Program-made: the position numbers and the translations under genes | The notes under the pieces: generated by a model | What the model was told of the DNA's origin: nothing | What the model saw: the letters and a program-made list of their open reading frames with translations, nothing else | Databases searched by the model: none | Assembly: GCA_002421665.1 (NCBI GenBank) | Contig: DISH01000006.1 | Coordinates: 84,879 to 148,878 of the forward strand | From: Candidatus Omnitrophica bacterium UBA6215 | GTDB taxonomy: Bacteria > Omnitrophota > Gorgyraeia > Pluralincolimonadales > Pluralincolimonadaceae | Direction: 5' to 3' | Length of the DNA stretch: 64,000 bases | Part shown: piece by piece, positions 1 through 64,000 of the stretch | Position numbering within the stretch: the first letter of the stretch is position 1 | Layout: each line of letters starts with the position of its first letter

Positions 1-292
1 CTTTTCTCCTCTCAGGGACAAGGGTGACTTGGCCAGGAACAAGGTCGAGCGCTACCGCTACTATCTCCGCGGCTATAGACATTTCCATGTTAAGGCGCGT
101 CTTTACCGTCTTCCTTAAAAGATAAAGATCCTTATCCTGCATATGCCGCCTGTCTTCCCTAAGGTGGGCCACGATAGAATCGCAACCTGCCGTTTCGCAA
201 ATACGGGCGGCCAGGACCGGGTCGGGCTCAAGCCCTCCCCTCGCCTGCCTTAAAGTAGCTATATGGTCTACATTTACGCCTAGATTGGGCAT
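1..292 (-). CDS. pdxJ: Pyridoxine 5'-phosphate synthase PdxJ, N-terminal part; the gene runs past the window start
   Basis: Hand translation of the minus strand from 292 downward gives [55 protein letters not shown]..., which matches the PdxJ N-terminus. The ORF is absent from the track because it is partial. Confidence 0.7.
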
Positions 293-301
293 CGATAAGG
301 G

Positions 302-460
302 TTATTTCTGCGGGAGCTCTGCGGGGGCTTCTTGATGGTACGCATCCGACTGTTTATAACGCGGTGATTTATCCAAGTCCTCGCGCGCATAAGCCCATAC
401 AATTATCGCCAGGACAAGTGCGATGATCTTAAGCCACAAATTCTTAGAGAGCCATCCCGT
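302..460 (-). CDS. 52-aa small membrane protein resembling only the N-terminal TM anchor of CdaR/YbbR; possibly a truncated cdaR
   Basis: Hand translation gives MTGWLSKNLWLKIIALVLAIIVWAYAREDLDKSPRYKQSDAYHQEAPAELPQK followed by a stop. It overlaps the cdaA stop, which is where cdaR normally sits. No YbbR domains follow, and pdxJ starts 10 nt downstream. Confidence 0.35.
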   Translation of the reverse strand, partial: TGWLSKNLWLKIIALVLAIIVWAYAREDLDKSPRYKQSDAYHQEAPAELPQK

Positions 461-462
461 CA

Positions 463-1308
463 TTATTTTTTCCTGTTAAAAAAGTGGTTGAAAGACAGCT
501 TGACATGCGGTTTCTTCTCTTTCTTCGGCCTGTAAAGAAGGGCGCGAAGGTGGTTGATAAGACGGTCCCTGTCGAGGTCACGGGTAAGCTTACCGGAATT
601 AGCTACGGATATTATACCGGTCTCTTCGGAAACAACGACGCACACCGCGTCCGTCTCCTCGGTAAGCCCTAACGCCGACCTGTGCCTGGTGCCAAGCATC
701 TTGCTTATGTCCGGATTCTGGGAAAGCGGGAATAAGCACCCCGCAGCAACTATTCTGTCCCCGTGTATCACGACCCCGCCGTCATGCAAAGGAGTATTGG
801 GCATGAATACGGTATTCAGCAACTCACTGGTTATTCCGCTGTCCAGGGAAACCCCGCTCTCTGTATAAGGCTCGAGGCTGACCTCCCTCTGGATCGCTAT
901 TATCGCGCCTATCTTCTTGCGGGCAAGTATCGAAACGGACTTAGCTATCTCCTCTATAGCCCTCTCCTCGGTCAGGATATTGCCAAAGACCTTCTCCCTG
1001 CCTATCCGGGCAAGACCGCTCCTCAGTTCAGGCTGAAAAACGATAAGGAATGCGATGACCGAAAGCGCGAAGAGTTTCGTGAATATCCAGTTGATGACGT
1101 CAAACTGCAGTTGCTGCGTGAGGAAGAATAATACGGTTATTATTATTATGCCGCGCAAAACCTGGACGGCGCGTGTGCCCTTTATGAAAGCCAGGAGCTT
1201 GTATATGACAAACCAGATTATGGCTATCTCGATAACGGGCTTCCACACCACGACGATAATCTGCATAGGTGTCCTGGCCTGGGAAAAATCGAAAAATTGG
1301 TCAACCAT
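463..1308 (-). CDS. cdaA: Diadenylate cyclase CdaA (c-di-AMP synthase) with N-terminal TM helices
   Basis: It has the DAC-domain motifs DGGVVIHGDRIVAAGCLFPLS and TRHRSALGLTEETDAVCVVVSEETG, and three predicted N-terminal TM segments. Confidence 0.9.
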   Translation of the reverse strand: MVDQFFDFSQARTPMQIIVVVWKPVIEIAIIWFVIYKLLAFIKGTRAVQVLRGIIIITVLFFLTQQLQFDVINWIFTKLFALSVIAFLIVFQPELRSGLARIGREKVFGNILTEERAIEEIAKSVSILARKKIGAIIAIQREVSLEPYTESGVSLDSGITSELLNTVFMPNTPLHDGGVVIHGDRIVAAGCLFPLSQNPDISKMLGTRHRSALGLTEETDAVCVVVSEETGIISVANSGKLTRDLDRDRLINHLRALLYRPKKEKKPHVKLSFNHFFNRKK

Positions 1309-2500
1309 TTATTATAGCTTCCGTTATCTGGACCGCCTGTTTCATTTGCCTTACATCATGGACCCTTACTATATCCGCGCCGTTCTGTATCGACAGGACT
1401 ACGGCCGCGGCTGTCCCGAACTGCCTGTTATCTTCGCCGGCACCTGCTACTTTCCCGATGAACGACTTGCGGGAAGGGCCCGACAGCACCGGGTAGCCCA
1501 AGGACTTGAATTCCCTCATGTTGTTTATTATCCTCAGGTTATGCTCCACGGTCTTTCCAAAGCCTATGCCGGGATCCAAGACAATACTTTCCCTTTTTAC
1601 GCCGGCGGCCTCGGCAGTATCCGCGCTCTCCCTTAGACAAGAGGATATCTCTCCTATAAGGTCTTTATATACCGGATCCCTCTGCTGCATCGTCCGGGGA
1701 GTTCCCTTCATATGCATAAGTACCACGGCTGCCTTATACCTGGCGGCGATCCCGGCGACCTTGCGGTCGTTCTTAAGCCCGGTCACGTCGTTGACGATAC
1801 AAGCGCCCGCATCAAGCGCCCTAAGGGCGACTTCCGACTTGCGGGTATCGACTGATATAGGAACTTTCAGGCGCCTTGCCAATCCTTTTATCACGGGGAT
1901 AACCCGCCTGCATTCTTCTTTTGCGGAGACCGGCTTTGCACCGGGCCGCGTAGATTCTCCTCCGATATCTATTATATCGGCACCCTGTTCTTCCATATTC
2001 AGGGCCTTCGCTACCGCATATTCCTTGTCAAAGTACATGCCGCCATCCGAAAAGGAATCGGGCGTTACGTTCAATACACCCATTATATGCACCCGCCGGT
2101 CCAGATTCAATTTATATTTCCCTGCGCACAGGGAAAAAACCCTCCTGCAGTGATCCGCTTCCAGTCCAGAGAGCATCTTGCCGAGCCTTGCTAAGCCCAG
2201 CGGCTGTTTATCAAGCTTGACGCACAACCGGTTTATCTGCGCAACGGTTCCGATTATCAGGCCCTGCGTCTGTTTCCTTCTCTTTACAAAAGCGTTCCAA
2301 GCAACTGCACAATCTCCGCCCGCCGAGAGCATCTCCTGCTTTATTATATTAAAGGCGTCCGAGCTCAATCCCGATACCTTGATAACACGGGACACCGATT
2401 TCGGGGCCATTATATCTATGCCGCCCTTATGTACATTAAGGGCACGCATTTCGCGTGCCGCTTCATCGGTATTCCTTATCGCAAGGACGCGCAATTCCAT
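1301..2500 (-). CDS. folP: Dihydropteroate synthase FolP with a ~125-aa N-terminal extension of unknown function
   Basis: The C-terminal ~270 aa carry the HIMGVLNVTPDSFSDGG pterin-binding signature and GGESTRPGA. The N-terminal 125 aa are not HPPK-like. Confidence 0.85.
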   Translation of the reverse strand: MELRVLAIRNTDEAAREMRALNVHKGGIDIMAPKSVSRVIKVSGLSSDAFNIIKQEMLSAGGDCAVAWNAFVKRRKQTQGLIIGTVAQINRLCVKLDKQPLGLARLGKMLSGLEADHCRRVFSLCAGKYKLNLDRRVHIMGVLNVTPDSFSDGGMYFDKEYAVAKALNMEEQGADIIDIGGESTRPGAKPVSAKEECRRVIPVIKGLARRLKVPISVDTRKSEVALRALDAGACIVNDVTGLKNDRKVAGIAARYKAAVVLMHMKGTPRTMQQRDPVYKDLIGEISSCLRESADTAEAAGVKRESIVLDPGIGFGKTVEHNLRIINNMREFKSLGYPVLSGPSRKSFIGKVAGAGEDNRQFGTAAAVVLSIQNGADIVRVHDVRQMKQAVQITEAIING

Positions 2501-2502
2501 AG

Positions 2503-4350
2503 TTACAACTCCAGGAGCTCTTTTATCTCCTTGACGTCAAGGACCTCTTTCTCTAAAAGTCTCTCTGCGAGGGCCTTTAATTTGTCCTTGTTATCCAAAA
2601 GCGTCTGCTTGGCCCTGTTATAACATTCGTCGACTATACGCTTCTCTTCCTGGTCTATAAGGAGAGCGGTCTGATCGCTGTAATTCTTTTCCTCGTAGAG
2701 GTCCCTCCCGAGAAATATCTGGTCCTGGTGCTTGCCGAACGCGAGATTGCCGAGTTTATCGCTCATGCCGAATTCGGTTACCATGCGGCGAGCCAATTCG
2801 GTTGCAACTTTAATGTCGTTGCGGGCTCCAGTTGTCACATCGGAAAATATTATCTCTTCTGAAGCCCTGCCGCCAAGGGCCATGGTTATCTCGGCCAAAA
2901 GCTCGTTCTTGGATTTATAGTATTTGTCCTCCGTAGGAGCCGTAAGCGTGTAGCCCCCCGCCATCCCCCTCGGCAATATAGTAACCTTGTGTAAGGGCTC
3001 CACTTTAGGTATAAGCAACGAAAGCAAGGCGTGGCCGGATTCATGGTAGGCCGTTATCTCCTTTTCATGAGCGCTGATCACGCGGCTCTTTCGCGCAGGG
3101 CCGGCGATCACCCTCTCTATCGATTCCCCGAGTTCTTCCATGGTAACGCCTTCCTTGTTCCTTCGGGAAGCCAACAGCGCTGCTTCATTGACCAGATTGG
3201 CAAGGTCAGCTCCGGAGAAACCCACTGTCCTCTGGGCAAGTACTTTGAGGTCTACCTCTGGCGCAAGCTTTATGCCTTTGGCGTGGACTTTCAATATTGC
3301 TTCCCTGCCGTTTATATCAGGCTCCGTAATATACACGACCCTGTCGAACCTTCCGGGACGTAAAAGCGCCCTGTCGAGAACATCGGGCCTGTTTGTAGCA
3401 GCTATGAGTATAATACCTTCCTGAGTGCCGAAACCATCCATCTCGACAAGGAGCGCATTCAATGTCTGCTCGCGCTCGTCATTACCTCCGCCGACACCTG
3501 CGAAACGCTGCCGGCCGACCGCATCTATCTCATCGACAAATATAATGCAGCCTTTCCCGCCTATCTTTGCGGCCCGCTTTGCCTCATCAAAAAGATCTCG
3601 CACCCTTGAAGCACCGACACCGACGAACATCTCGACGAAATCGGAACCACTTATGGAGAAGAACGGGACACCCGCTTCGCCCGCAACGGCCTTTGCAAGA
3701 AGCGTTTTGCCTGTCCCGGGCGGACCTATGAGCAGGACCCCTTTAGGTATCTTTCCTCCGAGACGCGTGAATTTTCGGGGATCTTTCAGGAACTCTATTA
3801 TCTCCTGCAGTTCTTCTTTTGCCTCATCCACGCCGGCGACATCATTGAAAGTGACTTTGACCTGCCCGCCCATGAACTGGCGCGCACGACTCTTGCCGAA
3901 CGAGAGTATCCTGCCCCCTCCCGACTGAGCACTCCTCGAAAGGACATACCAGAAGAACATCAGTACTATAAGCGGAAAGAGGATCGGCCAGAAAAAATTC
4001 GCGAAGAACGGGTTCGCTACATTAACCCTGAAATCCTTAATGTGGTCGCGCATGAGCTTGACAAGGTCCGGGTCGAACTCGGTGATGTATACCTTGTATA
4101 GCGAACCGTCCTTGAGCTTTCCCTGGACCACATAGTCCCTCTTTACTGCGGTATCTACGCCATTACCGGCAACAAGCCCGGTAAATTCCGAGAGGCTTAT
4201 CTCCCTGGGCTGCTGCAGGCTTAGGGATTCATTGTTAAAAACACCGGAAAAATACACCACTATCATCAGTATGACCAGCGATATCACTATACGCTGGAGC
4301 ATGACAGGTGATTGGTTGTTATTCTTTTTTCTTTTATGTCCGTTAGCCAT
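2503..4350 (-). CDS. ftsH: ATP-dependent zinc metalloprotease FtsH
   Basis: It has an N-terminal TM, the Walker A motif [23 protein letters not shown], the second region of homology, and the HESGHAL zinc site. Confidence 0.95.
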
Positions 4351-4407
4351 GTATTTTCCTTATGGGGATTTGATTATAACAGAAAGCCTCCGGCGAAGGC
4401 AAGCAAA

Positions 4408-5796
4408 TTAGGTTTTTTTAAAGGAGACCTTGAGTATCCTTTTTGTCCCGGGAAGTATCTTAACTTTGTCGGACAACCTCATGCCGCAGACCCATATTAT
4501 GTCTTTTCCGGATACCAGCAGCGGGACCGATGTGCGCTTCTGTCTGGGAACTTTTTGGTCAACAAAAAAATCCTGGAGCTTCTTTTCCTTTTCCATCCCA
4601 AGCGGCTTGAAGCGGTCGCCTCTCTCCCATGTCTTTATGTATAACGACCCTTCTATCCTGTCCAGATCGATGTATTCTACGCTGCAGGGTTTCCCGAACT
4701 CAACACTGGACTTAACCTGCTTTGCGTCAAAAGTCAGATTCAGCTCCGGTATGTCTACCGAACCCGGATAAGGGAACTGCCTCCACACCCTCGGGACCGC
4801 GGTCTTTTCCTTTATACGGGAAAAAGCAAGTATGTCCGCAGACCTGGAAACCCTTATTTTAGCCGGCAGGTCCAACGCTCCTTTGCCGGAAAGCATCAGG
4901 CCTTCTATATCCTCGATATGGGAATAATCTATACCCCTAAGATCCCCTTTTACTGCCTCTATCGCCTTCCGGATCACTCCGCGGCGTATACCCGGCTTCA
5001 GCGCTTTCAGCCGTTTGACATTCAACGATGCAGAGCCGCCTTTTATCTTCCCGCATCTCGAAAAAGACCTGTCTACCGCCTCCGCCACGATCTCATAATC
5101 ATAACTGAAATTCCAGGCACTCCTGGCAAGCGCATGCTTGATGTTAGGATTGTATCTCTCAAGCAACAGCATAAGCTCATGCCTGATCCTGTTCCTCAGG
5201 AATTTTTGCATAAGGTTCGTTGAATCCTGGCGGGCACTTATCTTCAGCCCGGACAGATAGGCCTCCACATCCCTCCTCCAGCACTCTATAAGAGGCCTGA
5301 TTATAAAAGCGCCGTTTATTGCTCTTTTTGGCGGTATTCCGCGAAGCCCTCCCAGCCCGGAACCCCGGATCATCCTCATAAGGACGGTCTCGGCCTGGTC
5401 ATCAAGAGTGTGACCCATCGCTATCTTCCTTGCGTCATGTTCCGCGGCAACCTTTATAAGGAACTCGTATCTCTTCCCGCGCGCCGCTTCTTCAAGCGAG
5501 AGTCCGGACCCCCCGGCATAAGCAGGGACATCGATCTTCTTGAATATAAGCGGCAATTTAAGCTTTTGGGAAAGGGCATATACGTATTCATAGTCCTTCT
5601 TCGTCTCTTCCGAAGAGCGGAACATATGGTCCATGTGGGCTATGTAGAGTTTGAGCCCGTAATCAAGCTTCAGGCCATTGAGGGCAAAAAGGAGAGCTGT
5701 AGAATCGGGACCTCCGGACACAGAGACGATAATTTTGTCGCCCTTGTCTATAAGGCCGAACTTGTCTATCGTACTCTTTACCTGGTCCGTGAACAT
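4408..5796 (-). CDS. tilS: tRNA(Ile)-lysidine synthetase TilS
   Basis: It has the PP-loop SVSGGPDSTALL and TilS-like architecture over 462 aa. Confidence 0.9.
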   Translation of the reverse strand: MFTDQVKSTIDKFGLIDKGDKIIVSVSGGPDSTALLFALNGLKLDYGLKLYIAHMDHMFRSSEETKKDYEYVYALSQKLKLPLIFKKIDVPAYAGGSGLSLEEAARGKRYEFLIKVAAEHDARKIAMGHTLDDQAETVLMRMIRGSGLGGLRGIPPKRAINGAFIIRPLIECWRRDVEAYLSGLKISARQDSTNLMQKFLRNRIRHELMLLLERYNPNIKHALARSAWNFSYDYEIVAEAVDRSFSRCGKIKGGSASLNVKRLKALKPGIRRGVIRKAIEAVKGDLRGIDYSHIEDIEGLMLSGKGALDLPAKIRVSRSADILAFSRIKEKTAVPRVWRQFPYPGSVDIPELNLTFDAKQVKSSVEFGKPCSVEYIDLDRIEGSLYIKTWERGDRFKPLGMEKEKKLQDFFVDQKVPRQKRTSVPLLVSGKDIIWVCGMRLSDKVKILPGTKRILKVSFKKT

Positions 5797-5800
5797 AGAA

Positions 5801-6394
5801 CTACTCGTACACTACTTCATCCAGATAAAAAGTGCATCCGCCCGGGTTGAGTTTGCTGTCAACGGTCCAACAGAAACCGCCTATGATGTTGGACAGATCC
5901 CTGCCGTTAAGGTCAATGGAATACTGCCTCCACACCGAGGAAAGCCTAAGATTGGGCAACTCCCTGGTAAAAGTATCGGTATAGTCGCCCTTTATGCCGC
6001 CTACTTTTATAGATATAACTTCCTTTCCGGTATCGCCCCTCATCCAGAAGGAAAGCCTCTTATGCCCGGTAAGGTCCATCCCTTTTTTTGCGCCCCAGTT
6101 GTTCTCGGGAAACAGCCAATAGACACCCGCCCATCCGTTGGAACCGCCCTTGGAACAATCGTAGGTCCATTTCATGCAGAACTTCTTTGATTTAGGGCTT
6201 ACGGTACAGTTGGGGTCGACCTTGATAGAGCCGGCATCTCCCATCCAACCGCACGGGGAGAAAGCACCCTTGCCTTCCTCATATACATAGACATTCCTGG
6301 CAGGCTTCAAACTGCTGGCAGACCTCTTCATTACCTGGGCATAACACGGCAGCACAAAAAGGAGAGATATCGCTAACGCGGCCAATCTTTTCAT
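5801..6394 (-). CDS. Secreted hypothetical protein with a signal peptide; beta-sandwich or CBM-like
   Basis: It starts with the signal peptide MKRLAALAISLLFVLPCYAQ and is rich in aromatic and Gly residues. GGAGGTGAAAG precedes the ATG as an RBS. Confidence 0.5.
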   Translation of the reverse strand: MKRLAALAISLLFVLPCYAQVMKRSASSLKPARNVYVYEEGKGAFSPCGWMGDAGSIKVDPNCTVSPKSKKFCMKWTYDCSKGGSNGWAGVYWLFPENNWGAKKGMDLTGHKRLSFWMRGDTGKEVISIKVGGIKGDYTDTFTRELPNLRLSSVWRQYSIDLNGRDLSNIIGGFCWTVDSKLNPGGCTFYLDEVVYE

Positions 6395-6415
6395 CTTTCA
6401 CCTCCGGTATGGATT

Positions 6416-6492
6416 TGGTGGCGGCGATCCGAATTGAACGGATGACATAGCGGGTATGAGCCGCTCGCTCTAACCATCTGAGCTACGCCGCC
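6416..6492 (-). tRNA. tRNA with CAU anticodon (elongator Met or lysidine-modified Ile2), encoded 3' CCA
   Basis: The minus-strand sequence GGCGGCGTAGCTCAGATGGTTAGAGCGAGCGGCTCATACCCGCTATGTCATCCGTTCAATTCGGATCGCCGCCACCA folds as a cloverleaf with a 7-bp acceptor stem, a GCTC/GAGC D-stem, an AGCGG/CCGCT anticodon stem and a GTTCAATTC T-loop. A paired G1:C72 excludes an initiator tRNA. Confidence 0.8.
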
Positions 6493-6557
6493 ATCATATT
6501 ATTTTGCGGGATAAGCTCGATTATATTATCACAAAAACCCGCATTTGGCAACAGGGT

Positions 6558-7583
6558 CTAACTTATCCATCCCCCGCCTGCCACATCCTGCCCACGGTAA
6601 AAAACAAAAGCCTGGCCCGGGGTTATTGCGTGCTGCGGGCTATCGAAGATGGCCTTTACCTTGCGGGGAGAAAGCGGGATTATCCTGCACGGGGATTTTT
6701 TGTGGTTATACCTTATCTTCGCCAAGGCCCTGAAAGGCTTGCCCGGGTTGTCGATTCCCATCCAGGAAACATCGGTGACGGTCAACTCCCTTGCCTTTAG
6801 ATCCTCCGCCGTGGCCAATACCACCTCGTTCTTAGCGGCATCAAGTTTCACGACATATAGGGGTTTTCCTGCCGCAATCCCCAATCCCTGCCTCTGCCCG
6901 ATAGTATAGAATGCCGTCCCTTTATGGCTTCCCAGACATTGCCCCGACAGGTCCTTTACCCTGCCCGGTTTTATTCCTTTGCACTCCCTCTTCAGGAACC
7001 GCCTGTAATCACCGCCCGCCAGGAAGCAGATATCCTGGCTTTCCCGCGTATGGCCTGGTAAGATCAACCCGGCTTTTGCAGCAACATCCCTGACTTCACC
7101 CTTCGTATATTTGCCTAATGGAAAAAGCAGGCGCGCTAACTGGCGCTGCCTGAGGGCAAAAAGGAAATACGACTGGTCCTTGAACTTATCGACCCCTTCC
7201 CTTATGCGGTAGCGGCCGTTAAGAGGCCGGTACAAGCGTACATAATGGCCCGTAGCCAGTAAACGGGCACCCAGGGACTTTGCCTTATCCAGCAGGATAC
7301 CGAACTTTATCCTGTTGTTGCACATAATGCAGGGGTTGGGTGTCCTGCCATGCAGGTATTCCGAGCAGAAATAACCGACTACGTCGCGCCTGAAAGCCTT
7401 CCGAAGGTCGACAACATGGTGGTCTATCCCAAGCGCCGAGGCGGTCTTGCGCGCATCCGCTGCGCATTGGGTATCCCAAAGCTTCATGGTGATCCCTGTT
7501 ACGTCATAACCTTCCCGTTTCAACAAAAAAGCGGCGACCGATGAATCCACGCCGCCGCTCATAGCGACAACAACCTTCTTCAT
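6558..7583 (-). CDS. mnmA: tRNA-specific 2-thiouridylase MnmA
   Basis: It has the N-terminal PP-loop MKKVVVAMSGGVDSSVAAFLL and the conserved CIMCNNRIKFG. Confidence 0.9.
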   Translation of the reverse strand: MKKVVVAMSGGVDSSVAAFLLKREGYDVTGITMKLWDTQCAADARKTASALGIDHHVVDLRKAFRRDVVGYFCSEYLHGRTPNPCIMCNNRIKFGILLDKAKSLGARLLATGHYVRLYRPLNGRYRIREGVDKFKDQSYFLFALRQRQLARLLFPLGKYTKGEVRDVAAKAGLILPGHTRESQDICFLAGGDYRRFLKRECKGIKPGRVKDLSGQCLGSHKGTAFYTIGQRQGLGIAAGKPLYVVKLDAAKNEVVLATAEDLKARELTVTDVSWMGIDNPGKPFRALAKIRYNHKKSPCRIIPLSPRKVKAIFDSPQHAITPGQAFVFYRGQDVAGGGWIS

Positions 7584-8659
7584 TTTTTCCGCGAACCTCT
7601 ATTGTTATATATGGAATAAACGGCGGCGAGCAGTATTATCAGCGTAAGACCCATCCCTGCAGGATTTAATTTCCGGGATCTTGCCGTAAGCGCTTGCTCA
7701 TTCAAAAGAAAATCATCGCAAGCGAATCTCCATTTAGCGGTCCCGCGATCGGTCTCTTGCGCATTTGTATATGTTATGCGCCCGGGCAGGGTGACGGATA
7801 TGTTAAAAGAATAATCCATAAAGACCGGCCAACCATACACCCCGAAAGAATCCTCGTAATTATCGGCGCTTAATGAACTGCCCAGGTCGGAAAGGGCTTC
7901 ATCTATCCTGCCGTGCACTTTAAGCAGCCTTTCCCTGGTCTTCTTCGGGTCCTGGCCCTTGTTGACAGAACAAATATAGGCAGCGACGGATAACGCAAAG
8001 CTGTCTTCTCCGTATCTTGCTTCGAACTCCTGCTTCTCGGCCTTGAAAAGAGGGTCTTCGCCTTCAAAAACCCTGCGGCCCTTTGACATAAACTCTCTCA
8101 GGAAAAAATCATAATATTGCCGATATATACCGTCCAAGAATGCCTTTATGCCGTCTCTTTGCACGAGGCCGGGAAATTCTTTCTCTATCTCCGAAACCGC
8201 TATATCCAAAGACCGGTCATACCACTGCGAGCAGAACTGTATGGCCTTCCTGCGATCCATACAGTCCCTGAACTTCTCTTCGTATTCATACACTGTGAAC
8301 AATATACCGTTATGTACCTTGAGAGAGAAACTGTTGGACGAAAGGTCCCCGGGATAGAAACCTTTCCTTACATAGTCCGGAGCAAGTTTGTTCATGTCCA
8401 TAAATGAACGTTTTACCTCATAGATATGGACGGGGGGATTGCCCTTCGCATATCTTTCGAGTTTCCACTCACCCGGCCCCGGCATGAGATAATTATTTAC
8501 AAGCTCGTCCTTCTCGCTCGCGCCGTCAGCCGAATAAGTCGTTATCCTGAACCCCGAGCCGTCATCGTTTATCCTTGTAACGGCGGTCATATTTATACGG
8601 CATCCGCAGAATACCAGAACAGGCAGGAAGACCAGCAGGCCATAAACAAAACGTTTCAT
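7580..8659 (-). CDS. Hypothetical lipoprotein with a C-terminal TM helix
   Basis: It has the lipobox-like N-terminus MKRFVYGLLVFLPVLVFCGC and a C-terminal hydrophobic segment GLTLIILLAAVYSIY. I recognised no family. Confidence 0.45.
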   Translation of the reverse strand: MKRFVYGLLVFLPVLVFCGCRINMTAVTRINDDGSGFRITTYSADGASEKDELVNNYLMPGPGEWKLERYAKGNPPVHIYEVKRSFMDMNKLAPDYVRKGFYPGDLSSNSFSLKVHNGILFTVYEYEEKFRDCMDRRKAIQFCSQWYDRSLDIAVSEIEKEFPGLVQRDGIKAFLDGIYRQYYDFFLREFMSKGRRVFEGEDPLFKAEKQEFEARYGEDSFALSVAAYICSVNKGQDPKKTRERLLKVHGRIDEALSDLGSSLSADNYEDSFGVYGWPVFMDYSFNISVTLPGRITYTNAQETDRGTAKWRFACDDFLLNEQALTARSRKLNPAGMGLTLIILLAAVYSIYNNRGSRKK

Positions 8660-10059
8660 GTAAGAGCCTTTAGGTATCTGTCTATCGCGGCAGCGGCCCT
8701 CTTGCCGGCACCCATAGCTGCTATTACGGTGCCTTCGCCCACGGTTATATCCCCTCCGGCAAATACTCCTTTCATAGACGTCATGTAATCCTTGTCTACA
8801 ACCACTTCCCCGTTTTTAGGGTCGGTATTTATGCCCTTGGTGGTCAAGGGTATAAGCGGATTAGGGCCTTGTCCTATCGCTATGATCACGGTATCTACCG
8901 GCATAGTGTATTCAGAACCCTTGACAGGAAGAGGGCGCCGGCGACCGCTGGAATCTGCTTCGCCTAATTCCATCTTCATACAGGTCATACTCCTGACCTC
9001 TCCCTTATCGCTGCCTTCTATGGAAAGGGGCGCCGTCAGGAAGCGGAATTCTATGCCCTCCTCGCCCGCGTGTTCGATCTCAGCCCGCCTGGCCGGGGCC
9101 TCGCGTGCGCTGCGCCGGTAGATTATCATGGCGTCTTTCGCACCGAGACGCTTGGCAACGCGGACGCAATCCATGGCGGTATTGCCCGCTCCGACTACCG
9201 CTACCCTCTCGCCGATCCTTACCGGTGTTTTGTAAACGGGGAACTCATAGGCATGCATAAGGTTGACCCTCGTCAGGAATTCATTCGCCGAGTATACGCC
9301 GTTGAGGTTCTCGCCTGGTATCCCGAGGAAATTGGGAAGCCCCGCTCCCGTTCCAATAAAAACTGCCCTGTAGCCGTCCTTAAAGAGGCCTTCGACGGTT
9401 ATCGTCCTGCCGATAAGTATATTGTACCTTATCTCAACACCGAGAGATTTCACATACTCTGTTTCCCTGTCGAGGATTGTCTTAGGGAGCCTGAATTCAG
9501 GTATGCCGTATCTCAATACGCCGCCGCTTGAAGTAAGCGATTCGAAAAGCGTGACCATATAACCGTATTTAGCCAGGTCGGCGGCCGCGGTCAACCCGGC
9601 AGGACCCGCACCGACTACCGCTACTTTCGCGCCGCGATCTTTCACGGCCGCGGCAACGTTAACGCGATCTCCCTGTCCGGGATGGTCCGCTTCCCAGTCC
9701 GCGACAAAACGCTCCAGGGCGCCAATCGCTATAGGCTCCTTCCTTGCGGCAAGCACACAATTAAACTCGCATTGGATCTCCTGCGGACACACTCTTCCGC
9801 ATATCGCCGGAAGGTTGTTCCTTTCCTTTATCTTCCTGGCTGCGCCGGCGAAATCCCTCTTGGCTATAAGCTCAATGAATCCGGGTATATCGATACCGAC
9901 AGGACAGCCGTTACAGCAGGGCTTCTTCTTACATGACATACAGCGTTTTGCCTCAAGGACCGCCTGCTCCGGCGTAAAACCCAAGGCTACTTCCTTGAAA
10001 TCCCGGCTCCTCCCGGAAGGTTCCCTGCACGGTTGTTTCTGGCGCGGGATATTTGCCAT
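8656..10059 (-). CDS. nfnB: NfnB-like subunit (GltD-like, 4Fe-4S clusters plus FAD/NADPH binding)
   Basis: Cys clusters CMSCKKKPCCNGCPV and CGRVCPQEIQCEFNC are followed by GltD-like Rossmann motifs VAVVGAGPAGL and VAVVGAGNTAMD. It is paired with a PyrK-like subunit. Confidence 0.8.
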   Translation of the reverse strand: MANIPRQKQPCREPSGRSRDFKEVALGFTPEQAVLEAKRCMSCKKKPCCNGCPVGIDIPGFIELIAKRDFAGAARKIKERNNLPAICGRVCPQEIQCEFNCVLAARKEPIAIGALERFVADWEADHPGQGDRVNVAAAVKDRGAKVAVVGAGPAGLTAAADLAKYGYMVTLFESLTSSGGVLRYGIPEFRLPKTILDRETEYVKSLGVEIRYNILIGRTITVEGLFKDGYRAVFIGTGAGLPNFLGIPGENLNGVYSANEFLTRVNLMHAYEFPVYKTPVRIGERVAVVGAGNTAMDCVRVAKRLGAKDAMIIYRRSAREAPARRAEIEHAGEEGIEFRFLTAPLSIEGSDKGEVRSMTCMKMELGEADSSGRRRPLPVKGSEYTMPVDTVIIAIGQGPNPLIPLTTKGINTDPKNGEVVVDKDYMTSMKGVFAGGDITVGEGTVIAAMGAGKRAAAAIDRYLKALT

Positions 10060-10061
10060 GG

Positions 10062-10874
10062 TTAAACGTCCATCGCTTTCTTCTCTTCCCCCAGGAATCT
10101 CTTGTTCCTGAGGAGTAATTCGTCGAAGTCCACCTGGTAGCCGTCGAATTCCGGGCCGTCAACGCAGGAAAAACGGGTCTTGCCCGCAACTGTGCAACGG
10201 CATGACCCGCACATCCCGGTCGCGTCAAGAAGGATCGCGTTAAGGCTTACCGTTATCGGTATCGCTTTTGGACGCGAGGTCTCCGTTACCGCGCGCATCA
10301 TAGGGAGCGGCCCGCAGCAGATTATCCTGTCTATCTTCTCGCCCCTCTTAAAAAGGTTCGCAAGTGCGTCTGTAACCAGGCCCTTATCGCCGTAACTTCC
10401 GTCATCCGTGGTAACGATAACTTCATCGGCAAGGCCCCTGAAGGTCTCCTCGAGTATAATCAGGTCCCTGTTACGCGCCCCTAATATCGTTATAACCCTG
10501 TTACCTGCCTCTTTCAAAGCACGCACTACGGTAAGGAGTTCGGCCGAACCTACTCCGCCGCCTATCATAACGACCGTGCCGAACTTCTTTATCTGACTCG
10601 GGTTCCCAAGCGGACCGAGTACATCCATTATGGAATCGCCGGGATTAAGCGAGCATAAGTCCTTGGTGGACCTCCCGGCTTCCTGGATTATCATGGTAAT
10701 GGTACCCTTATCCTTATCCATATCGCATATAGTAAGGGGTATCCTTTCCGAAAACTCGTCAAGCCTGACAACCACGAATTGCCCGGGTTTTGCCTCCCGT
10801 ACAACCATAGGAGCTTCAACCTTAAGCATGCTTATAGAACCGGCCAAGACCGTCTTTTCTATGACACTGTGCAT
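10062..10874 (-). CDS. nfnA: NfnA-like subunit (PyrK/SudB-like FAD and 2Fe-2S electron-transfer protein)
   Basis: It has the PyrK-like ferredoxin reductase fold and a C-terminal Cys cluster CGSCRCTVAGKTRFSCVDGPEF, and sits immediately upstream of the GltD-like subunit. Confidence 0.8.
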   Translation of the reverse strand: MHSVIEKTVLAGSISMLKVEAPMVVREAKPGQFVVVRLDEFSERIPLTICDMDKDKGTITMIIQEAGRSTKDLCSLNPGDSIMDVLGPLGNPSQIKKFGTVVMIGGGVGSAELLTVVRALKEAGNRVITILGARNRDLIILEETFRGLADEVIVTTDDGSYGDKGLVTDALANLFKRGEKIDRIICCGPLPMMRAVTETSRPKAIPITVSLNAILLDATGMCGSCRCTVAGKTRFSCVDGPEFDGYQVDFDELLLRNKRFLGEEKKAMDV

Positions 10875-10883
10875 CGATCCTGA

Positions 10884-11846
10884 TTACCTCCCGATCTGTT
10901 TACCGTAACCTGTCTCCAGGGCCTTAACGAGGTCCGTAAGGACGGAATTTACCGGGGTCGGAACACCTAGTGCCGCGCCTTCGGCGGCTATAGCCCCGTT
11001 TATATAATCTATCTCCGTCTTCTGGCCGTCGAGCACATCCTGGAGCATAGAACAGGCATTGTCCGAGCTCGAAGAACAGACTGATTCTATCTTCTTTACC
11101 GGGTCTGAATATACCAGACTTATCCGGCGGCGTTTAGCCACCTTGACCGCTTCCATTACGGCCTGTTTCATTACGTTCCTGGTCCATTCATATTTGAACA
11201 GGTCACCGTTCTTGAGGCGGGTCAGGGCACCCAGGGCGTTTATCCCGACGTTGATTATCAGCTTCGACCATATTACTTCTTTTATGTTGTCGGATATCTT
11301 GGTCTCGAATGAAGATTTCTTGAACAAGGCCGATATCTCTTCCAGCCTCCTGCGGGGAATATACCATTTCCTGACATCCTTACGGGCAGCAGGAGTATAC
11401 CATCTGCCTATTATTGTCTCCCCTTTCCCGGCATGCCTGACCTTTCCATCCCCGACATATGTCGAACCGTGCGAAGTGACCCCACCGACAACTTTCTCCG
11501 GCCCTACGATCTCGGCTATAACCTCTTCGTTCCCGAGACCGTTCTGGAGGGTCAGGACGAGGGTATTTTCGCCGATCGAAGCCTTAGCTTCCTTAACGGC
11601 TTCCTCGGTATCGTAGGATTTGACACAGACAATAACAAGATCACAGACCCCTATATCCTTTGCATCGCAGGTGGCCCTTACCTTAGCACTGAACTCCCCG
11701 ATCCCCTCGACCCTTATCCCGCTATTATTGATCTTCTTTGCGCGGTCCTGGACTTTGTCGAGCAGCCAAACATCTTCGCCCGATCTCGCCAAAGAAGCGG
11801 CTACCAGACAACCAAGGGCCCCCGGGCCGATGATCGCTATCTTCAT
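10884..11846 (-). CDS. panE: 2-dehydropantoate 2-reductase (ketopantoate reductase)
   Basis: The N-terminal Rossmann motif MKIAIIGPGALGCLVAASL is followed by an ApbA/PanE-like region. It is adjacent to panB. Confidence 0.85.
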   Translation of the reverse strand: MKIAIIGPGALGCLVAASLARSGEDVWLLDKVQDRAKKINNSGIRVEGIGEFSAKVRATCDAKDIGVCDLVIVCVKSYDTEEAVKEAKASIGENTLVLTLQNGLGNEEVIAEIVGPEKVVGGVTSHGSTYVGDGKVRHAGKGETIIGRWYTPAARKDVRKWYIPRRRLEEISALFKKSSFETKISDNIKEVIWSKLIINVGINALGALTRLKNGDLFKYEWTRNVMKQAVMEAVKVAKRRRISLVYSDPVKKIESVCSSSSDNACSMLQDVLDGQKTEIDYINGAIAAEGAALGVPTPVNSVLTDLVKALETGYGKQIGR

Positions 11847-12703
11847 CTGGTCCTCCTTACGGACTTGATCTTTTTCAGTTCTGATCCGTTCATTGTAAAA
11901 CTATGCTCCTGTGCCGGGAAGTTACCTGACTCCACATCATCCTTATACCTTTTGAAGGCATTAAGCATCTGCGGCCACAGGTCCGCGTATTTCTTCACGA
12001 ACTTCGGCGTAAATTTATCATACAACCCGATCATATCGTTGGTAACTATTACTTGCCCATTGCAATAAGGGCCTGCGCCAATACCTATGGTCGGTATGCC
12101 AATCTTTTCCGTTATAAGCTTCGCCAGCATATCCGGGACACATTCAAGGACAATGGCAAAGCACCCGGCCTTTTCGAGGGCTACAGCGGAATCAATAAGT
12201 TTTGCGGCGCCCCTGGCATCCTTACCCTGGACCCTGAACCCGCCAAGTTGGGCGGCTGTCTGGGGCGTAAGGCCTATATGCCCGAGAACGGGTATCCCGG
12301 CCTTGACCAGGGTTTTCACCGTGCCGGACATCTCCTCTCCGCCTTCGATCTTTACGGCTGTGCACCCGCCTTCTTTTATGAAACGGCCGGCATTCCGCAC
12401 AGTCTCCTTTTCGGCGATATTATAGGTCATGAAAGGCATATCACCTACAAGCAGGGCATATTTTACGCCGCGCCTGACAGCCTTGGCATGATGTATCATC
12501 TCATCCATGGTTACTGGTATCGTGGATTCGTAGCCGAGTACCGTCATGGCAAGCGAATCGCCGACAAGTACCATGTCCAAGCCCGCCTCGTCAATAAGGC
12601 GTCCGGAAGGATAATCATACGCGGTAAGCATGGTTATCTTCCTGCGATCATCCTTTTTCTTCTGAACATCAGGGATGGTCACCTTTCTGCGTTCGGCATT
12701 CAT
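11843..12703 (-). CDS. panB: 3-methyl-2-oxobutanoate hydroxymethyltransferase
   Basis: It has the KITMLTAYDYPSGRLIDEAGLDMVLVGDSLAM signature. Confidence 0.9.
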   Translation of the reverse strand: MNAERRKVTIPDVQKKKDDRRKITMLTAYDYPSGRLIDEAGLDMVLVGDSLAMTVLGYESTIPVTMDEMIHHAKAVRRGVKYALLVGDMPFMTYNIAEKETVRNAGRFIKEGGCTAVKIEGGEEMSGTVKTLVKAGIPVLGHIGLTPQTAAQLGGFRVQGKDARGAAKLIDSAVALEKAGCFAIVLECVPDMLAKLITEKIGIPTIGIGAGPYCNGQVIVTNDMIGLYDKFTPKFVKKYADLWPQMLNAFKRYKDDVESGNFPAQEHSFTMNGSELKKIKSVRRTR

Positions 12704-15129
12704 TGAGCGCTTCCTTTCATAAGGGACTTCACGATATTAACGGCTTCGATAGCGTCACGCGCATAAGCGGAGGCGCCTATCTGCCTGGCAAACGCCTCAT
12801 TAACCACCGCGCCGCCAACCATCGTCTTGAAATTTAATTCTCTCTTCTTCAATTCTTTAATGACGTGCTCCATCTGTATCATCGTGGTGGTCATCAGCGC
12901 GCTCAGTCCTATTATGTCGGCCTTGTTCTTTACCGCTTCCTTGATTATGATATCGGCGGACACGCTCCTGCCAAGATCGAATATCCTGTAACCGTGGTTC
13001 TCGAGCACCGATATGACGATATTCTTGCCTATATCGTGGATATCGCCTTCAACGGTCGCAAAAACGATCGTCCCCTTGTCCTCCTGTTCCCCCGGCCTGA
13101 TATCCCTCTTGAGGCGTCCGAATGCGCGCTGGACCGCCTCCGCCGAAAGTATCACCTGAGGGAGGAAGTACTCCCTCTTGCCGAATTTCTCCCCGACGGT
13201 CTCAAGGGCGGGGATCAATATACCGCCGTTTATCTCCAACGGCGGTATCCCCTGCGCCAGGGCTTCTTCGATATATCCTGCTATATTATCCTTATCTCCG
13301 TAGATCACAGCCTCGGTAAGGAGGGTCCTGACATCTTTCCCATCCCCCGGCTTAGACTTGCAGGACGAGGCAGGAATACGTATGACAGGATTCAACGCTT
13401 CCTTCAGGAATTGTTTTATCCGGGTATCCGTAGCGGCCCTCTTCTTCTTGCGTTTCGCGACCCAGAACATATTGTCGTCGCTCGGGTTGATTATCGCAAG
13501 GTCAAGGCCATAAGAAAGGGCCAATGAGAAGAAATCGGCGTTGATCTTCCTCCTGTTAGGAAGGCCAAATGATATGTTGCTGACACCAAGCGAGCACGAA
13601 AAACCGCTCTTCCTGAGGTCTCTTATAGCTTTCAAGGTCTCTCCCGCCTGCCCGGGTTCCGCCGATATCGCCAATGTAAGCGGGTCCACTATTATATCCT
13701 CTTTACGTATGCCAAGCGCCAGGGCCTTCTTTATTACCGTTGAAGCTATCTTTACGCGTGCCTTGGCGTTCTTCGGTATACCGCACTTATCAAGCGCCAG
13801 CACAAGTACTGCCGCGCCGTATTTCCTGGCCAGCGGGAGCATCGAGGCGATCTTCTCTTTCTCACCGTTAACTGAATTTATCAAGGGCTTGCCTGCTGTT
13901 TCCTTGAGGGCAGCCTCGACAGCGAACGGGCTCGTGCTGTCTATCGATATAGGCGCTTCGCTTACCGCCTGTACGGCTTCCACGGCAGACGCGATCGTAT
14001 CCTGCTCCCGGATGCCGGGAACCCCGACATTGATATCGAGTATATCTGCGCCTTTACGTGACTGTTCTATCGCTTCCCGTCTTATAATAACGTTTTTGCC
14101 CTGCTTTATCTCTTCCTGCAGGTCCTTCCTGCCCGTGGGATTTATCCTCTCGCCTATAATAACAGGCCTTGTTTTGGCATTAAGCTCGATCGTCTTCGTG
14201 CGCGAAGAGAGCCTGAAAGCCGGAATGTATTTCCGGTGTCGCGGCTTCTTTCCGCGTAAAATCCTGCTTACTTCCCTGATATGTTCGGGCGTAGTCCCGC
14301 AACATCCGCCTATCAGATTTACGCCGAGCGCAGCGAACCTGGCCGCATATCCCGCAAATGCCTTGGGAGTCTCGGGAAAATATGTCTTGCCTTCACGCAA
14401 TTCCGGCAAACCTGCATTCGGCTGGCAGGAGATGAACCTGTCAGTCAGAGGGGACATTTCTTTTATCACGTTCAACAATTCTTTCGGCCCGGTAGAACAG
14501 TTGGTGCCGATGATATCCGCACCAAGCGAATTCAGCAGAACGGCAAAAGCGGAAGGAGTAGTGCCGTAGGTACTGCGCTCGCCTCCTTCAAAAGTCATCT
14601 GGGCCTGGATAGGTAACCCGCCTATTTCCTTGGCAGCGATAACCGCCGCCTTAAGTTCCTTTATGTCGGCGAAGGTTTCGAGTATCACGAGATCGCAGCC
14701 GCCTTCCTTAAGTTGTCTTATCTGGTCTTCGAAGGCCTTGACCGCCTCATCGAACGAAAGGTCGCCGAGGGGGCTTATCTGCCTGTCGAGCGGCCCGACC
14801 GAACCGGCTACATATATCTTCCTCCCGCGGCATCCCGAAGCAGCGGACTTGGCTATCCGCGCCGCTTCATAATTGATCCTGTCGGCATCCTTCTCAAGGC
14901 CGTAAGAAGCGAGTTTCAACCTGCTAGCGCCGAACGAATTCGTTTCAATGACATCTGCGCCGGCATCTATATAGCTGCGGTGTATGCTGCCGATCACACC
15001 GGGATCGGAGATATTGAGTTCTTCCGGGCAAGCTCCCGCCTTAAGCGCTCCTGTCTCTTGCAGCACCGTCCCGAGAGCACCGTCGTATATCAGTATTTCA
15101 TTTTTTAGCCTTGCTAATACCTCTTTCAT
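12700..15129 (-). CDS. metH: Cobalamin-dependent methionine synthase core (Hcy-binding, pterin-binding and B12-binding domains), lacking the C-terminal reactivation domain
   Basis: It has the N-terminal S-methyltransferase domain LIYDGALGTVLQ, a pterin-binding domain and a B12 domain with the DxHxxG motif EGDIHDIGKNIV. At 809 aa it is too short to include the AdoMet activation domain. Confidence 0.85.
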   Translation of the reverse strand: MKEVLARLKNEILIYDGALGTVLQETGALKAGACPEELNISDPGVIGSIHRSYIDAGADVIETNSFGASRLKLASYGLEKDADRINYEAARIAKSAASGCRGRKIYVAGSVGPLDRQISPLGDLSFDEAVKAFEDQIRQLKEGGCDLVILETFADIKELKAAVIAAKEIGGLPIQAQMTFEGGERSTYGTTPSAFAVLLNSLGADIIGTNCSTGPKELLNVIKEMSPLTDRFISCQPNAGLPELREGKTYFPETPKAFAGYAARFAALGVNLIGGCCGTTPEHIREVSRILRGKKPRHRKYIPAFRLSSRTKTIELNAKTRPVIIGERINPTGRKDLQEEIKQGKNVIIRREAIEQSRKGADILDINVGVPGIREQDTIASAVEAVQAVSEAPISIDSTSPFAVEAALKETAGKPLINSVNGEKEKIASMLPLARKYGAAVLVLALDKCGIPKNAKARVKIASTVIKKALALGIRKEDIIVDPLTLAISAEPGQAGETLKAIRDLRKSGFSCSLGVSNISFGLPNRRKINADFFSLALSYGLDLAIINPSDDNMFWVAKRKKKRAATDTRIKQFLKEALNPVIRIPASSCKSKPGDGKDVRTLLTEAVIYGDKDNIAGYIEEALAQGIPPLEINGGILIPALETVGEKFGKREYFLPQVILSAEAVQRAFGRLKRDIRPGEQEDKGTIVFATVEGDIHDIGKNIVISVLENHGYRIFDLGRSVSADIIIKEAVKNKADIIGLSALMTTTMIQMEHVIKELKKRELNFKTMVGGAVVNEAFARQIGASAYARDAIEAVNIVKSLMKGSAQ

Positions 15130-15664
15130 ACACTTTCCTTATGGGTTTATGCCCGGCTTTGAGCAGCCCTATGCATGCCGTAACGGATTTTTCCGGCAGC
15201 ATTATGCAACTCTTTGTAGCGCGCACGCCTATCTTCTCCGCTTTTAAAACCTTTAATATCTTCGCCTGGTCAAAGATCGACCAGTCACCGTATCCCGGGC
15301 TGAAACGTGCGATGGTCGAAAAGCCCTCGGAACCGGCATTTTTGGTAACAGCCTTATCGATCGCGTCCGCCAAAGCTTCTGCCGCCTCGGAACCCACGGC
15401 ATCCAAGACTGTCGCCCGTGCTATTTCGCCGCCGCTTACATAAGAATTTATCTTTTCGGGGAGGTCCTTCCCTATCGTGCAGACGAATAACGCTGCCTTC
15501 ACCGACCCCCTGAGATGTTTCGCAAGGGAAGAACTCTTGACCTTAAGCCCGGAAGCGGAAAATCCGATCTTAGGTCCCCTGACGGTTATGTCGTATATAT
15601 TAAATACGGCCTTAGACTCGACCAGCGAAAGCCCTTCTTCCATCACCGAAGAGATGAATGACAT
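15098..15664 (-). CDS. Stand-alone MetH reactivation (AdoMet-binding activation) domain-like protein
   Basis: The 188-aa protein has an FSPGYGDW motif resembling the RxxxGY AdoMet-binding motif of the MetH activation domain, as in stand-alone Thermotoga-type proteins. It overlaps the metH start. Confidence 0.45.
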   Translation of the reverse strand: MSFISSVMEEGLSLVESKAVFNIYDITVRGPKIGFSASGLKVKSSSLAKHLRGSVKAALFVCTIGKDLPEKINSYVSGGEIARATVLDAVGSEAAEALADAIDKAVTKNAGSEGFSTIARFSPGYGDWSIFDQAKILKVLKAEKIGVRATKSCIMLPEKSVTACIGLLKAGHKPIRKVYERGISKAKK

Positions 15665-15773
15665 GACCCTCTTATCCGCCTTCGTCTTGTATTTCGCAAA
15701 CTTAAGGCGGGAAAGGACAAGCTCCGCGGGTATCTTTATAGGGATATTCTTAAGAAAGACTATCTCTCGCCTC

Positions 15774-16646
15774 CTAAAGGCCGGCCTTGTCCAGGATCCG
15801 GGGAACGAGCTTGTTCCAGCCCAGCGACATTATATGAACTCCATGGGCCAGGCCTTTCAAGTCTTTTATGGTGCGCGCTGCGATCTCGACGGCTTTATGT
15901 TGCCTGTCCGGCGCGTTCTCGATCTCTTCAATGAGTTTGTCGGGGATGAATATCCCGGCGACATTCTTGTTCATGAACCGGGCCATATCAGGGGATTTGA
16001 TGAGAATTATCCCGGCGATCACGCAGGTATCGAAACTTTTTACCTTATCCATGAACGCGGCAAAAGCGTCGACATCGTATACTCCCTGGGTCTGGAAGAA
16101 CGAGGCGCCGGCTTTTACCTTCTTCTCGAACTTTATCAGTTCCGGTTCAAGCGGATCGGCGCCGGGGTTAACGACAGCGCCTATGCAAAAACTCGGCACG
16201 CCTTTCAGTTCTTTGCCTGCCATATCCTTCCCGGTTTCAAGCCCTTTAAGCGTATTTATAAGTTGCACGGAATCCAGGTCGAATACAGGTTTTGCTGCAG
16301 GATGATCACCTCTCGACGGATGGTCGCCGGTAAGGACGAGTACATTCTCTATGCCGAGAGCCGCCGCAGATAGGGCATCGGACTGTAGCGCTATCCTGTT
16401 GCGGTCACGGCAGGTAAGCTGGTATATAGGCTCGACGCCTTCTTCCTTCAAAAGTCTGGAGACCGCAAGCGAACCCAGCCTCATTACCGCACTTTGTGAA
16501 TCCGTGACGTTGACGGCATCTACCCTGTCTTTAAGCATGAGGGCCTCTTCAAGGTTAGACTTTACGTCAATGCCTTTCGGCGGTCCGATCTCGGAGGTAA
16601 TTATGAACTTCCTGCTGCTTATCTTTTCTTTTAAGGTCATTATCAT
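15774..16646 (-). CDS. metF: Methylenetetrahydrofolate reductase
   Basis: It has the MetF fold signature across 290 aa and is adjacent to metV. Confidence 0.9.
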   Translation of the reverse strand: MIMTLKEKISSRKFIITSEIGPPKGIDVKSNLEEALMLKDRVDAVNVTDSQSAVMRLGSLAVSRLLKEEGVEPIYQLTCRDRNRIALQSDALSAAALGIENVLVLTGDHPSRGDHPAAKPVFDLDSVQLINTLKGLETGKDMAGKELKGVPSFCIGAVVNPGADPLEPELIKFEKKVKAGASFFQTQGVYDVDAFAAFMDKVKSFDTCVIAGIILIKSPDMARFMNKNVAGIFIPDKLIEEIENAPDRQHKAVEIAARTIKDLKGLAHGVHIMSLGWNKLVPRILDKAGL

Positions 16647-17302
16647 CTCTTCCTGACAGCGTCCACAATTATCCTGCGCGGCCTGATAGAACGTGAATGG
16701 TCCTTTGGCGGCATGATCTTCTTCATATTATCAAGCTTGCCCGCATCCTTGAGCCTGTTATATATCAACAACCACCCGCAGTCGATCTCGGGGTTTACTT
16801 CGCATTTGCCGTCCTTGGCGCCTCCGCATGGGCCGTTCTGGAGCCCCTTAGGGCATAACGCGTTCGGGCAATAACCTCCGGTCATAAAAAGGGTGCAGTC
16901 TCCGCATAATGCGCATACTTCATTGAACCTGCCCGCTCTCTCAGACTGACCCAGGAACAGGGTATCATTAGCCGGAACAACGTTCATGCCTGTCCCGGCA
17001 CAAACTGTATGCGCCCCGTCGCCGCAGCTCATGACAAGCACGGCCCCTGAACCCGATATTGCATCTTTGCCGTCGCGGAAACGTTTCTTTACCTCAAGCA
17101 GGTTGCACGGCGTATCCCAGACTTCGGCGGCGGTCACTTTCTTGCCTTTTCCCTCAAGGACCTGCCGCATGCTCTTTACCTCTTCTTCGCCTCCGGTCTT
17201 GCAAATGGTCGCGCATTGCGTGCATCCGACTATGAATACCTTTTCTATGCCATCGAGGCACTTGAGTATGTCATCTATTGGTTTCTGCCTGGTTATTATC
17301 AT
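16643..17302 (-). CDS. metV: MetV-like Cys-rich partner subunit of MetF (MTHFR C-terminal-like domain)
   Basis: It is Cys-rich and has the CPKGLQNGPCGG motif typical of the MTHFR_C / MetV family. It overlaps metF by 4 bp. Confidence 0.75.
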   Translation of the reverse strand: MIITRQKPIDDILKCLDGIEKVFIVGCTQCATICKTGGEEEVKSMRQVLEGKGKKVTAAEVWDTPCNLLEVKKRFRDGKDAISGSGAVLVMSCGDGAHTVCAGTGMNVVPANDTLFLGQSERAGRFNEVCALCGDCTLFMTGGYCPNALCPKGLQNGPCGGAKDGKCEVNPEIDCGWLLIYNRLKDAGKLDNMKKIMPPKDHSRSIRPRRIIVDAVRKR

Positions 17303-18114
17303 TTCTTCATCTGTTCCTTGAAAAGGGCTATGCAGTTGCGCATAGACATCATGACCGTAAGCGGCCCTACGCCTCCGGGTACGGGCGTAATGAAACCGGC
17401 GCGCTTTGCAGCCGAAGCGAATTCAACGTCGCCTTTGACCTTTCCTGCCACCTTTGTAATGCCTACGTCTACAACGATCGCCCCGTGCTTGATCCAACCG
17501 CCCCTTATGAGACCGGGCTTACCGACTGCAACAACAAGTACCTCGGCACGGCCGATGTGTTCTTTTAACTTCCCGCGGCCTGCAGTCCCGATATGGCAGA
17601 CCGTCACCGTCGCCAGCTTGTCCAGGAGGAACATGGCTATGGGTTTGCCGACAAGTTCGCCGTGACCGACAACAACCGCCTCCCTGCCGAAGAGGCTTAT
17701 CCCGGTCGAGTTTATTATCTCCATAACCGCCGACGCCGTGGGGTTGACCCTTTCAACGTTTTTGGCGGGATCTATATAGTATATGACCTGCTTGAGATTT
17801 ATCGTTTTGGGCACCGGCAGACCGAGCATAACAGCCGTAGTATCCTTATCCCTGTTTAGCTTCTTTATTACCCTGATAAGCTCATCCTGGGAAACGGAAT
17901 TGCAAAGATTGATCTTCCTGTACTTGATACCCAGCTCTCCCGCAAGCTTTTCCTGCGAATTAAGGTATATAGTCGCCGGCTTATGCCCGCCGATCTGGAT
18001 CACTGACAGCATCGGCGTCTTCCCGTATTTTTTCTTGATTGCACAGACTTCCCGTTTTATCTGCGCCTTCATCTTCACCGCCAACCGCTTTCCGTCAAGT
18101 ATCTTCGCGACCAT
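17299..18114 (-). CDS. folD: Bifunctional methylene-THF dehydrogenase / methenyl-THF cyclohydrolase
   Basis: It has the FolD signature across 271 aa (MVAKILDGKRLA... GRSxxVG-like regions). Confidence 0.9.
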   Translation of the reverse strand: MVAKILDGKRLAVKMKAQIKREVCAIKKKYGKTPMLSVIQIGGHKPATIYLNSQEKLAGELGIKYRKINLCNSVSQDELIRVIKKLNRDKDTTAVMLGLPVPKTINLKQVIYYIDPAKNVERVNPTASAVMEIINSTGISLFGREAVVVGHGELVGKPIAMFLLDKLATVTVCHIGTAGRGKLKEHIGRAEVLVVAVGKPGLIRGGWIKHGAIVVDVGITKVAGKVKGDVEFASAAKRAGFITPVPGGVGPLTVMMSMRNCIALFKEQMKK

Positions 18115-18594
18115 CTATCTGCCCGTCCATTTCTTATTGAGCCTGGCAAGATTCTCCGCTGCACCGGCCGAAGCCTTCAGAAACAACTCTGCCGCGCGAA
18201 GGTCCCCGGCAAGATTCCTGTTGCCTATCTTCCTGAGCCTCGGGCAATACTTAAGCGCCTCCTTCGAAAGAGCCGCGATCTCCTCAACGCACAACGTCGC
18301 TTTCTTCATAGAAGAAGCCGACCTTGTCCTCGAATATTGTTCGTATGACCTGGCATCCTTTTCTATGTACGCGGCAAGCTTCGTTTCCAGGCGCTGCGCT
18401 TTTAAAAAAATGGCCTTGGCATCCTTTTCATACATCCTGTATTTTTTCCTGCCTATAGTGAAGTTCGCGACTTTCATGATCAATGCCGCACCGATAGCCC
18501 CGGTCAACGCGGCCGAAGCTCCGCCTCCCGGCACCGGTTTCCTGTCTCCCAATGCCGCAGCAAAAATATCTATCCTGCTTTTGGAGGATATCAT
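18115..18594 (-). CDS. fchA: Methenyl-THF cyclohydrolase / cyclodeaminase-domain protein (FchA-like)
   Basis: It has PVPGGGASAALTGAIGAAL, typical of the FTCD cyclodeaminase domain. It sits between fhs and folD. Confidence 0.7.
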   Translation of the reverse strand: MISSKSRIDIFAAALGDRKPVPGGGASAALTGAIGAALIMKVANFTIGRKKYRMYEKDAKAIFLKAQRLETKLAAYIEKDARSYEQYSRTRSASSMKKATLCVEEIAALSKEALKYCPRLRKIGNRNLAGDLRAAELFLKASAGAAENLARLNKKWTGR

Positions 18595-20273
18595 CAGAAT
18601 AACCCCGATATGTTACCGTCGTCGTCAATATCCACCCTCTCGGCAAGGGGGACCTTCGGCATCCCGGGCATAAGGTTCATCTCGCCTGTAAGCGCGACAA
18701 GGAAACCCGCACCGGCCGAGACCTTGACTTCTTTTACCTTGAGACGCCACCCTGACGGGGCACCTTTCTGCTTGGGATCATCCGTAAAAGAAAGATGCGT
18801 CTTTGCCATATTGACCGGCAACTCGTCATAACCGTTCTCCGTAAGGAACGTGATATCATCTTCCGAAGAACCGACATATACAACACCTTCTGCACCATAG
18901 ACCTCTAAGGCTATCTTTTCTATCTTTTCCTTTATCGAAAGACTGAGTTCATAAAGCGGTTTAAACTTCGAAGGATGCTCCTGCATCGTAGATATGACGG
19001 CCTGGGCAAGTTTTTCCCCTCCTTCTCCGCCTTTTGCCACGACCTCGGTTATTTCTGCAAGCACCCCCTTGCTCCTGCATGATTCTTTTATCCTGTTGAG
19101 CTCATTATCGGTATCGGCCGGGAACCTGTTGATAGCTACGACCGGCCATATCCCGAATCTCTTGACATTCTCTAAATGCCTTTCCAGGTTGCAAAGGCCA
19201 TTGTTAAGAGAAACGAGGTCTTCCTTATCGAGCTCGCCGTCGGCCATTCCTCCGTGCGATTTAAGCGCCCTGGCGCTGACCACTACTACGGCACAATCCG
19301 GTTTGAACTTCCCCTGCCTGGTAACTACGTCGCAGAATTTCTCGAAACCCAGGTCCGTGCCGAACCCGGTCTCGATCACCGCGTAATCGGCGAGTTTAAG
19401 CGCCATCTGGGTAGCAAGCACGCTGTTCGTCCCGTGGGCTATGTTGCCAAAAGGCCCCATATGTATGAAAGCAGGCTGGCTTTCCAGGGTCTGGGCTATA
19501 TTCGGTTTTATTGCGTCTTTCAATATCGCAGCCATCGCACCAACAACTTTAAGTTCGGATGCCGTTACGGGCTTGCCTTTGCTGGTAAACCCTACTATCA
19601 TCCTGCCGAGCCTCTCTTTAAGGTCTTTGTAACCCGTGGTCAAGGCAAGGCAAGCCATGACTTCGGAGGCGGCGGTGATATCGAAACCGTCGCGCCGTTT
19701 TACGGCACCTTCGGCTGCGCCTACCTGTATCTCGCGCAGGCTCTTGTCGCAAAGATCTATCGCCCTTCGCCATAATATCTTCTTCGGGTCAAACTTGAGT
19801 TCGTTGCCCCTTGAGATATGGTTATCGATCGCGGCACTTAAAAGATTATGCGCAGAGGTAACGGCATGGATATCCCCTGTAAAATGGAGGTTTATATCTT
19901 CCATCGGTAAGACTTGGGCATACCCGCCTCCGCAACCTCCTCCTTTCAGGCCCAAAGCCGGCCCCAGGGAGGGTTCTCTCAAACAAAGTATTACGCGCTT
20001 CTTCAGGCGGCCCAACGCCTGGGTAAGGCCTATGGATACGCAGGTTTTGCCTTCGCCGTGCCTCGTCGGGGTTATGGCAGTGACAAGGACAAGTTTGCCG
20101 TCTGGACGGGCCTTAAGCCTCTGCAATACGCCGAGAACGACCTTGGCCTTGTAATTACCGTAAAGCTCGAGCTCATCTGCGTTTAAACCGGCTTTTGTCG
20201 CAACACCCACTATTTGCTTGGGATGCGTCAGCCTGGCTATTTCTGATGTAGAATGCGGTTTTTTAGCGAACAT
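18594..20273 (-). CDS. fhs: Formate--tetrahydrofolate ligase
   Basis: It shows strong FTHFS similarity over 559 aa (e.g. TPTRHGEGKT). Confidence 0.9.
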   Translation of the reverse strand: MFAKKPHSTSEIARLTHPKQIVGVATKAGLNADELELYGNYKAKVVLGVLQRLKARPDGKLVLVTAITPTRHGEGKTCVSIGLTQALGRLKKRVILCLREPSLGPALGLKGGGCGGGYAQVLPMEDINLHFTGDIHAVTSAHNLLSAAIDNHISRGNELKFDPKKILWRRAIDLCDKSLREIQVGAAEGAVKRRDGFDITAASEVMACLALTTGYKDLKERLGRMIVGFTSKGKPVTASELKVVGAMAAILKDAIKPNIAQTLESQPAFIHMGPFGNIAHGTNSVLATQMALKLADYAVIETGFGTDLGFEKFCDVVTRQGKFKPDCAVVVVSARALKSHGGMADGELDKEDLVSLNNGLCNLERHLENVKRFGIWPVVAINRFPADTDNELNRIKESCRSKGVLAEITEVVAKGGEGGEKLAQAVISTMQEHPSKFKPLYELSLSIKEKIEKIALEVYGAEGVVYVGSSEDDITFLTENGYDELPVNMAKTHLSFTDDPKQKGAPSGWRLKVKEVKVSAGAGFLVALTGEMNLMPGMPKVPLAERVDIDDDGNISGLF

Positions 20274-20284
20274 AGTAATTCTTT

Positions 20285-20313
20285 ATTATAGGTAAATATG
20301 CGTGATTTTGCAA
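20285..20313 (-). promoter_or_regulatory. Sigma70-like promoter TTGCAA-N17-TATAAT upstream of fhs, giving a leaderless or very short leader
   Basis: On the minus strand the sequence reads TTGCAAaatcacgcatatttaccTATAAT and ends 11 nt before the fhs ATG. No Shine-Dalgarno sequence lies between them. Confidence 0.35.
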
Positions 20314-20339
20314 TCCCAAAAAACTACAGGGAGATTATC

Positions 20340-22367
20340 TTAGTTTATCAGGAAAGTCGTCAGGTTGGAAAACTTGGCCTTGACCCAGATAACGGCGTCT
20401 TCGCGCTCGATGTCATAACGGTAATCGCTGCCTTCTTTAAGCGCCCTTCCGTTCATCTTGACGTTTACCGGATACTTGCCCCAATTCTTGATGATAAAAA
20501 CTGGGTTGAGTACCGTAGAGGATACGATCTTAGGATACATGCTGAACTGGCAACCGTGCCTGAGCCTGTCCGTCTCAAAGACAAGGGCCCTTTGGTAATA
20601 GTCGTTCCCGATGAATTTCGCGTCATCGCTTATCATCGTAATATCACCGGGGTAAAGCCACGAGGAAGTCTTGTCGCGGAGTTCCTGGTCATCCCAGGGC
20701 TTGCTTACACCTACGAGCATCGCCCAAGTCGTAGGGCCTGATACCTTTGGATGCCCGGCTACCGGAAGTAGAGATACATGGCCCGGTTCGCGTATATACC
20801 TGCCGTTTGTCTTGGAAGGCTCTTCGTACGGCATCTTATTGATCGGCCAATGCGAGAAAACAAAGAAATCGCCTTCATATTCATATCCACCCCTCAACTC
20901 TAAAGCCCAATTCTCCCCGTAATGGCCCCACCACTTGCTGAACGGCGCAGGAAAGGTCTTTGGGCAGGCCTCCTCTCCCTGCGCAAAAACTTCAAAAACC
21001 GCGGGCCTGTTCTTGAGATTTATGCGACAAACGGCCTCAGGCCAGTTCTTCGAGCTCTCGTCGAGTTTCGAAGGTCCGGTATTCTTGTTAAGATACCAGG
21101 CATATTCTATCTTGTCCCCTGCAAGGTTGAACAGGGTAACCGCCCTTTGTTCGATAATCTCTGAAGGTTTCACGCCGCCGCGCTTTACCACGGCAAGTTC
21201 GGAGACCTCATTCCAGTCTATTTCGTATCTCGTGGTCAGCACGGGGGTATATGTGACTTTCCTCACTCCCGTGCCGTCCGGGTAGAACGTGAACCACTCA
21301 TCGGCATACGGCCTCTCGACCGGGTCCAGGCCCCACCATTTATATTCGGGATCGGCGAGCACATATCTCCAGTGGACGACAACCCGGGCCTTGTTCGAGA
21401 CCTCTACCTCCGCCTTGGACCATCGCAACAGGCGGTCTCCCATCGGCTCACAGCAGCCTTCCGTGCCGCCGTTCCATATCTCGACGAACTCATAGTACGC
21501 GGCGCATTTGTCGTCTATATGCCACCAAGGTATATACTCCGCTTGGGACCAGAAAACGAACTTTGCCTTGTCATAATAGGGGAACTCCCTGTCAAAGGTC
21601 ACGACTATCGCATCGCCGGAGAAACCCGAAAATGTATAATCCCTCCTGACCGCCTTGAAACCGGTCTCCTTGTCCGACATATCGTCTGCGGGCGTCAAGA
21701 CTGCCATAGGCTTCATGAAAACGGCCCCGGATGGTGCGCTCCCGTCGCTCTTGACGTAAGGGTAAAAATAAAAGCCCCTCTTGTCCGTGTCGGGCAGGGT
21801 AGAGAATTCTATCCATCCCTCTGCCTGTTTCCCGTCAACCTTCCTGGAACAACGGTAATAGAAATGCAGGCAGGATGCTTTTTCGTCTTTTATTATGCGC
21901 AGGGCCGTTGTATCATAACCGAAAGACTCGTTATTAAGAAGAAATTCAAACCTCGGGTTCCACTGGGAATTCTGGGAAATGAAATCTTGCCCGTCCTTTA
22001 TGGCGAATACCCTTACCGTAACATTGCCTTCTTTGTCGGGTTTCCTTTCGATGCCGAAAAAATTGCTCGGGTCGGGCTTTCCCCCGTTATCCTTGAAAAG
22101 GATAATGCCGCACGGCCCCGCTTGGGGCTTGATCCCGGACTGCACTTCAAAATTTCCTCCGAATTTGCTGGGATTATATATTCCAAATAACCCTACCCGG
22201 TCCAATGACAATCGGACGCCCTCTTCGCTCTCGGATACCAAGCCTCCTTCGGTCGCGGGACCGAAATAATACGGTTCCCATTTCTTCTGCGCGTCATCCG
22301 CCGAGGCCCACCACGGCCGTAACAGGATCGAACAAAATATGAATAAGGCAGCTGTTCTCTTCAGCAT
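20340..22367 (-). CDS. Large secreted hypothetical protein (~675 aa); possible carbohydrate-active enzyme
   Basis: The track ORF extends to 22559. The signal peptide MLKRTAALFIFCSILLRPWWASA begins at the internal Met at 22367, and the upstream part overlaps rlmN. I recognised no family. Confidence 0.5.
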   Translation of the reverse strand: MLKRTAALFIFCSILLRPWWASADDAQKKWEPYYFGPATEGGLVSESEEGVRLSLDRVGLFGIYNPSKFGGNFEVQSGIKPQAGPCGIILFKDNGGKPDPSNFFGIERKPDKEGNVTVRVFAIKDGQDFISQNSQWNPRFEFLLNNESFGYDTTALRIIKDEKASCLHFYYRCSRKVDGKQAEGWIEFSTLPDTDKRGFYFYPYVKSDGSAPSGAVFMKPMAVLTPADDMSDKETGFKAVRRDYTFSGFSGDAIVVTFDREFPYYDKAKFVFWSQAEYIPWWHIDDKCAAYYEFVEIWNGGTEGCCEPMGDRLLRWSKAEVEVSNKARVVVHWRYVLADPEYKWWGLDPVERPYADEWFTFYPDGTGVRKVTYTPVLTTRYEIDWNEVSELAVVKRGGVKPSEIIEQRAVTLFNLAGDKIEYAWYLNKNTGPSKLDESSKNWPEAVCRINLKNRPAVFEVFAQGEEACPKTFPAPFSKWWGHYGENWALELRGGYEYEGDFFVFSHWPINKMPYEEPSKTNGRYIREPGHVSLLPVAGHPKVSGPTTWAMLVGVSKPWDDQELRDKTSSWLYPGDITMISDDAKFIGNDYYQRALVFETDRLRHGCQFSMYPKIVSSTVLNPVFIIKNWGKYPVNVKMNGRALKEGSDYRYDIEREDAVIWVKAKFSNLTTFLIN

Positions 22368-23485
22368 CCGGCTTCCTCTTGTCCACGCAGGCGTAATTGT
22401 CCGCATGCCGCATCGATATCCGCGCCGCGCTGCAAACGTACGGTGGAACTTATCTTTTCCTTCTCCAAGACTTCCCTGAACCGGCTCACTTCTTTCGCGG
22501 AAGGCGCAGAAAACCTGAAGTCGGAGACCGCATTGAAAGGTATAAGGTTTACCTTGCAATTAAGGCCCCTTAGGAGACCGGCCAGGTTATGGGCATCGGC
22601 CTGGGAAGAATTAATGTCCCTGATCAGGATGTACTCAAAAGTTATTATCCTGCCTTTTTGGCTGGTATATTCCCGGCAAATTTCCATAAGCTCGCTCAAC
22701 GGGTACTTCCTGTTTATGGGCATCAGCCTGGAACGCTTGGTATCTTCGGCCGCATGCAATGAGATCGACAACTCAAACTGCCGCTCCTCCTGCATGTACC
22801 TCTTTATGCCCGGTATATAACCTGCCGTGGATACGGTTATCTTCCTGGCACCTATACCCATACCGTGGGGCGAATTCATCGTGCCGATAGCCTTCATGAC
22901 GTTATCATAATTGGAAAGGGGTTCGCCCGTTCCCATCATCACTACGTTCGTTATCCGTTTGTCTCCGATATCACTCTGTATTGCAAGCGCCTGACTGAGT
23001 ATCTCCCCGCAACCAAGGTCCCTTTTGAGCCCTGAAAGGCCGCTAGCACAGAAATAACATCCGAACGCACAACCAACCTGAGATGACAGGCAAACGGTAT
23101 GTCTTCCCGGACCGCCTGAAGGACCTTTGGACGGGATATAAACGGATTCTACGGTTTCGCCGTCCGCCATCCGGAAGAGATATTTGCGGGTACCATCCGA
23201 CCTGGAAATCTGCTTTTTCGCAGTAGTAATGCCCGACATCTCAAACTTGTTTGAAAGATAATCCCTGACCTTGGAAGGCAGGTCCGTCATCTGCCCGAAA
23301 GAGGACGCTCTCTTGCCGTATATCCATTCAAAGACCTGCTCGGCCCTGTAAGCGGGTTCATTGAGGCTCTTGAACTTAGCGTAAAGTTCGACTAACGAAA
23401 GGTCTTTTATATCCCTCTTGTCTTCGGGCATCCTACTCCACCCTGAACGACCTGTTCGCGACTGCCACATTCCCGTAACCGTCAT
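22361..23485 (-). CDS. rlmN: 23S rRNA / tRNA adenine C2-methyltransferase, radical SAM
   Basis: It has the radical SAM motif CLSSQVGCAFGCYFCASG and an RlmN-like C-terminus. Confidence 0.9.
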   Translation of the reverse strand: MTVTGMWQSRTGRSGWSRMPEDKRDIKDLSLVELYAKFKSLNEPAYRAEQVFEWIYGKRASSFGQMTDLPSKVRDYLSNKFEMSGITTAKKQISRSDGTRKYLFRMADGETVESVYIPSKGPSGGPGRHTVCLSSQVGCAFGCYFCASGLSGLKRDLGCGEILSQALAIQSDIGDKRITNVVMMGTGEPLSNYDNVMKAIGTMNSPHGMGIGARKITVSTAGYIPGIKRYMQEERQFELSISLHAAEDTKRSRLMPINRKYPLSELMEICREYTSQKGRIITFEYILIRDINSSQADAHNLAGLLRGLNCKVNLIPFNAVSDFRFSAPSAKEVSRFREVLEKEKISSTVRLQRGADIDAACGQLRLRGQEEAGC

Positions 23486-24725
23486 TTACTATCAGGTAAA
23501 TCCTGTAGATACCTTTCTTGGGCGGCGCGACCATTTTAAATCTGGTGCCTTCACATTTTATCTCGGTATCGACCTCTTTATTCACGTAATATTTCAACAC
23601 GCCTTCCTCGGCTGTCGATACGACAAACTGGAAATCCAGCGGATTGCTGTCCTTATCGGAGGCTTCCGCGGTAATATCCACAACCTCACCCGGAGCTATC
23701 CCCTTGGCCTTGGCAAGCTTAAAGGCCGTTATCCTTGGGGGCAGGTTGGAAGGTCTGCTTCCCGTATACTTCTTGTAGACCTCCCAGAATGCCTGGCGCT
23801 TGAATAATTTGTAATTGATATTCCACCAGGTAAGCGATTCCTGAGTGGTCTCCCCAAGATGAAAAACGAAGCCCCCGACATTATAACCCTTGAAATCCAT
23901 TATCTGGCCCGTCATGTCCCTGTATATAGCCGCCTTGGCCTGGTCCGGTTCATCCTGAGATGCCCCGTTGGCGTCCTTCCTTACGTCCCACGGCCCGTGG
24001 GGGCCGTATTCCGTGACACAGTAAGGGATATTCAGGCCGGACTTATCCCATTTAGTATGCGACATCCTTATGCTCCCGTAGATGTTCATGCCGAATATAT
24101 CGAGGCTGGGGACATAATCATGTACATATCGCAAAGCGGTAGTATCGGCGGAAGTATAAATGACGGGGTGGTCCGGATCAAGGCCGTGGACGAACTTAAC
24201 CATCTCTTCCAGGAACTTCGCCAGTTCGACCCTCTCGTTCTCATCCTTTGTAAAAAAGAACGCCTCGTTTCCTATGTTCCACATGAGCAAGGCCGGGTGC
24301 TTCTTGAATTTATTTATGTAATCCTCTATCTCCTGCTTTTTCTTCGCCTTGTATTCGCTGTCGCCGATATATGTATGTCCTGATGTGCCGCCGGCAAAAT
24401 TCAGCCAGATACCGGCATCTACCATCAGGCCGTATTTCCATGCGGTATCGAAATACTCCCGGGTACCCTGATCCGTGCCCCATGTCCTTACGGCGTTAGC
24501 GCCAAGCTCCTGGGCAAGCCTCAAATAGTCCTCGCCGCCTTTACCCGTCATCTCGCCGATGCCAACACCTTTTATGTAGAAAGGTTTGCCGTTCACATCA
24601 AGGGTCCAACTGCCCTTTTCACCGGTAACCTTCACTACGCTGCCCTGCTCATCTTGTGCGAACACGTTAGCGTTTACAAAGAGACAGGCAGCCATCAGGA
24701 CAAATGCAGCGTATCGTTTATGCAT
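23433..24725 (-). CDS. Secreted clan GH-A glycoside hydrolase (GH2/GH5-like TIM barrel) with a C-terminal Ig-like domain
   Basis: The signal peptide MHKRYAAFVLMAACLFVNANVFA sits at an internal Met. The barrel has the acid/base motif MWNIGNE and a nucleophile-like VTEYG. Confidence 0.6.
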   Translation of the reverse strand: MHKRYAAFVLMAACLFVNANVFAQDEQGSVVKVTGEKGSWTLDVNGKPFYIKGVGIGEMTGKGGEDYLRLAQELGANAVRTWGTDQGTREYFDTAWKYGLMVDAGIWLNFAGGTSGHTYIGDSEYKAKKKQEIEDYINKFKKHPALLMWNIGNEAFFFTKDENERVELAKFLEEMVKFVHGLDPDHPVIYTSADTTALRYVHDYVPSLDIFGMNIYGSIRMSHTKWDKSGLNIPYCVTEYGPHGPWDVRKDANGASQDEPDQAKAAIYRDMTGQIMDFKGYNVGGFVFHLGETTQESLTWWNINYKLFKRQAFWEVYKKYTGSRPSNLPPRITAFKLAKAKGIAPGEVVDITAEASDKDSNPLDFQFVVSTAEEGVLKYYVNKEVDTEIKCEGTRFKMVAPPKKGIYRIYLIVNDGYGNVAVANRSFRVE

Positions 24726-25300
24726 TGTATTATCGCCTTTCCTTTTATGAAAGAGACCTTGTTTATCCCGCAATTATCGATCCTGACCGTCTTGAAGAAG
24801 TTGTCGAAATCGGTCTTCATCACCATGGAGAAAAAAGCCGCTATAACCCCCCAATGTGTCACTACGCAAACATCCGAATCGGGATTTTCTTTGGCTATGG
24901 CCCTGAAAATTTTCTTTATCCTCGAATTAAAACGAGGGACCCCCTCCCATCCAGGGATCCTGGCCTTTGACGGGGCTTTCTTCCAGGCAGCGTATGTTTT
25001 TGGGAATAGGCGTTTTACCTCCTCGATCGTCTTTCCCTGCCAGGCCCCAAGTATCATCTCCTCCAGGCGTGGTTCCGGCACCAATCGCGCGCCGGACGCT
25101 TCTGCTATCATCTGTGCGGTCTGCGCAGCACGTTTCAAGTCGCTGGAGTAGACAACTTTTATGCCCTCGCCCTTAAGGCGCCTTGCCGCGGCATGCGCCT
25201 GCTGCCTCCCTTTAGCGCTTAAGCCCGGGTCTTGCCTGCCTTGCACCCTTTGTTCCCTGTTCCAAACGGATTCCCCGTGCCTTATTATGAAGATATTCAT
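24695..25300 (-). CDS. Histidine phosphatase family protein (phosphoglycerate mutase-like)
   Basis: It has the N-terminal RHG motif [14 protein letters not shown]. Confidence 0.75.
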   Translation of the reverse strand: MNIFIIRHGESVWNREQRVQGRQDPGLSAKGRQQAHAAARRLKGEGIKVVYSSDLKRAAQTAQMIAEASGARLVPEPRLEEMILGAWQGKTIEEVKRLFPKTYAAWKKAPSKARIPGWEGVPRFNSRIKKIFRAIAKENPDSDVCVVTHWGVIAAFFSMVMKTDFDNFFKTVRIDNCGINKVSFIKGKAIIQCINDTLHLS

Positions 25301-25881
25301 TTATATAGGGTAAAAGTCCTCCTGTGTATGGGAGAAGGCCCTAACCGGGCCAAGGCCTTGAAATGGGCATTCGTACCGTATCCCTTATGCTGCTTGAAGC
25401 CGTATTCCGGATACATCAGGTCATAATATGACATTATAAAATCTCTTGTTACTTTAGCCACTATGGACGCGCAGGCGATAGATAATGAGCGGGATTCGCC
25501 GTTTATCAGGGGAGTCTTCGGGTATGGCATCTGGGGTGTGACGTTTCCGTCAATAAGAAGGTGATCGGGTGTTTCCTCAAGGCTGTAAACGGCCACCTCC
25601 ATCGCTTTCAGGGTGGCCTTCAATATATTTATGCCGTCTATCTCCTTTTCGCCTACAACCCCTATCCCGACACACGCTTTATCCATTATCTCAAAATATG
25701 CCTTTTCGCGGGATATCCTGGTAAGGACCTTGGAGTCGGCGATCCTGTTGCTGAACTTGAATTCCTTCAGTATGACAGCGGCAGCGACAACCGGCCCGGC
25801 CAACGGACCGCGGCCGGCTTCATCTACGCCCGCTATTCTCTGTTTTCCCTGCCTTATGAACTTCTTTTCATGATACAGCAT
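25297..25881 (-). CDS. rnhB: Ribonuclease HII
   Basis: It has the [19 protein letters not shown] motif. Confidence 0.9.
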
Positions 25882-26206
25882 CAGCCTTCTTGCCGACTTT
25901 GCTGCGCATGTAATAGAGCTTTGCCCTCTTCGGCTTAGAGGACTTTACTACCGATACCTTATCGATCGAAGGGGAATGGAGAGGAAAAGTCCTTTCTATG
26001 CCTTCGCCGTAAGAGATACGTCTTACCGTGAAAGTCGAGGCGAGACCGGATCCTCTCTTCTTTATTACCACTCCCTCGAACATCTGGATACGGAACTTAT
26101 CCTCTTCTTTAATTTTTACAGCAACCTTTACGGTATCCCCTACGCTGAAAACGGGGGCTTCTTTCTTTTCATATCCCTTCTCTGCCAGCGCAACCTTGCT
26201 CATCAT
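25868..26206 (-). CDS. rplS: 50S ribosomal protein L19
   Basis: It shows L19 similarity over 112 aa and follows trmD. Confidence 0.9.
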
Positions 26207-26892
26207 CTCTTCTCCTTATTGATCTTTTTATACATATCGGGACGCATTTTCTTCGTCCTCTTCAATGCCATCTCTCTTCTCCACGCATCTATCTTATTAT
26301 GGTCTCCCGACAACAACACGCGGGGGGCCTTCAAACCCCTGAAATCGGCCGGTCTCGTATACTGGGGATATTCCAATAACCCCGCCGAGAACGACTCGAA
26401 CTCAAGCGATTCCTCGTCTCCGACAACGCCGGGTATAAGCCTGACAACGCAATCTACCAGGGCCATAGCGGGTATTTCACCGCCTGTAAGTATAAAATCA
26501 CCCAAGGATATCTCATCGGTGACGCATTTCTGCCTGAACCGCTCGTCCACTCCTTCATAATGGCCGCAGACGATTATGATATGCGCGGCTCCGGCAAATT
26601 TTTTTGCAGCAGCCTGATCAAGTCTCTTGCCCTGTGGCGTCATCAGTACCACCTTCGAAGCCCTGCCTTTGAGCTCAGAAACTGCGTCAAAAAGCGGCTG
26701 GGGTTTTATGACCATACCGGGACCGCCGCCGAACGGCTTATCATCCACCTTGCGATGTCTGTCTTCCGTCCAGTCACGCAGGTTATGGACCCGTATATCC
26801 GCTTTCCCCTTCTTCTTAGCGCGCTTGATGATCGATTCCCCAAGGACACCGTCAAACATTGCGGGGAAGAGGGTAAGTATATCTACCCGCAT
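26203..26892 (-). CDS. trmD: tRNA (guanine37-N1)-methyltransferase
   Basis: It has the TrmD SPOUT fold ([13 protein letters not shown]...). Confidence 0.9.
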
Positions 26893-26894
26893 TA

Positions 26895-27137
26895 TTAAAT
26901 TATGCCGGATTTCCTGAAAATATTAGCCACGGCCACAGAAGGCTTTGCCCCGACCTTAAGCCAATGAAGTATCCTCTCCTTCTTCAGGTTGCCGAAGGCG
27001 GGTTTCTTAGTCGGGTCGTAATAACCGAGCTCTTCAAGGGCTTTCATGTCACGGCCCTTGTGTTCGTCTATCACGATTATCCTCTGGTGAGGCGTCTTCT
27101 TCGTACCAAGTCTCTTCAACCTTATTACCGCTGCCAT
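26895..27137 (-). CDS. rpsP: 30S ribosomal protein S16
   Basis: It has MAAVIRLKRLGTKKTPHQRIIV. Confidence 0.9.
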   Translation of the reverse strand: MAAVIRLKRLGTKKTPHQRIIVIDEHKGRDMKALEELGYYDPTKKPAFGNLKKERILHWLKVGAKPSVAVANIFRKSGII

Positions 27138-27141
27138 TAAA

Positions 27142-28407
27142 CTACTCCTCCTTTTCTCTTCTTATGTTTGCTCCCATCTGCGACAGTTTCATTTCTATCC
27201 TATCATATCCCCTGTCTAAATGGTAGACCCTTGAAACGTCGGTCTTGCCCCTTGCGGCCATACCCGCCAACACCAGGGCGGCTGACGCGCGCAGGTCCGA
27301 CGCCATCACCGGGGCTCCGCTCAACTGCTTTATGCCCTTGACTATGGCGGAATCGCCTTCCAGTTTTACCTGCGCTCCCATCCTGGCAAGTTCGCTGACG
27401 TGCATGAACCTGTCAGGGTATATCTTCTCCGTAATCACGCTGATACCATCGATAACGGATACAAGCGCCATCATCTGTGCCTGAAGGTCCGTCGGGAACC
27501 CGGGATACGGCAAGGTAGTTATATCGACCGGCTTAAGGTGCCTGCATGTACGCACCCTTATGTCCTTTCCGTGGCGGGTGACGGTCACGCCGGCATCCTG
27601 TAATTTATCGACAAGGGCCCCCAGATGGTCATACCTTGCCCCTTTTACCGTTATATCACCTTTAGTGATCGCAGCCGCTATCATGAACGTTCCCGCCTCG
27701 ATCCTGTCGGGTATCACCTCATGTTCGGCCCCGCCAAGCTTCTTGACCCCGTTTATCTCTATCAAAGGAGTGCCCGCGCCTTTTATCTTCGCGCCCATAT
27801 CAATAAGGAAATCCGCCAAGTCCACGACCTCGGGTTCGCAGGCCGCGTTCTCGATAACGGTCCTGCCCTTTGCAAGGGCAGCCGCCATCATGACATTGTC
27901 GGTGGCGAGCACCGATGACCCGAAAGAACCTCCCAGATATACGTGCGCGCCTTTCAGCTGTTTCGTCTCGGCAATGACATAACCGTGCTCTATCTTGATC
28001 TCGGCGCCAAGCGCTTTTATGCCCTTCAGGTGAAGGTCTACCGGCCTGTTGCCAATGGCACAACCTCCCGGGTACGACACCTGCGCCCGCTTGTGCTTGG
28101 CCAATATCGGGCCCAGCACACAGAATGACGCGCGCATCTCCTTTACATATTTATAAGGCGCTATATGGTTCCTGTATCCCTTTGGTTCTATCACCATACG
28201 GCCGCCGTCGAACTGGACCTTAACCCCCAGATTGCGCAGTATCTTTACCATGGTATTTACATCGCGCAACGCGGGGACTTTTTTTATTATGCACTTCTCG
28301 TCGGTAAGAAGTGTCGCGGCCATTATAGGCAGCGCCGAGTTCTTGGCTCCGCTGACCTCGACTGTCCCTTTTAGCCTTGTAGGCCCTTCAATAACTATTT
28401 TATCCAT
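27142..28407 (-). CDS. murA: UDP-N-acetylglucosamine 1-carboxyvinyltransferase
   Basis: It shows MurA similarity over 421 aa and has the active-site Cys region. Confidence 0.9.
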   Translation of the reverse strand: MDKIVIEGPTRLKGTVEVSGAKNSALPIMAATLLTDEKCIIKKVPALRDVNTMVKILRNLGVKVQFDGGRMVIEPKGYRNHIAPYKYVKEMRASFCVLGPILAKHKRAQVSYPGGCAIGNRPVDLHLKGIKALGAEIKIEHGYVIAETKQLKGAHVYLGGSFGSSVLATDNVMMAAALAKGRTVIENAACEPEVVDLADFLIDMGAKIKGAGTPLIEINGVKKLGGAEHEVIPDRIEAGTFMIAAAITKGDITVKGARYDHLGALVDKLQDAGVTVTRHGKDIRVRTCRHLKPVDITTLPYPGFPTDLQAQMMALVSVIDGISVITEKIYPDRFMHVSELARMGAQVKLEGDSAIVKGIKQLSGAPVMASDLRASAALVLAGMAARGKTDVSRVYHLDRGYDRIEMKLSQMGANIRREKEE

Positions 28408-28414
28408 TCAGGTA

Positions 28415-29200
28415 TCAGCGCCTCTTAGCGATCATGATCCTGTCTATACCGTTATAATCCTTGATAACCTCGGGCCGGTGATAATCCCCGCAAAGTTCCA
28501 TTATTTTCCTGACATCCCCGGTTTGTCCAAAGCCTATCTCAAGCACAAGAAAACCCCCGCCCTTAAGCCTGCCGGAGGCCTCCGGTATTATCCTGCGGTA
28601 ATAATCAAGGCCTTTAGGCCCGCCGTCAAGCGCTATCCTGGGTTCGCTCTTGACCTCGGGCGGAAGAGAATCATAATCTTCGCTCGGGATATACGGCGGA
28701 TTCGATATTATAATATCGAATTTCGCATTCTCCGGGATCCTGCTGAAAAGGTCCGAAACCACAAAATCGATGCCTTCGGTTATGCCGTTCGCCGCAGAAT
28801 TACCGCGGGCCACTTCAAGGGCTTCTTCGGAGACATCGGAAGCTACTATTTTACAGGACGGGTCCATTTTTGTCAAACTTACCGCGATGGCCCCGGAACC
28901 CGTCCCCAGGTCAAGGATCACCGGCCGTTCCATACCCTCCCTCTCGATAAGGGTCAATACGCGCTCGACGAGCATCTCGGTCTCGGGCCTGGGTATAAGG
29001 ACCGAGCTGTTAACGTCGAATTCAAAACCCATGAACTCCGTGACACCGGTAATATATTGGACGGGAACGCCGCGCGCATAAGAATCGAGCGCCTCATGAA
29101 AGGCCTCGATCTTCTCCTCGTCGGCCTCATAATCCCCCATATACAGTTGGGTGCGATCGCAGTTAAAAACCCAACATGCCAGTTGTTCCAGTGAATCCAT
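28415..29200 (-). CDS. prmC: Release factor glutamine methyltransferase
   Basis: It has the NPPY motif IISNPPYIP and the SAM-binding LDLGTGSGAIA, and lies downstream of prfA. Confidence 0.85.
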   Translation of the reverse strand: MDSLEQLACWVFNCDRTQLYMGDYEADEEKIEAFHEALDSYARGVPVQYITGVTEFMGFEFDVNSSVLIPRPETEMLVERVLTLIEREGMERPVILDLGTGSGAIAVSLTKMDPSCKIVASDVSEEALEVARGNSAANGITEGIDFVVSDLFSRIPENAKFDIIISNPPYIPSEDYDSLPPEVKSEPRIALDGGPKGLDYYRRIIPEASGRLKGGGFLVLEIGFGQTGDVRKIMELCGDYHRPEVIKDYNGIDRIMIAKRR

Positions 29201-29202
29201 AT

Positions 29203-30273
29203 TTATTTTGCCTCTTTCAACTTAAGGTCCTTTTCCTGCTTTAGGAGCTCCATGATTATCCCCTCGAGGTCACCCTCAAGCACGTTCTCAAGGTTATGCA
29301 CGGTAAGGCCTATCCTGTGGTCGGTAATACGCCTGTCCGGATAATTGTAGGTACGGATCTTCTCGCTCCTCTCGCCCGTTCCTATTTGTGTCTTACGCTC
29401 CCTGGCTATCTTATCGTGCTGTTCGGTCACGGCCTTATCGAGAAGCCTGGCGCGCAAGACCTTCATAGCCTTGTTCTTATTCTTCAGTTGGGACCTTTCG
29501 TCCTGACACTGCACCACTATGCCGGAAGGTATATGTGTGATCCTCACCGCGGAATCGGCGGTATTGACCGACTGCCCGCCTGCGCCGGAGGACCTGAAGA
29601 CATCTACCCTTAGGTCCTTCGGGTCTATCTTTATATCGACATCTTCCGCTTCCGGAAGCACTGCAACAGACACCGTAGAGGTATGTATCCTGCCGGAAGC
29701 TTCGGTAACCGGGACCCTTTGTACCCTGTGTACGCCGGATTCGAACTTCATCTTCCGGTACACGCCGTTGCCGTTCACGCCGAATACGATCTCTTTGAAG
29801 CCGCCGGCTTCCGAAACACTGGAGCTGAGCGTTTCGACAGACCACCCCTTGCCCACCGCATACTTTGAATACATCCTGAAAAGGTCCGCGGCAAAAAGCG
29901 ATGCCTCCTGCCCACCTGTTCCCGCCCTTATCTCAACGATTATATTCTTGTCCGCATCGGGGTCATCTTCGAGAAGAAGGTCCTCGATCTCCTTTTCCAA
30001 TGCAGGCAGGCGTTTCTTCAGGTCCAGGAGTTCGTCCTTTGCGAGTTCCGCGAGACCGGCATCCTCGGATTTCTTCCCGAGCATCTCCTCGAGCCCCGCT
30101 ATCTCCGCGCTGACTTTCTTATATTCCCTGTACCTTCCGACTATTGCCCTCAGGGAAGCAAGTTCCTTCGTGTAACGCTGATAGGCGGACGAATCCGCTA
30201 TCACCTTAGGGTCGGTGATCAGTTTTTCCAATTCGTCATAGCGCTTGAGCCTGGTCTCCAAAGCCTCGAACAT
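29203..30273 (-). CDS. prfA: Peptide chain release factor 1
   Basis: It has the GGQ motif SGAGGQSVN and a PxT-type decoding region. Confidence 0.95.
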   Translation of the reverse strand: MFEALETRLKRYDELEKLITDPKVIADSSAYQRYTKELASLRAIVGRYREYKKVSAEIAGLEEMLGKKSEDAGLAELAKDELLDLKKRLPALEKEIEDLLLEDDPDADKNIIVEIRAGTGGQEASLFAADLFRMYSKYAVGKGWSVETLSSSVSEAGGFKEIVFGVNGNGVYRKMKFESGVHRVQRVPVTEASGRIHTSTVSVAVLPEAEDVDIKIDPKDLRVDVFRSSGAGGQSVNTADSAVRITHIPSGIVVQCQDERSQLKNKNKAMKVLRARLLDKAVTEQHDKIARERKTQIGTGERSEKIRTYNYPDRRITDHRIGLTVHNLENVLEGDLEGIIMELLKQEKDLKLKEAK

Positions 30274-30288
30274 ATCGCGACCCGGAGT

Positions 30289-30486
30289 TTACCTCTTGTA
30301 TTTCTTTTTAAACTTCTCGACCCTGCCGGCGGTATCGATCAGCTTGGTTGTGCCGGTAAAGAACGGATGGCACTTCGAGCAGATCTCAACCTTGATGTTA
30401 GGTTTTACCGAGCGGGTATGTATAACTTCCCCGCAAGCACAGGTTATGGTCGTAGGTTCGTATTTTGGATGGATCTTGTCTTTCAT
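30289..30486 (-). CDS. rpmE: 50S ribosomal protein L31
   Basis: It has [21 protein letters not shown]... with the CxxC zinc ribbon. Confidence 0.9.
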
Positions 30487-30505
30487 TTCATCTTTCTCCT
30501 TTTTA

Positions 30506-31864
30506 TTATTTCTGCTGCATGTTCATAATGAACTCTGCGTTCGTCTTGGTCTTGCTCAGCCTGTCGACAAGCAATTCCATGGCCTCGTCGGAGTTCATCT
30601 CGTTAAGCACTTTCCTGAGTATCCATATACGCTTGATGTCCTCATCCTTCAAGAGCAGGTCCTCTTTCCTGGTATTCGACCGTTTAATGTCGATGGCAGG
30701 ATATATCCTCTTCTGGAACATGTTCCTGTCAAGCTGGAGTTCCATATTGCCGGTTCCCTTGAACTCCTCAAAGATGACCTCATCCATACGGCTGCCGGTA
30801 TCTACAAGGGCCGTAGCTATGATTGTCAGTGAACCGCCTTCCTCCACCGCCCTGGCGGCCCCGAAGAACCTCTTCGGCTTATGCAGGGCGCTGGAATCGA
30901 CACCGCCCGAAAGGATCTTTCCGCTGTGCGGGGCTACCGTATTGTAGGCGCGCGCCAAGCGGGTGATCGAGTCGAGAAGTACAACGACATCCTTCTTGTT
31001 TTCAACGAGCCTTTTAGCCTTCTCGAGCACTATTTCGGCAACCTGGATGTGCCTCTCGGCAGGTTCGTCGAAAGTGGAACTTACGACCTCTCCTTTGACC
31101 GAACGCTGCATATCGGTAACTTCTTCCGGGCGCTCATCTATAAGAAGGACTATCAGGACCACATCCGGGTAGTTCTTCATTATCGAATTGGCTATCTTCT
31201 GCAAAAGTATCGTCTTGCCGCTGTAAGGCTGGGCAACTATAAGGCCCCTTTGCCCCTTACCGATGGGCGTCAGAAGGTCCATTATCCTCATTGATACTTC
31301 ACCCGGTTCGGTCTCAAGGACATAACGTTCGTTCGCATATAACGGGGTAAGGTTATCGAACAGGGTACGTTCCTTCATTGATTCAGGGTGCTCCATGTTG
31401 ACCACCTCAACCTTAAGAAGGGCAAAATAACGTTCCCCTTCCTTGGGAGGGCGTATCTGCCCGCTCACGGTATCCCCTGTCCTCAAGTCGAACCTCCTGA
31501 TCTGGCTGGGCGAGACATATATGTCGTCCGGCGAAGGCAGGTAGTTATAATTCGACGAACGCAGGAACCCGAAGCCGTCAGGCAATATTTCAAGCACGCC
31601 CTCGCCGAACATAAAACCTTCTTTCTCGGCCTGGGCCTGGAGTATCTTGAAAATAAGGTCCTGCTTCTTGAGCCCGCTTATCGAATTGATATTGAGGTCC
31701 TTGGCGGCCTTGGTAAGCTCCTGTATCGTCATTTTCTTCAATTTGGCGATATTGAGCACAGGGCCCGGAGATTCCTTAGGCTCTGCGGCCTCCTTGATCT
31801 CCTTGGTATCCTTGTTTTCCTTGCTTGTTTGTTTTCCATTCGTTTCTTCACTGCTACTTTTCAT
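30506..31864 (-). CDS. rho: Transcription termination factor Rho with a short charged N-terminal extension
   Basis: It has Rho RNA-binding and ATPase domains with a Walker A region. The N-terminus has a ~40 aa Lys/Glu-rich insertion. Confidence 0.9.
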
Positions 31865-32372
31865 TCCATTCCTCCTCTTCCATAAAAACCTTGAATATTC
31901 CCCCCTCTTTTTGCGCCAAAGCCAACGCTTCTACTGCGCATCCCAGTAACTCATCCCCGGAGAAAGCGAATGAAAAATAGTTCGCGATCCCCACGGAAAC
32001 CGAGATCTTGAGTTTCTCTGAAGCGAATTCACGCGACTTTACCGCCTGCAGGATCCTGGCGCTGCGCTCCTTTGCCTCCTTTAATGTCACATCCCTTAGA
32101 AGGACCAGGAACTCATCGCCTCCAAATCTCGCAAGCAAGTCCTTTCCGCCGAGACCGCCCTTCAATAACCCGGCCAGGGACCCCAGGACTTCATTACCGG
32201 TGTTCCTTCCGTACCAGCGGTTGACGCGTTCGAGATTATCTATGTCAACAAGAAGCAATGCGACACTAGGGAGCACTCTCTTATCTTTAGAGCCGGATAT
32301 CTCGTTGTCCAGGACACCTATGATATCCTCTATTTTATTAGGGCAACCTATGCTCCCACCAGCTTCTTCCAT
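31854..32372 (-). CDS. Stand-alone GGDEF domain protein (putative diguanylate cyclase) with no sensor domain
   Basis: It has the RFGGDEF active-site motif. At 172 aa it is a GGDEF domain only. Its end overlaps the rho start by 11 nt. Confidence 0.8.
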
Positions 32373-32947
32373 ATCTGTCTGACCTGTTTCTCCGTGGCTA
32401 TAGGAGAGCCTCCGTTATCCACCACATAATCGGCAACTGCCACTTTCTCCTTAAGCGGCATCTGCGCGGATATCCTTTTAAGCGCTTCGCAACGGCTTAT
32501 ACCGAGCTTGCTGCACGCCCTTTCTATCTGGACGCGCCTCGGGGCTGCAACTACCACCAGTTTATCTATATATCGCCTACCGCCGGACTCCAGAAGCAGC
32601 GGCACATCAAGTACTATGATAGCGGACTTATCGGCCCTGCGTATACCGGCTGCGGCCGCGCGCATATGCCTGTATATCTCGGGATGCAATATAGCGCAAA
32701 GCCTGTCCAATTCCTTAGTATCGGAAAAGACAACCTTTCCAAGGGCTTTCCTGTCTATATACCCGTCGTGCCTCAAGACCTTATTGCCAAAAACCGAGAC
32801 TACTTTCTTCCAAGCAGGCTTTCCGGGTTCCATGATACGGTGGGATATTTCATCCGCATCTATGACAGCCGCGCCCATCCTCCTGAACATCGCGGAGACG
32901 GTGCTCTTGCCCGTACCGATACTTCCGGTAACTCCTATAACAGGCAT
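32348..32947 (-). CDS. coaE: Dephospho-CoA kinase
   Basis: It has the P-loop VIGVTGSIGTGKST. I placed the start at the internal Met (MPVIGVTG) abutting the glgA stop; the track ORF has a 32-aa non-homologous extension. Confidence 0.85.
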   Translation of the reverse strand: MPVIGVTGSIGTGKSTVSAMFRRMGAAVIDADEISHRIMEPGKPAWKKVVSVFGNKVLRHDGYIDRKALGKVVFSDTKELDRLCAILHPEIYRHMRAAAAGIRRADKSAIIVLDVPLLLESGGRRYIDKLVVVAAPRRVQIERACSKLGISRCEALKRISAQMPLKEKVAVADYVVDNGGSPIATEKQVRQIWKKLVGA

Positions 32948-32949
32948 CT

Positions 32950-34347
32950 TCAAACCAGTTTCTTGTATAATTCCAGGTATTTCTTCGCCGAACGCTGCCA
33001 CGAAAAATCGCACGCCATGGCGTTCGACACCAACTTCGTCCACAACCTCTTCTGCTTATAGACCATCAGGGCGCGCCTTACGGCGTCAAAAAGTTCCCAG
33101 GTATCATATCGACCGAAAAGGAATCCGTTGCCCTCGCCGGTCTTTATGTCAAACTCTGATATCGTATCGGCCAGCCCTCCGGTATTGCGGGCTATTGGTA
33201 TAGTCCCGTACCTGAGCGATATCATCTGCCCAAGTCCGCAGGGCTCATATCTTGACGGCATAAGGAACATGTCAGAGCCGGCATAAATCTTCTTTGCCAA
33301 AACTTCGTCAAACCTTAGGTTTATCGATGCTTTGCGGGGCATCCTCCTGCTAATCTCCCCGAACAGCCGGTGGTATTTCTCCTCGCCGGTCCCCAGGAGC
33401 ACGAATTGGACATCCATATCATCCAAGAGCCGGCTGATCATCCCGGATATGAGGTCCAATCCCTTTTGGTCCGCTAATCTGGATATCACCCCTATAAGGG
33501 GTATACCGGCCTTTACATCAAGCCCGCATTCTTTTTGGAGTAAGGCCTTGTCCATTGCCTTGCCCCCGGGCCTTGAGGCTGAAAAATGATATTTCAGTTC
33601 GGTATCTTTTGACGGGTTCCATTCGCCGTAATCGATCCCATTGAGTATCCCAAAAAGGCGGTCCCTTCTTTCCCTGAGCAACGGATCGAGCCCGCAGCCG
33701 AACTCTCCGGTCTGGATCTCCTCGGCATACGCAGGTGATACGGTATTAATGAAATCCGAAAAGACCAAACCTCCTTTCAGGAGATTCACCATATCGTAGA
33801 ACTCCAGCCTGTGCATGGTAAAATATTCCCATCCCAGTTTTATCCTCGGAAAATCGAGTTTGGGGAAAATACCCTGGTAACCAAGGTTATGGACCGTTAT
33901 CAGCGTCTTTATCCCTTTGTAAAACTTATACTTAGGCCAAAATATCTCTTTAAGATATAATGGAACAAGGGCCGTCTGCCAATCATTGCAATGTATGATA
34001 TCGGGTTTGAATTTCTTTTTTCTTATGATCTCGAGGACCTGTTTTGAAAAGAACACGAACCTGTCGAGGTTATCTCCGTAATCTTCGCCGTTCTCGGCAT
34101 ACAGGCCGTCCCGCATGAAATAACCGTCATTCTCGATGAAATATACCGGTACCTTGCCGCCCAGGGAAGCCTCATTGCCTTTGACTTTCACGCATTTGTA
34201 TTTCGGGGTCACCACCCTTATGTCGACCCCGGATTTATTGAGCGCAACGGGCAGGCTCCCGGCAACATCGGCCAGTCCGCCAGTCTTGGAATAAGGCTCT
34301 ACTTCGCTTGAGGCAAACAGCACTTTCAGTTTACTGCGCACAGCCAT
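32950..34347 (-). CDS. glgA: Glycogen synthase (ADP-glucose type)
   Basis: It has the KTGGLADV motif and a GT5 architecture. Confidence 0.9.
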   Translation of the reverse strand: MAVRSKLKVLFASSEVEPYSKTGGLADVAGSLPVALNKSGVDIRVVTPKYKCVKVKGNEASLGGKVPVYFIENDGYFMRDGLYAENGEDYGDNLDRFVFFSKQVLEIIRKKKFKPDIIHCNDWQTALVPLYLKEIFWPKYKFYKGIKTLITVHNLGYQGIFPKLDFPRIKLGWEYFTMHRLEFYDMVNLLKGGLVFSDFINTVSPAYAEEIQTGEFGCGLDPLLRERRDRLFGILNGIDYGEWNPSKDTELKYHFSASRPGGKAMDKALLQKECGLDVKAGIPLIGVISRLADQKGLDLISGMISRLLDDMDVQFVLLGTGEEKYHRLFGEISRRMPRKASINLRFDEVLAKKIYAGSDMFLMPSRYEPCGLGQMISLRYGTIPIARNTGGLADTISEFDIKTGEGNGFLFGRYDTWELFDAVRRALMVYKQKRLWTKLVSNAMACDFSWQRSAKKYLELYKKLV

Positions 34348-34348
34348 A

Positions 34349-37015
34349 TCAGGCGGCCTCCAGCCAGTTCTTTCCCGCTTTTATCTGGACCTTTACAGGA
34401 ACTTTGAGCTTAACCACTTCTTCCATCCTTGTCTTTACAAGACCTTTCATGGTTTCCAGTTCTTCTTCGGGTACCTCAAAAACAAGCTCATCGTGCACCT
34501 GCAGGATCATCTTGGACCTCAATTTCTTCTCGTCAATCAAGCGATGGATATTGATCATCGCGATCTTTATCAGATCCGCAGCTGAACCCTGTATAGGGGC
34601 GTTTATCGCAGCCCTTTCGGCAAACTGCCTGACGGAATTGTTAGTACTGTTGATCTCCGGCAGGTACCTGCGCCTGTTCAGTATCGTAGTTACGTAACCG
34701 TCCCGCCTGGCTTCCTCCACGAGACCCTCGAGGAATACCTTAACCTTGACGTATTTATCAAAATATGCGTCTATAAACTCCCTGGCCTTTGATATCTCTA
34801 TGCCGAGTTCCTTTGAAAGACCGAAAGGGCTCATACCGTATACTATCCCGAAGTTGACCGTCTTGGCTATAGAGCGCATCTCGCTGGTAACATCTTTTTC
34901 CCCGACCCCGAATATAAGTGAAGCGGTATGGGCATGTATGTCGCGGTCATTCTCGAAAGCCTTCAGAAGCTCACCATCCGAAGAAAAATGTGCGAGTATC
35001 CTCAGCTCTATCTGCGAATAATCCGCGGCCAGTATCGACCACCCCTTGTTCCCGGATACAAAAGCCTTGCGTATCTTCCTGCCCATCTCTGTCTTTACCG
35101 GGATATTCTGAAAATTTGGGTCCGAGGAACTAAGCCTGCCGGTAGCGGTTACCGTCTGGTTAAATGAAGTATGCACCCGCCCGGTCTTGCCGTTCACCAG
35201 TTCCGGCAATGCATCGACATAAGTAGATTTGAGCTTCTGGATCTCCCTGTATTTCAACAATAACACGGGTAAAGGGTGGACCGCCGACAAGGTATCCAGG
35301 ACGTCAACATCCGTTGAATGGCCCGTCTTTGTCTTCTTTACCGTCGGGAGCCCGAGTTTAACAAAGAGCACTTCGGAAAGCTGCTTAGGAGAATTGATAT
35401 TGAACTCCGTCCCTGCAGTTTCGTATATTTCCGTCGTCAATTTGTCAAGATGCTTCTCCATATCATCCGACATTTTGCCCAAGTAACCGGTATCGATAGC
35501 CACACCGGTAAACTCCATGTCCTCCAGGCAATCAACCAGCGGCATCTCGACCTCATGAAAAAGTTTTCCCATATCCTTTTCTTCAATCTGGGCATCCAGC
35601 ACTTTTTTGAGCCTGAAGGTCGCGTCGGAATCCTGGCAACAATAGTCTTTTACGCGGGCAACATCGACCTCCTTCATAGTTATCTTCTTCTTGCCCTCGC
35701 CTATAAGCTCGGTTATAGGGGTCTTCTTCAACCCCAGGTATTCCAACGATATATCCTCAAGGTTATGGTTGAATTTTGAAGGGTTTAGGATATACGAGGC
35801 TACCATAGTATCAAAGATCCGTCCTTTTATCTTTACTCCGTTTACTTCCAAAAGCAGCTTCTCATATTTTATGTTCTGGCCTATCTTCGTTATGGCCTTG
35901 TCCTCCAATACCTTTTTAAGCCGGCCGAAAACTTCCTGCTTAGGTAATCCTCCCTCCACGTCGCCAATAGGAACGTAAAAGGCGAGGCCCTCCTTCCAGC
36001 AAAAAGATACGCCCACGGGCTCGCAGGACATGGGATCCGGACCGGTCGTCTCGAAATCCAGAGCAAACTCATTTTGCGCCGACAAATCCTTTACCAGGCT
36101 CTCAAAACCGTCCCTGCCAGATACAAGCCTGTAATCACCGGATATCTTCTTGCCCGGCGAAGAGAGATCCTTCAGCAGTCTCTTGAATTCAAGTTCGTTG
36201 AATAGCTCATACAATCTTTGCCCGTCCGGCGCTTCCAGGCGGAGGGATTCAAGGTCGATCTCTATAGGCACATTGCCGTCGACTGTAGCCAGTTCCTTGC
36301 TCATGATCGCCTGTTCTCTGCCTTCCGATATTTTTTTACGCAGGCCCTCGGACTTTATGGAATTAACGCCATCCAAGACCTTTTCGAGGCTGCCAAAATC
36401 CTCCATGAGTTTCCTTGCAGTCACTTCCCCGACTCCGGTTATACCGGGAATATTGTCGGAAGCATCTCCCATAAGCGCTATGAGATCCGTTATCTTCCCC
36501 GGGAGGACTCCGTATCGCTCTTTTACCGCTTCGGCATCATATATGAGCCCTTCTTTGTGGACATTGTATACGCTGGTATGCGGCCCGACAAGCTGAAGCA
36601 TGTCCTTATCCCCCGTCACTATATAGACCTCGAAACCTTCCCTGGAAGCCCTGCCGGCGACGGTCGCCAGGATATCATCCGCCTCGTAACCCTGCATTTC
36701 AAAGATCGGTATATTATACGCCCTTACCACTTCTTTTATTATGGGCATCTGGTCTACAAGTTCTTCCGGCATCGGTTTCCGGTGTATCTTGTATTTCTCG
36801 AACTTCTTATGCCTGAAAGTCGGCCCTTTCAAGTCGAAAGCTATCGCCATATATCCGGGCTTCTCTTCCTTGACGATCTTGTTGATCATCGTGATAAACC
36901 CGTATATCGCATTCGTAGGCTGGCCTTTCGAGTTTGTCAGGGCGCGTATGGCATAAAATGCCCTGTAACAGAACGAATTGCCATCTACGAGAAACAACCT
37001 TCTTTTATCGGACAT
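34349..37015 (-). CDS. polA: DNA polymerase I
   Basis: It has 5'-3' exonuclease, 3'-5' exonuclease and Pol A palm/fingers motifs across 888 aa. Confidence 0.95.
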   Translation of the reverse strand: MSDKRRLFLVDGNSFCYRAFYAIRALTNSKGQPTNAIYGFITMINKIVKEEKPGYMAIAFDLKGPTFRHKKFEKYKIHRKPMPEELVDQMPIIKEVVRAYNIPIFEMQGYEADDILATVAGRASREGFEVYIVTGDKDMLQLVGPHTSVYNVHKEGLIYDAEAVKERYGVLPGKITDLIALMGDASDNIPGITGVGEVTARKLMEDFGSLEKVLDGVNSIKSEGLRKKISEGREQAIMSKELATVDGNVPIEIDLESLRLEAPDGQRLYELFNELEFKRLLKDLSSPGKKISGDYRLVSGRDGFESLVKDLSAQNEFALDFETTGPDPMSCEPVGVSFCWKEGLAFYVPIGDVEGGLPKQEVFGRLKKVLEDKAITKIGQNIKYEKLLLEVNGVKIKGRIFDTMVASYILNPSKFNHNLEDISLEYLGLKKTPITELIGEGKKKITMKEVDVARVKDYCCQDSDATFRLKKVLDAQIEEKDMGKLFHEVEMPLVDCLEDMEFTGVAIDTGYLGKMSDDMEKHLDKLTTEIYETAGTEFNINSPKQLSEVLFVKLGLPTVKKTKTGHSTDVDVLDTLSAVHPLPVLLLKYREIQKLKSTYVDALPELVNGKTGRVHTSFNQTVTATGRLSSSDPNFQNIPVKTEMGRKIRKAFVSGNKGWSILAADYSQIELRILAHFSSDGELLKAFENDRDIHAHTASLIFGVGEKDVTSEMRSIAKTVNFGIVYGMSPFGLSKELGIEISKAREFIDAYFDKYVKVKVFLEGLVEEARRDGYVTTILNRRRYLPEINSTNNSVRQFAERAAINAPIQGSAADLIKIAMINIHRLIDEKKLRSKMILQVHDELVFEVPEEELETMKGLVKTRMEEVVKLKVPVKVQIKAGKNWLEAA

Positions 37016-37113
37016 TGCTCAATATAGATATTCTTCTTATTATTGGGTACTTTTCCGGTGTAGGTGATATGCGGGAATACAATAAGGCGTGAACCCCAAA
37101 AATACTGGTTTGT

Positions 37114-37437
37114 CTATTCTTTGAGCTTTACAGCCGTTCCATAAGCATATACATAACCGCTGTAATTGAAGTAATTGATACCTATTACATAATCGGCTCC
37201 AAGGTCCCTCGCAGTATCCTTTAACTTGTCGTTAAGGCCGTCGAGATTCACCTCTCCTCCGCGAGCCGAGATTATCCCTATTACTTTATATGATTCCTTC
37301 AGGTCCCCAGTGGTAAGGACTATCTCTTTCTGTTTGCCGCTGGAACCCTTATTCTTGGGCATCACCTGGGCATCAATAGTCGAAACCAATACCAGCGCAG
37401 CCAGAACGGTCGCAACTATAAATATATTACGTTTCAT
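37114..37437 (-). CDS. Small secreted YbjQ/DUF74-like protein, last gene of the pilus-like cluster
   Basis: A signal peptide is followed by LGADYVIGINY...YAYGTAVKL, which resembles the YbjQ family core. It overlaps the secretin stop by 4 bp. Confidence 0.4.
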   Translation of the reverse strand: MKRNIFIVATVLAALVLVSTIDAQVMPKNKGSSGKQKEIVLTTGDLKESYKVIGIISARGGEVNLDGLNDKLKDTARDLGADYVIGINYFNYSGYVYAYGTAVKLKE

Positions 37438-38558
37438 AGTACCGGTTCTCCTCTGGAATCAAGTACCGTAGCCGTGAGGAATATCAAAAGGTTCTTCTTC
37501 GCACTGGTACTGTGATGGGTCTTGAAAAGGTCCCCTACCAGCGGGATATCTCCCAGTACGGGCACCTTTCTCTTCGTGACATCCTCAGTCTCCCTGATAA
37601 GGCCGCCGATAACGACGGTCTCTCCGCTCTTAAGTACGACAGATGTCTGTGTGGTCCTGGTATCTATTACTGGATAGCCCAGCCCGTCGGGGAACTCAGC
37701 CGCGGCAGAGATGGGCACCTGGTCGACCAGAACGCTCACTTCCGGATGTATATCCATGGTGATTATCTTGTTGTCGCCTGAAACGGTAGGAGTTACCTCA
37801 AGCATGATCCCTGTAACCTTTTCGGCAACCTTATATACCTCGACCATGATAGGCCTGCCGGTAGTACCAATATTCGTCCTCGTGAAATCGGAAGCATAGG
37901 GTACTATATTGGCAAGCTGTATGTTGGCCATCTGCCCGGAAAGCGTAGTTACCGTAGGCGACGAGAGCAGGTTTAACTTGCCTTGCTCCTCGAGGGCCTT
38001 TATATGCATTCGTATCTGGTTACCTGCGGCCGTGAAAGTACCGAGTTGTAAATCCAAACCGCCAGCTTCGTTCGTAAGCCCAAATACACCTGCGAGGTCG
38101 TTATTGGCATCGCTTCTGTCCAACATTGAATTAGAAAACATACTCACGCCGGTATTGCTAAAACGGTTATTCTTCTCCGCGGAGCGGTTGGGTCTGTACC
38201 ATTCCCATTCCACTCCAAGTTCCTCGATGTCGGTAACATCTATCTCCACGAACCTGGCCTGGATCTTCACCTGGCTGGGGCCGGTGTCCCAAAGCTCAAT
38301 AAGGTCCCTGGCCAATGTCTGGTTGGTCGGGGTATCAGTTATTGTCAAAACACCGGTGATATCATCCATGACTATCTTCCTTTCCGGATTCTCCGGCAGG
38401 GCCTGCTGAAGATAGTCTTGAATATTGTCGGCCTCTCCGCCTGACGAACTTTCTCCTGCCCCCTCGCTTTCCGCCTGGGCAAACACGTTCGATGAAACAA
38501 AGAAGGCGAAGGCTGTTAAAATCGTTGCAAATATCAAAACCCGTCCGGTCATCTTCAT
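37434..38558 (-). CDS. Short secretin (N-domain plus secretin domain), paralog 2
   Basis: It has a signal peptide, an N3-like domain IQARFVEIDV, and the secretin C-domain motif KVPVLGDIPLVGDLFKT...KKNLLIFLTATV. Confidence 0.7.
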   Translation of the reverse strand: MKMTGRVLIFATILTAFAFFVSSNVFAQAESEGAGESSSGGEADNIQDYLQQALPENPERKIVMDDITGVLTITDTPTNQTLARDLIELWDTGPSQVKIQARFVEIDVTDIEELGVEWEWYRPNRSAEKNNRFSNTGVSMFSNSMLDRSDANNDLAGVFGLTNEAGGLDLQLGTFTAAGNQIRMHIKALEEQGKLNLLSSPTVTTLSGQMANIQLANIVPYASDFTRTNIGTTGRPIMVEVYKVAEKVTGIMLEVTPTVSGDNKIITMDIHPEVSVLVDQVPISAAAEFPDGLGYPVIDTRTTQTSVVLKSGETVVIGGLIRETEDVTKRKVPVLGDIPLVGDLFKTHHSTSAKKNLLIFLTATVLDSRGEPVL

Positions 38559-39649
38559 CTTACTGCCTCCCCTCTGGCATTGATGATGCTCGCCGTGATG
38601 AAAATAAGGAGGTTCTTCTTGCGCTGGTTCTTATAATCATATTGGAACGCCTTGCCCAGGACAGGAATATCTCCCAGTACGGGTACCTTCATCTTAGTTA
38701 TAGTCTCTTCGTCCTTTATCATGCCGCCTAACACTATCGTTTGTCCGCTGTCAACAACAACACTCGTCTGGGCGGTCCTTACATCCACAACCGGCCAACC
38801 TAACGAATCAGGGATCAGCGGCACGGCATCTGTCGCGGTGACGTTTCCAAGCTGCCCGGTCTCACCGCTCGTGGTCAACGTGGATATGCTTACCTGGTCC
38901 TTAAGGATACTTACCTCGGGATGCAGGTCTAGGGTTATGGTATTGGAGCCTTCGGTCACATAGGGAGTAGCCTCAAGGAATATCCCTATGGGTTTCTCGG
39001 CCAATGTAAGTTTATAGCTCCATATAGGATCTTCTGCCGTACCTATATTCTCAAGGGTAAAATCCGACACATAGGGCTGTGTCCTTACAACCTGGATATT
39101 GGCCATCTGTCCCGCGATCGTGGTGATCTTGGGTGAAGACAAAAGGTTGGCTTTGCCCTGTTCGGCCAACGCTCTAAGATTGGCAACAAAATAATCGCCG
39201 CCCTCCAGGATCTTAAAGAGCAGCAACTGGCTGGCATAACCACCGGAAAGCGGGAACGTACCTCCCGTAGCGGTATCCCAGACAACCTGTCCCGGTCCTA
39301 CCCTACTACCCCTGAGACCCTTATTGCTGGGGTGGCCTTCGTGCATCTCATAATATTCTACGCCAAGTTCCCAGAGATCGGTGACATCGACTTCGACAAA
39401 CCTTGTCTCTATCATGACCTGTTTAGGCCCGACCTCGTACTGCTTAATAAGGTCCTTTATGAGAGATTGGTTCGTCTTCGTGTCGGTCACTGTAAGGAGC
39501 TTCGTGGCCTGGTTGTATGTTATTTTCCTGCCGTCCTGCGGCGGCAGGCTGTTCTGGAGATACTCAGCAATGGTAAGATCTTCCGAAAACGCGATAAAGG
39601 GAAGCCCCAAGAGGGAAACGACCGCTAGAATAAGGAGATTTTTTCTCAT
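38555..39649 (-). CDS. Short secretin (N-domain plus secretin domain), paralog 1
   Basis: It has a signal peptide, the N-domain LLTVTDTKTNQSLIKDLIKQYEVGPKQVMIETRFVEV, and the secretin motif KVPVLGDIPVLGKAFQY...KKNLLIFITASI. Confidence 0.7.
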   Translation of the reverse strand: MRKNLLILAVVSLLGLPFIAFSEDLTIAEYLQNSLPPQDGRKITYNQATKLLTVTDTKTNQSLIKDLIKQYEVGPKQVMIETRFVEVDVTDLWELGVEYYEMHEGHPSNKGLRGSRVGPGQVVWDTATGGTFPLSGGYASQLLLFKILEGGDYFVANLRALAEQGKANLLSSPKITTIAGQMANIQVVRTQPYVSDFTLENIGTAEDPIWSYKLTLAEKPIGIFLEATPYVTEGSNTITLDLHPEVSILKDQVSISTLTTSGETGQLGNVTATDAVPLIPDSLGWPVVDVRTAQTSVVVDSGQTIVLGGMIKDEETITKMKVPVLGDIPVLGKAFQYDYKNQRKKNLLIFITASIINARGEAVR

Positions 39650-39651
39650 GT

Positions 39652-40767
39652 CTATTCCTGTTTGGTCTCGAATTCCTTCAGTTTAACTTCCCTGGTCTTG
39701 CGTTCCGGATATTTGAGCTTGTAGGTCCTGGTTACCAAGTCTTCTCTCTGTATTACGGATTTGCTTGATACGTAGACATAATTCGGTTCTACTTTATATG
39801 CTAATTGCGTTGTCTTGAAAGCTATGTCCAATACATCAAGAAGGGGCATGGGAGTAGCCGTGCTCAAGGAAATCTTTATGGGGCTGTCTTTCGTAAGGTT
39901 TGCAAGCTCCCTTTCGTCGACAACAATTGTAACGCCCGTCATCTCCATCAACTGTCGGATCAAGTCCTGTATATCCGCATCGGTTACTGAAATCGCCGGA
40001 ACCATTACGCTGCGCATCTTGTCGACCAGGGCCTTTTTCGCTTCCTGTTCAGCTCTTTCGGCCTCAGATATAACTTCTTCTATCTGAACCTCTTCTTTAG
40101 CCGGAGGCGTAGGAGGCAACCAGCTCCTGTCTACGTCCCGCAGCGAAGCCTGTTCCGCGGTTTCCTTTTCCTCGCTTATGACCTGTCTATCTTTTATTAT
40201 ATCCTTGCGCTCCGCAAGCGTAGATTTTTCCCTGAGATAATAGTTTTCGGCTTTCTGGGCCTTCTCAAGCCAAAGGCGGGCTTCCGAATCATTCGGATTT
40301 GCCGCAAGAGCAGTCTCAAAATCGCTTACTGCCGCGGAATACTGTTTATTGACATAATTAGCCTTACCTCTCTTTACCATGGAACCCGTTACCGTTCCAG
40401 GTACGTCCTTAACTATCCCTTCCTTGCATAACTCAACGTAATGGGCCGCAGACTTGTTCCTGGGATCCATCTGTACGATCTTCTCGAACATCTGCTGGGC
40501 AGTCTCGTAATTTTTGGCTTCGTATTCTTTTTTAGCTTGGTTGAAGAGGTCTGAAATAACGGTTTTCCGTTCGCTCTTCTTTTGCTTTGCGAGGTCCTGG
40601 GCTATTATCTTGGCCTCGACGGAATCATCGGAATACGCTGAAGTACTTGCTGCGCGGGCTTCGCTTCCAGAGAAATAAAACAATGAGATAATAAAGAACA
40701 AATTAAAAGTCAGGCAAATACAAAAAAACGGCAGTACCGTTCTTTTAACCCCATTGGTAATATCCAT
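39652..40767 (-). CDS. Membrane-anchored TPR protein with a C-terminal STN / secretin-N0-like domain (pilotin or MshN/PilF-like)
   Basis: It has an N-terminal TM, TPR-like repeats (AKKEYEAKNYETAQQMFEKIVQMDPRN...) and a C-terminus ISLSTATPMPLLDVLDIAFKTTQLAYKVEPNYVYVS resembling STN/N0 domains. Confidence 0.45.
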   Translation of the reverse strand: MDITNGVKRTVLPFFCICLTFNLFFIISLFYFSGSEARAASTSAYSDDSVEAKIIAQDLAKQKKSERKTVISDLFNQAKKEYEAKNYETAQQMFEKIVQMDPRNKSAAHYVELCKEGIVKDVPGTVTGSMVKRGKANYVNKQYSAAVSDFETALAANPNDSEARLWLEKAQKAENYYLREKSTLAERKDIIKDRQVISEEKETAEQASLRDVDRSWLPPTPPAKEEVQIEEVISEAERAEQEAKKALVDKMRSVMVPAISVTDADIQDLIRQLMEMTGVTIVVDERELANLTKDSPIKISLSTATPMPLLDVLDIAFKTTQLAYKVEPNYVYVSSKSVIQREDLVTRTYKLKYPERKTREVKLKEFETKQE

Positions 40768-40772
40768 TTATA

Positions 40773-41450
40773 TCATCTCCCCTTGTTAATAACCCACTCT
40801 TGATTTTGGCCGTATAATACCACACTACCCGGCTTTATGTCAAGAACTTTATAACCGTTGTACTCCTCGCCCTTCTTGACTTCGAATGTCTTGTCGTTCA
40901 TTGAGTCATATAATTTAGCTATAAGCTCTTTACTTTTAACGGGTTTCTTGTACTCAAGGATGAGCTGGCCGTCTCTGTTTTCTGCCTTGATCAGTTTGGA
41001 GTTTATTTCCAAAATTTTGTAATCCTTAAACTTTTCCCCCTTCTTAGCAAAATATGTCTTACCCGACCAGTTGATCTGCCCTATCATGGTCCCATCCTGC
41101 TTCTGGATGAAGCCGTTATACATAAAAGGCAGATTGTTCGCTCCTATGGAAACGACCTTAAGCTTTTCCGGGCTGAACTGCTCGGGGGGCGCTTCCGGTT
41201 TGATAAAAATATTCCTGTCGAACAAAGGCTTATATCTCGATATCGCGAACGGTGAATTAATACCGTCGATAAGCGCGGCATATTTGTCGGTTGTATCCGC
41301 GACTTCACTGTCCTGGGCTTTCTGCGTTCCGGCCTTCTCCTCTATTAAAACATCTGATCCTTCAGGCGCAAAGAGGGATGATCCCCTCCAAAGAAAGACG
41401 AGCCATATCGCAAACAGGATCATAGTTGCTATTTTATAAACGTCCTTCAT
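40773..41450 (-). CDS. Bitopic membrane protein, putative PilP/GspC-like assembly component
   Basis: It has an N-terminal TM and a beta-rich periplasmic region. The call is based on its position between the PilO-like gene and the secretins, with no strong motif. Confidence 0.3.
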   Translation of the reverse strand: MKDVYKIATMILFAIWLVFLWRGSSLFAPEGSDVLIEEKAGTQKAQDSEVADTTDKYAALIDGINSPFAISRYKPLFDRNIFIKPEAPPEQFSPEKLKVVSIGANNLPFMYNGFIQKQDGTMIGQINWSGKTYFAKKGEKFKDYKILEINSKLIKAENRDGQLILEYKKPVKSKELIAKLYDSMNDKTFEVKKGEEYNGYKVLDIKPGSVVLYGQNQEWVINKGR

Positions 41451-42211
41451 TTCTTCTCCTGTTGCTGTACGGCAGCCACTATTATCATTTCAACCTTAAG
41501 CGCGCCCTTTTCGCCCATATCTTCATTTACTGTCTTTGCTTTTATCATCTCTATTCTGAACGGTATCCCCGCAGAATACAATTTATACATAAAATTCACG
41601 AGGTTATCGCTCTTGCATTCGAATGAAATCCTGACCGGGAAATTCCTGAACAGAGGGTCTTTCTCGCCTTCAAGAACGACCACTTTGGATTCCAGGAACT
41701 CTACGGATGAGACTTCGGGTATCTTGGACTGCAGCATAAGGTCGATGATCTCGGCGATTATATCCAGCTGCTTGACCCTTACCGGAAGGTCCGCCGGTGC
41801 GGGGATATCATGCTCATACCGCTCAAACCCCAGCCAGAACGGGAATTGGAAATCAATAGGAGCGCCTTTATCCTTTATATTCTTTTGGACCCTGTAAAGC
41901 TCTTCCTTGAATTTCAAGGCATCGCCGACATCCTTTGGCATCTGCGCAACAGGTTTGGAGAAGAGCCCCTTGCTCATGCGCTCGTTCACGCTGTTAAGGG
42001 AACCCATCTGCCTTTCCAGTCTAAGCCTTTCCCTGTTGAGGTTGCCGAGCCCTTCGCTCCTGAAGTTATCCAGTTCTCCGGTCTTGCCTTCTATGGACCT
42101 CTTCAAGGAAATCCTGTCCAGCCCAACTAAAACGGCTATGCCTAGGGAAATCAAGAAAAGCACTCCCAGTGCAATTTTTGTCATTATATGGGACTTTATC
42201 CCGTTAGCCAT
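41447..42211 (-). CDS. PilO/GspM-like bitopic membrane protein
   Basis: It has an N-terminal TM, then a coiled coil, then an alpha/beta domain. It sits immediately downstream of the PilM-PilN fusion. Confidence 0.4.
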   Translation of the reverse strand: MANGIKSHIMTKIALGVLFLISLGIAVLVGLDRISLKRSIEGKTGELDNFRSEGLGNLNRERLRLERQMGSLNSVNERMSKGLFSKPVAQMPKDVGDALKFKEELYRVQKNIKDKGAPIDFQFPFWLGFERYEHDIPAPADLPVRVKQLDIIAEIIDLMLQSKIPEVSSVEFLESKVVVLEGEKDPLFRNFPVRISFECKSDNLVNFMYKLYSAGIPFRIEMIKAKTVNEDMGEKGALKVEMIIVAAVQQQEKK

Positions 42212-42213
42212 TC

Positions 42214-43851
42214 TTATTTTTTGTCCTTATCAGAATCCAGCGGTTCCGATAGCATCCCGCGCGCTTTAAGCTTGAACTTTATGGAAAAATCCCTTATCTG
42301 CCCCATGCCCTCTTCGTCGTCTTTCGGGAGACTCGCGTAAATTATATCTACACTTTCAAAGAAAGGGGATTCCGCCAGTTTGTTCTTGAAATCCGTGATA
42401 GCGGTCAGGTTCTCGGAGGTCCTGCCTTCTATAGTTACCCAATCTTTCTCCATACCAAACGAAGTAAGCCATGTCTCTTTCGGAAGGAGTTTTTCGACCT
42501 CAAGGAAAGACTCCAGCAAAAGCGATCTTCTGGCTGCTATATTCTCAAGCGGTTTTATGCTTAACTCGCCTTTCTTTATGCTATCCTTAAGGGATGCGAT
42601 CTTGGTCTTGACTCCCTCATACTGAGATAACATTTCATCCAGGAAGGATATCTGTTTTCTTAAGGCTCCCGACTGGAACCATATGTTCATTGCTATGGTG
42701 AAGGGAATGAGGGCGAGCATGATCCCAGCCGATATTATCCATATTCTCTCTTTCTTGAAGTCCCTCTCCTCTTTCCTCTCTATCGGCAGCAGGTCTATAT
42801 TTGTCGGGCATCTCTGAAGCACCCGCAGACCAAGGCCGATAGCCGCTCCGAACCTTGACTGGAAATCTATATCCACCCTGAGGTTGGAAGGACACTTTAT
42901 CTTCTGGCCGAGGTTAGCGCGCCTGATCTGCATGCCCAGGCTCTTCGACAGGAAATCCTCAATACCTTTTAGCTTAGAACCGCCTCCGGATAGTATCACT
43001 TCGCCGAAAACCGTATTCTTACCGTGTTTCGTTTTGTAAAATTCAAGCGACTGTACTATAGAGGAGACCATATCGGAAACGACGGAGTTGAGGATACCGG
43101 AGAGATCTTTTCCGGTTGAACTTACATTGGAGGGCATCAGACCGTCCGATGGGACAACCATGCCTTCTTTCCTTTTAAGTTCCTCCGCCTTGTCAAAAGG
43201 CATGTTAAGTTTGGTGGCGATAGCATGTGTCATCTCGTCACCGGCTATAAGCACGGAACGAACCCAAAACCCTTTGTCCTCAACGACTATAAGGTTTGTG
43301 GCCTTAGCGCCGATATCTATTATTATACCCTTGGATATGGGTTCATTGAACGTTATCGCGTTAAGCAGGGAGAGCGGGCTTACATCAACGGAATCTATAG
43401 CAAGGCCTGTCCTGGAAAAATTCGCGAGGGTAGATTCAACCAGTTCTTTTTTTGCGGCAACGAACAGGACATCCTCTTCCGGCCCTGAACTGCTGCGGAA
43501 TATCTGGTGGTCCCAGGTGATCTTATCGAGAGGGAACGGGACCTGTTGCTGGGCCTCGTATTTTATTATTTTGCCTATTTTGCCTTTTTGTATTTTGGGG
43601 AGCTTCAGGAACCTTATGAAGACGGACTGCCCGGAGAGGGATATGGCGGTATTCCCGCCGCGTATCTTTTCTGTTTTCAGGAGACCTTCCAGACCTTCCC
43701 TTATAAGGGCTTCCCTTTTGTCCTGGTCGGAATGCTGGGTAAGGTCAAAAAACTTCGCCCGAAGGAGTTGAAAACCTTCAGCTGTCTTTTCAAGCTCTAT
43801 AAGCTTGACTGAGCCTGCGCCTATATCGATACCGAGAGCACGTTTTCCCAT
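42214..43851 (-). CDS. PilM-PilN fusion protein (actin-like ATPase domain fused to a PilN/GspL-like TM segment)
   Basis: It has the N-terminal PilM-like motif LGIDIGAGSVKLIEL. The central region has the PilN/GspL hallmark NIDLLP followed by a TM helix and a coiled coil. Confidence 0.7.
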   Translation of the reverse strand: MGKRALGIDIGAGSVKLIELEKTAEGFQLLRAKFFDLTQHSDQDKREALIREGLEGLLKTEKIRGGNTAISLSGQSVFIRFLKLPKIQKGKIGKIIKYEAQQQVPFPLDKITWDHQIFRSSSGPEEDVLFVAAKKELVESTLANFSRTGLAIDSVDVSPLSLLNAITFNEPISKGIIIDIGAKATNLIVVEDKGFWVRSVLIAGDEMTHAIATKLNMPFDKAEELKRKEGMVVPSDGLMPSNVSSTGKDLSGILNSVVSDMVSSIVQSLEFYKTKHGKNTVFGEVILSGGGSKLKGIEDFLSKSLGMQIRRANLGQKIKCPSNLRVDIDFQSRFGAAIGLGLRVLQRCPTNIDLLPIERKEERDFKKERIWIISAGIMLALIPFTIAMNIWFQSGALRKQISFLDEMLSQYEGVKTKIASLKDSIKKGELSIKPLENIAARRSLLLESFLEVEKLLPKETWLTSFGMEKDWVTIEGRTSENLTAITDFKNKLAESPFFESVDIIYASLPKDDEEGMGQIRDFSIKFKLKARGMLSEPLDSDKDKK

Positions 43852-43894
43852 ATGGCTTGCGTATTATTCTATAAAATTAATCCCGGGTTGTCAA

Positions 43895-45088
43895 TTATTT
43901 TCGCGCGCGCTCTAATCTTTGGCACTCTACCATATTTTCGAAGGAATCTTGTTTGATCTGCCCGTCCTTTGAAAAATCATTGGCGATCGAAAAACAAAAA
44001 TAGGCCGTCTTTGCCTTTTCGCCTTTCTCCGGCTGTTTAAGCCTCCCTGCCTTCTTCAGGAGGTCTTCTCCCTGTTTGAAGTACCGGCCGCTCAAGTCGC
44101 TTATATATGACTGGTCCTGCATCCTTAACATATAACCTGTTATGAGAGCATGGCGGGCATCGCTGGAAGGTTCGGGTCTTGTATCAAAAAACCTCTTAAT
44201 GGCGTCCCGGGCTTTCGAATCCGCCATCTTCCTGACCTGCCCTCCGGATGAAGCAGCAACAATATCGTAACATGCGACCGCAGCGATGTAATAGCCGCTC
44301 TTCCTGTCCTTGTCAACTTCTTCGGCGCGCTCTTCGTAATCTATCCCCCTGTTGATGCACTTAATAAAATATGCCTGCTTGCATTCATCCGTATCCATGT
44401 GGGAAAGGACCGATTGCATCTCCTCGGCGGCAAAAACTATTTCAGGCGGCTCCTGTAAATTGTCAAGGATCTTCGATGCCCTGAAATTCCCCCAGATCTT
44501 AGTTATCAGGCCCCTGGACCTTCCCGCATAAGATGAATCCGGGTAAAGGGAGATCACCGACTTCGCCAACTGTTCGGCCTTATAATATTCGCCCCATTTA
44601 TATTCTGTCTCCGCTACGGCAAATAGTTTTTCGGCCTCTTTTTCCTGCACAACCGCGAGGTCCTTACCCGCTTTCTCTGCAAGTTTGGGATCCAATTCCT
44701 TCGCTATCCTGTAATGCCTGTCTGCCATTTCGAAGAGACCGTTCTCCGGGGTCGCATTGTCATAACACCATTTTGCAAGCTGGAGTTGCGCGGACGCGTC
44801 ATCCGGTTTTATACCATTGACCTTCAAAAAATATATATCCTGTTTTGTATAAAGGTCTTCTTCCCGTATGTCCGATCTTACGACGTTCTTTATCCACGCT
44901 TTCGGGAAAGTGCTTGTCCCCCCGGCCTTGAGCTTTACGGTAACATGGGTATCGCTCTCGTTCACTATCTTGCCGTCCATCTTCCCTCCTCCATCCTTCA
45001 GTTCGATAACATCGGCGGACCCGGCAGGACAAGACAATACCAGGGAAGCTGCCAGCAGGACAAGAACCGGAAAACCGCGACTCGACAT
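43895..45088 (-). CDS. Secreted hypothetical protein with TPR-like helical repeats
   Basis: It has the signal peptide MSSRGFPVLVLLAASLVLSCPAGSA. I recognised no family. Confidence 0.4.
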   Translation of the reverse strand: MSSRGFPVLVLLAASLVLSCPAGSADVIELKDGGGKMDGKIVNESDTHVTVKLKAGGTSTFPKAWIKNVVRSDIREEDLYTKQDIYFLKVNGIKPDDASAQLQLAKWCYDNATPENGLFEMADRHYRIAKELDPKLAEKAGKDLAVVQEKEAEKLFAVAETEYKWGEYYKAEQLAKSVISLYPDSSYAGRSRGLITKIWGNFRASKILDNLQEPPEIVFAAEEMQSVLSHMDTDECKQAYFIKCINRGIDYEERAEEVDKDRKSGYYIAAVACYDIVAASSGGQVRKMADSKARDAIKRFFDTRPEPSSDARHALITGYMLRMQDQSYISDLSGRYFKQGEDLLKKAGRLKQPEKGEKAKTAYFCFSIANDFSKDGQIKQDSFENMVECQRLERARK

Positions 45089-45096
45089 CTCTCCTC

Positions 45097-47610
45097 CTAT
45101 TTACAATATACCACCTTAGCGGGCGGTAAATAAGTCATCGTAACATCTTCCAGGACGGGGGTCTCCGCGTAGCCGGCATCGGAACTTGATAACGTCGCTA
45201 TAAAAGCTGCGCCGGAAGACACGCCTCCTATCGGACCATCCTTTGAAACGCCGATGGTGCCTATACCCCTGTCAACCTGCATCGACACCCGTTCTGAAAC
45301 TTCGCTGGCCGTAGAGGGCAGAGTCAGTGTCCATGAGATAGTGCCCCACCTGACATTTTCGGAGGTTATCATGTTCGGACAGCGATAAGAACCCGAGGAC
45401 GGTATTATCCTTAGTTCATCCCATTTAGGCGAAGCATTGTTGCCATAAAGCGCAGGATACCATTGCGTAAGCTGCCAGTTGTTCAAGTCATTGTTGTTGA
45501 TCGTCCAAAAACCGTAACGGTCGCGCTTGAGCTCGTTAGAGGCGTCATTATGGAACGGGATCATTACATAGTTCGTTGTCGCCGGGCTGAAACCGACGCT
45601 TCCGAGAAACCATCCGTTGTTGAAATTATAATACCTGTGCCAACCCTGGCCTACGGCAAGGTAGACGCGGTAATTCGGGCTCTGGGTTGCGCTTACCACC
45701 AGTTTAAGCGTCTCCTTCACGGGGCAGACACCGTGGAATTGTTCGAATCCCTGGTCCCCGGATGAGACGGTATAGTCGAAATAGTGGTTGACCTGCGGAT
45801 CGGACAGGCCGTAAAGGTAACCTATATTATATGTGCGTTCGTTCCTAAGCGACGGGGAGTTATTCCACATATGAAGCAATATCTTGCTGTCCGCAAAATC
45901 CTTTCCTTCGCGGGAAGACGCCGGTTCGTTCGTCGCAGAGTCACGCTCGACCGTCCAGCCGGGCCGGGTTATATCCCTTCTCGGGGAATATTCAAAACCC
46001 CAGTTCTGTGTCCAGAGTTTTCCCTTGACCTGGTTCGCCCATGTAAAATCAACATGTCCGGTATCTTCCCAGCCGTCGCCGCCCGGGGAAGGCCTCAGCG
46101 ACACCCTGAAAGAAAAAGCATTGCCGAATGTCCATCTGCTGTTATCCGACAATGCAAACTTAGGCCATCCTTCCCCCCACATCTCACAGTCCCCGTCGGA
46201 ATCGCTGTCAGATATATAAAGCGTGGCGTTCTGTTGCTGCCAATTCGACCAGCTGTACCCGGTCTTGTTCGTATTATCGTTGTCCTCGTCAAAGTTGTCC
46301 CAGAACCCAAGCTTGAGCGAATTGGGAACGGTTGTGTAATCAGAAGCGTAGATAAGGCCCTGGTCATCCGTAGATACCACCGGACAGGAATTCAGCCAGG
46401 TTACCCTTGAAAAAACCGGCTGGTCCAGGACGCCGTTGCCGTTCTTGTCCTCGCCCGGATCCAGCAGGCCGTTATAGTTCGCGTCCTCTCCGCGGAACTG
46501 TTCCTTCGTCGTGTAACTGACCACTTCAAATATCTTTACGACCGCCAGGGTCTCTTGCGCTGAACCAGTCCTGTCAACAGGGTCTGAAAGATCGCCGTCA
46601 GAATTCGTATCTATACCGACAGTCCCGGTAGAACATATTTCAAAGTAGCCCCCGGGATTGAAACAGAAATCCGTGGTATACAAAGAAGGCTTCACCCTGT
46701 TGGGATTGGCATTGGCTTTTATATTTATCCTGTCGATGGAACTAAGGGACGGGGTTATGGAAACATTATCTATAAAATCGTCGAATCCCCCTGATGCAGC
46801 CGTCCCGTTCCAGCTCCTGAAAGGCACAGAGGAACGTTGTGTCACGATCGCAGCGGCAAGAGCCGATGCCTGCGCATCCGTTACTATTCCCATCAGGACT
46901 GCCCGGAGAACCTCCTGGCCGGCGGTATTAATATTGACGGGGGCTTTCCTCTGGTAACTTCCGGGGCCTGTCATCCCCGGAGAAGTGCTGTCCTCGCTGT
47001 TCTCATCTATGTACCCGTAGACACAGATATAATCCCTGACCACGGCATACTTTGAGGCATCCCATCCGGAAGATGTCATTACCTCTTCCTTGGTAGCGAA
47101 CGGCCTGTTGGTATTATCGGCTATGGCCTCTCCATCTGCCCGGGCCAGGCCCAGTACGACCGCAAGATTGCCAAGAATGGTCCTTAAATTTGGGTTCGTA
47201 TCGTTTACATTGACCTGCGAAGCAGTATCCGTCACCTTCAATGAATATACGGCTATGCTGTTCCTCCCGATATCACCTAAAGAACCGCTGGTACCGTTGC
47301 CCGCTATCCCGTCACGAAGGTCGAACGACGGGTTGGAAGCGCTTGTGTAATTCCAGTCGCAGGAAGCCGACGGAAGCCCGATAAAATCGCTCGCGGAGAG
47401 TTCCCTTAAATACACCACTGCCAGGCTGATCCCGGCGTCCGAGGCCTGTTTGGCTTTCATATTCTCTATGTGGTTGGACGATGCTTTGAGATCAAAAGTC
47501 ATATTAAAAGCAAAAGAGGTGGCTATCAGCGCGACGAGAGCAAGCACTCCCACCGTCACGATAAGAGCTACGCCTTTATTGTCTCTTCTTCTGATAAGGT
47601 CTTTGGTCAT
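45097..47610 (-). CDS. Giant GspK-like minor pseudopilin (837 aa), paralog 2
   Basis: It has a prepilin-like N-terminus RRRDNKG|VALIVTVGVLALVALIATSF without Glu+5, which is GspK-like. It also has the helix-hairpin-helix motif PVNINTAGQEVLRAVL and a C-terminal motif TPVLEDVTMTY shared with the 951-aa paralog. Confidence 0.6.
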   Translation of the reverse strand: MTKDLIRRRDNKGVALIVTVGVLALVALIATSFAFNMTFDLKASSNHIENMKAKQASDAGISLAVVYLRELSASDFIGLPSASCDWNYTSASNPSFDLRDGIAGNGTSGSLGDIGRNSIAVYSLKVTDTASQVNVNDTNPNLRTILGNLAVVLGLARADGEAIADNTNRPFATKEEVMTSSGWDASKYAVVRDYICVYGYIDENSEDSTSPGMTGPGSYQRKAPVNINTAGQEVLRAVLMGIVTDAQASALAAAIVTQRSSVPFRSWNGTAASGGFDDFIDNVSITPSLSSIDRINIKANANPNRVKPSLYTTDFCFNPGGYFEICSTGTVGIDTNSDGDLSDPVDRTGSAQETLAVVKIFEVVSYTTKEQFRGEDANYNGLLDPGEDKNGNGVLDQPVFSRVTWLNSCPVVSTDDQGLIYASDYTTVPNSLKLGFWDNFDEDNDNTNKTGYSWSNWQQQNATLYISDSDSDGDCEMWGEGWPKFALSDNSRWTFGNAFSFRVSLRPSPGGDGWEDTGHVDFTWANQVKGKLWTQNWGFEYSPRRDITRPGWTVERDSATNEPASSREGKDFADSKILLHMWNNSPSLRNERTYNIGYLYGLSDPQVNHYFDYTVSSGDQGFEQFHGVCPVKETLKLVVSATQSPNYRVYLAVGQGWHRYYNFNNGWFLGSVGFSPATTNYVMIPFHNDASNELKRDRYGFWTINNNDLNNWQLTQWYPALYGNNASPKWDELRIIPSSGSYRCPNMITSENVRWGTISWTLTLPSTASEVSERVSMQVDRGIGTIGVSKDGPIGGVSSGAAFIATLSSSDAGYAETPVLEDVTMTYLPPAKVVYCK

Positions 47611-47701
47611 TGCCGCAAAAAATATACCTTATAAAAAATGTTAATTCAAGAGTAAAAAATACCCACGAGGGCATAACAGCATAAAAACATTACGTCGCAG
47701 C

Positions 47702-48601
47702 TTATTTCCTTCTGCCCGCCGCAAAGGCACCGATATCGCCGCGGGAACCGTCGGGGTCGTTATATTGCTTGTCCGGGTCCCCTGAATCTATACATGGAGA
47801 GCCTGCTTTAAGGCTATAATCATCCTTGGACGGGTTCATGAATTTTGGATCCGAAATCAGGTCATGCTCTCCCTTTTTGCAATCGATAAAATCCTTAACA
47901 TCCCAAAATATGTTATACTCCAGCTTAAGATAGACATCTTCACGGGGTTTCTGCCAGTATTTAGCCGCGTCTTTCTCGGATACGTCATTTGGGTTCGCCA
48001 TAATGGGGGGTTTTGTCACGAATATACCTACCCTGTTATTATAGAAGATACTATTCCTTATAGTAAGGTCTATGGGACCCTGCCAAAGCTGCAGCCCGTA
48101 TCCGCCGTTGATGATATCGCAGTTCGAGATGACCGCATTCTCCACCGAGCTTATTTTCAGGCACGTGGATAGGTTCTTCCCCCTCAATATGCAGTTCTTC
48201 ATCTTCAGGCCGTTCATGCCATTGACGGACAGCGGAAATCCGTCAACTTCTATCGTCAGGGCCTCCAGAGTAAGGTTGTTTATACTGCCGTTAACGGAAA
48301 CTATTGACAGGCCTTCCCGGCCCAATTTAATTGTCGTCCTGTCGGCTCCGTGTCCAGCCAAACGGGTATTACCCTTGAAGATCGTGGAGCCGTCCGCAGA
48401 GAAATCCCCCTCGCCCAGAAATATCGTATCGCCCGGCAGCGACTTTTCGCAGGCTTCTTTTATCGTCTTGCAGTCACCCGGAACGCGTATTGTATATTTA
48501 TCTGCGATCGCCGCAATAGAAACCGCATTGACCGCTAAAAAACCCGTCAGGACAGCGGACAACAAACGCATTTTACCCATATCGATAATCTTCCGGTTCA
48601 T
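47702..48601 (-). CDS. Secreted right-handed beta-helix repeat protein (pectin-lyase fold-like)
   Basis: It has a signal peptide, and repeated motifs NCILRGKN...ISNCDIINGGYGLQL...IRNSIFYNNRVGIFV typical of parallel beta-helix repeats. The start may be an internal Met. Confidence 0.5.
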   Translation of the reverse strand: MNRKIIDMGKMRLLSAVLTGFLAVNAVSIAAIADKYTIRVPGDCKTIKEACEKSLPGDTIFLGEGDFSADGSTIFKGNTRLAGHGADRTTIKLGREGLSIVSVNGSINNLTLEALTIEVDGFPLSVNGMNGLKMKNCILRGKNLSTCLKISSVENAVISNCDIINGGYGLQLWQGPIDLTIRNSIFYNNRVGIFVTKPPIMANPNDVSEKDAAKYWQKPREDVYLKLEYNIFWDVKDFIDCKKGEHDLISDPKFMNPSKDDYSLKAGSPCIDSGDPDKQYNDPDGSRGDIGAFAAGRRK

Positions 48602-51453
48602 CGTTGATAGAATACCGTTGTAAAAGGTTTATGGTAGATAACCGTGACATCCGTAAGTACCGGGGTCACGCTGCTCGCCGAATAATCATTTGGATCAAGC
48701 GCGCTCGTTGCCAACAGGGCCTTATACTGGAACTTCCTCCCGGAGATAGCCGAGACCGAGTCTCCGCTTGCATAAGTGGAGACGAAGCTGTCCGAGGACG
48801 ATGCCCTCGCATACATGGTTATCGATGTGCTGGTCGGTATTATAGCATTCCATGTTATGGTATCCCATGATATCCCTGTGTTATCTGTCGGTAATTTCGT
48901 GATCAAAGGAGCCGATACGATATACCCCTTCGGGTATATGATCCTGACGTCATCGAACTGGTTGACGCATTCTGAGTCGGAACCCCACCAATCGGCATTC
49001 CTCTCTGCCAACTCTTCTATGAAAGCATTATTCGCGTGAGTGCTCCAGAACTGGGTAAAATCGGCATAATAAAGGTTATTGCCCCTTAATTTTACCACTC
49101 CTTCTTTTGAAGCACTGCCGGCTACGCGCAGAGCACCCTGCACGAAACCGGAGCCCGCCGAAGTGGTATAAGTATAATAGGGCCTGTAAGACGTCCCTAC
49201 CCCCACGGCTGCCAATATATAATACCGGGAATCATCCGGCCATATCGCATATGTCGCATTCCCTACGATTTTACCGGGCAAATTAGTCTCGTTCATATCC
49301 ACCGAATAAAGATCGTTATCGCCATCCTTCACAAGGGTATAATAGCCCCCGGTGGCTTTGGTCCCCTCGTAAGGCTCCTCCTTAAGAAAGAGATAGCCTG
49401 TTAACCATGAAGGACTGTAAGCGGGGGTGGGCTGTCCCGGGTTCGTCAGGCGCTTGCTCGGGGGTTTATGCCATACCCAGCTACCGGTCTGCTGCTGGCC
49501 GTCATCATAGACATAACATCTGGCAAATATATCATATCCCAACTCGGCGCTTGGGGCGTAATAATTGCCGTTGACTTCTGCGCTCCTCTCTTCGGGATAA
49601 CGCTGGACTGTGGTTCCTTCCACGATATCGGTATAATAACCTTTCATATCAAGCCTCAAGCTGTACGTTCCGTCAAAACCCTGCCTTAGGGAGGTATCGC
49701 CGAAACTCAGGTCCCATCTCGAATCAGTTCCCCAGATCACATCGGTAGGGATGTCGAAAGTCTTGCCATCCGGAAAAGTATAACTTACGGCAGGCGTGAC
49801 TCCCGTGATCTTGGCCAGATATCCGCCTCTCCATGTTACGACACTGTAGGCTACATCGTCATCAAAATCATCCCAATAACCGAGTTTGACAGAATCATAA
49901 CATTTCGTATAACCGGAGGTCTCCCATGCCATGCAGGAACCGTTCCACGAGTCGGCGCTTATAGGGCAGGAGTCCAGCCAGGTTACGTTCCTGACCTCGC
50001 CATCGCTCAGATCTCCGTAATCCGAGAACCAAGCTGCATAAAACTCGGCCCTGGTAGTCTGCGTCATGGTATTAAAAACTTCCACGACGGATACCATCTG
50101 CCTCTCGGCAAGCGTGGAGCCATCCGCCCTCTTCGCTTTACCCGTAGCCACTATTTTGATTATCCCCCCGGAATTGTAATCCGCGCCAAGGGTCGATGCG
50201 GGAACGCGGTCTGATGTGGTCCATTTATCAAGTATCCTGCCGTAATACGAAGTAGGCAGGTAAGCAAAATAATCGGCTGGGACATAATCTTCCGCGCCAA
50301 GGGCATTCCATTTCAGTTCCAAGGTATTCTGGTTCTCATAATTGTAGAAATCGAACCTTATCGGATGCCACCCTCCGCGGGTAAACTTCACGGAACCGCT
50401 GGTAAGCGCTCCGGAACTCCAGGTGCCCATAGACCTCTCCGTCCAATCCGCTATAAGCTGCCTCCCGTCTATAAAAAGCCTGCATCCCTGTTCGCTGCGC
50501 ATCCTGAACGTTATGTCCTGGTTTATCTTGTTATCGGGGATATAGATGAAACCCGTAAATACCATGCCATAGCGTTCCATCCCGTATTTATTTTGCCAGT
50601 CGGTTATGACATATCCCCCGGAAAATTCCGCGTCATGCGCTTCTGCCCACCCCGAATTATCTCCGTCTGTCCCCGGGAAAGTCCCTGAAGGCGGGTATGG
50701 GCTCGAAGCAGCAGCCTTCGCCTCTTTCATAGCACCCAGATCTATGACCTTTCCTGAATAATAATCGAGGGAAAGTATGGTGTCCCTGCTCCAGGTCTCC
50801 CTGCTGTTAGTATAACCTTTGCATATCAGGCCGCCTTGTATTAACGGCGCATATATCGTAATGAGGCCTTTTATGCTATTGTATTTCCCGTCATCCTTGA
50901 GGACCAGACGAACCTCTTCTATAGTGGCAAAGGGCGCATTCTTGGCGTTTGTCTCGTCGCCGGCTGCCGAGACACGACCCGTAGAGGTCAGCAGCTGCGT
51001 CGTTGCGCTGGAGTCCTGGTCGACATAATCGATTATCTTCGCAATATCGTCATAGCTCAGGCCTGCGGCAGCAAGCGTTTCGATCCACGGGTAATCGGTC
51101 TCGTCGATATTGTTGATATTGATCACTTGGTCCTGTCTTTCGACATAAACCTGGCAGCTCCCTCCCGGAAGGTCTACCTCGGTACCGGGAGAAGAATAAT
51201 TTGCCGCTATATCAGCCATTAGCGCGCTGTAACCGTTACTTGCCGCCCAGCTGCGTATTTCCGCAACAGCGCGGTCGATGCCTGCCCGAGCCATCTCCTC
51301 AGCCTGGGTCTGGTTGACGAAATTCTGGACTGCCTTATACTCCATCTGCATGTTTATGGCGAAACTCGTGGCTATCATAGCCACGAGCGCAAGTATGCCT
51401 ACGGCTATTATAAGGGCAACGCCTTTCTTTTGTTTTAAGACCGCCTTATCCAC
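48598..51453 (-). CDS. Giant GspK-like minor pseudopilin (951 aa) carrying a PA14 domain, paralog 1
   Basis: It has the N-terminus KQKKG|VALIIAVGILALVAMIATSF without Glu+5, a GspK-like motif VININNIDETD...NAPFATIEEV, and a PA14-like segment GFIYIPDNKINQDITFRMRSEQGCRLFIDGRQLIADW...WHPIRFDFYNYENQNTLELKW. Confidence 0.6.
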   Translation of the reverse strand: MDKAVLKQKKGVALIIAVGILALVAMIATSFAINMQMEYKAVQNFVNQTQAEEMARAGIDRAVAEIRSWAASNGYSALMADIAANYSSPGTEVDLPGGSCQVYVERQDQVININNIDETDYPWIETLAAAGLSYDDIAKIIDYVDQDSSATTQLLTSTGRVSAAGDETNAKNAPFATIEEVRLVLKDDGKYNSIKGLITIYAPLIQGGLICKGYTNSRETWSRDTILSLDYYSGKVIDLGAMKEAKAAASSPYPPSGTFPGTDGDNSGWAEAHDAEFSGGYVITDWQNKYGMERYGMVFTGFIYIPDNKINQDITFRMRSEQGCRLFIDGRQLIADWTERSMGTWSSGALTSGSVKFTRGGWHPIRFDFYNYENQNTLELKWNALGAEDYVPADYFAYLPTSYYGRILDKWTTSDRVPASTLGADYNSGGIIKIVATGKAKRADGSTLAERQMVSVVEVFNTMTQTTRAEFYAAWFSDYGDLSDGEVRNVTWLDSCPISADSWNGSCMAWETSGYTKCYDSVKLGYWDDFDDDVAYSVVTWRGGYLAKITGVTPAVSYTFPDGKTFDIPTDVIWGTDSRWDLSFGDTSLRQGFDGTYSLRLDMKGYYTDIVEGTTVQRYPEERSAEVNGNYYAPSAELGYDIFARCYVYDDGQQQTGSWVWHKPPSKRLTNPGQPTPAYSPSWLTGYLFLKEEPYEGTKATGGYYTLVKDGDNDLYSVDMNETNLPGKIVGNATYAIWPDDSRYYILAAVGVGTSYRPYYTYTTSAGSGFVQGALRVAGSASKEGVVKLRGNNLYYADFTQFWSTHANNAFIEELAERNADWWGSDSECVNQFDDVRIIYPKGYIVSAPLITKLPTDNTGISWDTITWNAIIPTSTSITMYARASSSDSFVSTYASGDSVSAISGRKFQYKALLATSALDPNDYSASSVTPVLTDVTVIYHKPFTTVFYQR

Positions 51454-51462
51454 TCTATACCT

Positions 51463-52212
51463 CTACTGTACGCGTATGAAATCCGTAAAAGTCCTCTTCT
51501 GGCTCCCGTCGCGGCTTTGTATCGTTATTGAAACCGCTACCGCGTTGGGCAAACCATCCGGGACCTTCGCGTTGTTCCCGTCGTCATAATTCTGGCTGGG
51601 GCTTCCATCAAGGAGGTCCAGTCCGGAATTCCACTCGCTCGCCGTCGTTGCCGGAAGCCCCCCGACGGCGGACTTATAATAATATGTGAACTGCAAGTCC
51701 GTAACATTGCGCGCTATGATATCATCGGAAAAAGTCCCTGAACTGTTGTTTGAAAAATCGTATACCACCGGGACCGTGCTGCCATTAAAATATTCGAAAT
51801 GCCTCATTAGGCAGTTATCGTCACGAAGCCAGTAACCTATTTCGCACAGGTCCTGCATACCGGGGTTATCTTCAACCGGCGCCACAAGGAACAACTCATC
51901 GGCGACAGAACCGGATTTAATTATATAGGTGCCGCCCTTGTCGTTGCCCTGGAACTTTGTCCAATAGCCGGTATTATCCGATTTCTGGTAGAGTACGGCA
52001 GAGGGTATCTCCTTGCGCATAAGTTCCAGCGCGAACCTGGCATTCTGGTATATATCCAGCAATGTCTCGGATTTACGCCATGAATCGAGGGCCCCCCTGA
52101 AGACCGTGAACAGCGATAGAACAACTATAGAGAAGATAACAGAAACTACCAGTATCTCCACAAGGGTGAGTCCTGCCCTGCAGGCCTTTAAATTCTTACC
52201 TGTCCGCGACAT
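51463..52212 (-). CDS. Type IV prepilin-like minor pseudopilin (GspJ/PilW-like)
   Basis: It has a class III signal MSRTGKNLKACRAG|LTLVEILVVSVIF with Glu+5. Confidence 0.6.
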   Translation of the reverse strand: MSRTGKNLKACRAGLTLVEILVVSVIFSIVVLSLFTVFRGALDSWRKSETLLDIYQNARFALELMRKEIPSAVLYQKSDNTGYWTKFQGNDKGGTYIIKSGSVADELFLVAPVEDNPGMQDLCEIGYWLRDDNCLMRHFEYFNGSTVPVVYDFSNNSSGTFSDDIIARNVTDLQFTYYYKSAVGGLPATTASEWNSGLDLLDGSPSQNYDDGNNAKVPDGLPNAVAVSITIQSRDGSQKRTFTDFIRVQ

Positions 52213-52549
52213 TTATGGTAAAACCTCTCTGAAAACTCTTATTGCCCTGCCCCCAGCCGACAGTGCAGATCACCTGCCTTAAATTATCCACGGAGGTAGT
52301 CGAGACCGTCTGGGTCCAGGTATATGCGGGATCTGTGAACGTGCCTGAGGTAGTGCCGAGACTGGGAAAACCGTTGTTCCTTATCCGTTCAAAATGCTCG
52401 TGGGCGAATATCGTGGCCTGGGTGGCGCTTACCGACCTTCGGGCGGAATCGAAACCTATCGGGAAAAGGGACAGTATCCCCACCAGCCCTATCGCGAGGA
52501 TAGAAAGAGAGATGATTATTTCGATGAGGGTAAATCCGCTCCTCTTCAC
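52196..52549 (-). CDS. Type IV prepilin-like minor pseudopilin (GspI-like)
   Basis: It has MKRSG|FTLIEIIISLSILAIGL with Glu+5, and at 117 aa has a GspI-like size. Confidence 0.65.
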   Translation of the reverse strand: MKRSGFTLIEIIISLSILAIGLVGILSLFPIGFDSARRSVSATQATIFAHEHFERIRNNGFPSLGTTSGTFTDPAYTWTQTVSTTSVDNLRQVICTVGWGQGNKSFQRGFTINVADR

Positions 52550-52577
52550 GCTGCGCCCTCGCTTTTACCGGCCCGGC

Positions 52578-53075
52578 TTATCTGGTCCAGTTCGTTACGT
52601 TGTCCGTGCCTCCGACCACCCTGTCCGGACCATACGAAATAATATCGACGTAATAACCGCCGTGCCCTGAAGTATCGGGATTAGTATAAGTCAATGCCGT
52701 GCCCCAGGCATCGATTATCGTGCTGCCTCCGGTAAGGTCATTGTCCTTGAATGTCATATAAGGTCCCGACCAGTTGGTAGTAGGAAGCGTGTAAGTACCG
52801 GTACCTATAACATAGTTACCGGTATTGTTCACAAGGCAGTTATACAAGTTAGTATTGCCGCTTCGCGGATAACCGCCAAGATCAGCCTGGAACATCCCAA
52901 TACCGGTCTCTATCGCGGCTATCATCGCCTTTGTGCGGGCTATCATCGCCTTCTGCCTTGCGGTCTGGGCGGCCGCCGCCACCAATCCCGCCAACAGCAA
53001 TATTATAGTCATGACGACCACAAGTTCTATTATGGTGAAACCTTTCTTCCTGTTCGTCCTAACCATATTAACCAC
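52578..53075 (-). CDS. Major pseudopilin / type IV pilin (GspG-like)
   Basis: It has MVNMVRTNRKKG|FTIIELVVVMTIILLLAGLVAAAA with Glu+5, and a GspG-like length and periplasmic domain. Confidence 0.75.
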   Translation of the reverse strand: MVNMVRTNRKKGFTIIELVVVMTIILLLAGLVAAAAQTARQKAMIARTKAMIAAIETGIGMFQADLGGYPRSGNTNLYNCLVNNTGNYVIGTGTYTLPTTNWSGPYMTFKDNDLTGGSTIIDAWGTALTYTNPDTSGHGGYYVDIISYGPDRVVGGTDNVTNWTR

Positions 53076-54333
53076 CTCCTAAAGCTGTTACGAGCTGGAA
53101 GAGCGGCAAGAACATGGCTATTACTATGAACCCGACTATCATACCCAGCCCGATGATCAAAAACGGCTCTAGCAACGACATCAAACCCGTTACAGTGACA
53201 TCGACCTCTTCATCATATACATCTGCGACCTTCAACAACATCTGGTCCAAGGCACCTGTCTCCTCCCCTACGGAGATCATGTTAACGGCCATCGCCGGGA
53301 AGAGCCCTGCCTTAAGCAGGGGTTTGGCTATCGTCTCCCCTTCCCTTACCGCATCGTGTACCACCACTATGGAACGGGCCATCGCCTCATTGCCGGTAGT
53401 GTCCTTCGAGACCATAAGGGATTGCAATATAGGCACACCGCTTGACAACAGCGTTCCGAGCGTCCTGGAGAAACGGGCGATGGCAATCTTCCTTAACAAC
53501 TGGCCCATTACCGGTATCTCCAACTTACCCTTATCAATCAGAAGTTTTGTCACAGGCAAACTGTATAGGACATTCCATAGGACGATGAGTAATACTACTA
53601 AGCCTATGCCGATATACCATCTGCTCCTCGCAAAATCGCTGACCACAAGGAGGACTTTGGTCATTACCGGAAGTTCTACGTTCATTTCTTTGAATATCTG
53701 CAAAAATTTGGGGACGATAAACGTTATAAGAAAACCCAGTACCGATAGAGCCATGGTAAGAACGAGGGCGGGATAGACCATGGCCGATTTTATCCTTCCC
53801 TCCAATCTTTGGGATTTTTCGGCAAACTCCGCAAGACGGGTAAGTACCACTTCGAGCACACCGCCGGCTTCACCCGCCTTTACCGTATTTACATACAGGG
53901 GCGGGAACGCCTTGGGGAATTTTGAAAGCGCTTCGGAAAAAGAGCTGCCGCCTTCAACCTGCTCGGCAAGCCCGCGGATAGTAGTCTTCAATATCCCCGA
54001 CTTCTCTTGCCTTTCAAGGACATACAAGGCGCGGACAAGGGGCAGACCGGAACCTATAAGGGTAGCCAGCTGCCTGGTAAACACGGTTATCTGCTTGGCG
54101 CTGACACCTCCGAAAGACAGGCTTAAAGCTGATTTCGCCGGCTTGGGGCCGCCGGGTATCTCCCTGTTCCTTAAGGGAGATCCGTCATTTTTATCCTTCT
54201 CTTCATTGATACTTATGGGATAAAGGCCCTTCTGGCGCATCTGCTCCATGGCATCCTGATTGCCGGAAGCCTCGAGCCTGCCTTTACTCTCCTTGCCGTC
54301 CTTGTCTATAGCGACGTAATTGAAGATGGCCAT
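53068..54333 (-). CDS. Inner-membrane platform protein GspF/PilC family
   Basis: It has two T2SF repeats and three TM helices. A strong RBS GGGGGAG precedes the ATG. Confidence 0.85.
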   Translation of the reverse strand: MAIFNYVAIDKDGKESKGRLEASGNQDAMEQMRQKGLYPISINEEKDKNDGSPLRNREIPGGPKPAKSALSLSFGGVSAKQITVFTRQLATLIGSGLPLVRALYVLERQEKSGILKTTIRGLAEQVEGGSSFSEALSKFPKAFPPLYVNTVKAGEAGGVLEVVLTRLAEFAEKSQRLEGRIKSAMVYPALVLTMALSVLGFLITFIVPKFLQIFKEMNVELPVMTKVLLVVSDFARSRWYIGIGLVVLLIVLWNVLYSLPVTKLLIDKGKLEIPVMGQLLRKIAIARFSRTLGTLLSSGVPILQSLMVSKDTTGNEAMARSIVVVHDAVREGETIAKPLLKAGLFPAMAVNMISVGEETGALDQMLLKVADVYDEEVDVTVTGLMSLLEPFLIIGLGMIVGFIVIAMFLPLFQLVTALGGG

Positions 54334-54361
54334 TAATTTTATCTCCCCCTTCTATATTATA

Positions 54362-54390
54362 AATATACCTTATACAAAGGTCTTTGTCAA
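54362..54390 (-). promoter_or_regulatory. Possible internal sigma70-like promoter TTGACA-N17-TATATT upstream of the GspF gene
   Basis: On the minus strand the sequence reads TTGACAaagacctttgtataaggTATATT and lies in the 69-nt gap between the ATPase and platform genes. Confidence 0.25.
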
Positions 54391-54402
54391 AGGCTCAAAA
54401 AA

Positions 54403-56154
54403 CTACATTACGGAAGATTGAGCCTCCTTTAGCACCTCTTCTGCGGTTGTGACCCCGGCGTTTATCTTTTCCAGGCCGTCGTCCAGGAGCGTCTTCATGC
54501 CGTTCTCAATAGCAGCTTTCTTTATAAGGGCTGTATGCGCCTTTTCTATCACAAGCTGCCTTATCTTCTCGTTCAATACAAGGAGTTCGTATATACCCGT
54601 CCTGCCTTTGTAACCCGAATTGTTGCATTTCACGCAACCTGTGCCCCTGTAAAATTTCCTGTTTTTCGCTTCTTCGGGCGCCAGCCCCAGGTCGGATATC
54701 AGTTCGGGTTCCGGGATATACTCTTCCTTGCAGTTCTGGCATATCTTGCGCACAAGCCTCTGGGCGAGCACCGCTTCAAGCGTGGAAGTCACGAGAAATG
54801 GCTCGACGCCCATATCGATCAACCTCGTGATGGTTCCTGCTGCGTCGTTGGTATGCAACGTAGAGAAGACCAAATGTCCGGTAAGGGAAGCCTGTATCGC
54901 TATCTGTGCGGTCTCGGCATCCCTTATCTCGCCTACCATTATTATATCGGGATCCTGCCTTAATATATGGCGAAGGGACGTGGCGAATGTAAGGCCTATC
55001 TTAGCATTTATCGGGACCTGTATTACACCCTTAAGGTCGTACTCAACAGGATCCTCGGTCGTGATAACTTTATATTCTATTTTGTTTATCTCCCTCATGC
55101 ATCCATATAATGTAGTGGTCTTGCCGCAACCGGTCGGCCCGGTAGTAAGGAATATGCCGTTGGGTTTGACTATTATGCTCCTTATCCTCTTCTTGGTTTC
55201 ATCGAGCATCCCGACCTCGTCTATGGAAAGGCTTACCGTCGTCCTGTCGAGGACCCTCATGACGATGCTCTCACCGAATATCGTAGGCAAAGTAGATATA
55301 CGCAGGTCCACGCTCTTGCCTTCTATCGTGACCATGATGCGCCCGTCCTGCGGAAGGCGGCGCTCGGCTATATCAAGGTTCGCCATGACCTTTATCCTGG
55401 ATGACAGGCCGAGGCTAAGGTTCTTCGGAGGCCTGGCTACCTCGTAAAGGACGCCGTCCACCCTGTACCTTATCCTGTAATCTTGTTCGAAAGGCTCGAA
55501 ATGTATGTCGGATGCCTTCTCCCTGACCCCCTGGAGAAGTATCATATTAAGGAGCTTGATTACGGGGGCGCGTGAAGCAAGCTCCTGGAGTGTAGCTATG
55601 TCATTTATCTCTTCTCCCTCAGGGACAAGCTCCATCTTCTCGCCAAAGACGCCGAGGACGTCCTGTATCGTCTCGCCCTCGGAACCGTAATACCTCTGTA
55701 TCTGCTCCTTTATCTCCTCGTCGCTGGCAACCACACCCTTTATGTTCATCCCGAGGGTAAACCTCAGGTCGTCAAAAGCGGCTACATTTAGCGGGTCCGC
55801 TATGGCTATCGAAAGCTGGTTGCCTTCAACAGAAACCGGGAGGATGGTATATATCTTCGCAACGGAAGCCGGGACCTTGTCAATGACCTCCTTAGGGATC
55901 TTCATGTCCTTGAGCCTGACCACAGAGAACCCGGACCGCGCCCCCAGCAGCTGCAGGATATCGTCTTCCTTGACGATACCCATATCGACGAATATCCTTC
56001 CTAGAAGCTTGCCGGTAAGCTTCTGCTCTTCCAGAGCCTGCTCGAGCTGGCGTTCGTTTATCATCCCCTTCTCAAGGAGAAGCTGGCCTATCCGCTTGTA
56101 TTTTTCCTGTTTAGGTTGCTCTTTTTCGGCAGCCATACCTATATTACTCCTCAT
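54403..56154 (-). CDS. GspE/PilB-family secretion ATPase 2 with an N-terminal MshEN-type domain
   Basis: It has the Walker A motif TGPTGCGKTTTLY and a tetracysteine CQNC...CVKC. Its N-terminal RIGQLLLEKGMINERQLEQALEEQ matches the 24-residue MshEN c-di-GMP-binding consensus. Confidence 0.9.
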   Translation of the reverse strand: MRSNIGMAAEKEQPKQEKYKRIGQLLLEKGMINERQLEQALEEQKLTGKLLGRIFVDMGIVKEDDILQLLGARSGFSVVRLKDMKIPKEVIDKVPASVAKIYTILPVSVEGNQLSIAIADPLNVAAFDDLRFTLGMNIKGVVASDEEIKEQIQRYYGSEGETIQDVLGVFGEKMELVPEGEEINDIATLQELASRAPVIKLLNMILLQGVREKASDIHFEPFEQDYRIRYRVDGVLYEVARPPKNLSLGLSSRIKVMANLDIAERRLPQDGRIMVTIEGKSVDLRISTLPTIFGESIVMRVLDRTTVSLSIDEVGMLDETKKRIRSIIVKPNGIFLTTGPTGCGKTTTLYGCMREINKIEYKVITTEDPVEYDLKGVIQVPINAKIGLTFATSLRHILRQDPDIIMVGEIRDAETAQIAIQASLTGHLVFSTLHTNDAAGTITRLIDMGVEPFLVTSTLEAVLAQRLVRKICQNCKEEYIPEPELISDLGLAPEEAKNRKFYRGTGCVKCNNSGYKGRTGIYELLVLNEKIRQLVIEKAHTALIKKAAIENGMKTLLDDGLEKINAGVTTAEEVLKEAQSSVM

Positions 56155-57856
56155 AGCCGTGCGTGATGCGCACGACCTCAGAAATCGTCGTTATGCCTTC
56201 CCTTACCTTATTAAGGCCGTCTTCCCTCAGGAGCTTCATGCCGCTGCGGCGAGCGGCTTCCCTTATCTCCTGCGAAGAAAGCCTTTTTACTATCATCTCG
56301 CGTATCTCGTCATTATTGACCAGCAGCTCAAATATTCCGATCCTTCCTTTGTATCCGGTATAATTACACATTTTGCATCCTTTACCCCTGAACAGCTGCA
56401 TTTCTTCGACGGCCTTCGGGTCGCCGGACTTCTGTCCCAGGAGATACAATTCTTCGTAGGAAGGTTTATAGGGCTCCTTGCAGTTCTGGCATATCTTGCG
56501 CACAAGCCTCTGGGCCATGACCGCCTGGACCGTAGAGCTGACGAGATATGACTTTACACCCATATCTATGAGCCGGGTAAATGCGCCGGCGGCATCGTTG
56601 GTATGCAGAGTACTGAAAAGAAGATGCCCCGTAAGGGCAGCCTGTATGGCTATAGACGCGGTCTCAAAATCACGGATCTCGCCGACCATTATTACATCGG
56701 GCGCCTGCCTGAGCATGGTCCTTAATCCCGAGGCGAAGGTGAGTCCTATCGAGGGCCGTACATGGACCTGATTTATGCCCGAGATCTGGTACTCGACCGG
56801 GTCTTCTACCGTTATAAGTTTTTTATTGGGTTTATTTATATAGCTAAGGGCCGCATAAAGCGTCGTTGTCTTTCCGCTTCCGGTAGGGCCCGTAATAAGC
56901 AACATGCCGTACGGCAGGTGTATCAGTTTCTCGAAAGTCTCTGCATCCTCATGGAGGAACCCGAGCTCGGCAAGGCCAAGCATAAAACTGGACTTATCGA
57001 GGATCCTCATGACCACGCTCTCCCCGTATATAGCCGGAAGCGTGGAGACGCGCAGGTCAAGGTCCTTGCCCATGCCTTGTATCCTTATCCTGCCGTCCTG
57101 CGGCAGGCGCTTCTCGGCTATATTCATGCCCGCCATGATCTTAAGACGGCTCAATATGGAAGGTTGCAGCTGTTTCGGGGGGCCGGGAACTTCGTGCAAT
57201 ACGCCGTCTATCCTGTACCTCACGCGGAACTTGTCTTCAAGCGGCTCAACATGTATATCGGAAGCGCGGTTCTTTACGGCTTCGGATATTATCTGGGTAA
57301 CAAGCTTTATTATGGGCGCTTCATCCTTTTCTTCTTCTTTCACGACTTCAGCCGCGACGCCTTTAAAAGATACCGTCGCGTTGTCGTCCTGTTTCTGCGC
57401 AACGGCATCCAGTATGTTCTTGCTTCCTCCGTAATGTTTCTCAAGCGCTATGTTTATGTTCGATTCGGAGCTAAAAACAAAATCGATCTTCGAGCCTATA
57501 AACGTTTCAAGGTTGTCCTGGGCCAGAAGGTTAATGGGATCATCCGTTGCAATGGTCAGGATATCATTCTCGAATTTGATGGGAACCAACTTGTGGCGGT
57601 ATGCTAATGCCGGTTTTACCTTGGAAAGGATATCGAAGGGGATTTCCATATCGAATATAGGGGCGCGGACAAGGGAAAACTCCTGGATTATAAGATCTCT
57701 GAGCTGTTCGGTCTGGAGGAACCCTATGCCGTTGAGGATATCGGAAAGACGGTTTCCGGAATCAAGCTGCGATTTCAGGACACTCTTTAATTGGGATTCG
57801 TCAAGTATCCCTATCGACTTGAGGTATTCGCCTATAAGCCTGCTTCTATTGATCAA
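56144..57856 (-). CDS. GspE/PilB-family secretion ATPase 1 with an N-terminal MshEN-like domain
   Basis: It has the Walker A motif TGPTGSGKTTTLY and a tetracysteine CQNC...CKMC. It starts at a TTG preceded by the RBS AAGGGGGAGAG. Its N-terminal RLIGEYLKSIGILDESQLKSVLKSQ resembles the MshEN motif with one inserted residue. Confidence 0.9.
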   Translation of the reverse strand: MINRSRLIGEYLKSIGILDESQLKSVLKSQLDSGNRLSDILNGIGFLQTEQLRDLIIQEFSLVRAPIFDMEIPFDILSKVKPALAYRHKLVPIKFENDILTIATDDPINLLAQDNLETFIGSKIDFVFSSESNINIALEKHYGGSKNILDAVAQKQDDNATVSFKGVAAEVVKEEEKDEAPIIKLVTQIISEAVKNRASDIHVEPLEDKFRVRYRIDGVLHEVPGPPKQLQPSILSRLKIMAGMNIAEKRLPQDGRIRIQGMGKDLDLRVSTLPAIYGESVVMRILDKSSFMLGLAELGFLHEDAETFEKLIHLPYGMLLITGPTGSGKTTTLYAALSYINKPNKKLITVEDPVEYQISGINQVHVRPSIGLTFASGLRTMLRQAPDVIMVGEIRDFETASIAIQAALTGHLLFSTLHTNDAAGAFTRLIDMGVKSYLVSSTVQAVMAQRLVRKICQNCKEPYKPSYEELYLLGQKSGDPKAVEEMQLFRGKGCKMCNYTGYKGRIGIFELLVNNDEIREMIVKRLSSQEIREAARRSGMKLLREDGLNKVREGITTISEVVRITHGYEE

Positions 57857-57887
57857 AGCCCGACTCTCTCCCCCTTATATTTCACGA

Positions 57888-57905
57888 GCGCCGCGGACGC
57901 GGCGC
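57888..57905. promoter_or_regulatory. Perfect GC-rich inverted repeat GCGCCGCG-GA-CGCGGCGC in the leader of the pilus ATPase operon (candidate operator)
   Basis: It is an 8-bp perfect palindrome with a 2-nt spacer, about 30 nt upstream of the ATPase-1 RBS and just downstream of the HTH-TM gene. No U-tract follows it. Confidence 0.3.
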
Positions 57906-57995
57906 AATCACCATGCTCCGGAGAAACAGTTTTCACCTTGTCCTCAAACAACCCAAGCTTTACCCTTATATTACCACATTTTGTATTTACTTCAA

Positions 57996-58391
57996 CTATT
58001 TCCTGGTAATAATGAACACCGTCAAAAGCACTATCAGGATAAAGACGAGGATATAGAAATCGTTCAGATAAACAAAATCCCTGACTTTATCGAAAAGCGA
58101 ATACCTTTGCCTGCTTTCGGGCTCACTCGTCGGGGAGAGATGGTAGATGGGGACGGACTGGTGTTTTAGCACCTTAAGGCGGCTCTTAAGGGCCGCGACC
58201 TGCCCCTTCCTGAGCCTTACGAACTCCCCTCCTATCCTGTAGGCCGGGATCTTGCCTTCGGCCACAAAAGACTTTACATCTTCCTCGTCCAACTCGAGTA
58301 TGCTTGCAGCTTCCTCGATGGTTATAAGCCTTTCGCGGTCGCTTTTCCCGTCCGGAGCTCTATTTAATTCTCTCCGAGCTGATCCATTCAT
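57996..58391 (-). CDS. Membrane-anchored HTH (excisionase/MerR-type HTH_17-like) DNA-binding protein
   Basis: It has LITIEEAASILELDEEDVKSFVAEGKIPAYRIGGEFVRL (helix-turn-helix) and a C-terminal TM helix FYILVFILIVLLTVFII. Confidence 0.5.
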   Translation of the reverse strand: MNGSARRELNRAPDGKSDRERLITIEEAASILELDEEDVKSFVAEGKIPAYRIGGEFVRLRKGQVAALKSRLKVLKHQSVPIYHLSPTSEPESRQRYSLFDKVRDFVYLNDFYILVFILIVLLTVFIITRK

Positions 58392-58899
58392 CTATTTTCG
58401 CTTTGTCAAAATGAAGTTTATCGCCTTCCCTGATAGACGGAAGTTTTCCGTTAGACGCCCAATCCGACACGACGGAGACATCCACTTCCAGATACCTGGC
58501 GACCTCATCCGTATCCATCAACTGCGCTCCGGATTGGGAAACGCTCTTTATCCCGGAAGTCATCTGGCAGTTCCCGTTCAAGACGGAACCCTTGCCCACC
58601 TCAAGGAGGGGAGTGCGTATATTGCCGTCCACCCTGGCTGGTGAAATAAGCTTCAGGGATTTCTTCGCGATCACTTCGCCCGTTACCCGGCCGGCTATCG
58701 TGATCTCGTCACCGGTTATATTGGCATTGACGAAAGCCTTCTCTCCTATGGTCAAAGTCCCCTTCGTGTCCAGGGTACCTTCGAACCTGCCGTTTATCTG
58801 CAGGTTCACGGGGTCTTTGAACGACATGGTGCCTTGCATGCTGGCGTCTACGTCCAATACCTTCTCTTCCACCTTCTTGTTCTTGCCTATCATCGCCAA
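58360..58899 (-). CDS. Bactofilin fused to a C-terminal HTH_17-like DNA-binding domain
   Basis: It has the bactofilin beta-helical repeats ...DGNIRTPLLEVGKGSVLNGNCQMT (cf. BacM ...GNIHTPRLTIEEGAVFNGNIRM). The C-terminus reads DTDEVARYLEVDVSVVSDWASNGKLPSIREGDKLHF. Confidence 0.65.
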   Translation of the reverse strand: MAMIGKNKKVEEKVLDVDASMQGTMSFKDPVNLQINGRFEGTLDTKGTLTIGEKAFVNANITGDEITIAGRVTGEVIAKKSLKLISPARVDGNIRTPLLEVGKGSVLNGNCQMTSGIKSVSQSGAQLMDTDEVARYLEVDVSVVSDWASNGKLPSIREGDKLHFDKAKIDEWISSERIK

Positions 58900-58929
58900 G
58901 CACCCCCCTTTCCGTTATCGGATATCTTT

Positions 58930-59610
58930 TTAGATATCCGACATTACCTTCCAGTCCGCCCTTGCCACGCCCTTGAGTTGGCGTATCTTGGAGATTATCT
59001 CATTATCATATTCGTTGCTTAAAAGCTTGAGGTTTATCCTTAGGACCATCCCCTCGCAACCCTGTATCCTTTTGGCGTCAAAATCCTTTATCTCAATATC
59101 ATATTCCGAAAGTACGTCGCGTATCTCCTCTAACCTGACAACCCCGCCCGGGACCTCTATCTCGAGCGATTTATACCAATCCTTGCGTATCATTATCTTT
59201 TCCACCCTGTTGAGGAAAAAGAGAGTGGCAAGCACTATGGCTGTAGCGGCGGCCGCAGGAGCAAAAACCCCGGCGCCGACTGCAAGGCCTATACCTGCCA
59301 CGGTCCAAAGGCTTGCGGCGGTCGTAAGCCCTCTTACCGATGCCTTGAACCTGATTATGGTACCGGCACCCAGAAAACCTATGCCGCTTACTACCTGCGC
59401 GGCTATCCGGCCAGGATCGGGGGTAGAAAGCCCCCTGTATATATCGAATATATGCATGGATGTCAGCATTATAAGGGTAGAACCCACGCCTACGAGTATA
59501 TGGGTCCTGAAACCCGCAAGCCTCCCGTGTATCTCGCGCTCATATCCCACCAACCCGCTCAGAAAAGCGGCAAGACATAACCGTATGATCATCTCGTAAT
59601 CGGAAAGCAT
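58930..59610 (-). CDS. mgtC: MgtC/SapB family membrane protein
   Basis: It has the MgtC N-terminal TM domain IIRLCLAAFLSGLVGYEREIHGRLAGFRTHILV and a C-terminal ACT-like domain. Confidence 0.8.
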   Translation of the reverse strand: MLSDYEMIIRLCLAAFLSGLVGYEREIHGRLAGFRTHILVGVGSTLIMLTSMHIFDIYRGLSTPDPGRIAAQVVSGIGFLGAGTIIRFKASVRGLTTAASLWTVAGIGLAVGAGVFAPAAAATAIVLATLFFLNRVEKIMIRKDWYKSLEIEVPGGVVRLEEIRDVLSEYDIEIKDFDAKRIQGCEGMVLRINLKLLSNEYDNEIISKIRQLKGVARADWKVMSDI

Positions 59611-59630
59611 AGCCTCTTCTCCTGTCCTGT

Positions 59631-60626
59631 TCAGACGGCCAGGTCCGGACGGACCTTTAGGTCCATAACGGACTTTATCCTCTTCATGTATAACATGTAT
59701 CCGGCCGCCGCGATCATCGCGCCGTTGTCCAGTGAAAGCTTCATCTCCGGGAACACAACGTCTATACCGCTCTCTTCACCTGCCTCGGAAAGCCTTGAGC
59801 GCAAAAGCCTGTTGGCGCTGACCCCCCCGCCCGCTATAAGCACATCCGCCTTTTCCTTCAGGCAGGCATATACAGCCCTCTCAACCACATACTCAACGGC
59901 TATCCTCTGGAAACTTGCGGCGATATCCGATATCTCTTTGACCCCGGGCTTGCGGCCTTTCGTATGATATAATACCGCCGTTTTTAGCCCGCTGAAACTG
60001 AAATCGTATGAATCTTCTCCGAGAAACGGGACCTTAAACTTAACCGAACGGGGATCCCCGTTCACGGCAGCCTTCTCTATTGCGGGACCTCCCGGATACC
60101 CTAAACCCAGGACTTTTGCAACTTTGTCGAAAGCTTCCCCGATGGCGTCATCCCTTGTCTGCCCCAAAAGCTTGAAGCTCCCCACGCCCCCGCACAAGAC
60201 CAATCCGGTATGGCCTCCGGATATAACAAGCCCCATAAAAGGGAACTTTATGTCAGGGCGGCTTACGAGCCCGGAATACAAATGGGCCCACAGGTGGTTG
60301 ACCCCTATTACCGGGACGTTAAGGGAATGGCCGAGCGCCTTGGCAAAAGAAACACCTACAAGCAAGGCTCCTACCAGGCCGGGACCCTTTGTAACCGCTA
60401 TCATATCTACATCGCGAGGGCGGATACCGGCGGTATCGAGCGCGTCCCTTACAACATAATCTATCACTTCCACGTGGTAACGGGTAGCTATCTCAGGGAC
60501 CACTCCGCCATATTTCTTATGGAACTCCAGGGACGAGGCAACTGTATTGGATAATATCCGCCTTCCGTCCTTTACTACACTGGCACCGGTCTCGTCACAC
60601 GATGTCTCGATACCTAATACAAGCAT
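59631..60626 (-). CDS. tsaD: tRNA N6-adenosine threonylcarbamoyltransferase
   Basis: It has MLVLGIETSCDETGASVV and the Kae1/TsaD metal-binding HxxH region. Confidence 0.9.
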   Translation of the reverse strand: MLVLGIETSCDETGASVVKDGRRILSNTVASSLEFHKKYGGVVPEIATRYHVEVIDYVVRDALDTAGIRPRDVDMIAVTKGPGLVGALLVGVSFAKALGHSLNVPVIGVNHLWAHLYSGLVSRPDIKFPFMGLVISGGHTGLVLCGGVGSFKLLGQTRDDAIGEAFDKVAKVLGLGYPGGPAIEKAAVNGDPRSVKFKVPFLGEDSYDFSFSGLKTAVLYHTKGRKPGVKEISDIAASFQRIAVEYVVERAVYACLKEKADVLIAGGGVSANRLLRSRLSEAGEESGIDVVFPEMKLSLDNGAMIAAAGYMLYMKRIKSVMDLKVRPDLAV

Positions 60627-60629
60627 GGA

Positions 60630-61763
60630 TTATTCCGCCAACTCCGAAACGGGCACGGCCTCCACGCCTCTTGCCTTGAGGGTAGGCATCAATTGCCCGA
60701 GCACGGTAATGGTATTGGGCCTGTCATGGCCTATAGCCACAGCGCTGCCGTTCCTAATGGCTGCGCTGACGGCTTTCTCGAACTGGGCCCTTATATAATT
60801 CTCATTACTTTCATTATCAAGGAATATCGACCTCTTCGCGAACCTTACGCCTATCTTTTTGGCAATGTATTCCCCGGTAGAATCATTGGTTACAAGACTG
60901 TCCAGAAAGAACATGTCCCTCTTCTTCAGCTCTTCCAGGAAGACGCCCATAAGCCGCGGGTCTTCCGTGGCCTTGGAGCCCTCGTGGTTGTTAGCTCCGA
61001 CGGCATACGGGACACTGGCCAAAGCTTTATTGAAAGTCGCCCTTATCTGATCGTCACTCATGGTAGTAAGCAGCGTAAGGGTCTCAAGCCTCATCTTGGC
61101 TTTCGGTTCCATGGGCATATGCACGATGATCTCGAACCCTTTCTCCTTGGCCTTCCGCGCAATCTCGGCCGAATAAGGAAGGGAAGGCAATATCGAAAGG
61201 GTAACGGGTTCATTTATCTTCATCAGACCCTGCAGGTTCCTTGCACTGTAGCCCCAGTCATCCAGGACTATGGCAAGTTTAGGGAACTTCTCTTTCGGCG
61301 GAACCGCCGGCAAGACCGGGGCAACAGGAAGAGCGGCTTGGGCGGCAAGCTTGTGTATAAGGGTCAGGCGCAGCACGGGGATATCCGAATTACGTTCGGT
61401 GATTATATATGAGACTTCCTCCCTCGCCTGTTCTTTGCCTTTTACGGAAACTTCCCTTATTCCCCTGACCTCGCCTCTTATATCGAAACCATTCTTTCTC
61501 AGCGATTTCTCGAGAGAACGGCGGAAGTCGGCAAACTTGAAATCATCTTTTACCCAATAACGCCTCTCCGTATATACATGCCTGAACTTTCCGACCATGT
61601 CCCTGGAAGAGACCTTGGAGGACGCAAGTTCCTTCCCGACCACCTTATACAGCGGACGGGATTCCAAAAACCCGGATATAACACCGTAAATATACATGGC
61701 GGTTATTACGGTTGCAACAACTACCACTATATGGGACGATCTTATTTTTTTTATTTTTTTCAT
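60630..61763 (-). CDS. Divergent polysaccharide deacetylase (YibQ-like) with an N-terminal TM
   Basis: It has PKLAIVLDDWGYSARNLQGLMKINEPVTLSILP...IVHMPMEP, typical of the YibQ / Polysacc_deac_2 family. Confidence 0.7.
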   Translation of the reverse strand: MKKIKKIRSSHIVVVVATVITAMYIYGVISGFLESRPLYKVVGKELASSKVSSRDMVGKFRHVYTERRYWVKDDFKFADFRRSLEKSLRKNGFDIRGEVRGIREVSVKGKEQAREEVSYIITERNSDIPVLRLTLIHKLAAQAALPVAPVLPAVPPKEKFPKLAIVLDDWGYSARNLQGLMKINEPVTLSILPSLPYSAEIARKAKEKGFEIIVHMPMEPKAKMRLETLTLLTTMSDDQIRATFNKALASVPYAVGANNHEGSKATEDPRLMGVFLEELKKRDMFFLDSLVTNDSTGEYIAKKIGVRFAKRSIFLDNESNENYIRAQFEKAVSAAIRNGSAVAIGHDRPNTITVLGQLMPTLKARGVEAVPVSELAE

Positions 61764-63055
61764 TTTTTCGCAGCAAAGGTTTTATATATCTTCATGGTCT
61801 TTATTGCATCAATGGCGCCTTGCAGCTGGTTGTCATAATCGGCTTTCTTGGATGTCGGCGCGCCTTTCTCCTGCTCCAGTTTATCGAATACCTCATCGGG
61901 ATTTTTCTTGCCTTCAGCCTCCTGCTTATTAAGCTGTTCACGCTCTATAACAAGATCCGGGATTATGCCCTGCCCGTGTATGGAACGCCCGTTGGGGGTA
62001 TAATATTTGCTGGTGGTCAACCTTACGGCAGAACCGTCGGACAAGGGTATTACCGTCTGCACCGATCCCTTGCCGAAGCTTTTTACACCTACTATTATGG
62101 CCCTCTTCAAGTCCTGCATGGCCCCGGCCACTATTTCCGAAGCTGAAGCCGAACCCTGGTCTACTATGACAACCATAGGCATGTCCGTCCTTGGGTGCTT
62201 GTCTTTAGCCCTGAACTCCATGGCCTGTTTGCCGTCCCTTCCTTTAGTATATACTATAAGCTCGCCGGCGGGCAGGAATTTGCCTGCGACATCGGCAGCC
62301 ACATTAAGGAGCCCGCCAGGGTCATTCCTGAGGTCAAGGATAAGACTGTCTATACCCTGCTTTTCGAGGTCCGCAAGCGCCTCCTCAAGATCCTTGGCCG
62401 AACGTTCTTGAAAAACGCTAAGTTTTATGTAGCCGATCTTGTCTTCAAGCACCTTCGCTTCTTTTATGGACTTTACCTTTATGGTATCCCGCGTTATACT
62501 GAAATCGAGTATTTTGCCTTCGCCTTCTCTCAGGACCGTTATAGTAACGGAAGTCCCCGGCTTACCGCGTAATTTCTTTACCGCTTCAAGCAACGTTATA
62601 CCCCTGGTTATCTCGTTGTTTATCTTGACTATCCTGTCCTGGGACTTGACCCCTGCCTTGAATGCCGGGGTGTCCTCTATAGGAGCTATGACAGTAAGCA
62701 GGTCGTCCTTTATGGCTATCTCGATACCAATGCCCCCGAACTCACCCTCGGTCTCGACTTTCATCTCCGCATAGGTCTCGGGATCCATGAATTCACTGTA
62801 CTTATCAAGGGACTGTATCATACCCTTGAGGGCGCCATATATAAGGTCTTTAGATTTGACATTGTCTACATATTCGGAACGCACCAGGGTCAGGACATCC
62901 GAAAACAGCTCAAGCTGCTTATATATATCCTCTGGCTTATCCTGTGCCTTACCCTGGGTCTCTTCCTTAGCCTTCTCCGCCGTAGCAGAATAAACAAAAC
63001 CCGGGACGACAATAGCCGCAGCCAGCACCAGCAATAAAAATCTCTTCTTGAACAT
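61760..63055 (-). CDS. ctp: Carboxyl-terminal processing protease (S41) with a PDZ domain
   Basis: It has a signal peptide, a PDZ region, and an S41 catalytic region GSASASEIVAGAMQD...K. Confidence 0.85.
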   Translation of the reverse strand: MFKKRFLLLVLAAAIVVPGFVYSATAEKAKEETQGKAQDKPEDIYKQLELFSDVLTLVRSEYVDNVKSKDLIYGALKGMIQSLDKYSEFMDPETYAEMKVETEGEFGGIGIEIAIKDDLLTVIAPIEDTPAFKAGVKSQDRIVKINNEITRGITLLEAVKKLRGKPGTSVTITVLREGEGKILDFSITRDTIKVKSIKEAKVLEDKIGYIKLSVFQERSAKDLEEALADLEKQGIDSLILDLRNDPGGLLNVAADVAGKFLPAGELIVYTKGRDGKQAMEFRAKDKHPRTDMPMVVIVDQGSASASEIVAGAMQDLKRAIIVGVKSFGKGSVQTVIPLSDGSAVRLTTSKYYTPNGRSIHGQGIIPDLVIEREQLNKQEAEGKKNPDEVFDKLEQEKGAPTSKKADYDNQLQGAIDAIKTMKIYKTFAAKK

Positions 63056-63072
63056 CTCTTCTCCTTCCCCGT

Positions 63073-64000
63073 TTATTTTTTGCCTGCAAGCCTTTTTCTC
63101 AAAACTTCATTGACCATGGCCGGGTTTGCCTTGCCTCTGGTCTTCTTCATGACCTGCCCGACCAGGAACATCAGCGCGCTATCCTTGCCCTTCATAAAAT
63201 CCTCTACCGTCTTGGAGTTCTCTGCTATGGCCTCATCGGCGAACTTCTCGAGTTCCGAGACATCGGAGATCTGGGACAGCCCTTTTTCCGATATTATCAC
63301 GGAAGCTTCTTTCCCTGTATCGCACATCTCCGGGATTATCTCCTTCGCCATCTTTCCGCTTATCTTCCCGGAGTCTATCTCTTTAAGCAGCCCGGCCAGC
63401 GAAGCAGGTTTCATCTTAATAGCGGTTATGGACATCGCCCTGGAATTCAAATACGCCGATATATCCCCCATCATCCAGTTGGAGACCGTCTTCGGCTTAT
63501 CATAATTTTTCAGGCATTCTTCAAAATAATCGGCGTTCTCCTTCTCCTGCGTCAACACCTCGGCGTCATAATCGGGAAGACCGAGCAAATTCATGAACCT
63601 TTCCTTCCTTGCCTTGGGCAATTCTGGAAGCGAGGCCTTCTGGGCTTTTGCAACATTGCCGTCCAGAGCAAAAGGCACAAGGTCCGGTTCGGGAAAATAC
63701 CTGTAATCATGAGCCTCTTCCTTAGAGCGCATTGAAATGGTGATGTTCTTTTCGGGGTCCCAAAGCCTGGTCTCCTGGACTATCCTTTCTCCGGAATCAA
63801 GCAACCCCGACTGCCTGCCTATCTCAAATTCAAGCGCTGCCTTAACGCCCTTGAAAGAGTTCATGTTCTTGACCTCGGCCTTCGTACCCAGGCCCTTATC
63901 CCCCTTAGGCCTTAAAGATATATTGGCGTCGCAGCGTAAGCTGCCTTTTTCCATGTCGCAATCAGATACATCCAGATATTTTAACAGCAGTTTGAGGTTA
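63073..64000 (-). CDS. gatB: Asp/Glu-tRNA amidotransferase subunit B, C-terminal portion; the gene runs past the window end
   Basis: It has ...GSLRCDANISLRP...YRYFPEPDLVP and a C-terminal GatB/YqeY domain. The reading frame stays open beyond the listed Met to position 64000. Confidence 0.85.
   Translation of the reverse strand, partial: NLKLLLKYLDVSDCDMEKGSLRCDANISLRPKGDKGLGTKAEVKNMNSFKGVKAALEFEIGRQSGLLDSGERIVQETRLWDPEKNITISMRSKEEAHDYRYFPEPDLVPFALDGNVAKAQKASLPELPKARKERFMNLLGLPDYDAEVLTQEKENADYFEECLKNYDKPKTVSNWMMGDISAYLNSRAMSITAIKMKPASLAGLLKEIDSGKISGKMAKEIIPEMCDTGKEASVIISEKGLSQISDVSELEKFADEAIAENSKTVEDFMKGKDSALMFLVGQVMKKTRGKANPAMVNEVLRKRLAGKK

What the first reader, a model, noticed from the sequence alone, without database searches (positions are those of the whole stretch)
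57996..58899. Bactofilin-HTH fusion next to a membrane-anchored HTH protein, immediately upstream of the pilus operon
The 179-aa protein has a canonical bactofilin beta-helix core (...DGNIRTPLLEVGKGSVLNGNCQMT) followed by a helix-turn-helix resembling excisionase/MerR-type HTH_17. The next gene encodes a similar HTH followed by a C-terminal TM anchor. I am not aware of polymer-forming bactofilins with intrinsic sequence-type DNA-binding domains being described. The pair could tether DNA to a membrane-associated filament or regulate the downstream pilus genes. The two genes overlap by 32 nt.
Basis: partly seen in the sequence, partly recalled or inferred. Interest (0 to 1): 0.6.

Follow-up and report, generated by a model that had tools for sequence, protein, structure and literature searches.

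The report
Bactofilin–winged-helix gene pair of Omnitrophota
A filament-forming cytoskeletal protein (bactofilin) with a built-in helix-turn-helix domain, always followed by a membrane-anchored helix-turn-helix protein, is real and conserved across the uncultured phylum Omnitrophota, but it looks like a core cell-organisation module, not a pilus regulator, and its helix-turn-helix lacks the residues that related proteins use to read DNA.

Summary
Gene A (58360-58893, minus strand, 177 aa from its ATG) is a bactofilin beta-helix joined by a 12-residue linker to a BldC/RacA-like winged helix (HTH_17). Gene B (57996-58391) is an HTH_17 winged helix, a disordered linker and a C-terminal membrane helix. 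The genes overlap by 32 nt. The pair occurs in at least 561 species-level genomes. Every named source among the best hits is Omnitrophota. It sits in a housekeeping block, gatCAB-ctpA-tsaD-mgtC-A-B-larB-larC. The A-B pair persists even where the flanks differ, so A-B is the unit. Pilus/T2SS-like ATPases lie downstream in only 15 of 66 loci. In 14 of those, larB (with or without larC) intervenes. Only the window and its closest relative have lost larBC. A's recognition helix is acidic. The arginine that BldC needs for DNA binding is Glu/Asp in 74 of 82 family members and never Lys/Arg, so sequence-specific DNA reading by A is doubtful. B keeps more basic residues. My best reading is a membrane-bound bactofilin scaffold whose winged helix couples it to the tail-anchored partner and perhaps to DNA. 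I found no paper describing the fusion. I rate it a new variant of a known kind, of moderate interest.

The parts
58360..58893 (-). Gene A: bactofilin-winged-helix fusion, 177 aa from the ATG at 58893 (the ORF list extends it to a TTG at 58899)
   Evidence: A conserved SD-ATG spacing, a non-conserved TTG and 177-aa homologues all point to the ATG.
58903..58913 (-). Shine-Dalgarno sequence GGAAAGGGGGG of gene A, about 20 nt after the mgtC stop
   Evidence: The GGGGGTG core is conserved in seven relatives. No room for a dedicated promoter or operator is evident.
58873..58893 (-). N-terminal peptide MIGKNKK. It resembles the bactofilin membrane-targeting sequence consensus MFSKKKK.
   Evidence: Family N-termini are mostly M-(L/I/M)-G-K-x-K-K; the fourth residue is K/R in 68 of 82. 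The consensus is from PMC12448750. The peptide is disordered in the model. Membrane binding itself is inferred.
58561..58860 (-). Bactofilin beta-helix core (residues 14-113 of the 179-aa ORF)
   Evidence: Pfam PF04519, E 3.1e-23. AF2 pLDDT is 82-93. Foldseek: BacA 2n3d TM 0.84; Thermus bactofilin 6rib TM 0.89, rmsd 1.6 A. The equivalent of BacA F130 (polymerisation) is position 107: L54, F22, I5, V1 of 82.
58522..58560 (-). Flexible linker (residues 114-126)
   Evidence: pLDDT is below 50 for residues 116-125. Mean pairwise identity is 0.15 and length varies from 3 to 17 residues across the family.
58363..58521 (-). C-terminal winged helix-turn-helix (residues 127-179), BldC/RacA-like fold with an acidic recognition helix
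   Evidence: HTH_17, 38.6 bits. Foldseek: BldC 6ama/6amk TM 0.75-0.81, rmsd 1.3-1.5 A, 35% identity. Position 146 (BldC Arg30) is E56, D18 and no K/R; E138 is present in 80 of 82. Mean net charge is -2.0.
58360..58391 (-). 32-nt overlap of A and B. It is specific to this clade; elsewhere the genes are roughly 0-140 nt apart.
57996..58391 (-). Gene B: tail-anchored winged-helix protein, 131 aa
58182..58328 (-). B winged helix-turn-helix (residues 22-70), a paralogue of A's
   Evidence: HTH_17, 29.1 bits. It is 35% identical to A's HTH over 34 residues, E 2e-6. R59 is invariant and positions 61 and 62 are R/K in 69 and 52 of 70. The Arg30-equivalent position is R/K in 34 of 70.
58098..58181 (-). 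B disordered linker (residues 71-98)
   Evidence: pLDDT is below 50 for residues 76-95. Mean identity is 0.15 and length varies from 12 to 49 residues.
58053..58097 (-). B juxtamembrane aromatic motif (R/K)DF(F/L)YFNDFY (residues 99-113), the most conserved part of B
   Evidence: D105 and F112 are invariant; Y108 is 70 of 70. Mean identity is 0.63. The region is helical in the model. No Pfam or NCBIfam family covers it.
58002..58061 (-). B C-terminal transmembrane helix (residues 111-130) ending in basic residues
   Evidence: pLDDT is 85-93. A hydrophobic tail is present in 73 of 81 loci under a strict motif. It is also present in divergent forms in L068, L089 and L093.

Best explanation
A and B form a two-protein, membrane-associated cytoskeletal module that is a core, phylum-specific feature of Omnitrophota.

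Proposed mechanism:
- A is a genuine bactofilin. Its beta-helix polymerises end to end, and its basic-hydrophobic N-terminal peptide holds the polymer on the inner face of the cytoplasmic membrane.
- Other bactofilins carry a short, poorly conserved C-terminal tail. Each A subunit instead displays a folded, conserved BldC-type winged helix on a ~12-residue tether.
- B is inserted in the membrane by its C-terminal helix. It displays a paralogous winged helix on a 12-49-residue tether.
- BldC-type winged helices have no dimerisation domain and associate head to tail. A's recognition helix is acidic. I therefore propose that A's winged helix is mainly a docking module. It would couple the filament to B's more basic winged helix, and through B to the membrane and possibly to DNA. 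It would not act as a sequence-specific DNA reader.
- The module serves general cell organisation (envelope, nucleoid or division-site positioning), not pilus gene regulation.

Shown: domain folds, family-wide conservation, obligate A-B pairing, synteny, and loss of the DNA-reading residues in A.
Inferred: polymerisation, membrane binding, A-B contact, and the cellular role.
For: Architecture:
- Pfam hits and AF2 models.
- Foldseek matches to BacA and Thermus bactofilin for the N-terminal domain, and to BldC, RacA and Xis for the C-terminal domain. No solved chain covers both.

Polymer and membrane features:
- The F130-equivalent position is always hydrophobic.
- The N-terminus resembles the MFSKKKK membrane-targeting consensus.

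Core-gene status:
- 1189 A and 1354 B homologues, all named ones from Omnitrophota.
- At least 561 species genomes, including complete 1.14-Mb and 1.43-Mb genomes.
- Conserved position after gatCAB-ctpA-tsaD-mgtC, with only ~20-100 nt before A.

A-B is the unit:
- B follows A in 73 of 81 loci by a strict motif. By tblastn it does so in all but one of the other eight, and in that one, L068, by reading the sequence.
- The pair persists where the flanks differ: L089 downstream, L093 on both sides.

Both winged helices are under selection (mean identity ~0.5) while the linkers are not (0.15).

A's helix is not a canonical DNA reader:
- BldC contacts are K26, T27, T29, R30, W31, K33, H46, R47, R48, and R30A or H46E abolish binding.
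- A keeps only W147 and R/K163. Position 146 is E/D in 74 of 82. E138 is present in 80 of 82.
- Net charge is -2.0, against +6 for BldC and about +8 (my hand count) for a stand-alone HTH_17 protein of an Omnitrophota genome.
- The distant fusion subfamily (P0197) has E at the Arg30 position too.

Precedent:
- Membrane-bound client proteins help anchor bactofilins (PbpC).
- B. subtilis bactofilins bind the HTH regulator BacR, with a modelled interface near its HTH motif.
Against: - Nothing here tests A-B contact directly. A mutual-information and charge-correlation test on 70 A-B pairs was uninformative (rho 0.09, p 0.45).
- Every characterised protein matched by the C-terminal domain binds DNA.
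- Both wings keep basic residues (A: K/R157, R/K163, R/K166; B: R59, R/K61, K/R62), so backbone or minor-groove DNA binding cannot be excluded.
- B's winged helix is modelled with only moderate confidence (pLDDT 55-71).
- Polymerisation and membrane binding are inferred from sequence.
- The cellular process served is unknown.
Confidence: 0.45

Rival explanations
1. Direct DNA-to-membrane tether. Both winged helices bind DNA, cooperatively and with low specificity, and a multivalent A filament plus membrane-anchored B attaches the nucleoid or a chromosomal region to the membrane. This would be one polypeptide doing what RacA-DivIVA or BacNOP-PadC-ParB do with several. It is the first reader's main idea.
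For: - The nearest structural relatives of the C-terminal domain are BldC, which forms cooperative head-to-tail filaments on DNA, and the chromosome-anchoring protein RacA.
- Wing basic residues are retained in A and B.
- Multivalency on a polymer could compensate for weak single-site affinity.
- There is no dedicated promoter or operator region upstream of A, which fits a structural role better than a regulatory one.
- A distant fusion subfamily lies beside ParA-like and actin-like genes.
Against: - A's recognition helix has no conserved basic residue.
- The Arg30 equivalent is acidic in 90% of members. RacA also uses this arginine for base contacts.
- E138 and D/E140 add negative charge to what is the DNA-facing side in BldC.
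- The domain is net negative.
- B's recognition helix starts with a conserved S-E-E-E.
Confidence: 0.25
2. Regulatory switch of the BacR type. One winged helix, most likely B's, is a transcription factor whose access to DNA is controlled by sequestration at the membrane or filament, as B. subtilis BacE/F sequester BacR.
For: - BacR (DUF4004, N-terminal HTH) is encoded with bactofilins. It is recruited by them to the membrane, and its DNA binding is blocked by them.
- B keeps the Arg30-equivalent as R/K in 34 of 70 members and has an invariant wing arginine.
Against: - B is permanently membrane-anchored and A is covalently fused, so no release step is evident. No protease gene was seen beside A-B; ctpA, an S41 protease gene, lies three genes upstream in the window.
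- No conserved intergenic operator region accompanies the pair.
- Neither protein matches DUF4004 in the Pfam scan.
- The only palindrome nearby is not conserved.
Confidence: 0.15
3. Pilus/T2SS-specific factor. The pair regulates or spatially positions the downstream type IV pilus/T2SS-like machinery. From my own knowledge, not checked here: Myxococcus BacP acts with SofG to position PilB and PilT.
For: - In the window B is followed after 139 nt by two PilB/GspE ATPases and pilin genes.
- PilB-type genes lie within 4.1 kb downstream in 15 of 66 loci.
- In another clade (L003, L006) a pilin-like gene directly follows B.
Against: - In 14 of those 15 loci larB (and usually larC) lies between B and pilB.
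- In 39 of 66 loci the next gene is larB and no pilus ATPase follows within the sequence held.
- The pair is linked at least as tightly to upstream housekeeping genes.
- The association can be explained by inherited synteny.
Confidence: 0.07
4. Remnant of a mobile element or defence system: an excisionase-type HTH, or a MADS-like HTH protein.
For: - JGI names some members 'excisionase family DNA binding protein'.
- NCBIfam gives a sub-threshold hit to antiphage MADS1, 37 bits.
Against: - The MADS1 score is far below its cut-off of 80.
- The pair keeps a stable chromosomal position among housekeeping genes across most of the loci examined, with no integrase or defence genes nearby.
Confidence: 0.02

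Closest known systems
Canonical bactofilins (Caulobacter BacA, Thermus thermophilus bactofilin)
   Same: The same beta-helix core by HMM and predicted fold, a hydrophobic polymerisation-interface residue, and an MTS-like N-terminal peptide.
   Different: Their C-terminal tails are short, disordered and poorly conserved (PMC12448750). Here the tail is a folded, conserved winged helix. The gene is always paired with a tail-anchored HTH partner.
BacR (YhbD, DUF4004) with bactofilins BacE/BacF of Bacillus subtilis (PMC13649987)
   Same: An HTH protein functionally and genetically coupled to bactofilins. The HTH protein is held at the membrane. The modelled interface lies near the HTH motif, and DNA binding and bactofilin binding are mutually exclusive.
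   Different: BacR is a separate, soluble DUF4004 protein that can move to the nucleoid. Here one HTH is covalently fused to the bactofilin and the other is permanently membrane-anchored. No DUF4004 match was found. The phylum is different.
BldC of Streptomyces (PDB 6AMA/6AMK)
   Same: It is the best structural and sequence match for A's C-terminal domain (35% identity, rmsd ~1.4 A). It is a minimal winged helix without a dimerisation domain.
   Different: BldC is basic (+6) and reads DNA with K26, R30, K33, H46, R47 and R48. A has S/N/G, E/D, N/S/D, variable, W and R/K at these positions. The NCBIfam BldC subfamily score is 26 bits against a cut-off of 77.
RacA-DivIVA chromosome anchoring (B. 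subtilis), PDB 5I41/5I44
   Same: A MerR-like winged helix linked to a membrane-associated scaffold. It is a structural match of the C-terminal domain.
   Different: RacA is a separate protein with a coiled coil that binds DivIVA. It uses the Arg30-equivalent arginine for base contacts, and A lacks that arginine.
BacNOP-PadC-ParB of Myxococcus xanthus (PMC5703909)
   Same: A bactofilin scaffold organising chromosome-associated proteins.
   Different: The link to DNA is indirect, through an adaptor (PadC) bound to a long disordered bactofilin tail and through ParB/parS. No ParB-like domain is present here.

Membership tests
Bactofilin (Pfam PF04519 / DUF583) | Sequence match to the family HMM above the gathering score | tested here: met
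   82.3 bits against 27.9, residues 14-112 covering profile positions 2-98 of 98.
Bactofilin (Pfam PF04519 / DUF583) | Right-handed beta-helix fold like BacA or Thermus bactofilin | tested here: met
   In the AF2 model, pLDDT is 82-93 over the core. TM scores are 0.84 and 0.89 to 2n3d and 6rib. This is a predicted structure, not a solved one.
Bactofilin (Pfam PF04519 / DUF583) | Hydrophobic residue at the C-terminal polymerisation interface (BacA F130) | tested here: met
   Position 107 is L54, F22, I5, V1 of 82.
Bactofilin (Pfam PF04519 / DUF583) | N-terminal membrane-targeting sequence (consensus MFSKKKK) | tested here: inconclusive
   MIGKNKK in the window. M-(L/I/M)-G-K-x-K-K is common in the family, and the fourth residue is K/R in 68 of 82. 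This rests on resemblance only, and some start codons are uncertain.
Bactofilin (Pfam PF04519 / DUF583) | Nucleotide-independent polymerisation into filaments | not testable with these tools
   Needs purified protein and EM.
HTH_17 / excisionase-type winged helix (PF12728, TIGR01764) | HMM match above the cut-off, and a winged-helix fold | tested here: met
   A: 38.6 bits against 27, and 32.5 against 28.8. B: 29.1 against 27, and 31.5 against 28.8. The fold matches BldC, RacA and Xis.
BldC family of DNA-binding regulators (NCBIfam NF033787) | Score above the subfamily cut-off | tested here: not met
   A scores 26.2 bits and B 12.9 bits against a cut-off of 77.
BldC family of DNA-binding regulators (NCBIfam NF033787) | DNA-reading residues (Arg30 and His46 essential; Lys26, Lys33, Arg47, Arg48) | tested here: not met
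   For A, the Arg30 position is E/D in 74 of 82 and never K/R. The Lys26 position is S/N/G/A/T, the Lys33 position is N/S/D, and the Arg47 position is W. Only Trp31 and Arg48 are kept. For B, the Arg30 position is R/K in 34 of 70 and the Arg48 position is invariant R: partly kept.
BldC family of DNA-binding regulators (NCBIfam NF033787) | Binds DNA | not testable with these tools
   Needs EMSA or fluorescence polarisation with the isolated domains.
BacR / DUF4004 bactofilin regulators | DUF4004 domain | tested here: not met
   No DUF4004 hit for A or B in the Pfam scan at E up to 0.1.
MADS antiphage system protein MAD1 (NF047737) | Score above the equivalog cut-off, and a defence-gene context | tested here: not met
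   37.4 and 21.5 bits against a cut-off of 80. The context is housekeeping genes.
Type IV pilus / T2SS-like operon component | Conserved genetic linkage to the pilus ATPase and pilin genes | tested here: not met
   PilB lies downstream in 15 of 66 loci and directly after B only in L009 and the window. larB follows B in 39 of 66.

The most novel reading that the evidence does not exclude
Omnitrophota use a nucleotide-independent polymer as a direct nucleoid or chromosome organiser. Bactofilin filaments studded with winged helices, stapled to the membrane by a tail-anchored paralogue, would bind DNA (A and B together, or B alone) and tether or partition the chromosome. This would be a one-operon alternative to scaffold-adaptor-ParB systems, retained even in ~1.1-Mb genomes.
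Probability: 0.2. Interest if true: 0.8.

Novelty: new variant of a known kind. Interest (0 to 1): 0.55.

Why it matters
Bactofilins are known as scaffolds that recruit clients through the core domain or through disordered tails. A bactofilin with a folded, conserved C-terminal winged helix and an obligate membrane-anchored partner, present throughout a whole phylum of ultra-small uncultured bacteria, would be a new way of building a bactofilin system.

- If the winged helix is a protein-docking module, it shows a DNA-binding fold re-used as a cytoskeletal adaptor.
- If it binds DNA, it is the first direct bactofilin-DNA link.

Either outcome can be tested in vitro with two small proteins. It would also give a first handle on cell organisation in Omnitrophota. 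The fused arrangement parallels the recently described BacR-BacE/F interaction in Bacillus, which suggests that HTH-bactofilin coupling may be a recurrent theme.

Tried and rejected
- Palindrome 57888-57905 as a binding site. It is a single occurrence in the window, absent from all 88 related loci, and mutated in the closest relative L009. It lies ~20 nt upstream of the pilB1 Shine-Dalgarno sequence, and no terminator-like site was called there. Rejected as part of the A-B module.
- AT-rich hairpin at the mgtC stop (58920-58939). It is not conserved in relatives.
- TTG at 58899 as the start of A. Rejected in favour of the ATG at 58893.
- Inter-protein covariation. Mutual information with APC correction, plus a net-charge correlation, between the A and B winged helices in 70 paired sequences. 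The top pairs are clade markers, rho = 0.09, p = 0.45. Uninformative.
- Magnetosome idea for the distant fusion subfamily in L091. The MamF_MmsF Pfam hit is on a partial ORF, the MamK score is 21 bits against a cut-off of 400, and no magnetosome family scored near its cut-off in the NCBIfam scan. Not supported.
- A first attempt to scan genomes with the 27-sequence alignment failed for lack of a conserved stretch. It was repeated with 11 sequences.
- 'Plain' bactofilins 55-60% identical to A in the representative library (P0138, P0139, P0146, P0149). Their C-terminal sequences look like frameshifted or chimeric versions of the same family, not true unfused paralogues. I did not verify this at DNA level.
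- No second bactofilin or HTH_17 copy was found in the window by tblastn.
Full report
**1. Checking the observation**

The two ORFs exist as described on the minus strand: 58360-58899 (179 aa) and 57996-58391 (131 aa). They overlap by 32 nt.

- The first ORF matches Pfam Bactofilin (residues 14-112, E 3.1e-23) and HTH_17 (residues 127-175, E 1.3e-9). Both scores are above the gathering cut-offs.
- The second ORF matches HTH_17 (residues 22-68) just above its cut-off. TIGR01764 'excise' supports both.
- The true start of the first gene is the ATG at 58893, giving 177 aa. A G-rich Shine-Dalgarno sequence is conserved at the right distance from the ATG in seven relatives. The TTG is not conserved. 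The close homologues are 177 aa.
- Downstream lie two GspE/PilB-type ATPases with MshEN domains, a PilC/GspF protein, several prepilin-type proteins, a 951-aa PA14 protein and a PilM-PilN fusion. 'Upstream of a pilus or T2SS-like operon' is therefore true for this window.

**2. Structure**

An AlphaFold2 model of protein A (mean pLDDT 79) has four parts:

- a disordered N-terminal peptide (residues 1-13);
- a beta-helix (14-113, pLDDT 82-93);
- a disordered linker (116-125);
- a compact winged helix (127-178).

Foldseek against the PDB matches the N-terminal domain to Caulobacter BacA (TM 0.84) and Thermus bactofilin (TM 0.89, rmsd 1.6 A). It matches the C-terminal domain to Streptomyces BldC (TM 0.75-0.81, rmsd 1.3-1.5 A, 35% identity). 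RacA, mycobacteriophage Xis and RdfS follow. No solved chain covers both domains.

Protein B is modelled less confidently (mean pLDDT 62). It has a winged helix (22-76), a disordered linker (76-95), a short helix (99-109) and a confident C-terminal membrane helix (111-130).

**3. Distribution**

- Protein A has 1189 homologues in the 5.8-billion-protein collection. All of the best 120 carry both domains and are 176-188 aa. Every named one is from Omnitrophota.
- In the library clustered at 50% identity there are only about 25 full-length clusters before plain bactofilins take over.
The best 80 are all Omnitrophota, or MAGs labelled 'uncultured Planctomycetia' that carry the same locus. They include complete genomes of 1.14 and 1.43 Mb.
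- Protein B has 1354 homologues with the same taxonomic labels.
- A divergent fusion subfamily (P0197, ~26% identity, 11 clusters) is also from Omnitrophota.

**4. Gene context**

Across 88 loci the conserved order is (rsmA)-gatC-gatA-gatB-ctpA-(polysaccharide deacetylase)-tsaD-(mgtC)-A-B-larB-larC-(PDZ protein)-(HAMP protein).

- B follows A in 73 of 81 loci by a strict test: an HTH ORF ending in the aromatic motif plus a hydrophobic tail.
- In all but one of the other eight loci tblastn still finds B just after A. In that one, L068, direct reading finds it.
- Two divergent lineages keep the A-B pair although their surroundings differ. L093 (35% identity) has a SPOR-domain protein and a PDZ/TPR protein upstream. 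L089 keeps the upstream block but lacks mgtC and has different genes downstream.
- The unit is therefore A-B. A begins only ~20-100 nt after the preceding gene, so it is probably co-transcribed with housekeeping genes and has no operator region of its own.

**5. The pilus link**

- Of 66 loci with at least 3 kb beyond A, 39 have larB directly after B. Fifteen have PilB-type ATPases downstream.
- In 14 of those 15, larB (with or without larC) lies between B and pilB. Only L009, the closest relative (97% identity), shares the window's arrangement.
- The window lineage has thus lost larBC from this position, which brought B next to pilB1.
- In one other clade (L003, L006) a pilin-like gene follows B.
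- The association is real in part of the phylum. It can be explained by inherited synteny, and it is no tighter than the link to tsaD or gatCAB.

**6. Is the helix-turn-helix a DNA reader?**

According to the BldC paper (PMC5859096):

- Lys26 and Arg30 make the base contacts.
- Thr27, Thr29, Trp31 and Lys33 contact phosphates.
- His46, Arg47 and Arg48 dock the wing in the minor groove.
- R30A and H46E abolish binding.
- RacA uses the equivalent arginine.

HMM alignments place A's S142, V143, S145, D146, W147 and S149 at BldC positions 26, 27, 29, 30, 31 and 33. In 82 distinct family members:

| A position | BldC equivalent | Residues found |
|---|---|---|
| 146 | Arg30 | E56, D18, N4, S2, Q1, T1; never K/R |
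| 142 | Lys26 | S/N/G/A/T |
| 149 | Lys33 | N/S/D |
| 138 | Arg22 | E in 80 of 82 |

- The recognition helix has a mean net charge of -1.5 and the whole domain -2.0. The same region of BldC is +6.
- A stand-alone HTH_17 protein from an Omnitrophota genome (L001) is strongly basic (about +8 by my hand count) and has Lys at the Arg30 position. The acidity is therefore not a compositional bias of the phylum.
- The distant P0197 subfamily also has Glu at that position.
- A does keep Trp31 and the Arg48 equivalent, plus basic residues at 157 and 166.
- B is intermediate. Its recognition helix begins S-E-E-E. Position 40 is K/R in 54 of 70, the Arg30 equivalent is R/K in 34 of 70, and the wing has an invariant arginine followed by two mostly basic positions.
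- Both winged helices are conserved (mean pairwise identity ~0.5). Both linkers are not (0.15). The most conserved part of B is the juxtamembrane motif (R/K)DF(F/L)YFNDFY (0.63).

**7. Bactofilin features**

- The residue equivalent to BacA F130, whose mutation blocks polymerisation (PMC12448750), is always hydrophobic in the family.
- The N-terminus (MIGKNKK here; M-L-G-K-x-K-K in many relatives) resembles the global membrane-targeting consensus MFSKKKK.
- The same paper notes that bactofilin C-terminal tails are usually short and poorly conserved. It also notes that a bitopic membrane client (PbpC) can substitute for the membrane-targeting sequence. That is a useful precedent for a role of B.

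**8. Interpretation**

The most economical reading is a phylum-specific, core cytoskeletal module:

- a membrane-bound bactofilin polymer displays winged helices;
- it works with a tail-anchored protein that displays a paralogous winged helix (35% identity).

A's recognition surface is acidic and B's wing is basic, and BldC-type domains self-associate head to tail. I therefore favour the view that A's winged helix is chiefly a docking module for B, or for another basic partner. Any DNA contact would come mainly from B (confidence 0.45).

The rivals, in order:

- a direct DNA-membrane tether (0.25);
- a BacR-like regulatory switch (0.15);
- a pilus-specific role (0.07);
- a mobile-element or defence remnant (0.02).

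No test available here addresses A-B contact or DNA binding directly. A covariation test was uninformative.

**9. Comparison with what is known, and novelty**

- The protein is a member of the bactofilin family by every feature I could test. It is a member of the HTH_17 superfamily by HMM and by fold.
- It fails the tests for the BldC subfamily (score and DNA-reading residues), DUF4004/BacR and MADS1.
- The closest functional analogue is B. subtilis BacR with BacE/F (PMC13649987). There, bactofilins hold a separate HTH regulator at the membrane and block its DNA binding.
- Searches combining bactofilin with helix-turn-helix, DNA-binding domain, HTH_17/excisionase/PF12728 or Omnitrophota found no description of the fusion.
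- Databases label the proteins only generically: 'polymer-forming cytoskeletal protein' or 'excisionase family DNA binding protein'.
- I rate it a new variant of a known kind, with interest 0.55. This is lower than it would be if DNA binding or a pilus link were supported. It stays above ordinary because of the phylum-wide conservation, the obligate partner with an undescribed conserved motif, and easy in-vitro testability.

Noticed in passing
L091 1-6850 (JGI 3300009777, Ga0105164_10002154); fusion gene at 6001-6567: A divergent bactofilin-HTH_17 subfamily (P0197/P0281, ~26% identity to A, also Omnitrophota, 11 clusters) is not followed by a B-like gene. It lies downstream of an actin-like protein (366 aa), a ParA-family ATPase with a C-terminal AMPK1_CBM domain (465 aa) and several unannotated proteins. 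This is a possible positioning or segregation cluster. A MamF_MmsF Pfam hit on a partial ORF suggested magnetosome genes, but MamK scores only 21 bits against a cut-off of 400.
   Followed up: partly
L092 768-1529 (Logan SRR8797412 contig): P0161 is a bactofilin of the same subfamily (N-terminus IDVTANMQGTISFSDPVNLRIQG...) fused to a PilZ domain instead of the winged helix. It sits next to a hybrid histidine kinase, a sigma-54 activator response regulator and a single-domain response regulator. This suggests that this bactofilin core accepts different C-terminal adaptor domains.
   Followed up: partly
window 57857-57995 compared with L010, L012, L015, L016, L019, L022-L025: In close relatives larB (AIRC, ~249 aa) and larC (Ni_insertion, ~400 aa) lie between B and pilB1. 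The window and L009 lack them at this position, which indicates a recent deletion or relocation of the lar genes.
   Followed up: yes
window 57888-57905: Perfect GC-rich palindrome GCGCCGCG-TC-CGCGGCGC in the leader of pilB1, ~20 nt upstream of its Shine-Dalgarno sequence. It is unique in the window, absent from 88 related loci, and has substitutions in one arm and in the centre in the closest relative L009. A promoter-like TTGAAG-16 nt-TAATAT lies just after the stop of B (noted by eye; the minus-strand scan did not call it).
   Followed up: yes
window 54403-57856: Two tandem GspE/PilB-type ATPases (570 and 583 aa), each with an MshEN domain, head the pilus/T2SS-like operon. The tandem pair recurs in all 15 related loci that have the operon.
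   Followed up: partly
window 41447-54333: The rest of the operon encodes PilC/GspF, a GspG-like pseudopilin, two further prepilin-motif proteins, a 951-aa PA14-domain protein, a 299-aa beta-helix protein, an 837-aa protein with a weak T2SSK match, and a PilM-PilN fusion. Two ORFs (397 and 254 aa) have no Pfam match.
   Followed up: no
L003 9069-9599; L006 9145-9600: In one Omnitrophota clade a type IV pilin-like gene (GFTLVE prepilin motif, 151-176 aa) directly follows B, then a ~950-990-aa TPR protein and polA.
   Followed up: partly
P0185 (417 aa, from the representative library): A protein made of seven tandem HTH_17 repeats. Five of the seven have K/R at the BldC Arg30 position.
   Followed up: no
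L009, L023, L025, L036 and other loci titled 'MAG TPA_asm: uncultured Planctomycetia bacterium': These third-party MAGs carry the Omnitrophota-type A-B locus with up to 97% protein identity to the window. Their 'Planctomycetia' label is probably a placeholder or a misassignment.
   Followed up: no
window 58920-58939: AT-rich inverted repeat GGATATC-TAAAAA-GATATCC spanning the mgtC stop codon, just upstream of A's ribosome-binding site. It is not conserved in relatives.
   Followed up: yes
L001 12734-12931: A stand-alone 65-aa HTH_17 protein, strongly basic (about +8 over the domain by hand count) with Lys at the Arg30 position. I used it as an in-phylum control for a 'normal' DNA-binding HTH_17.
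   Followed up: partly
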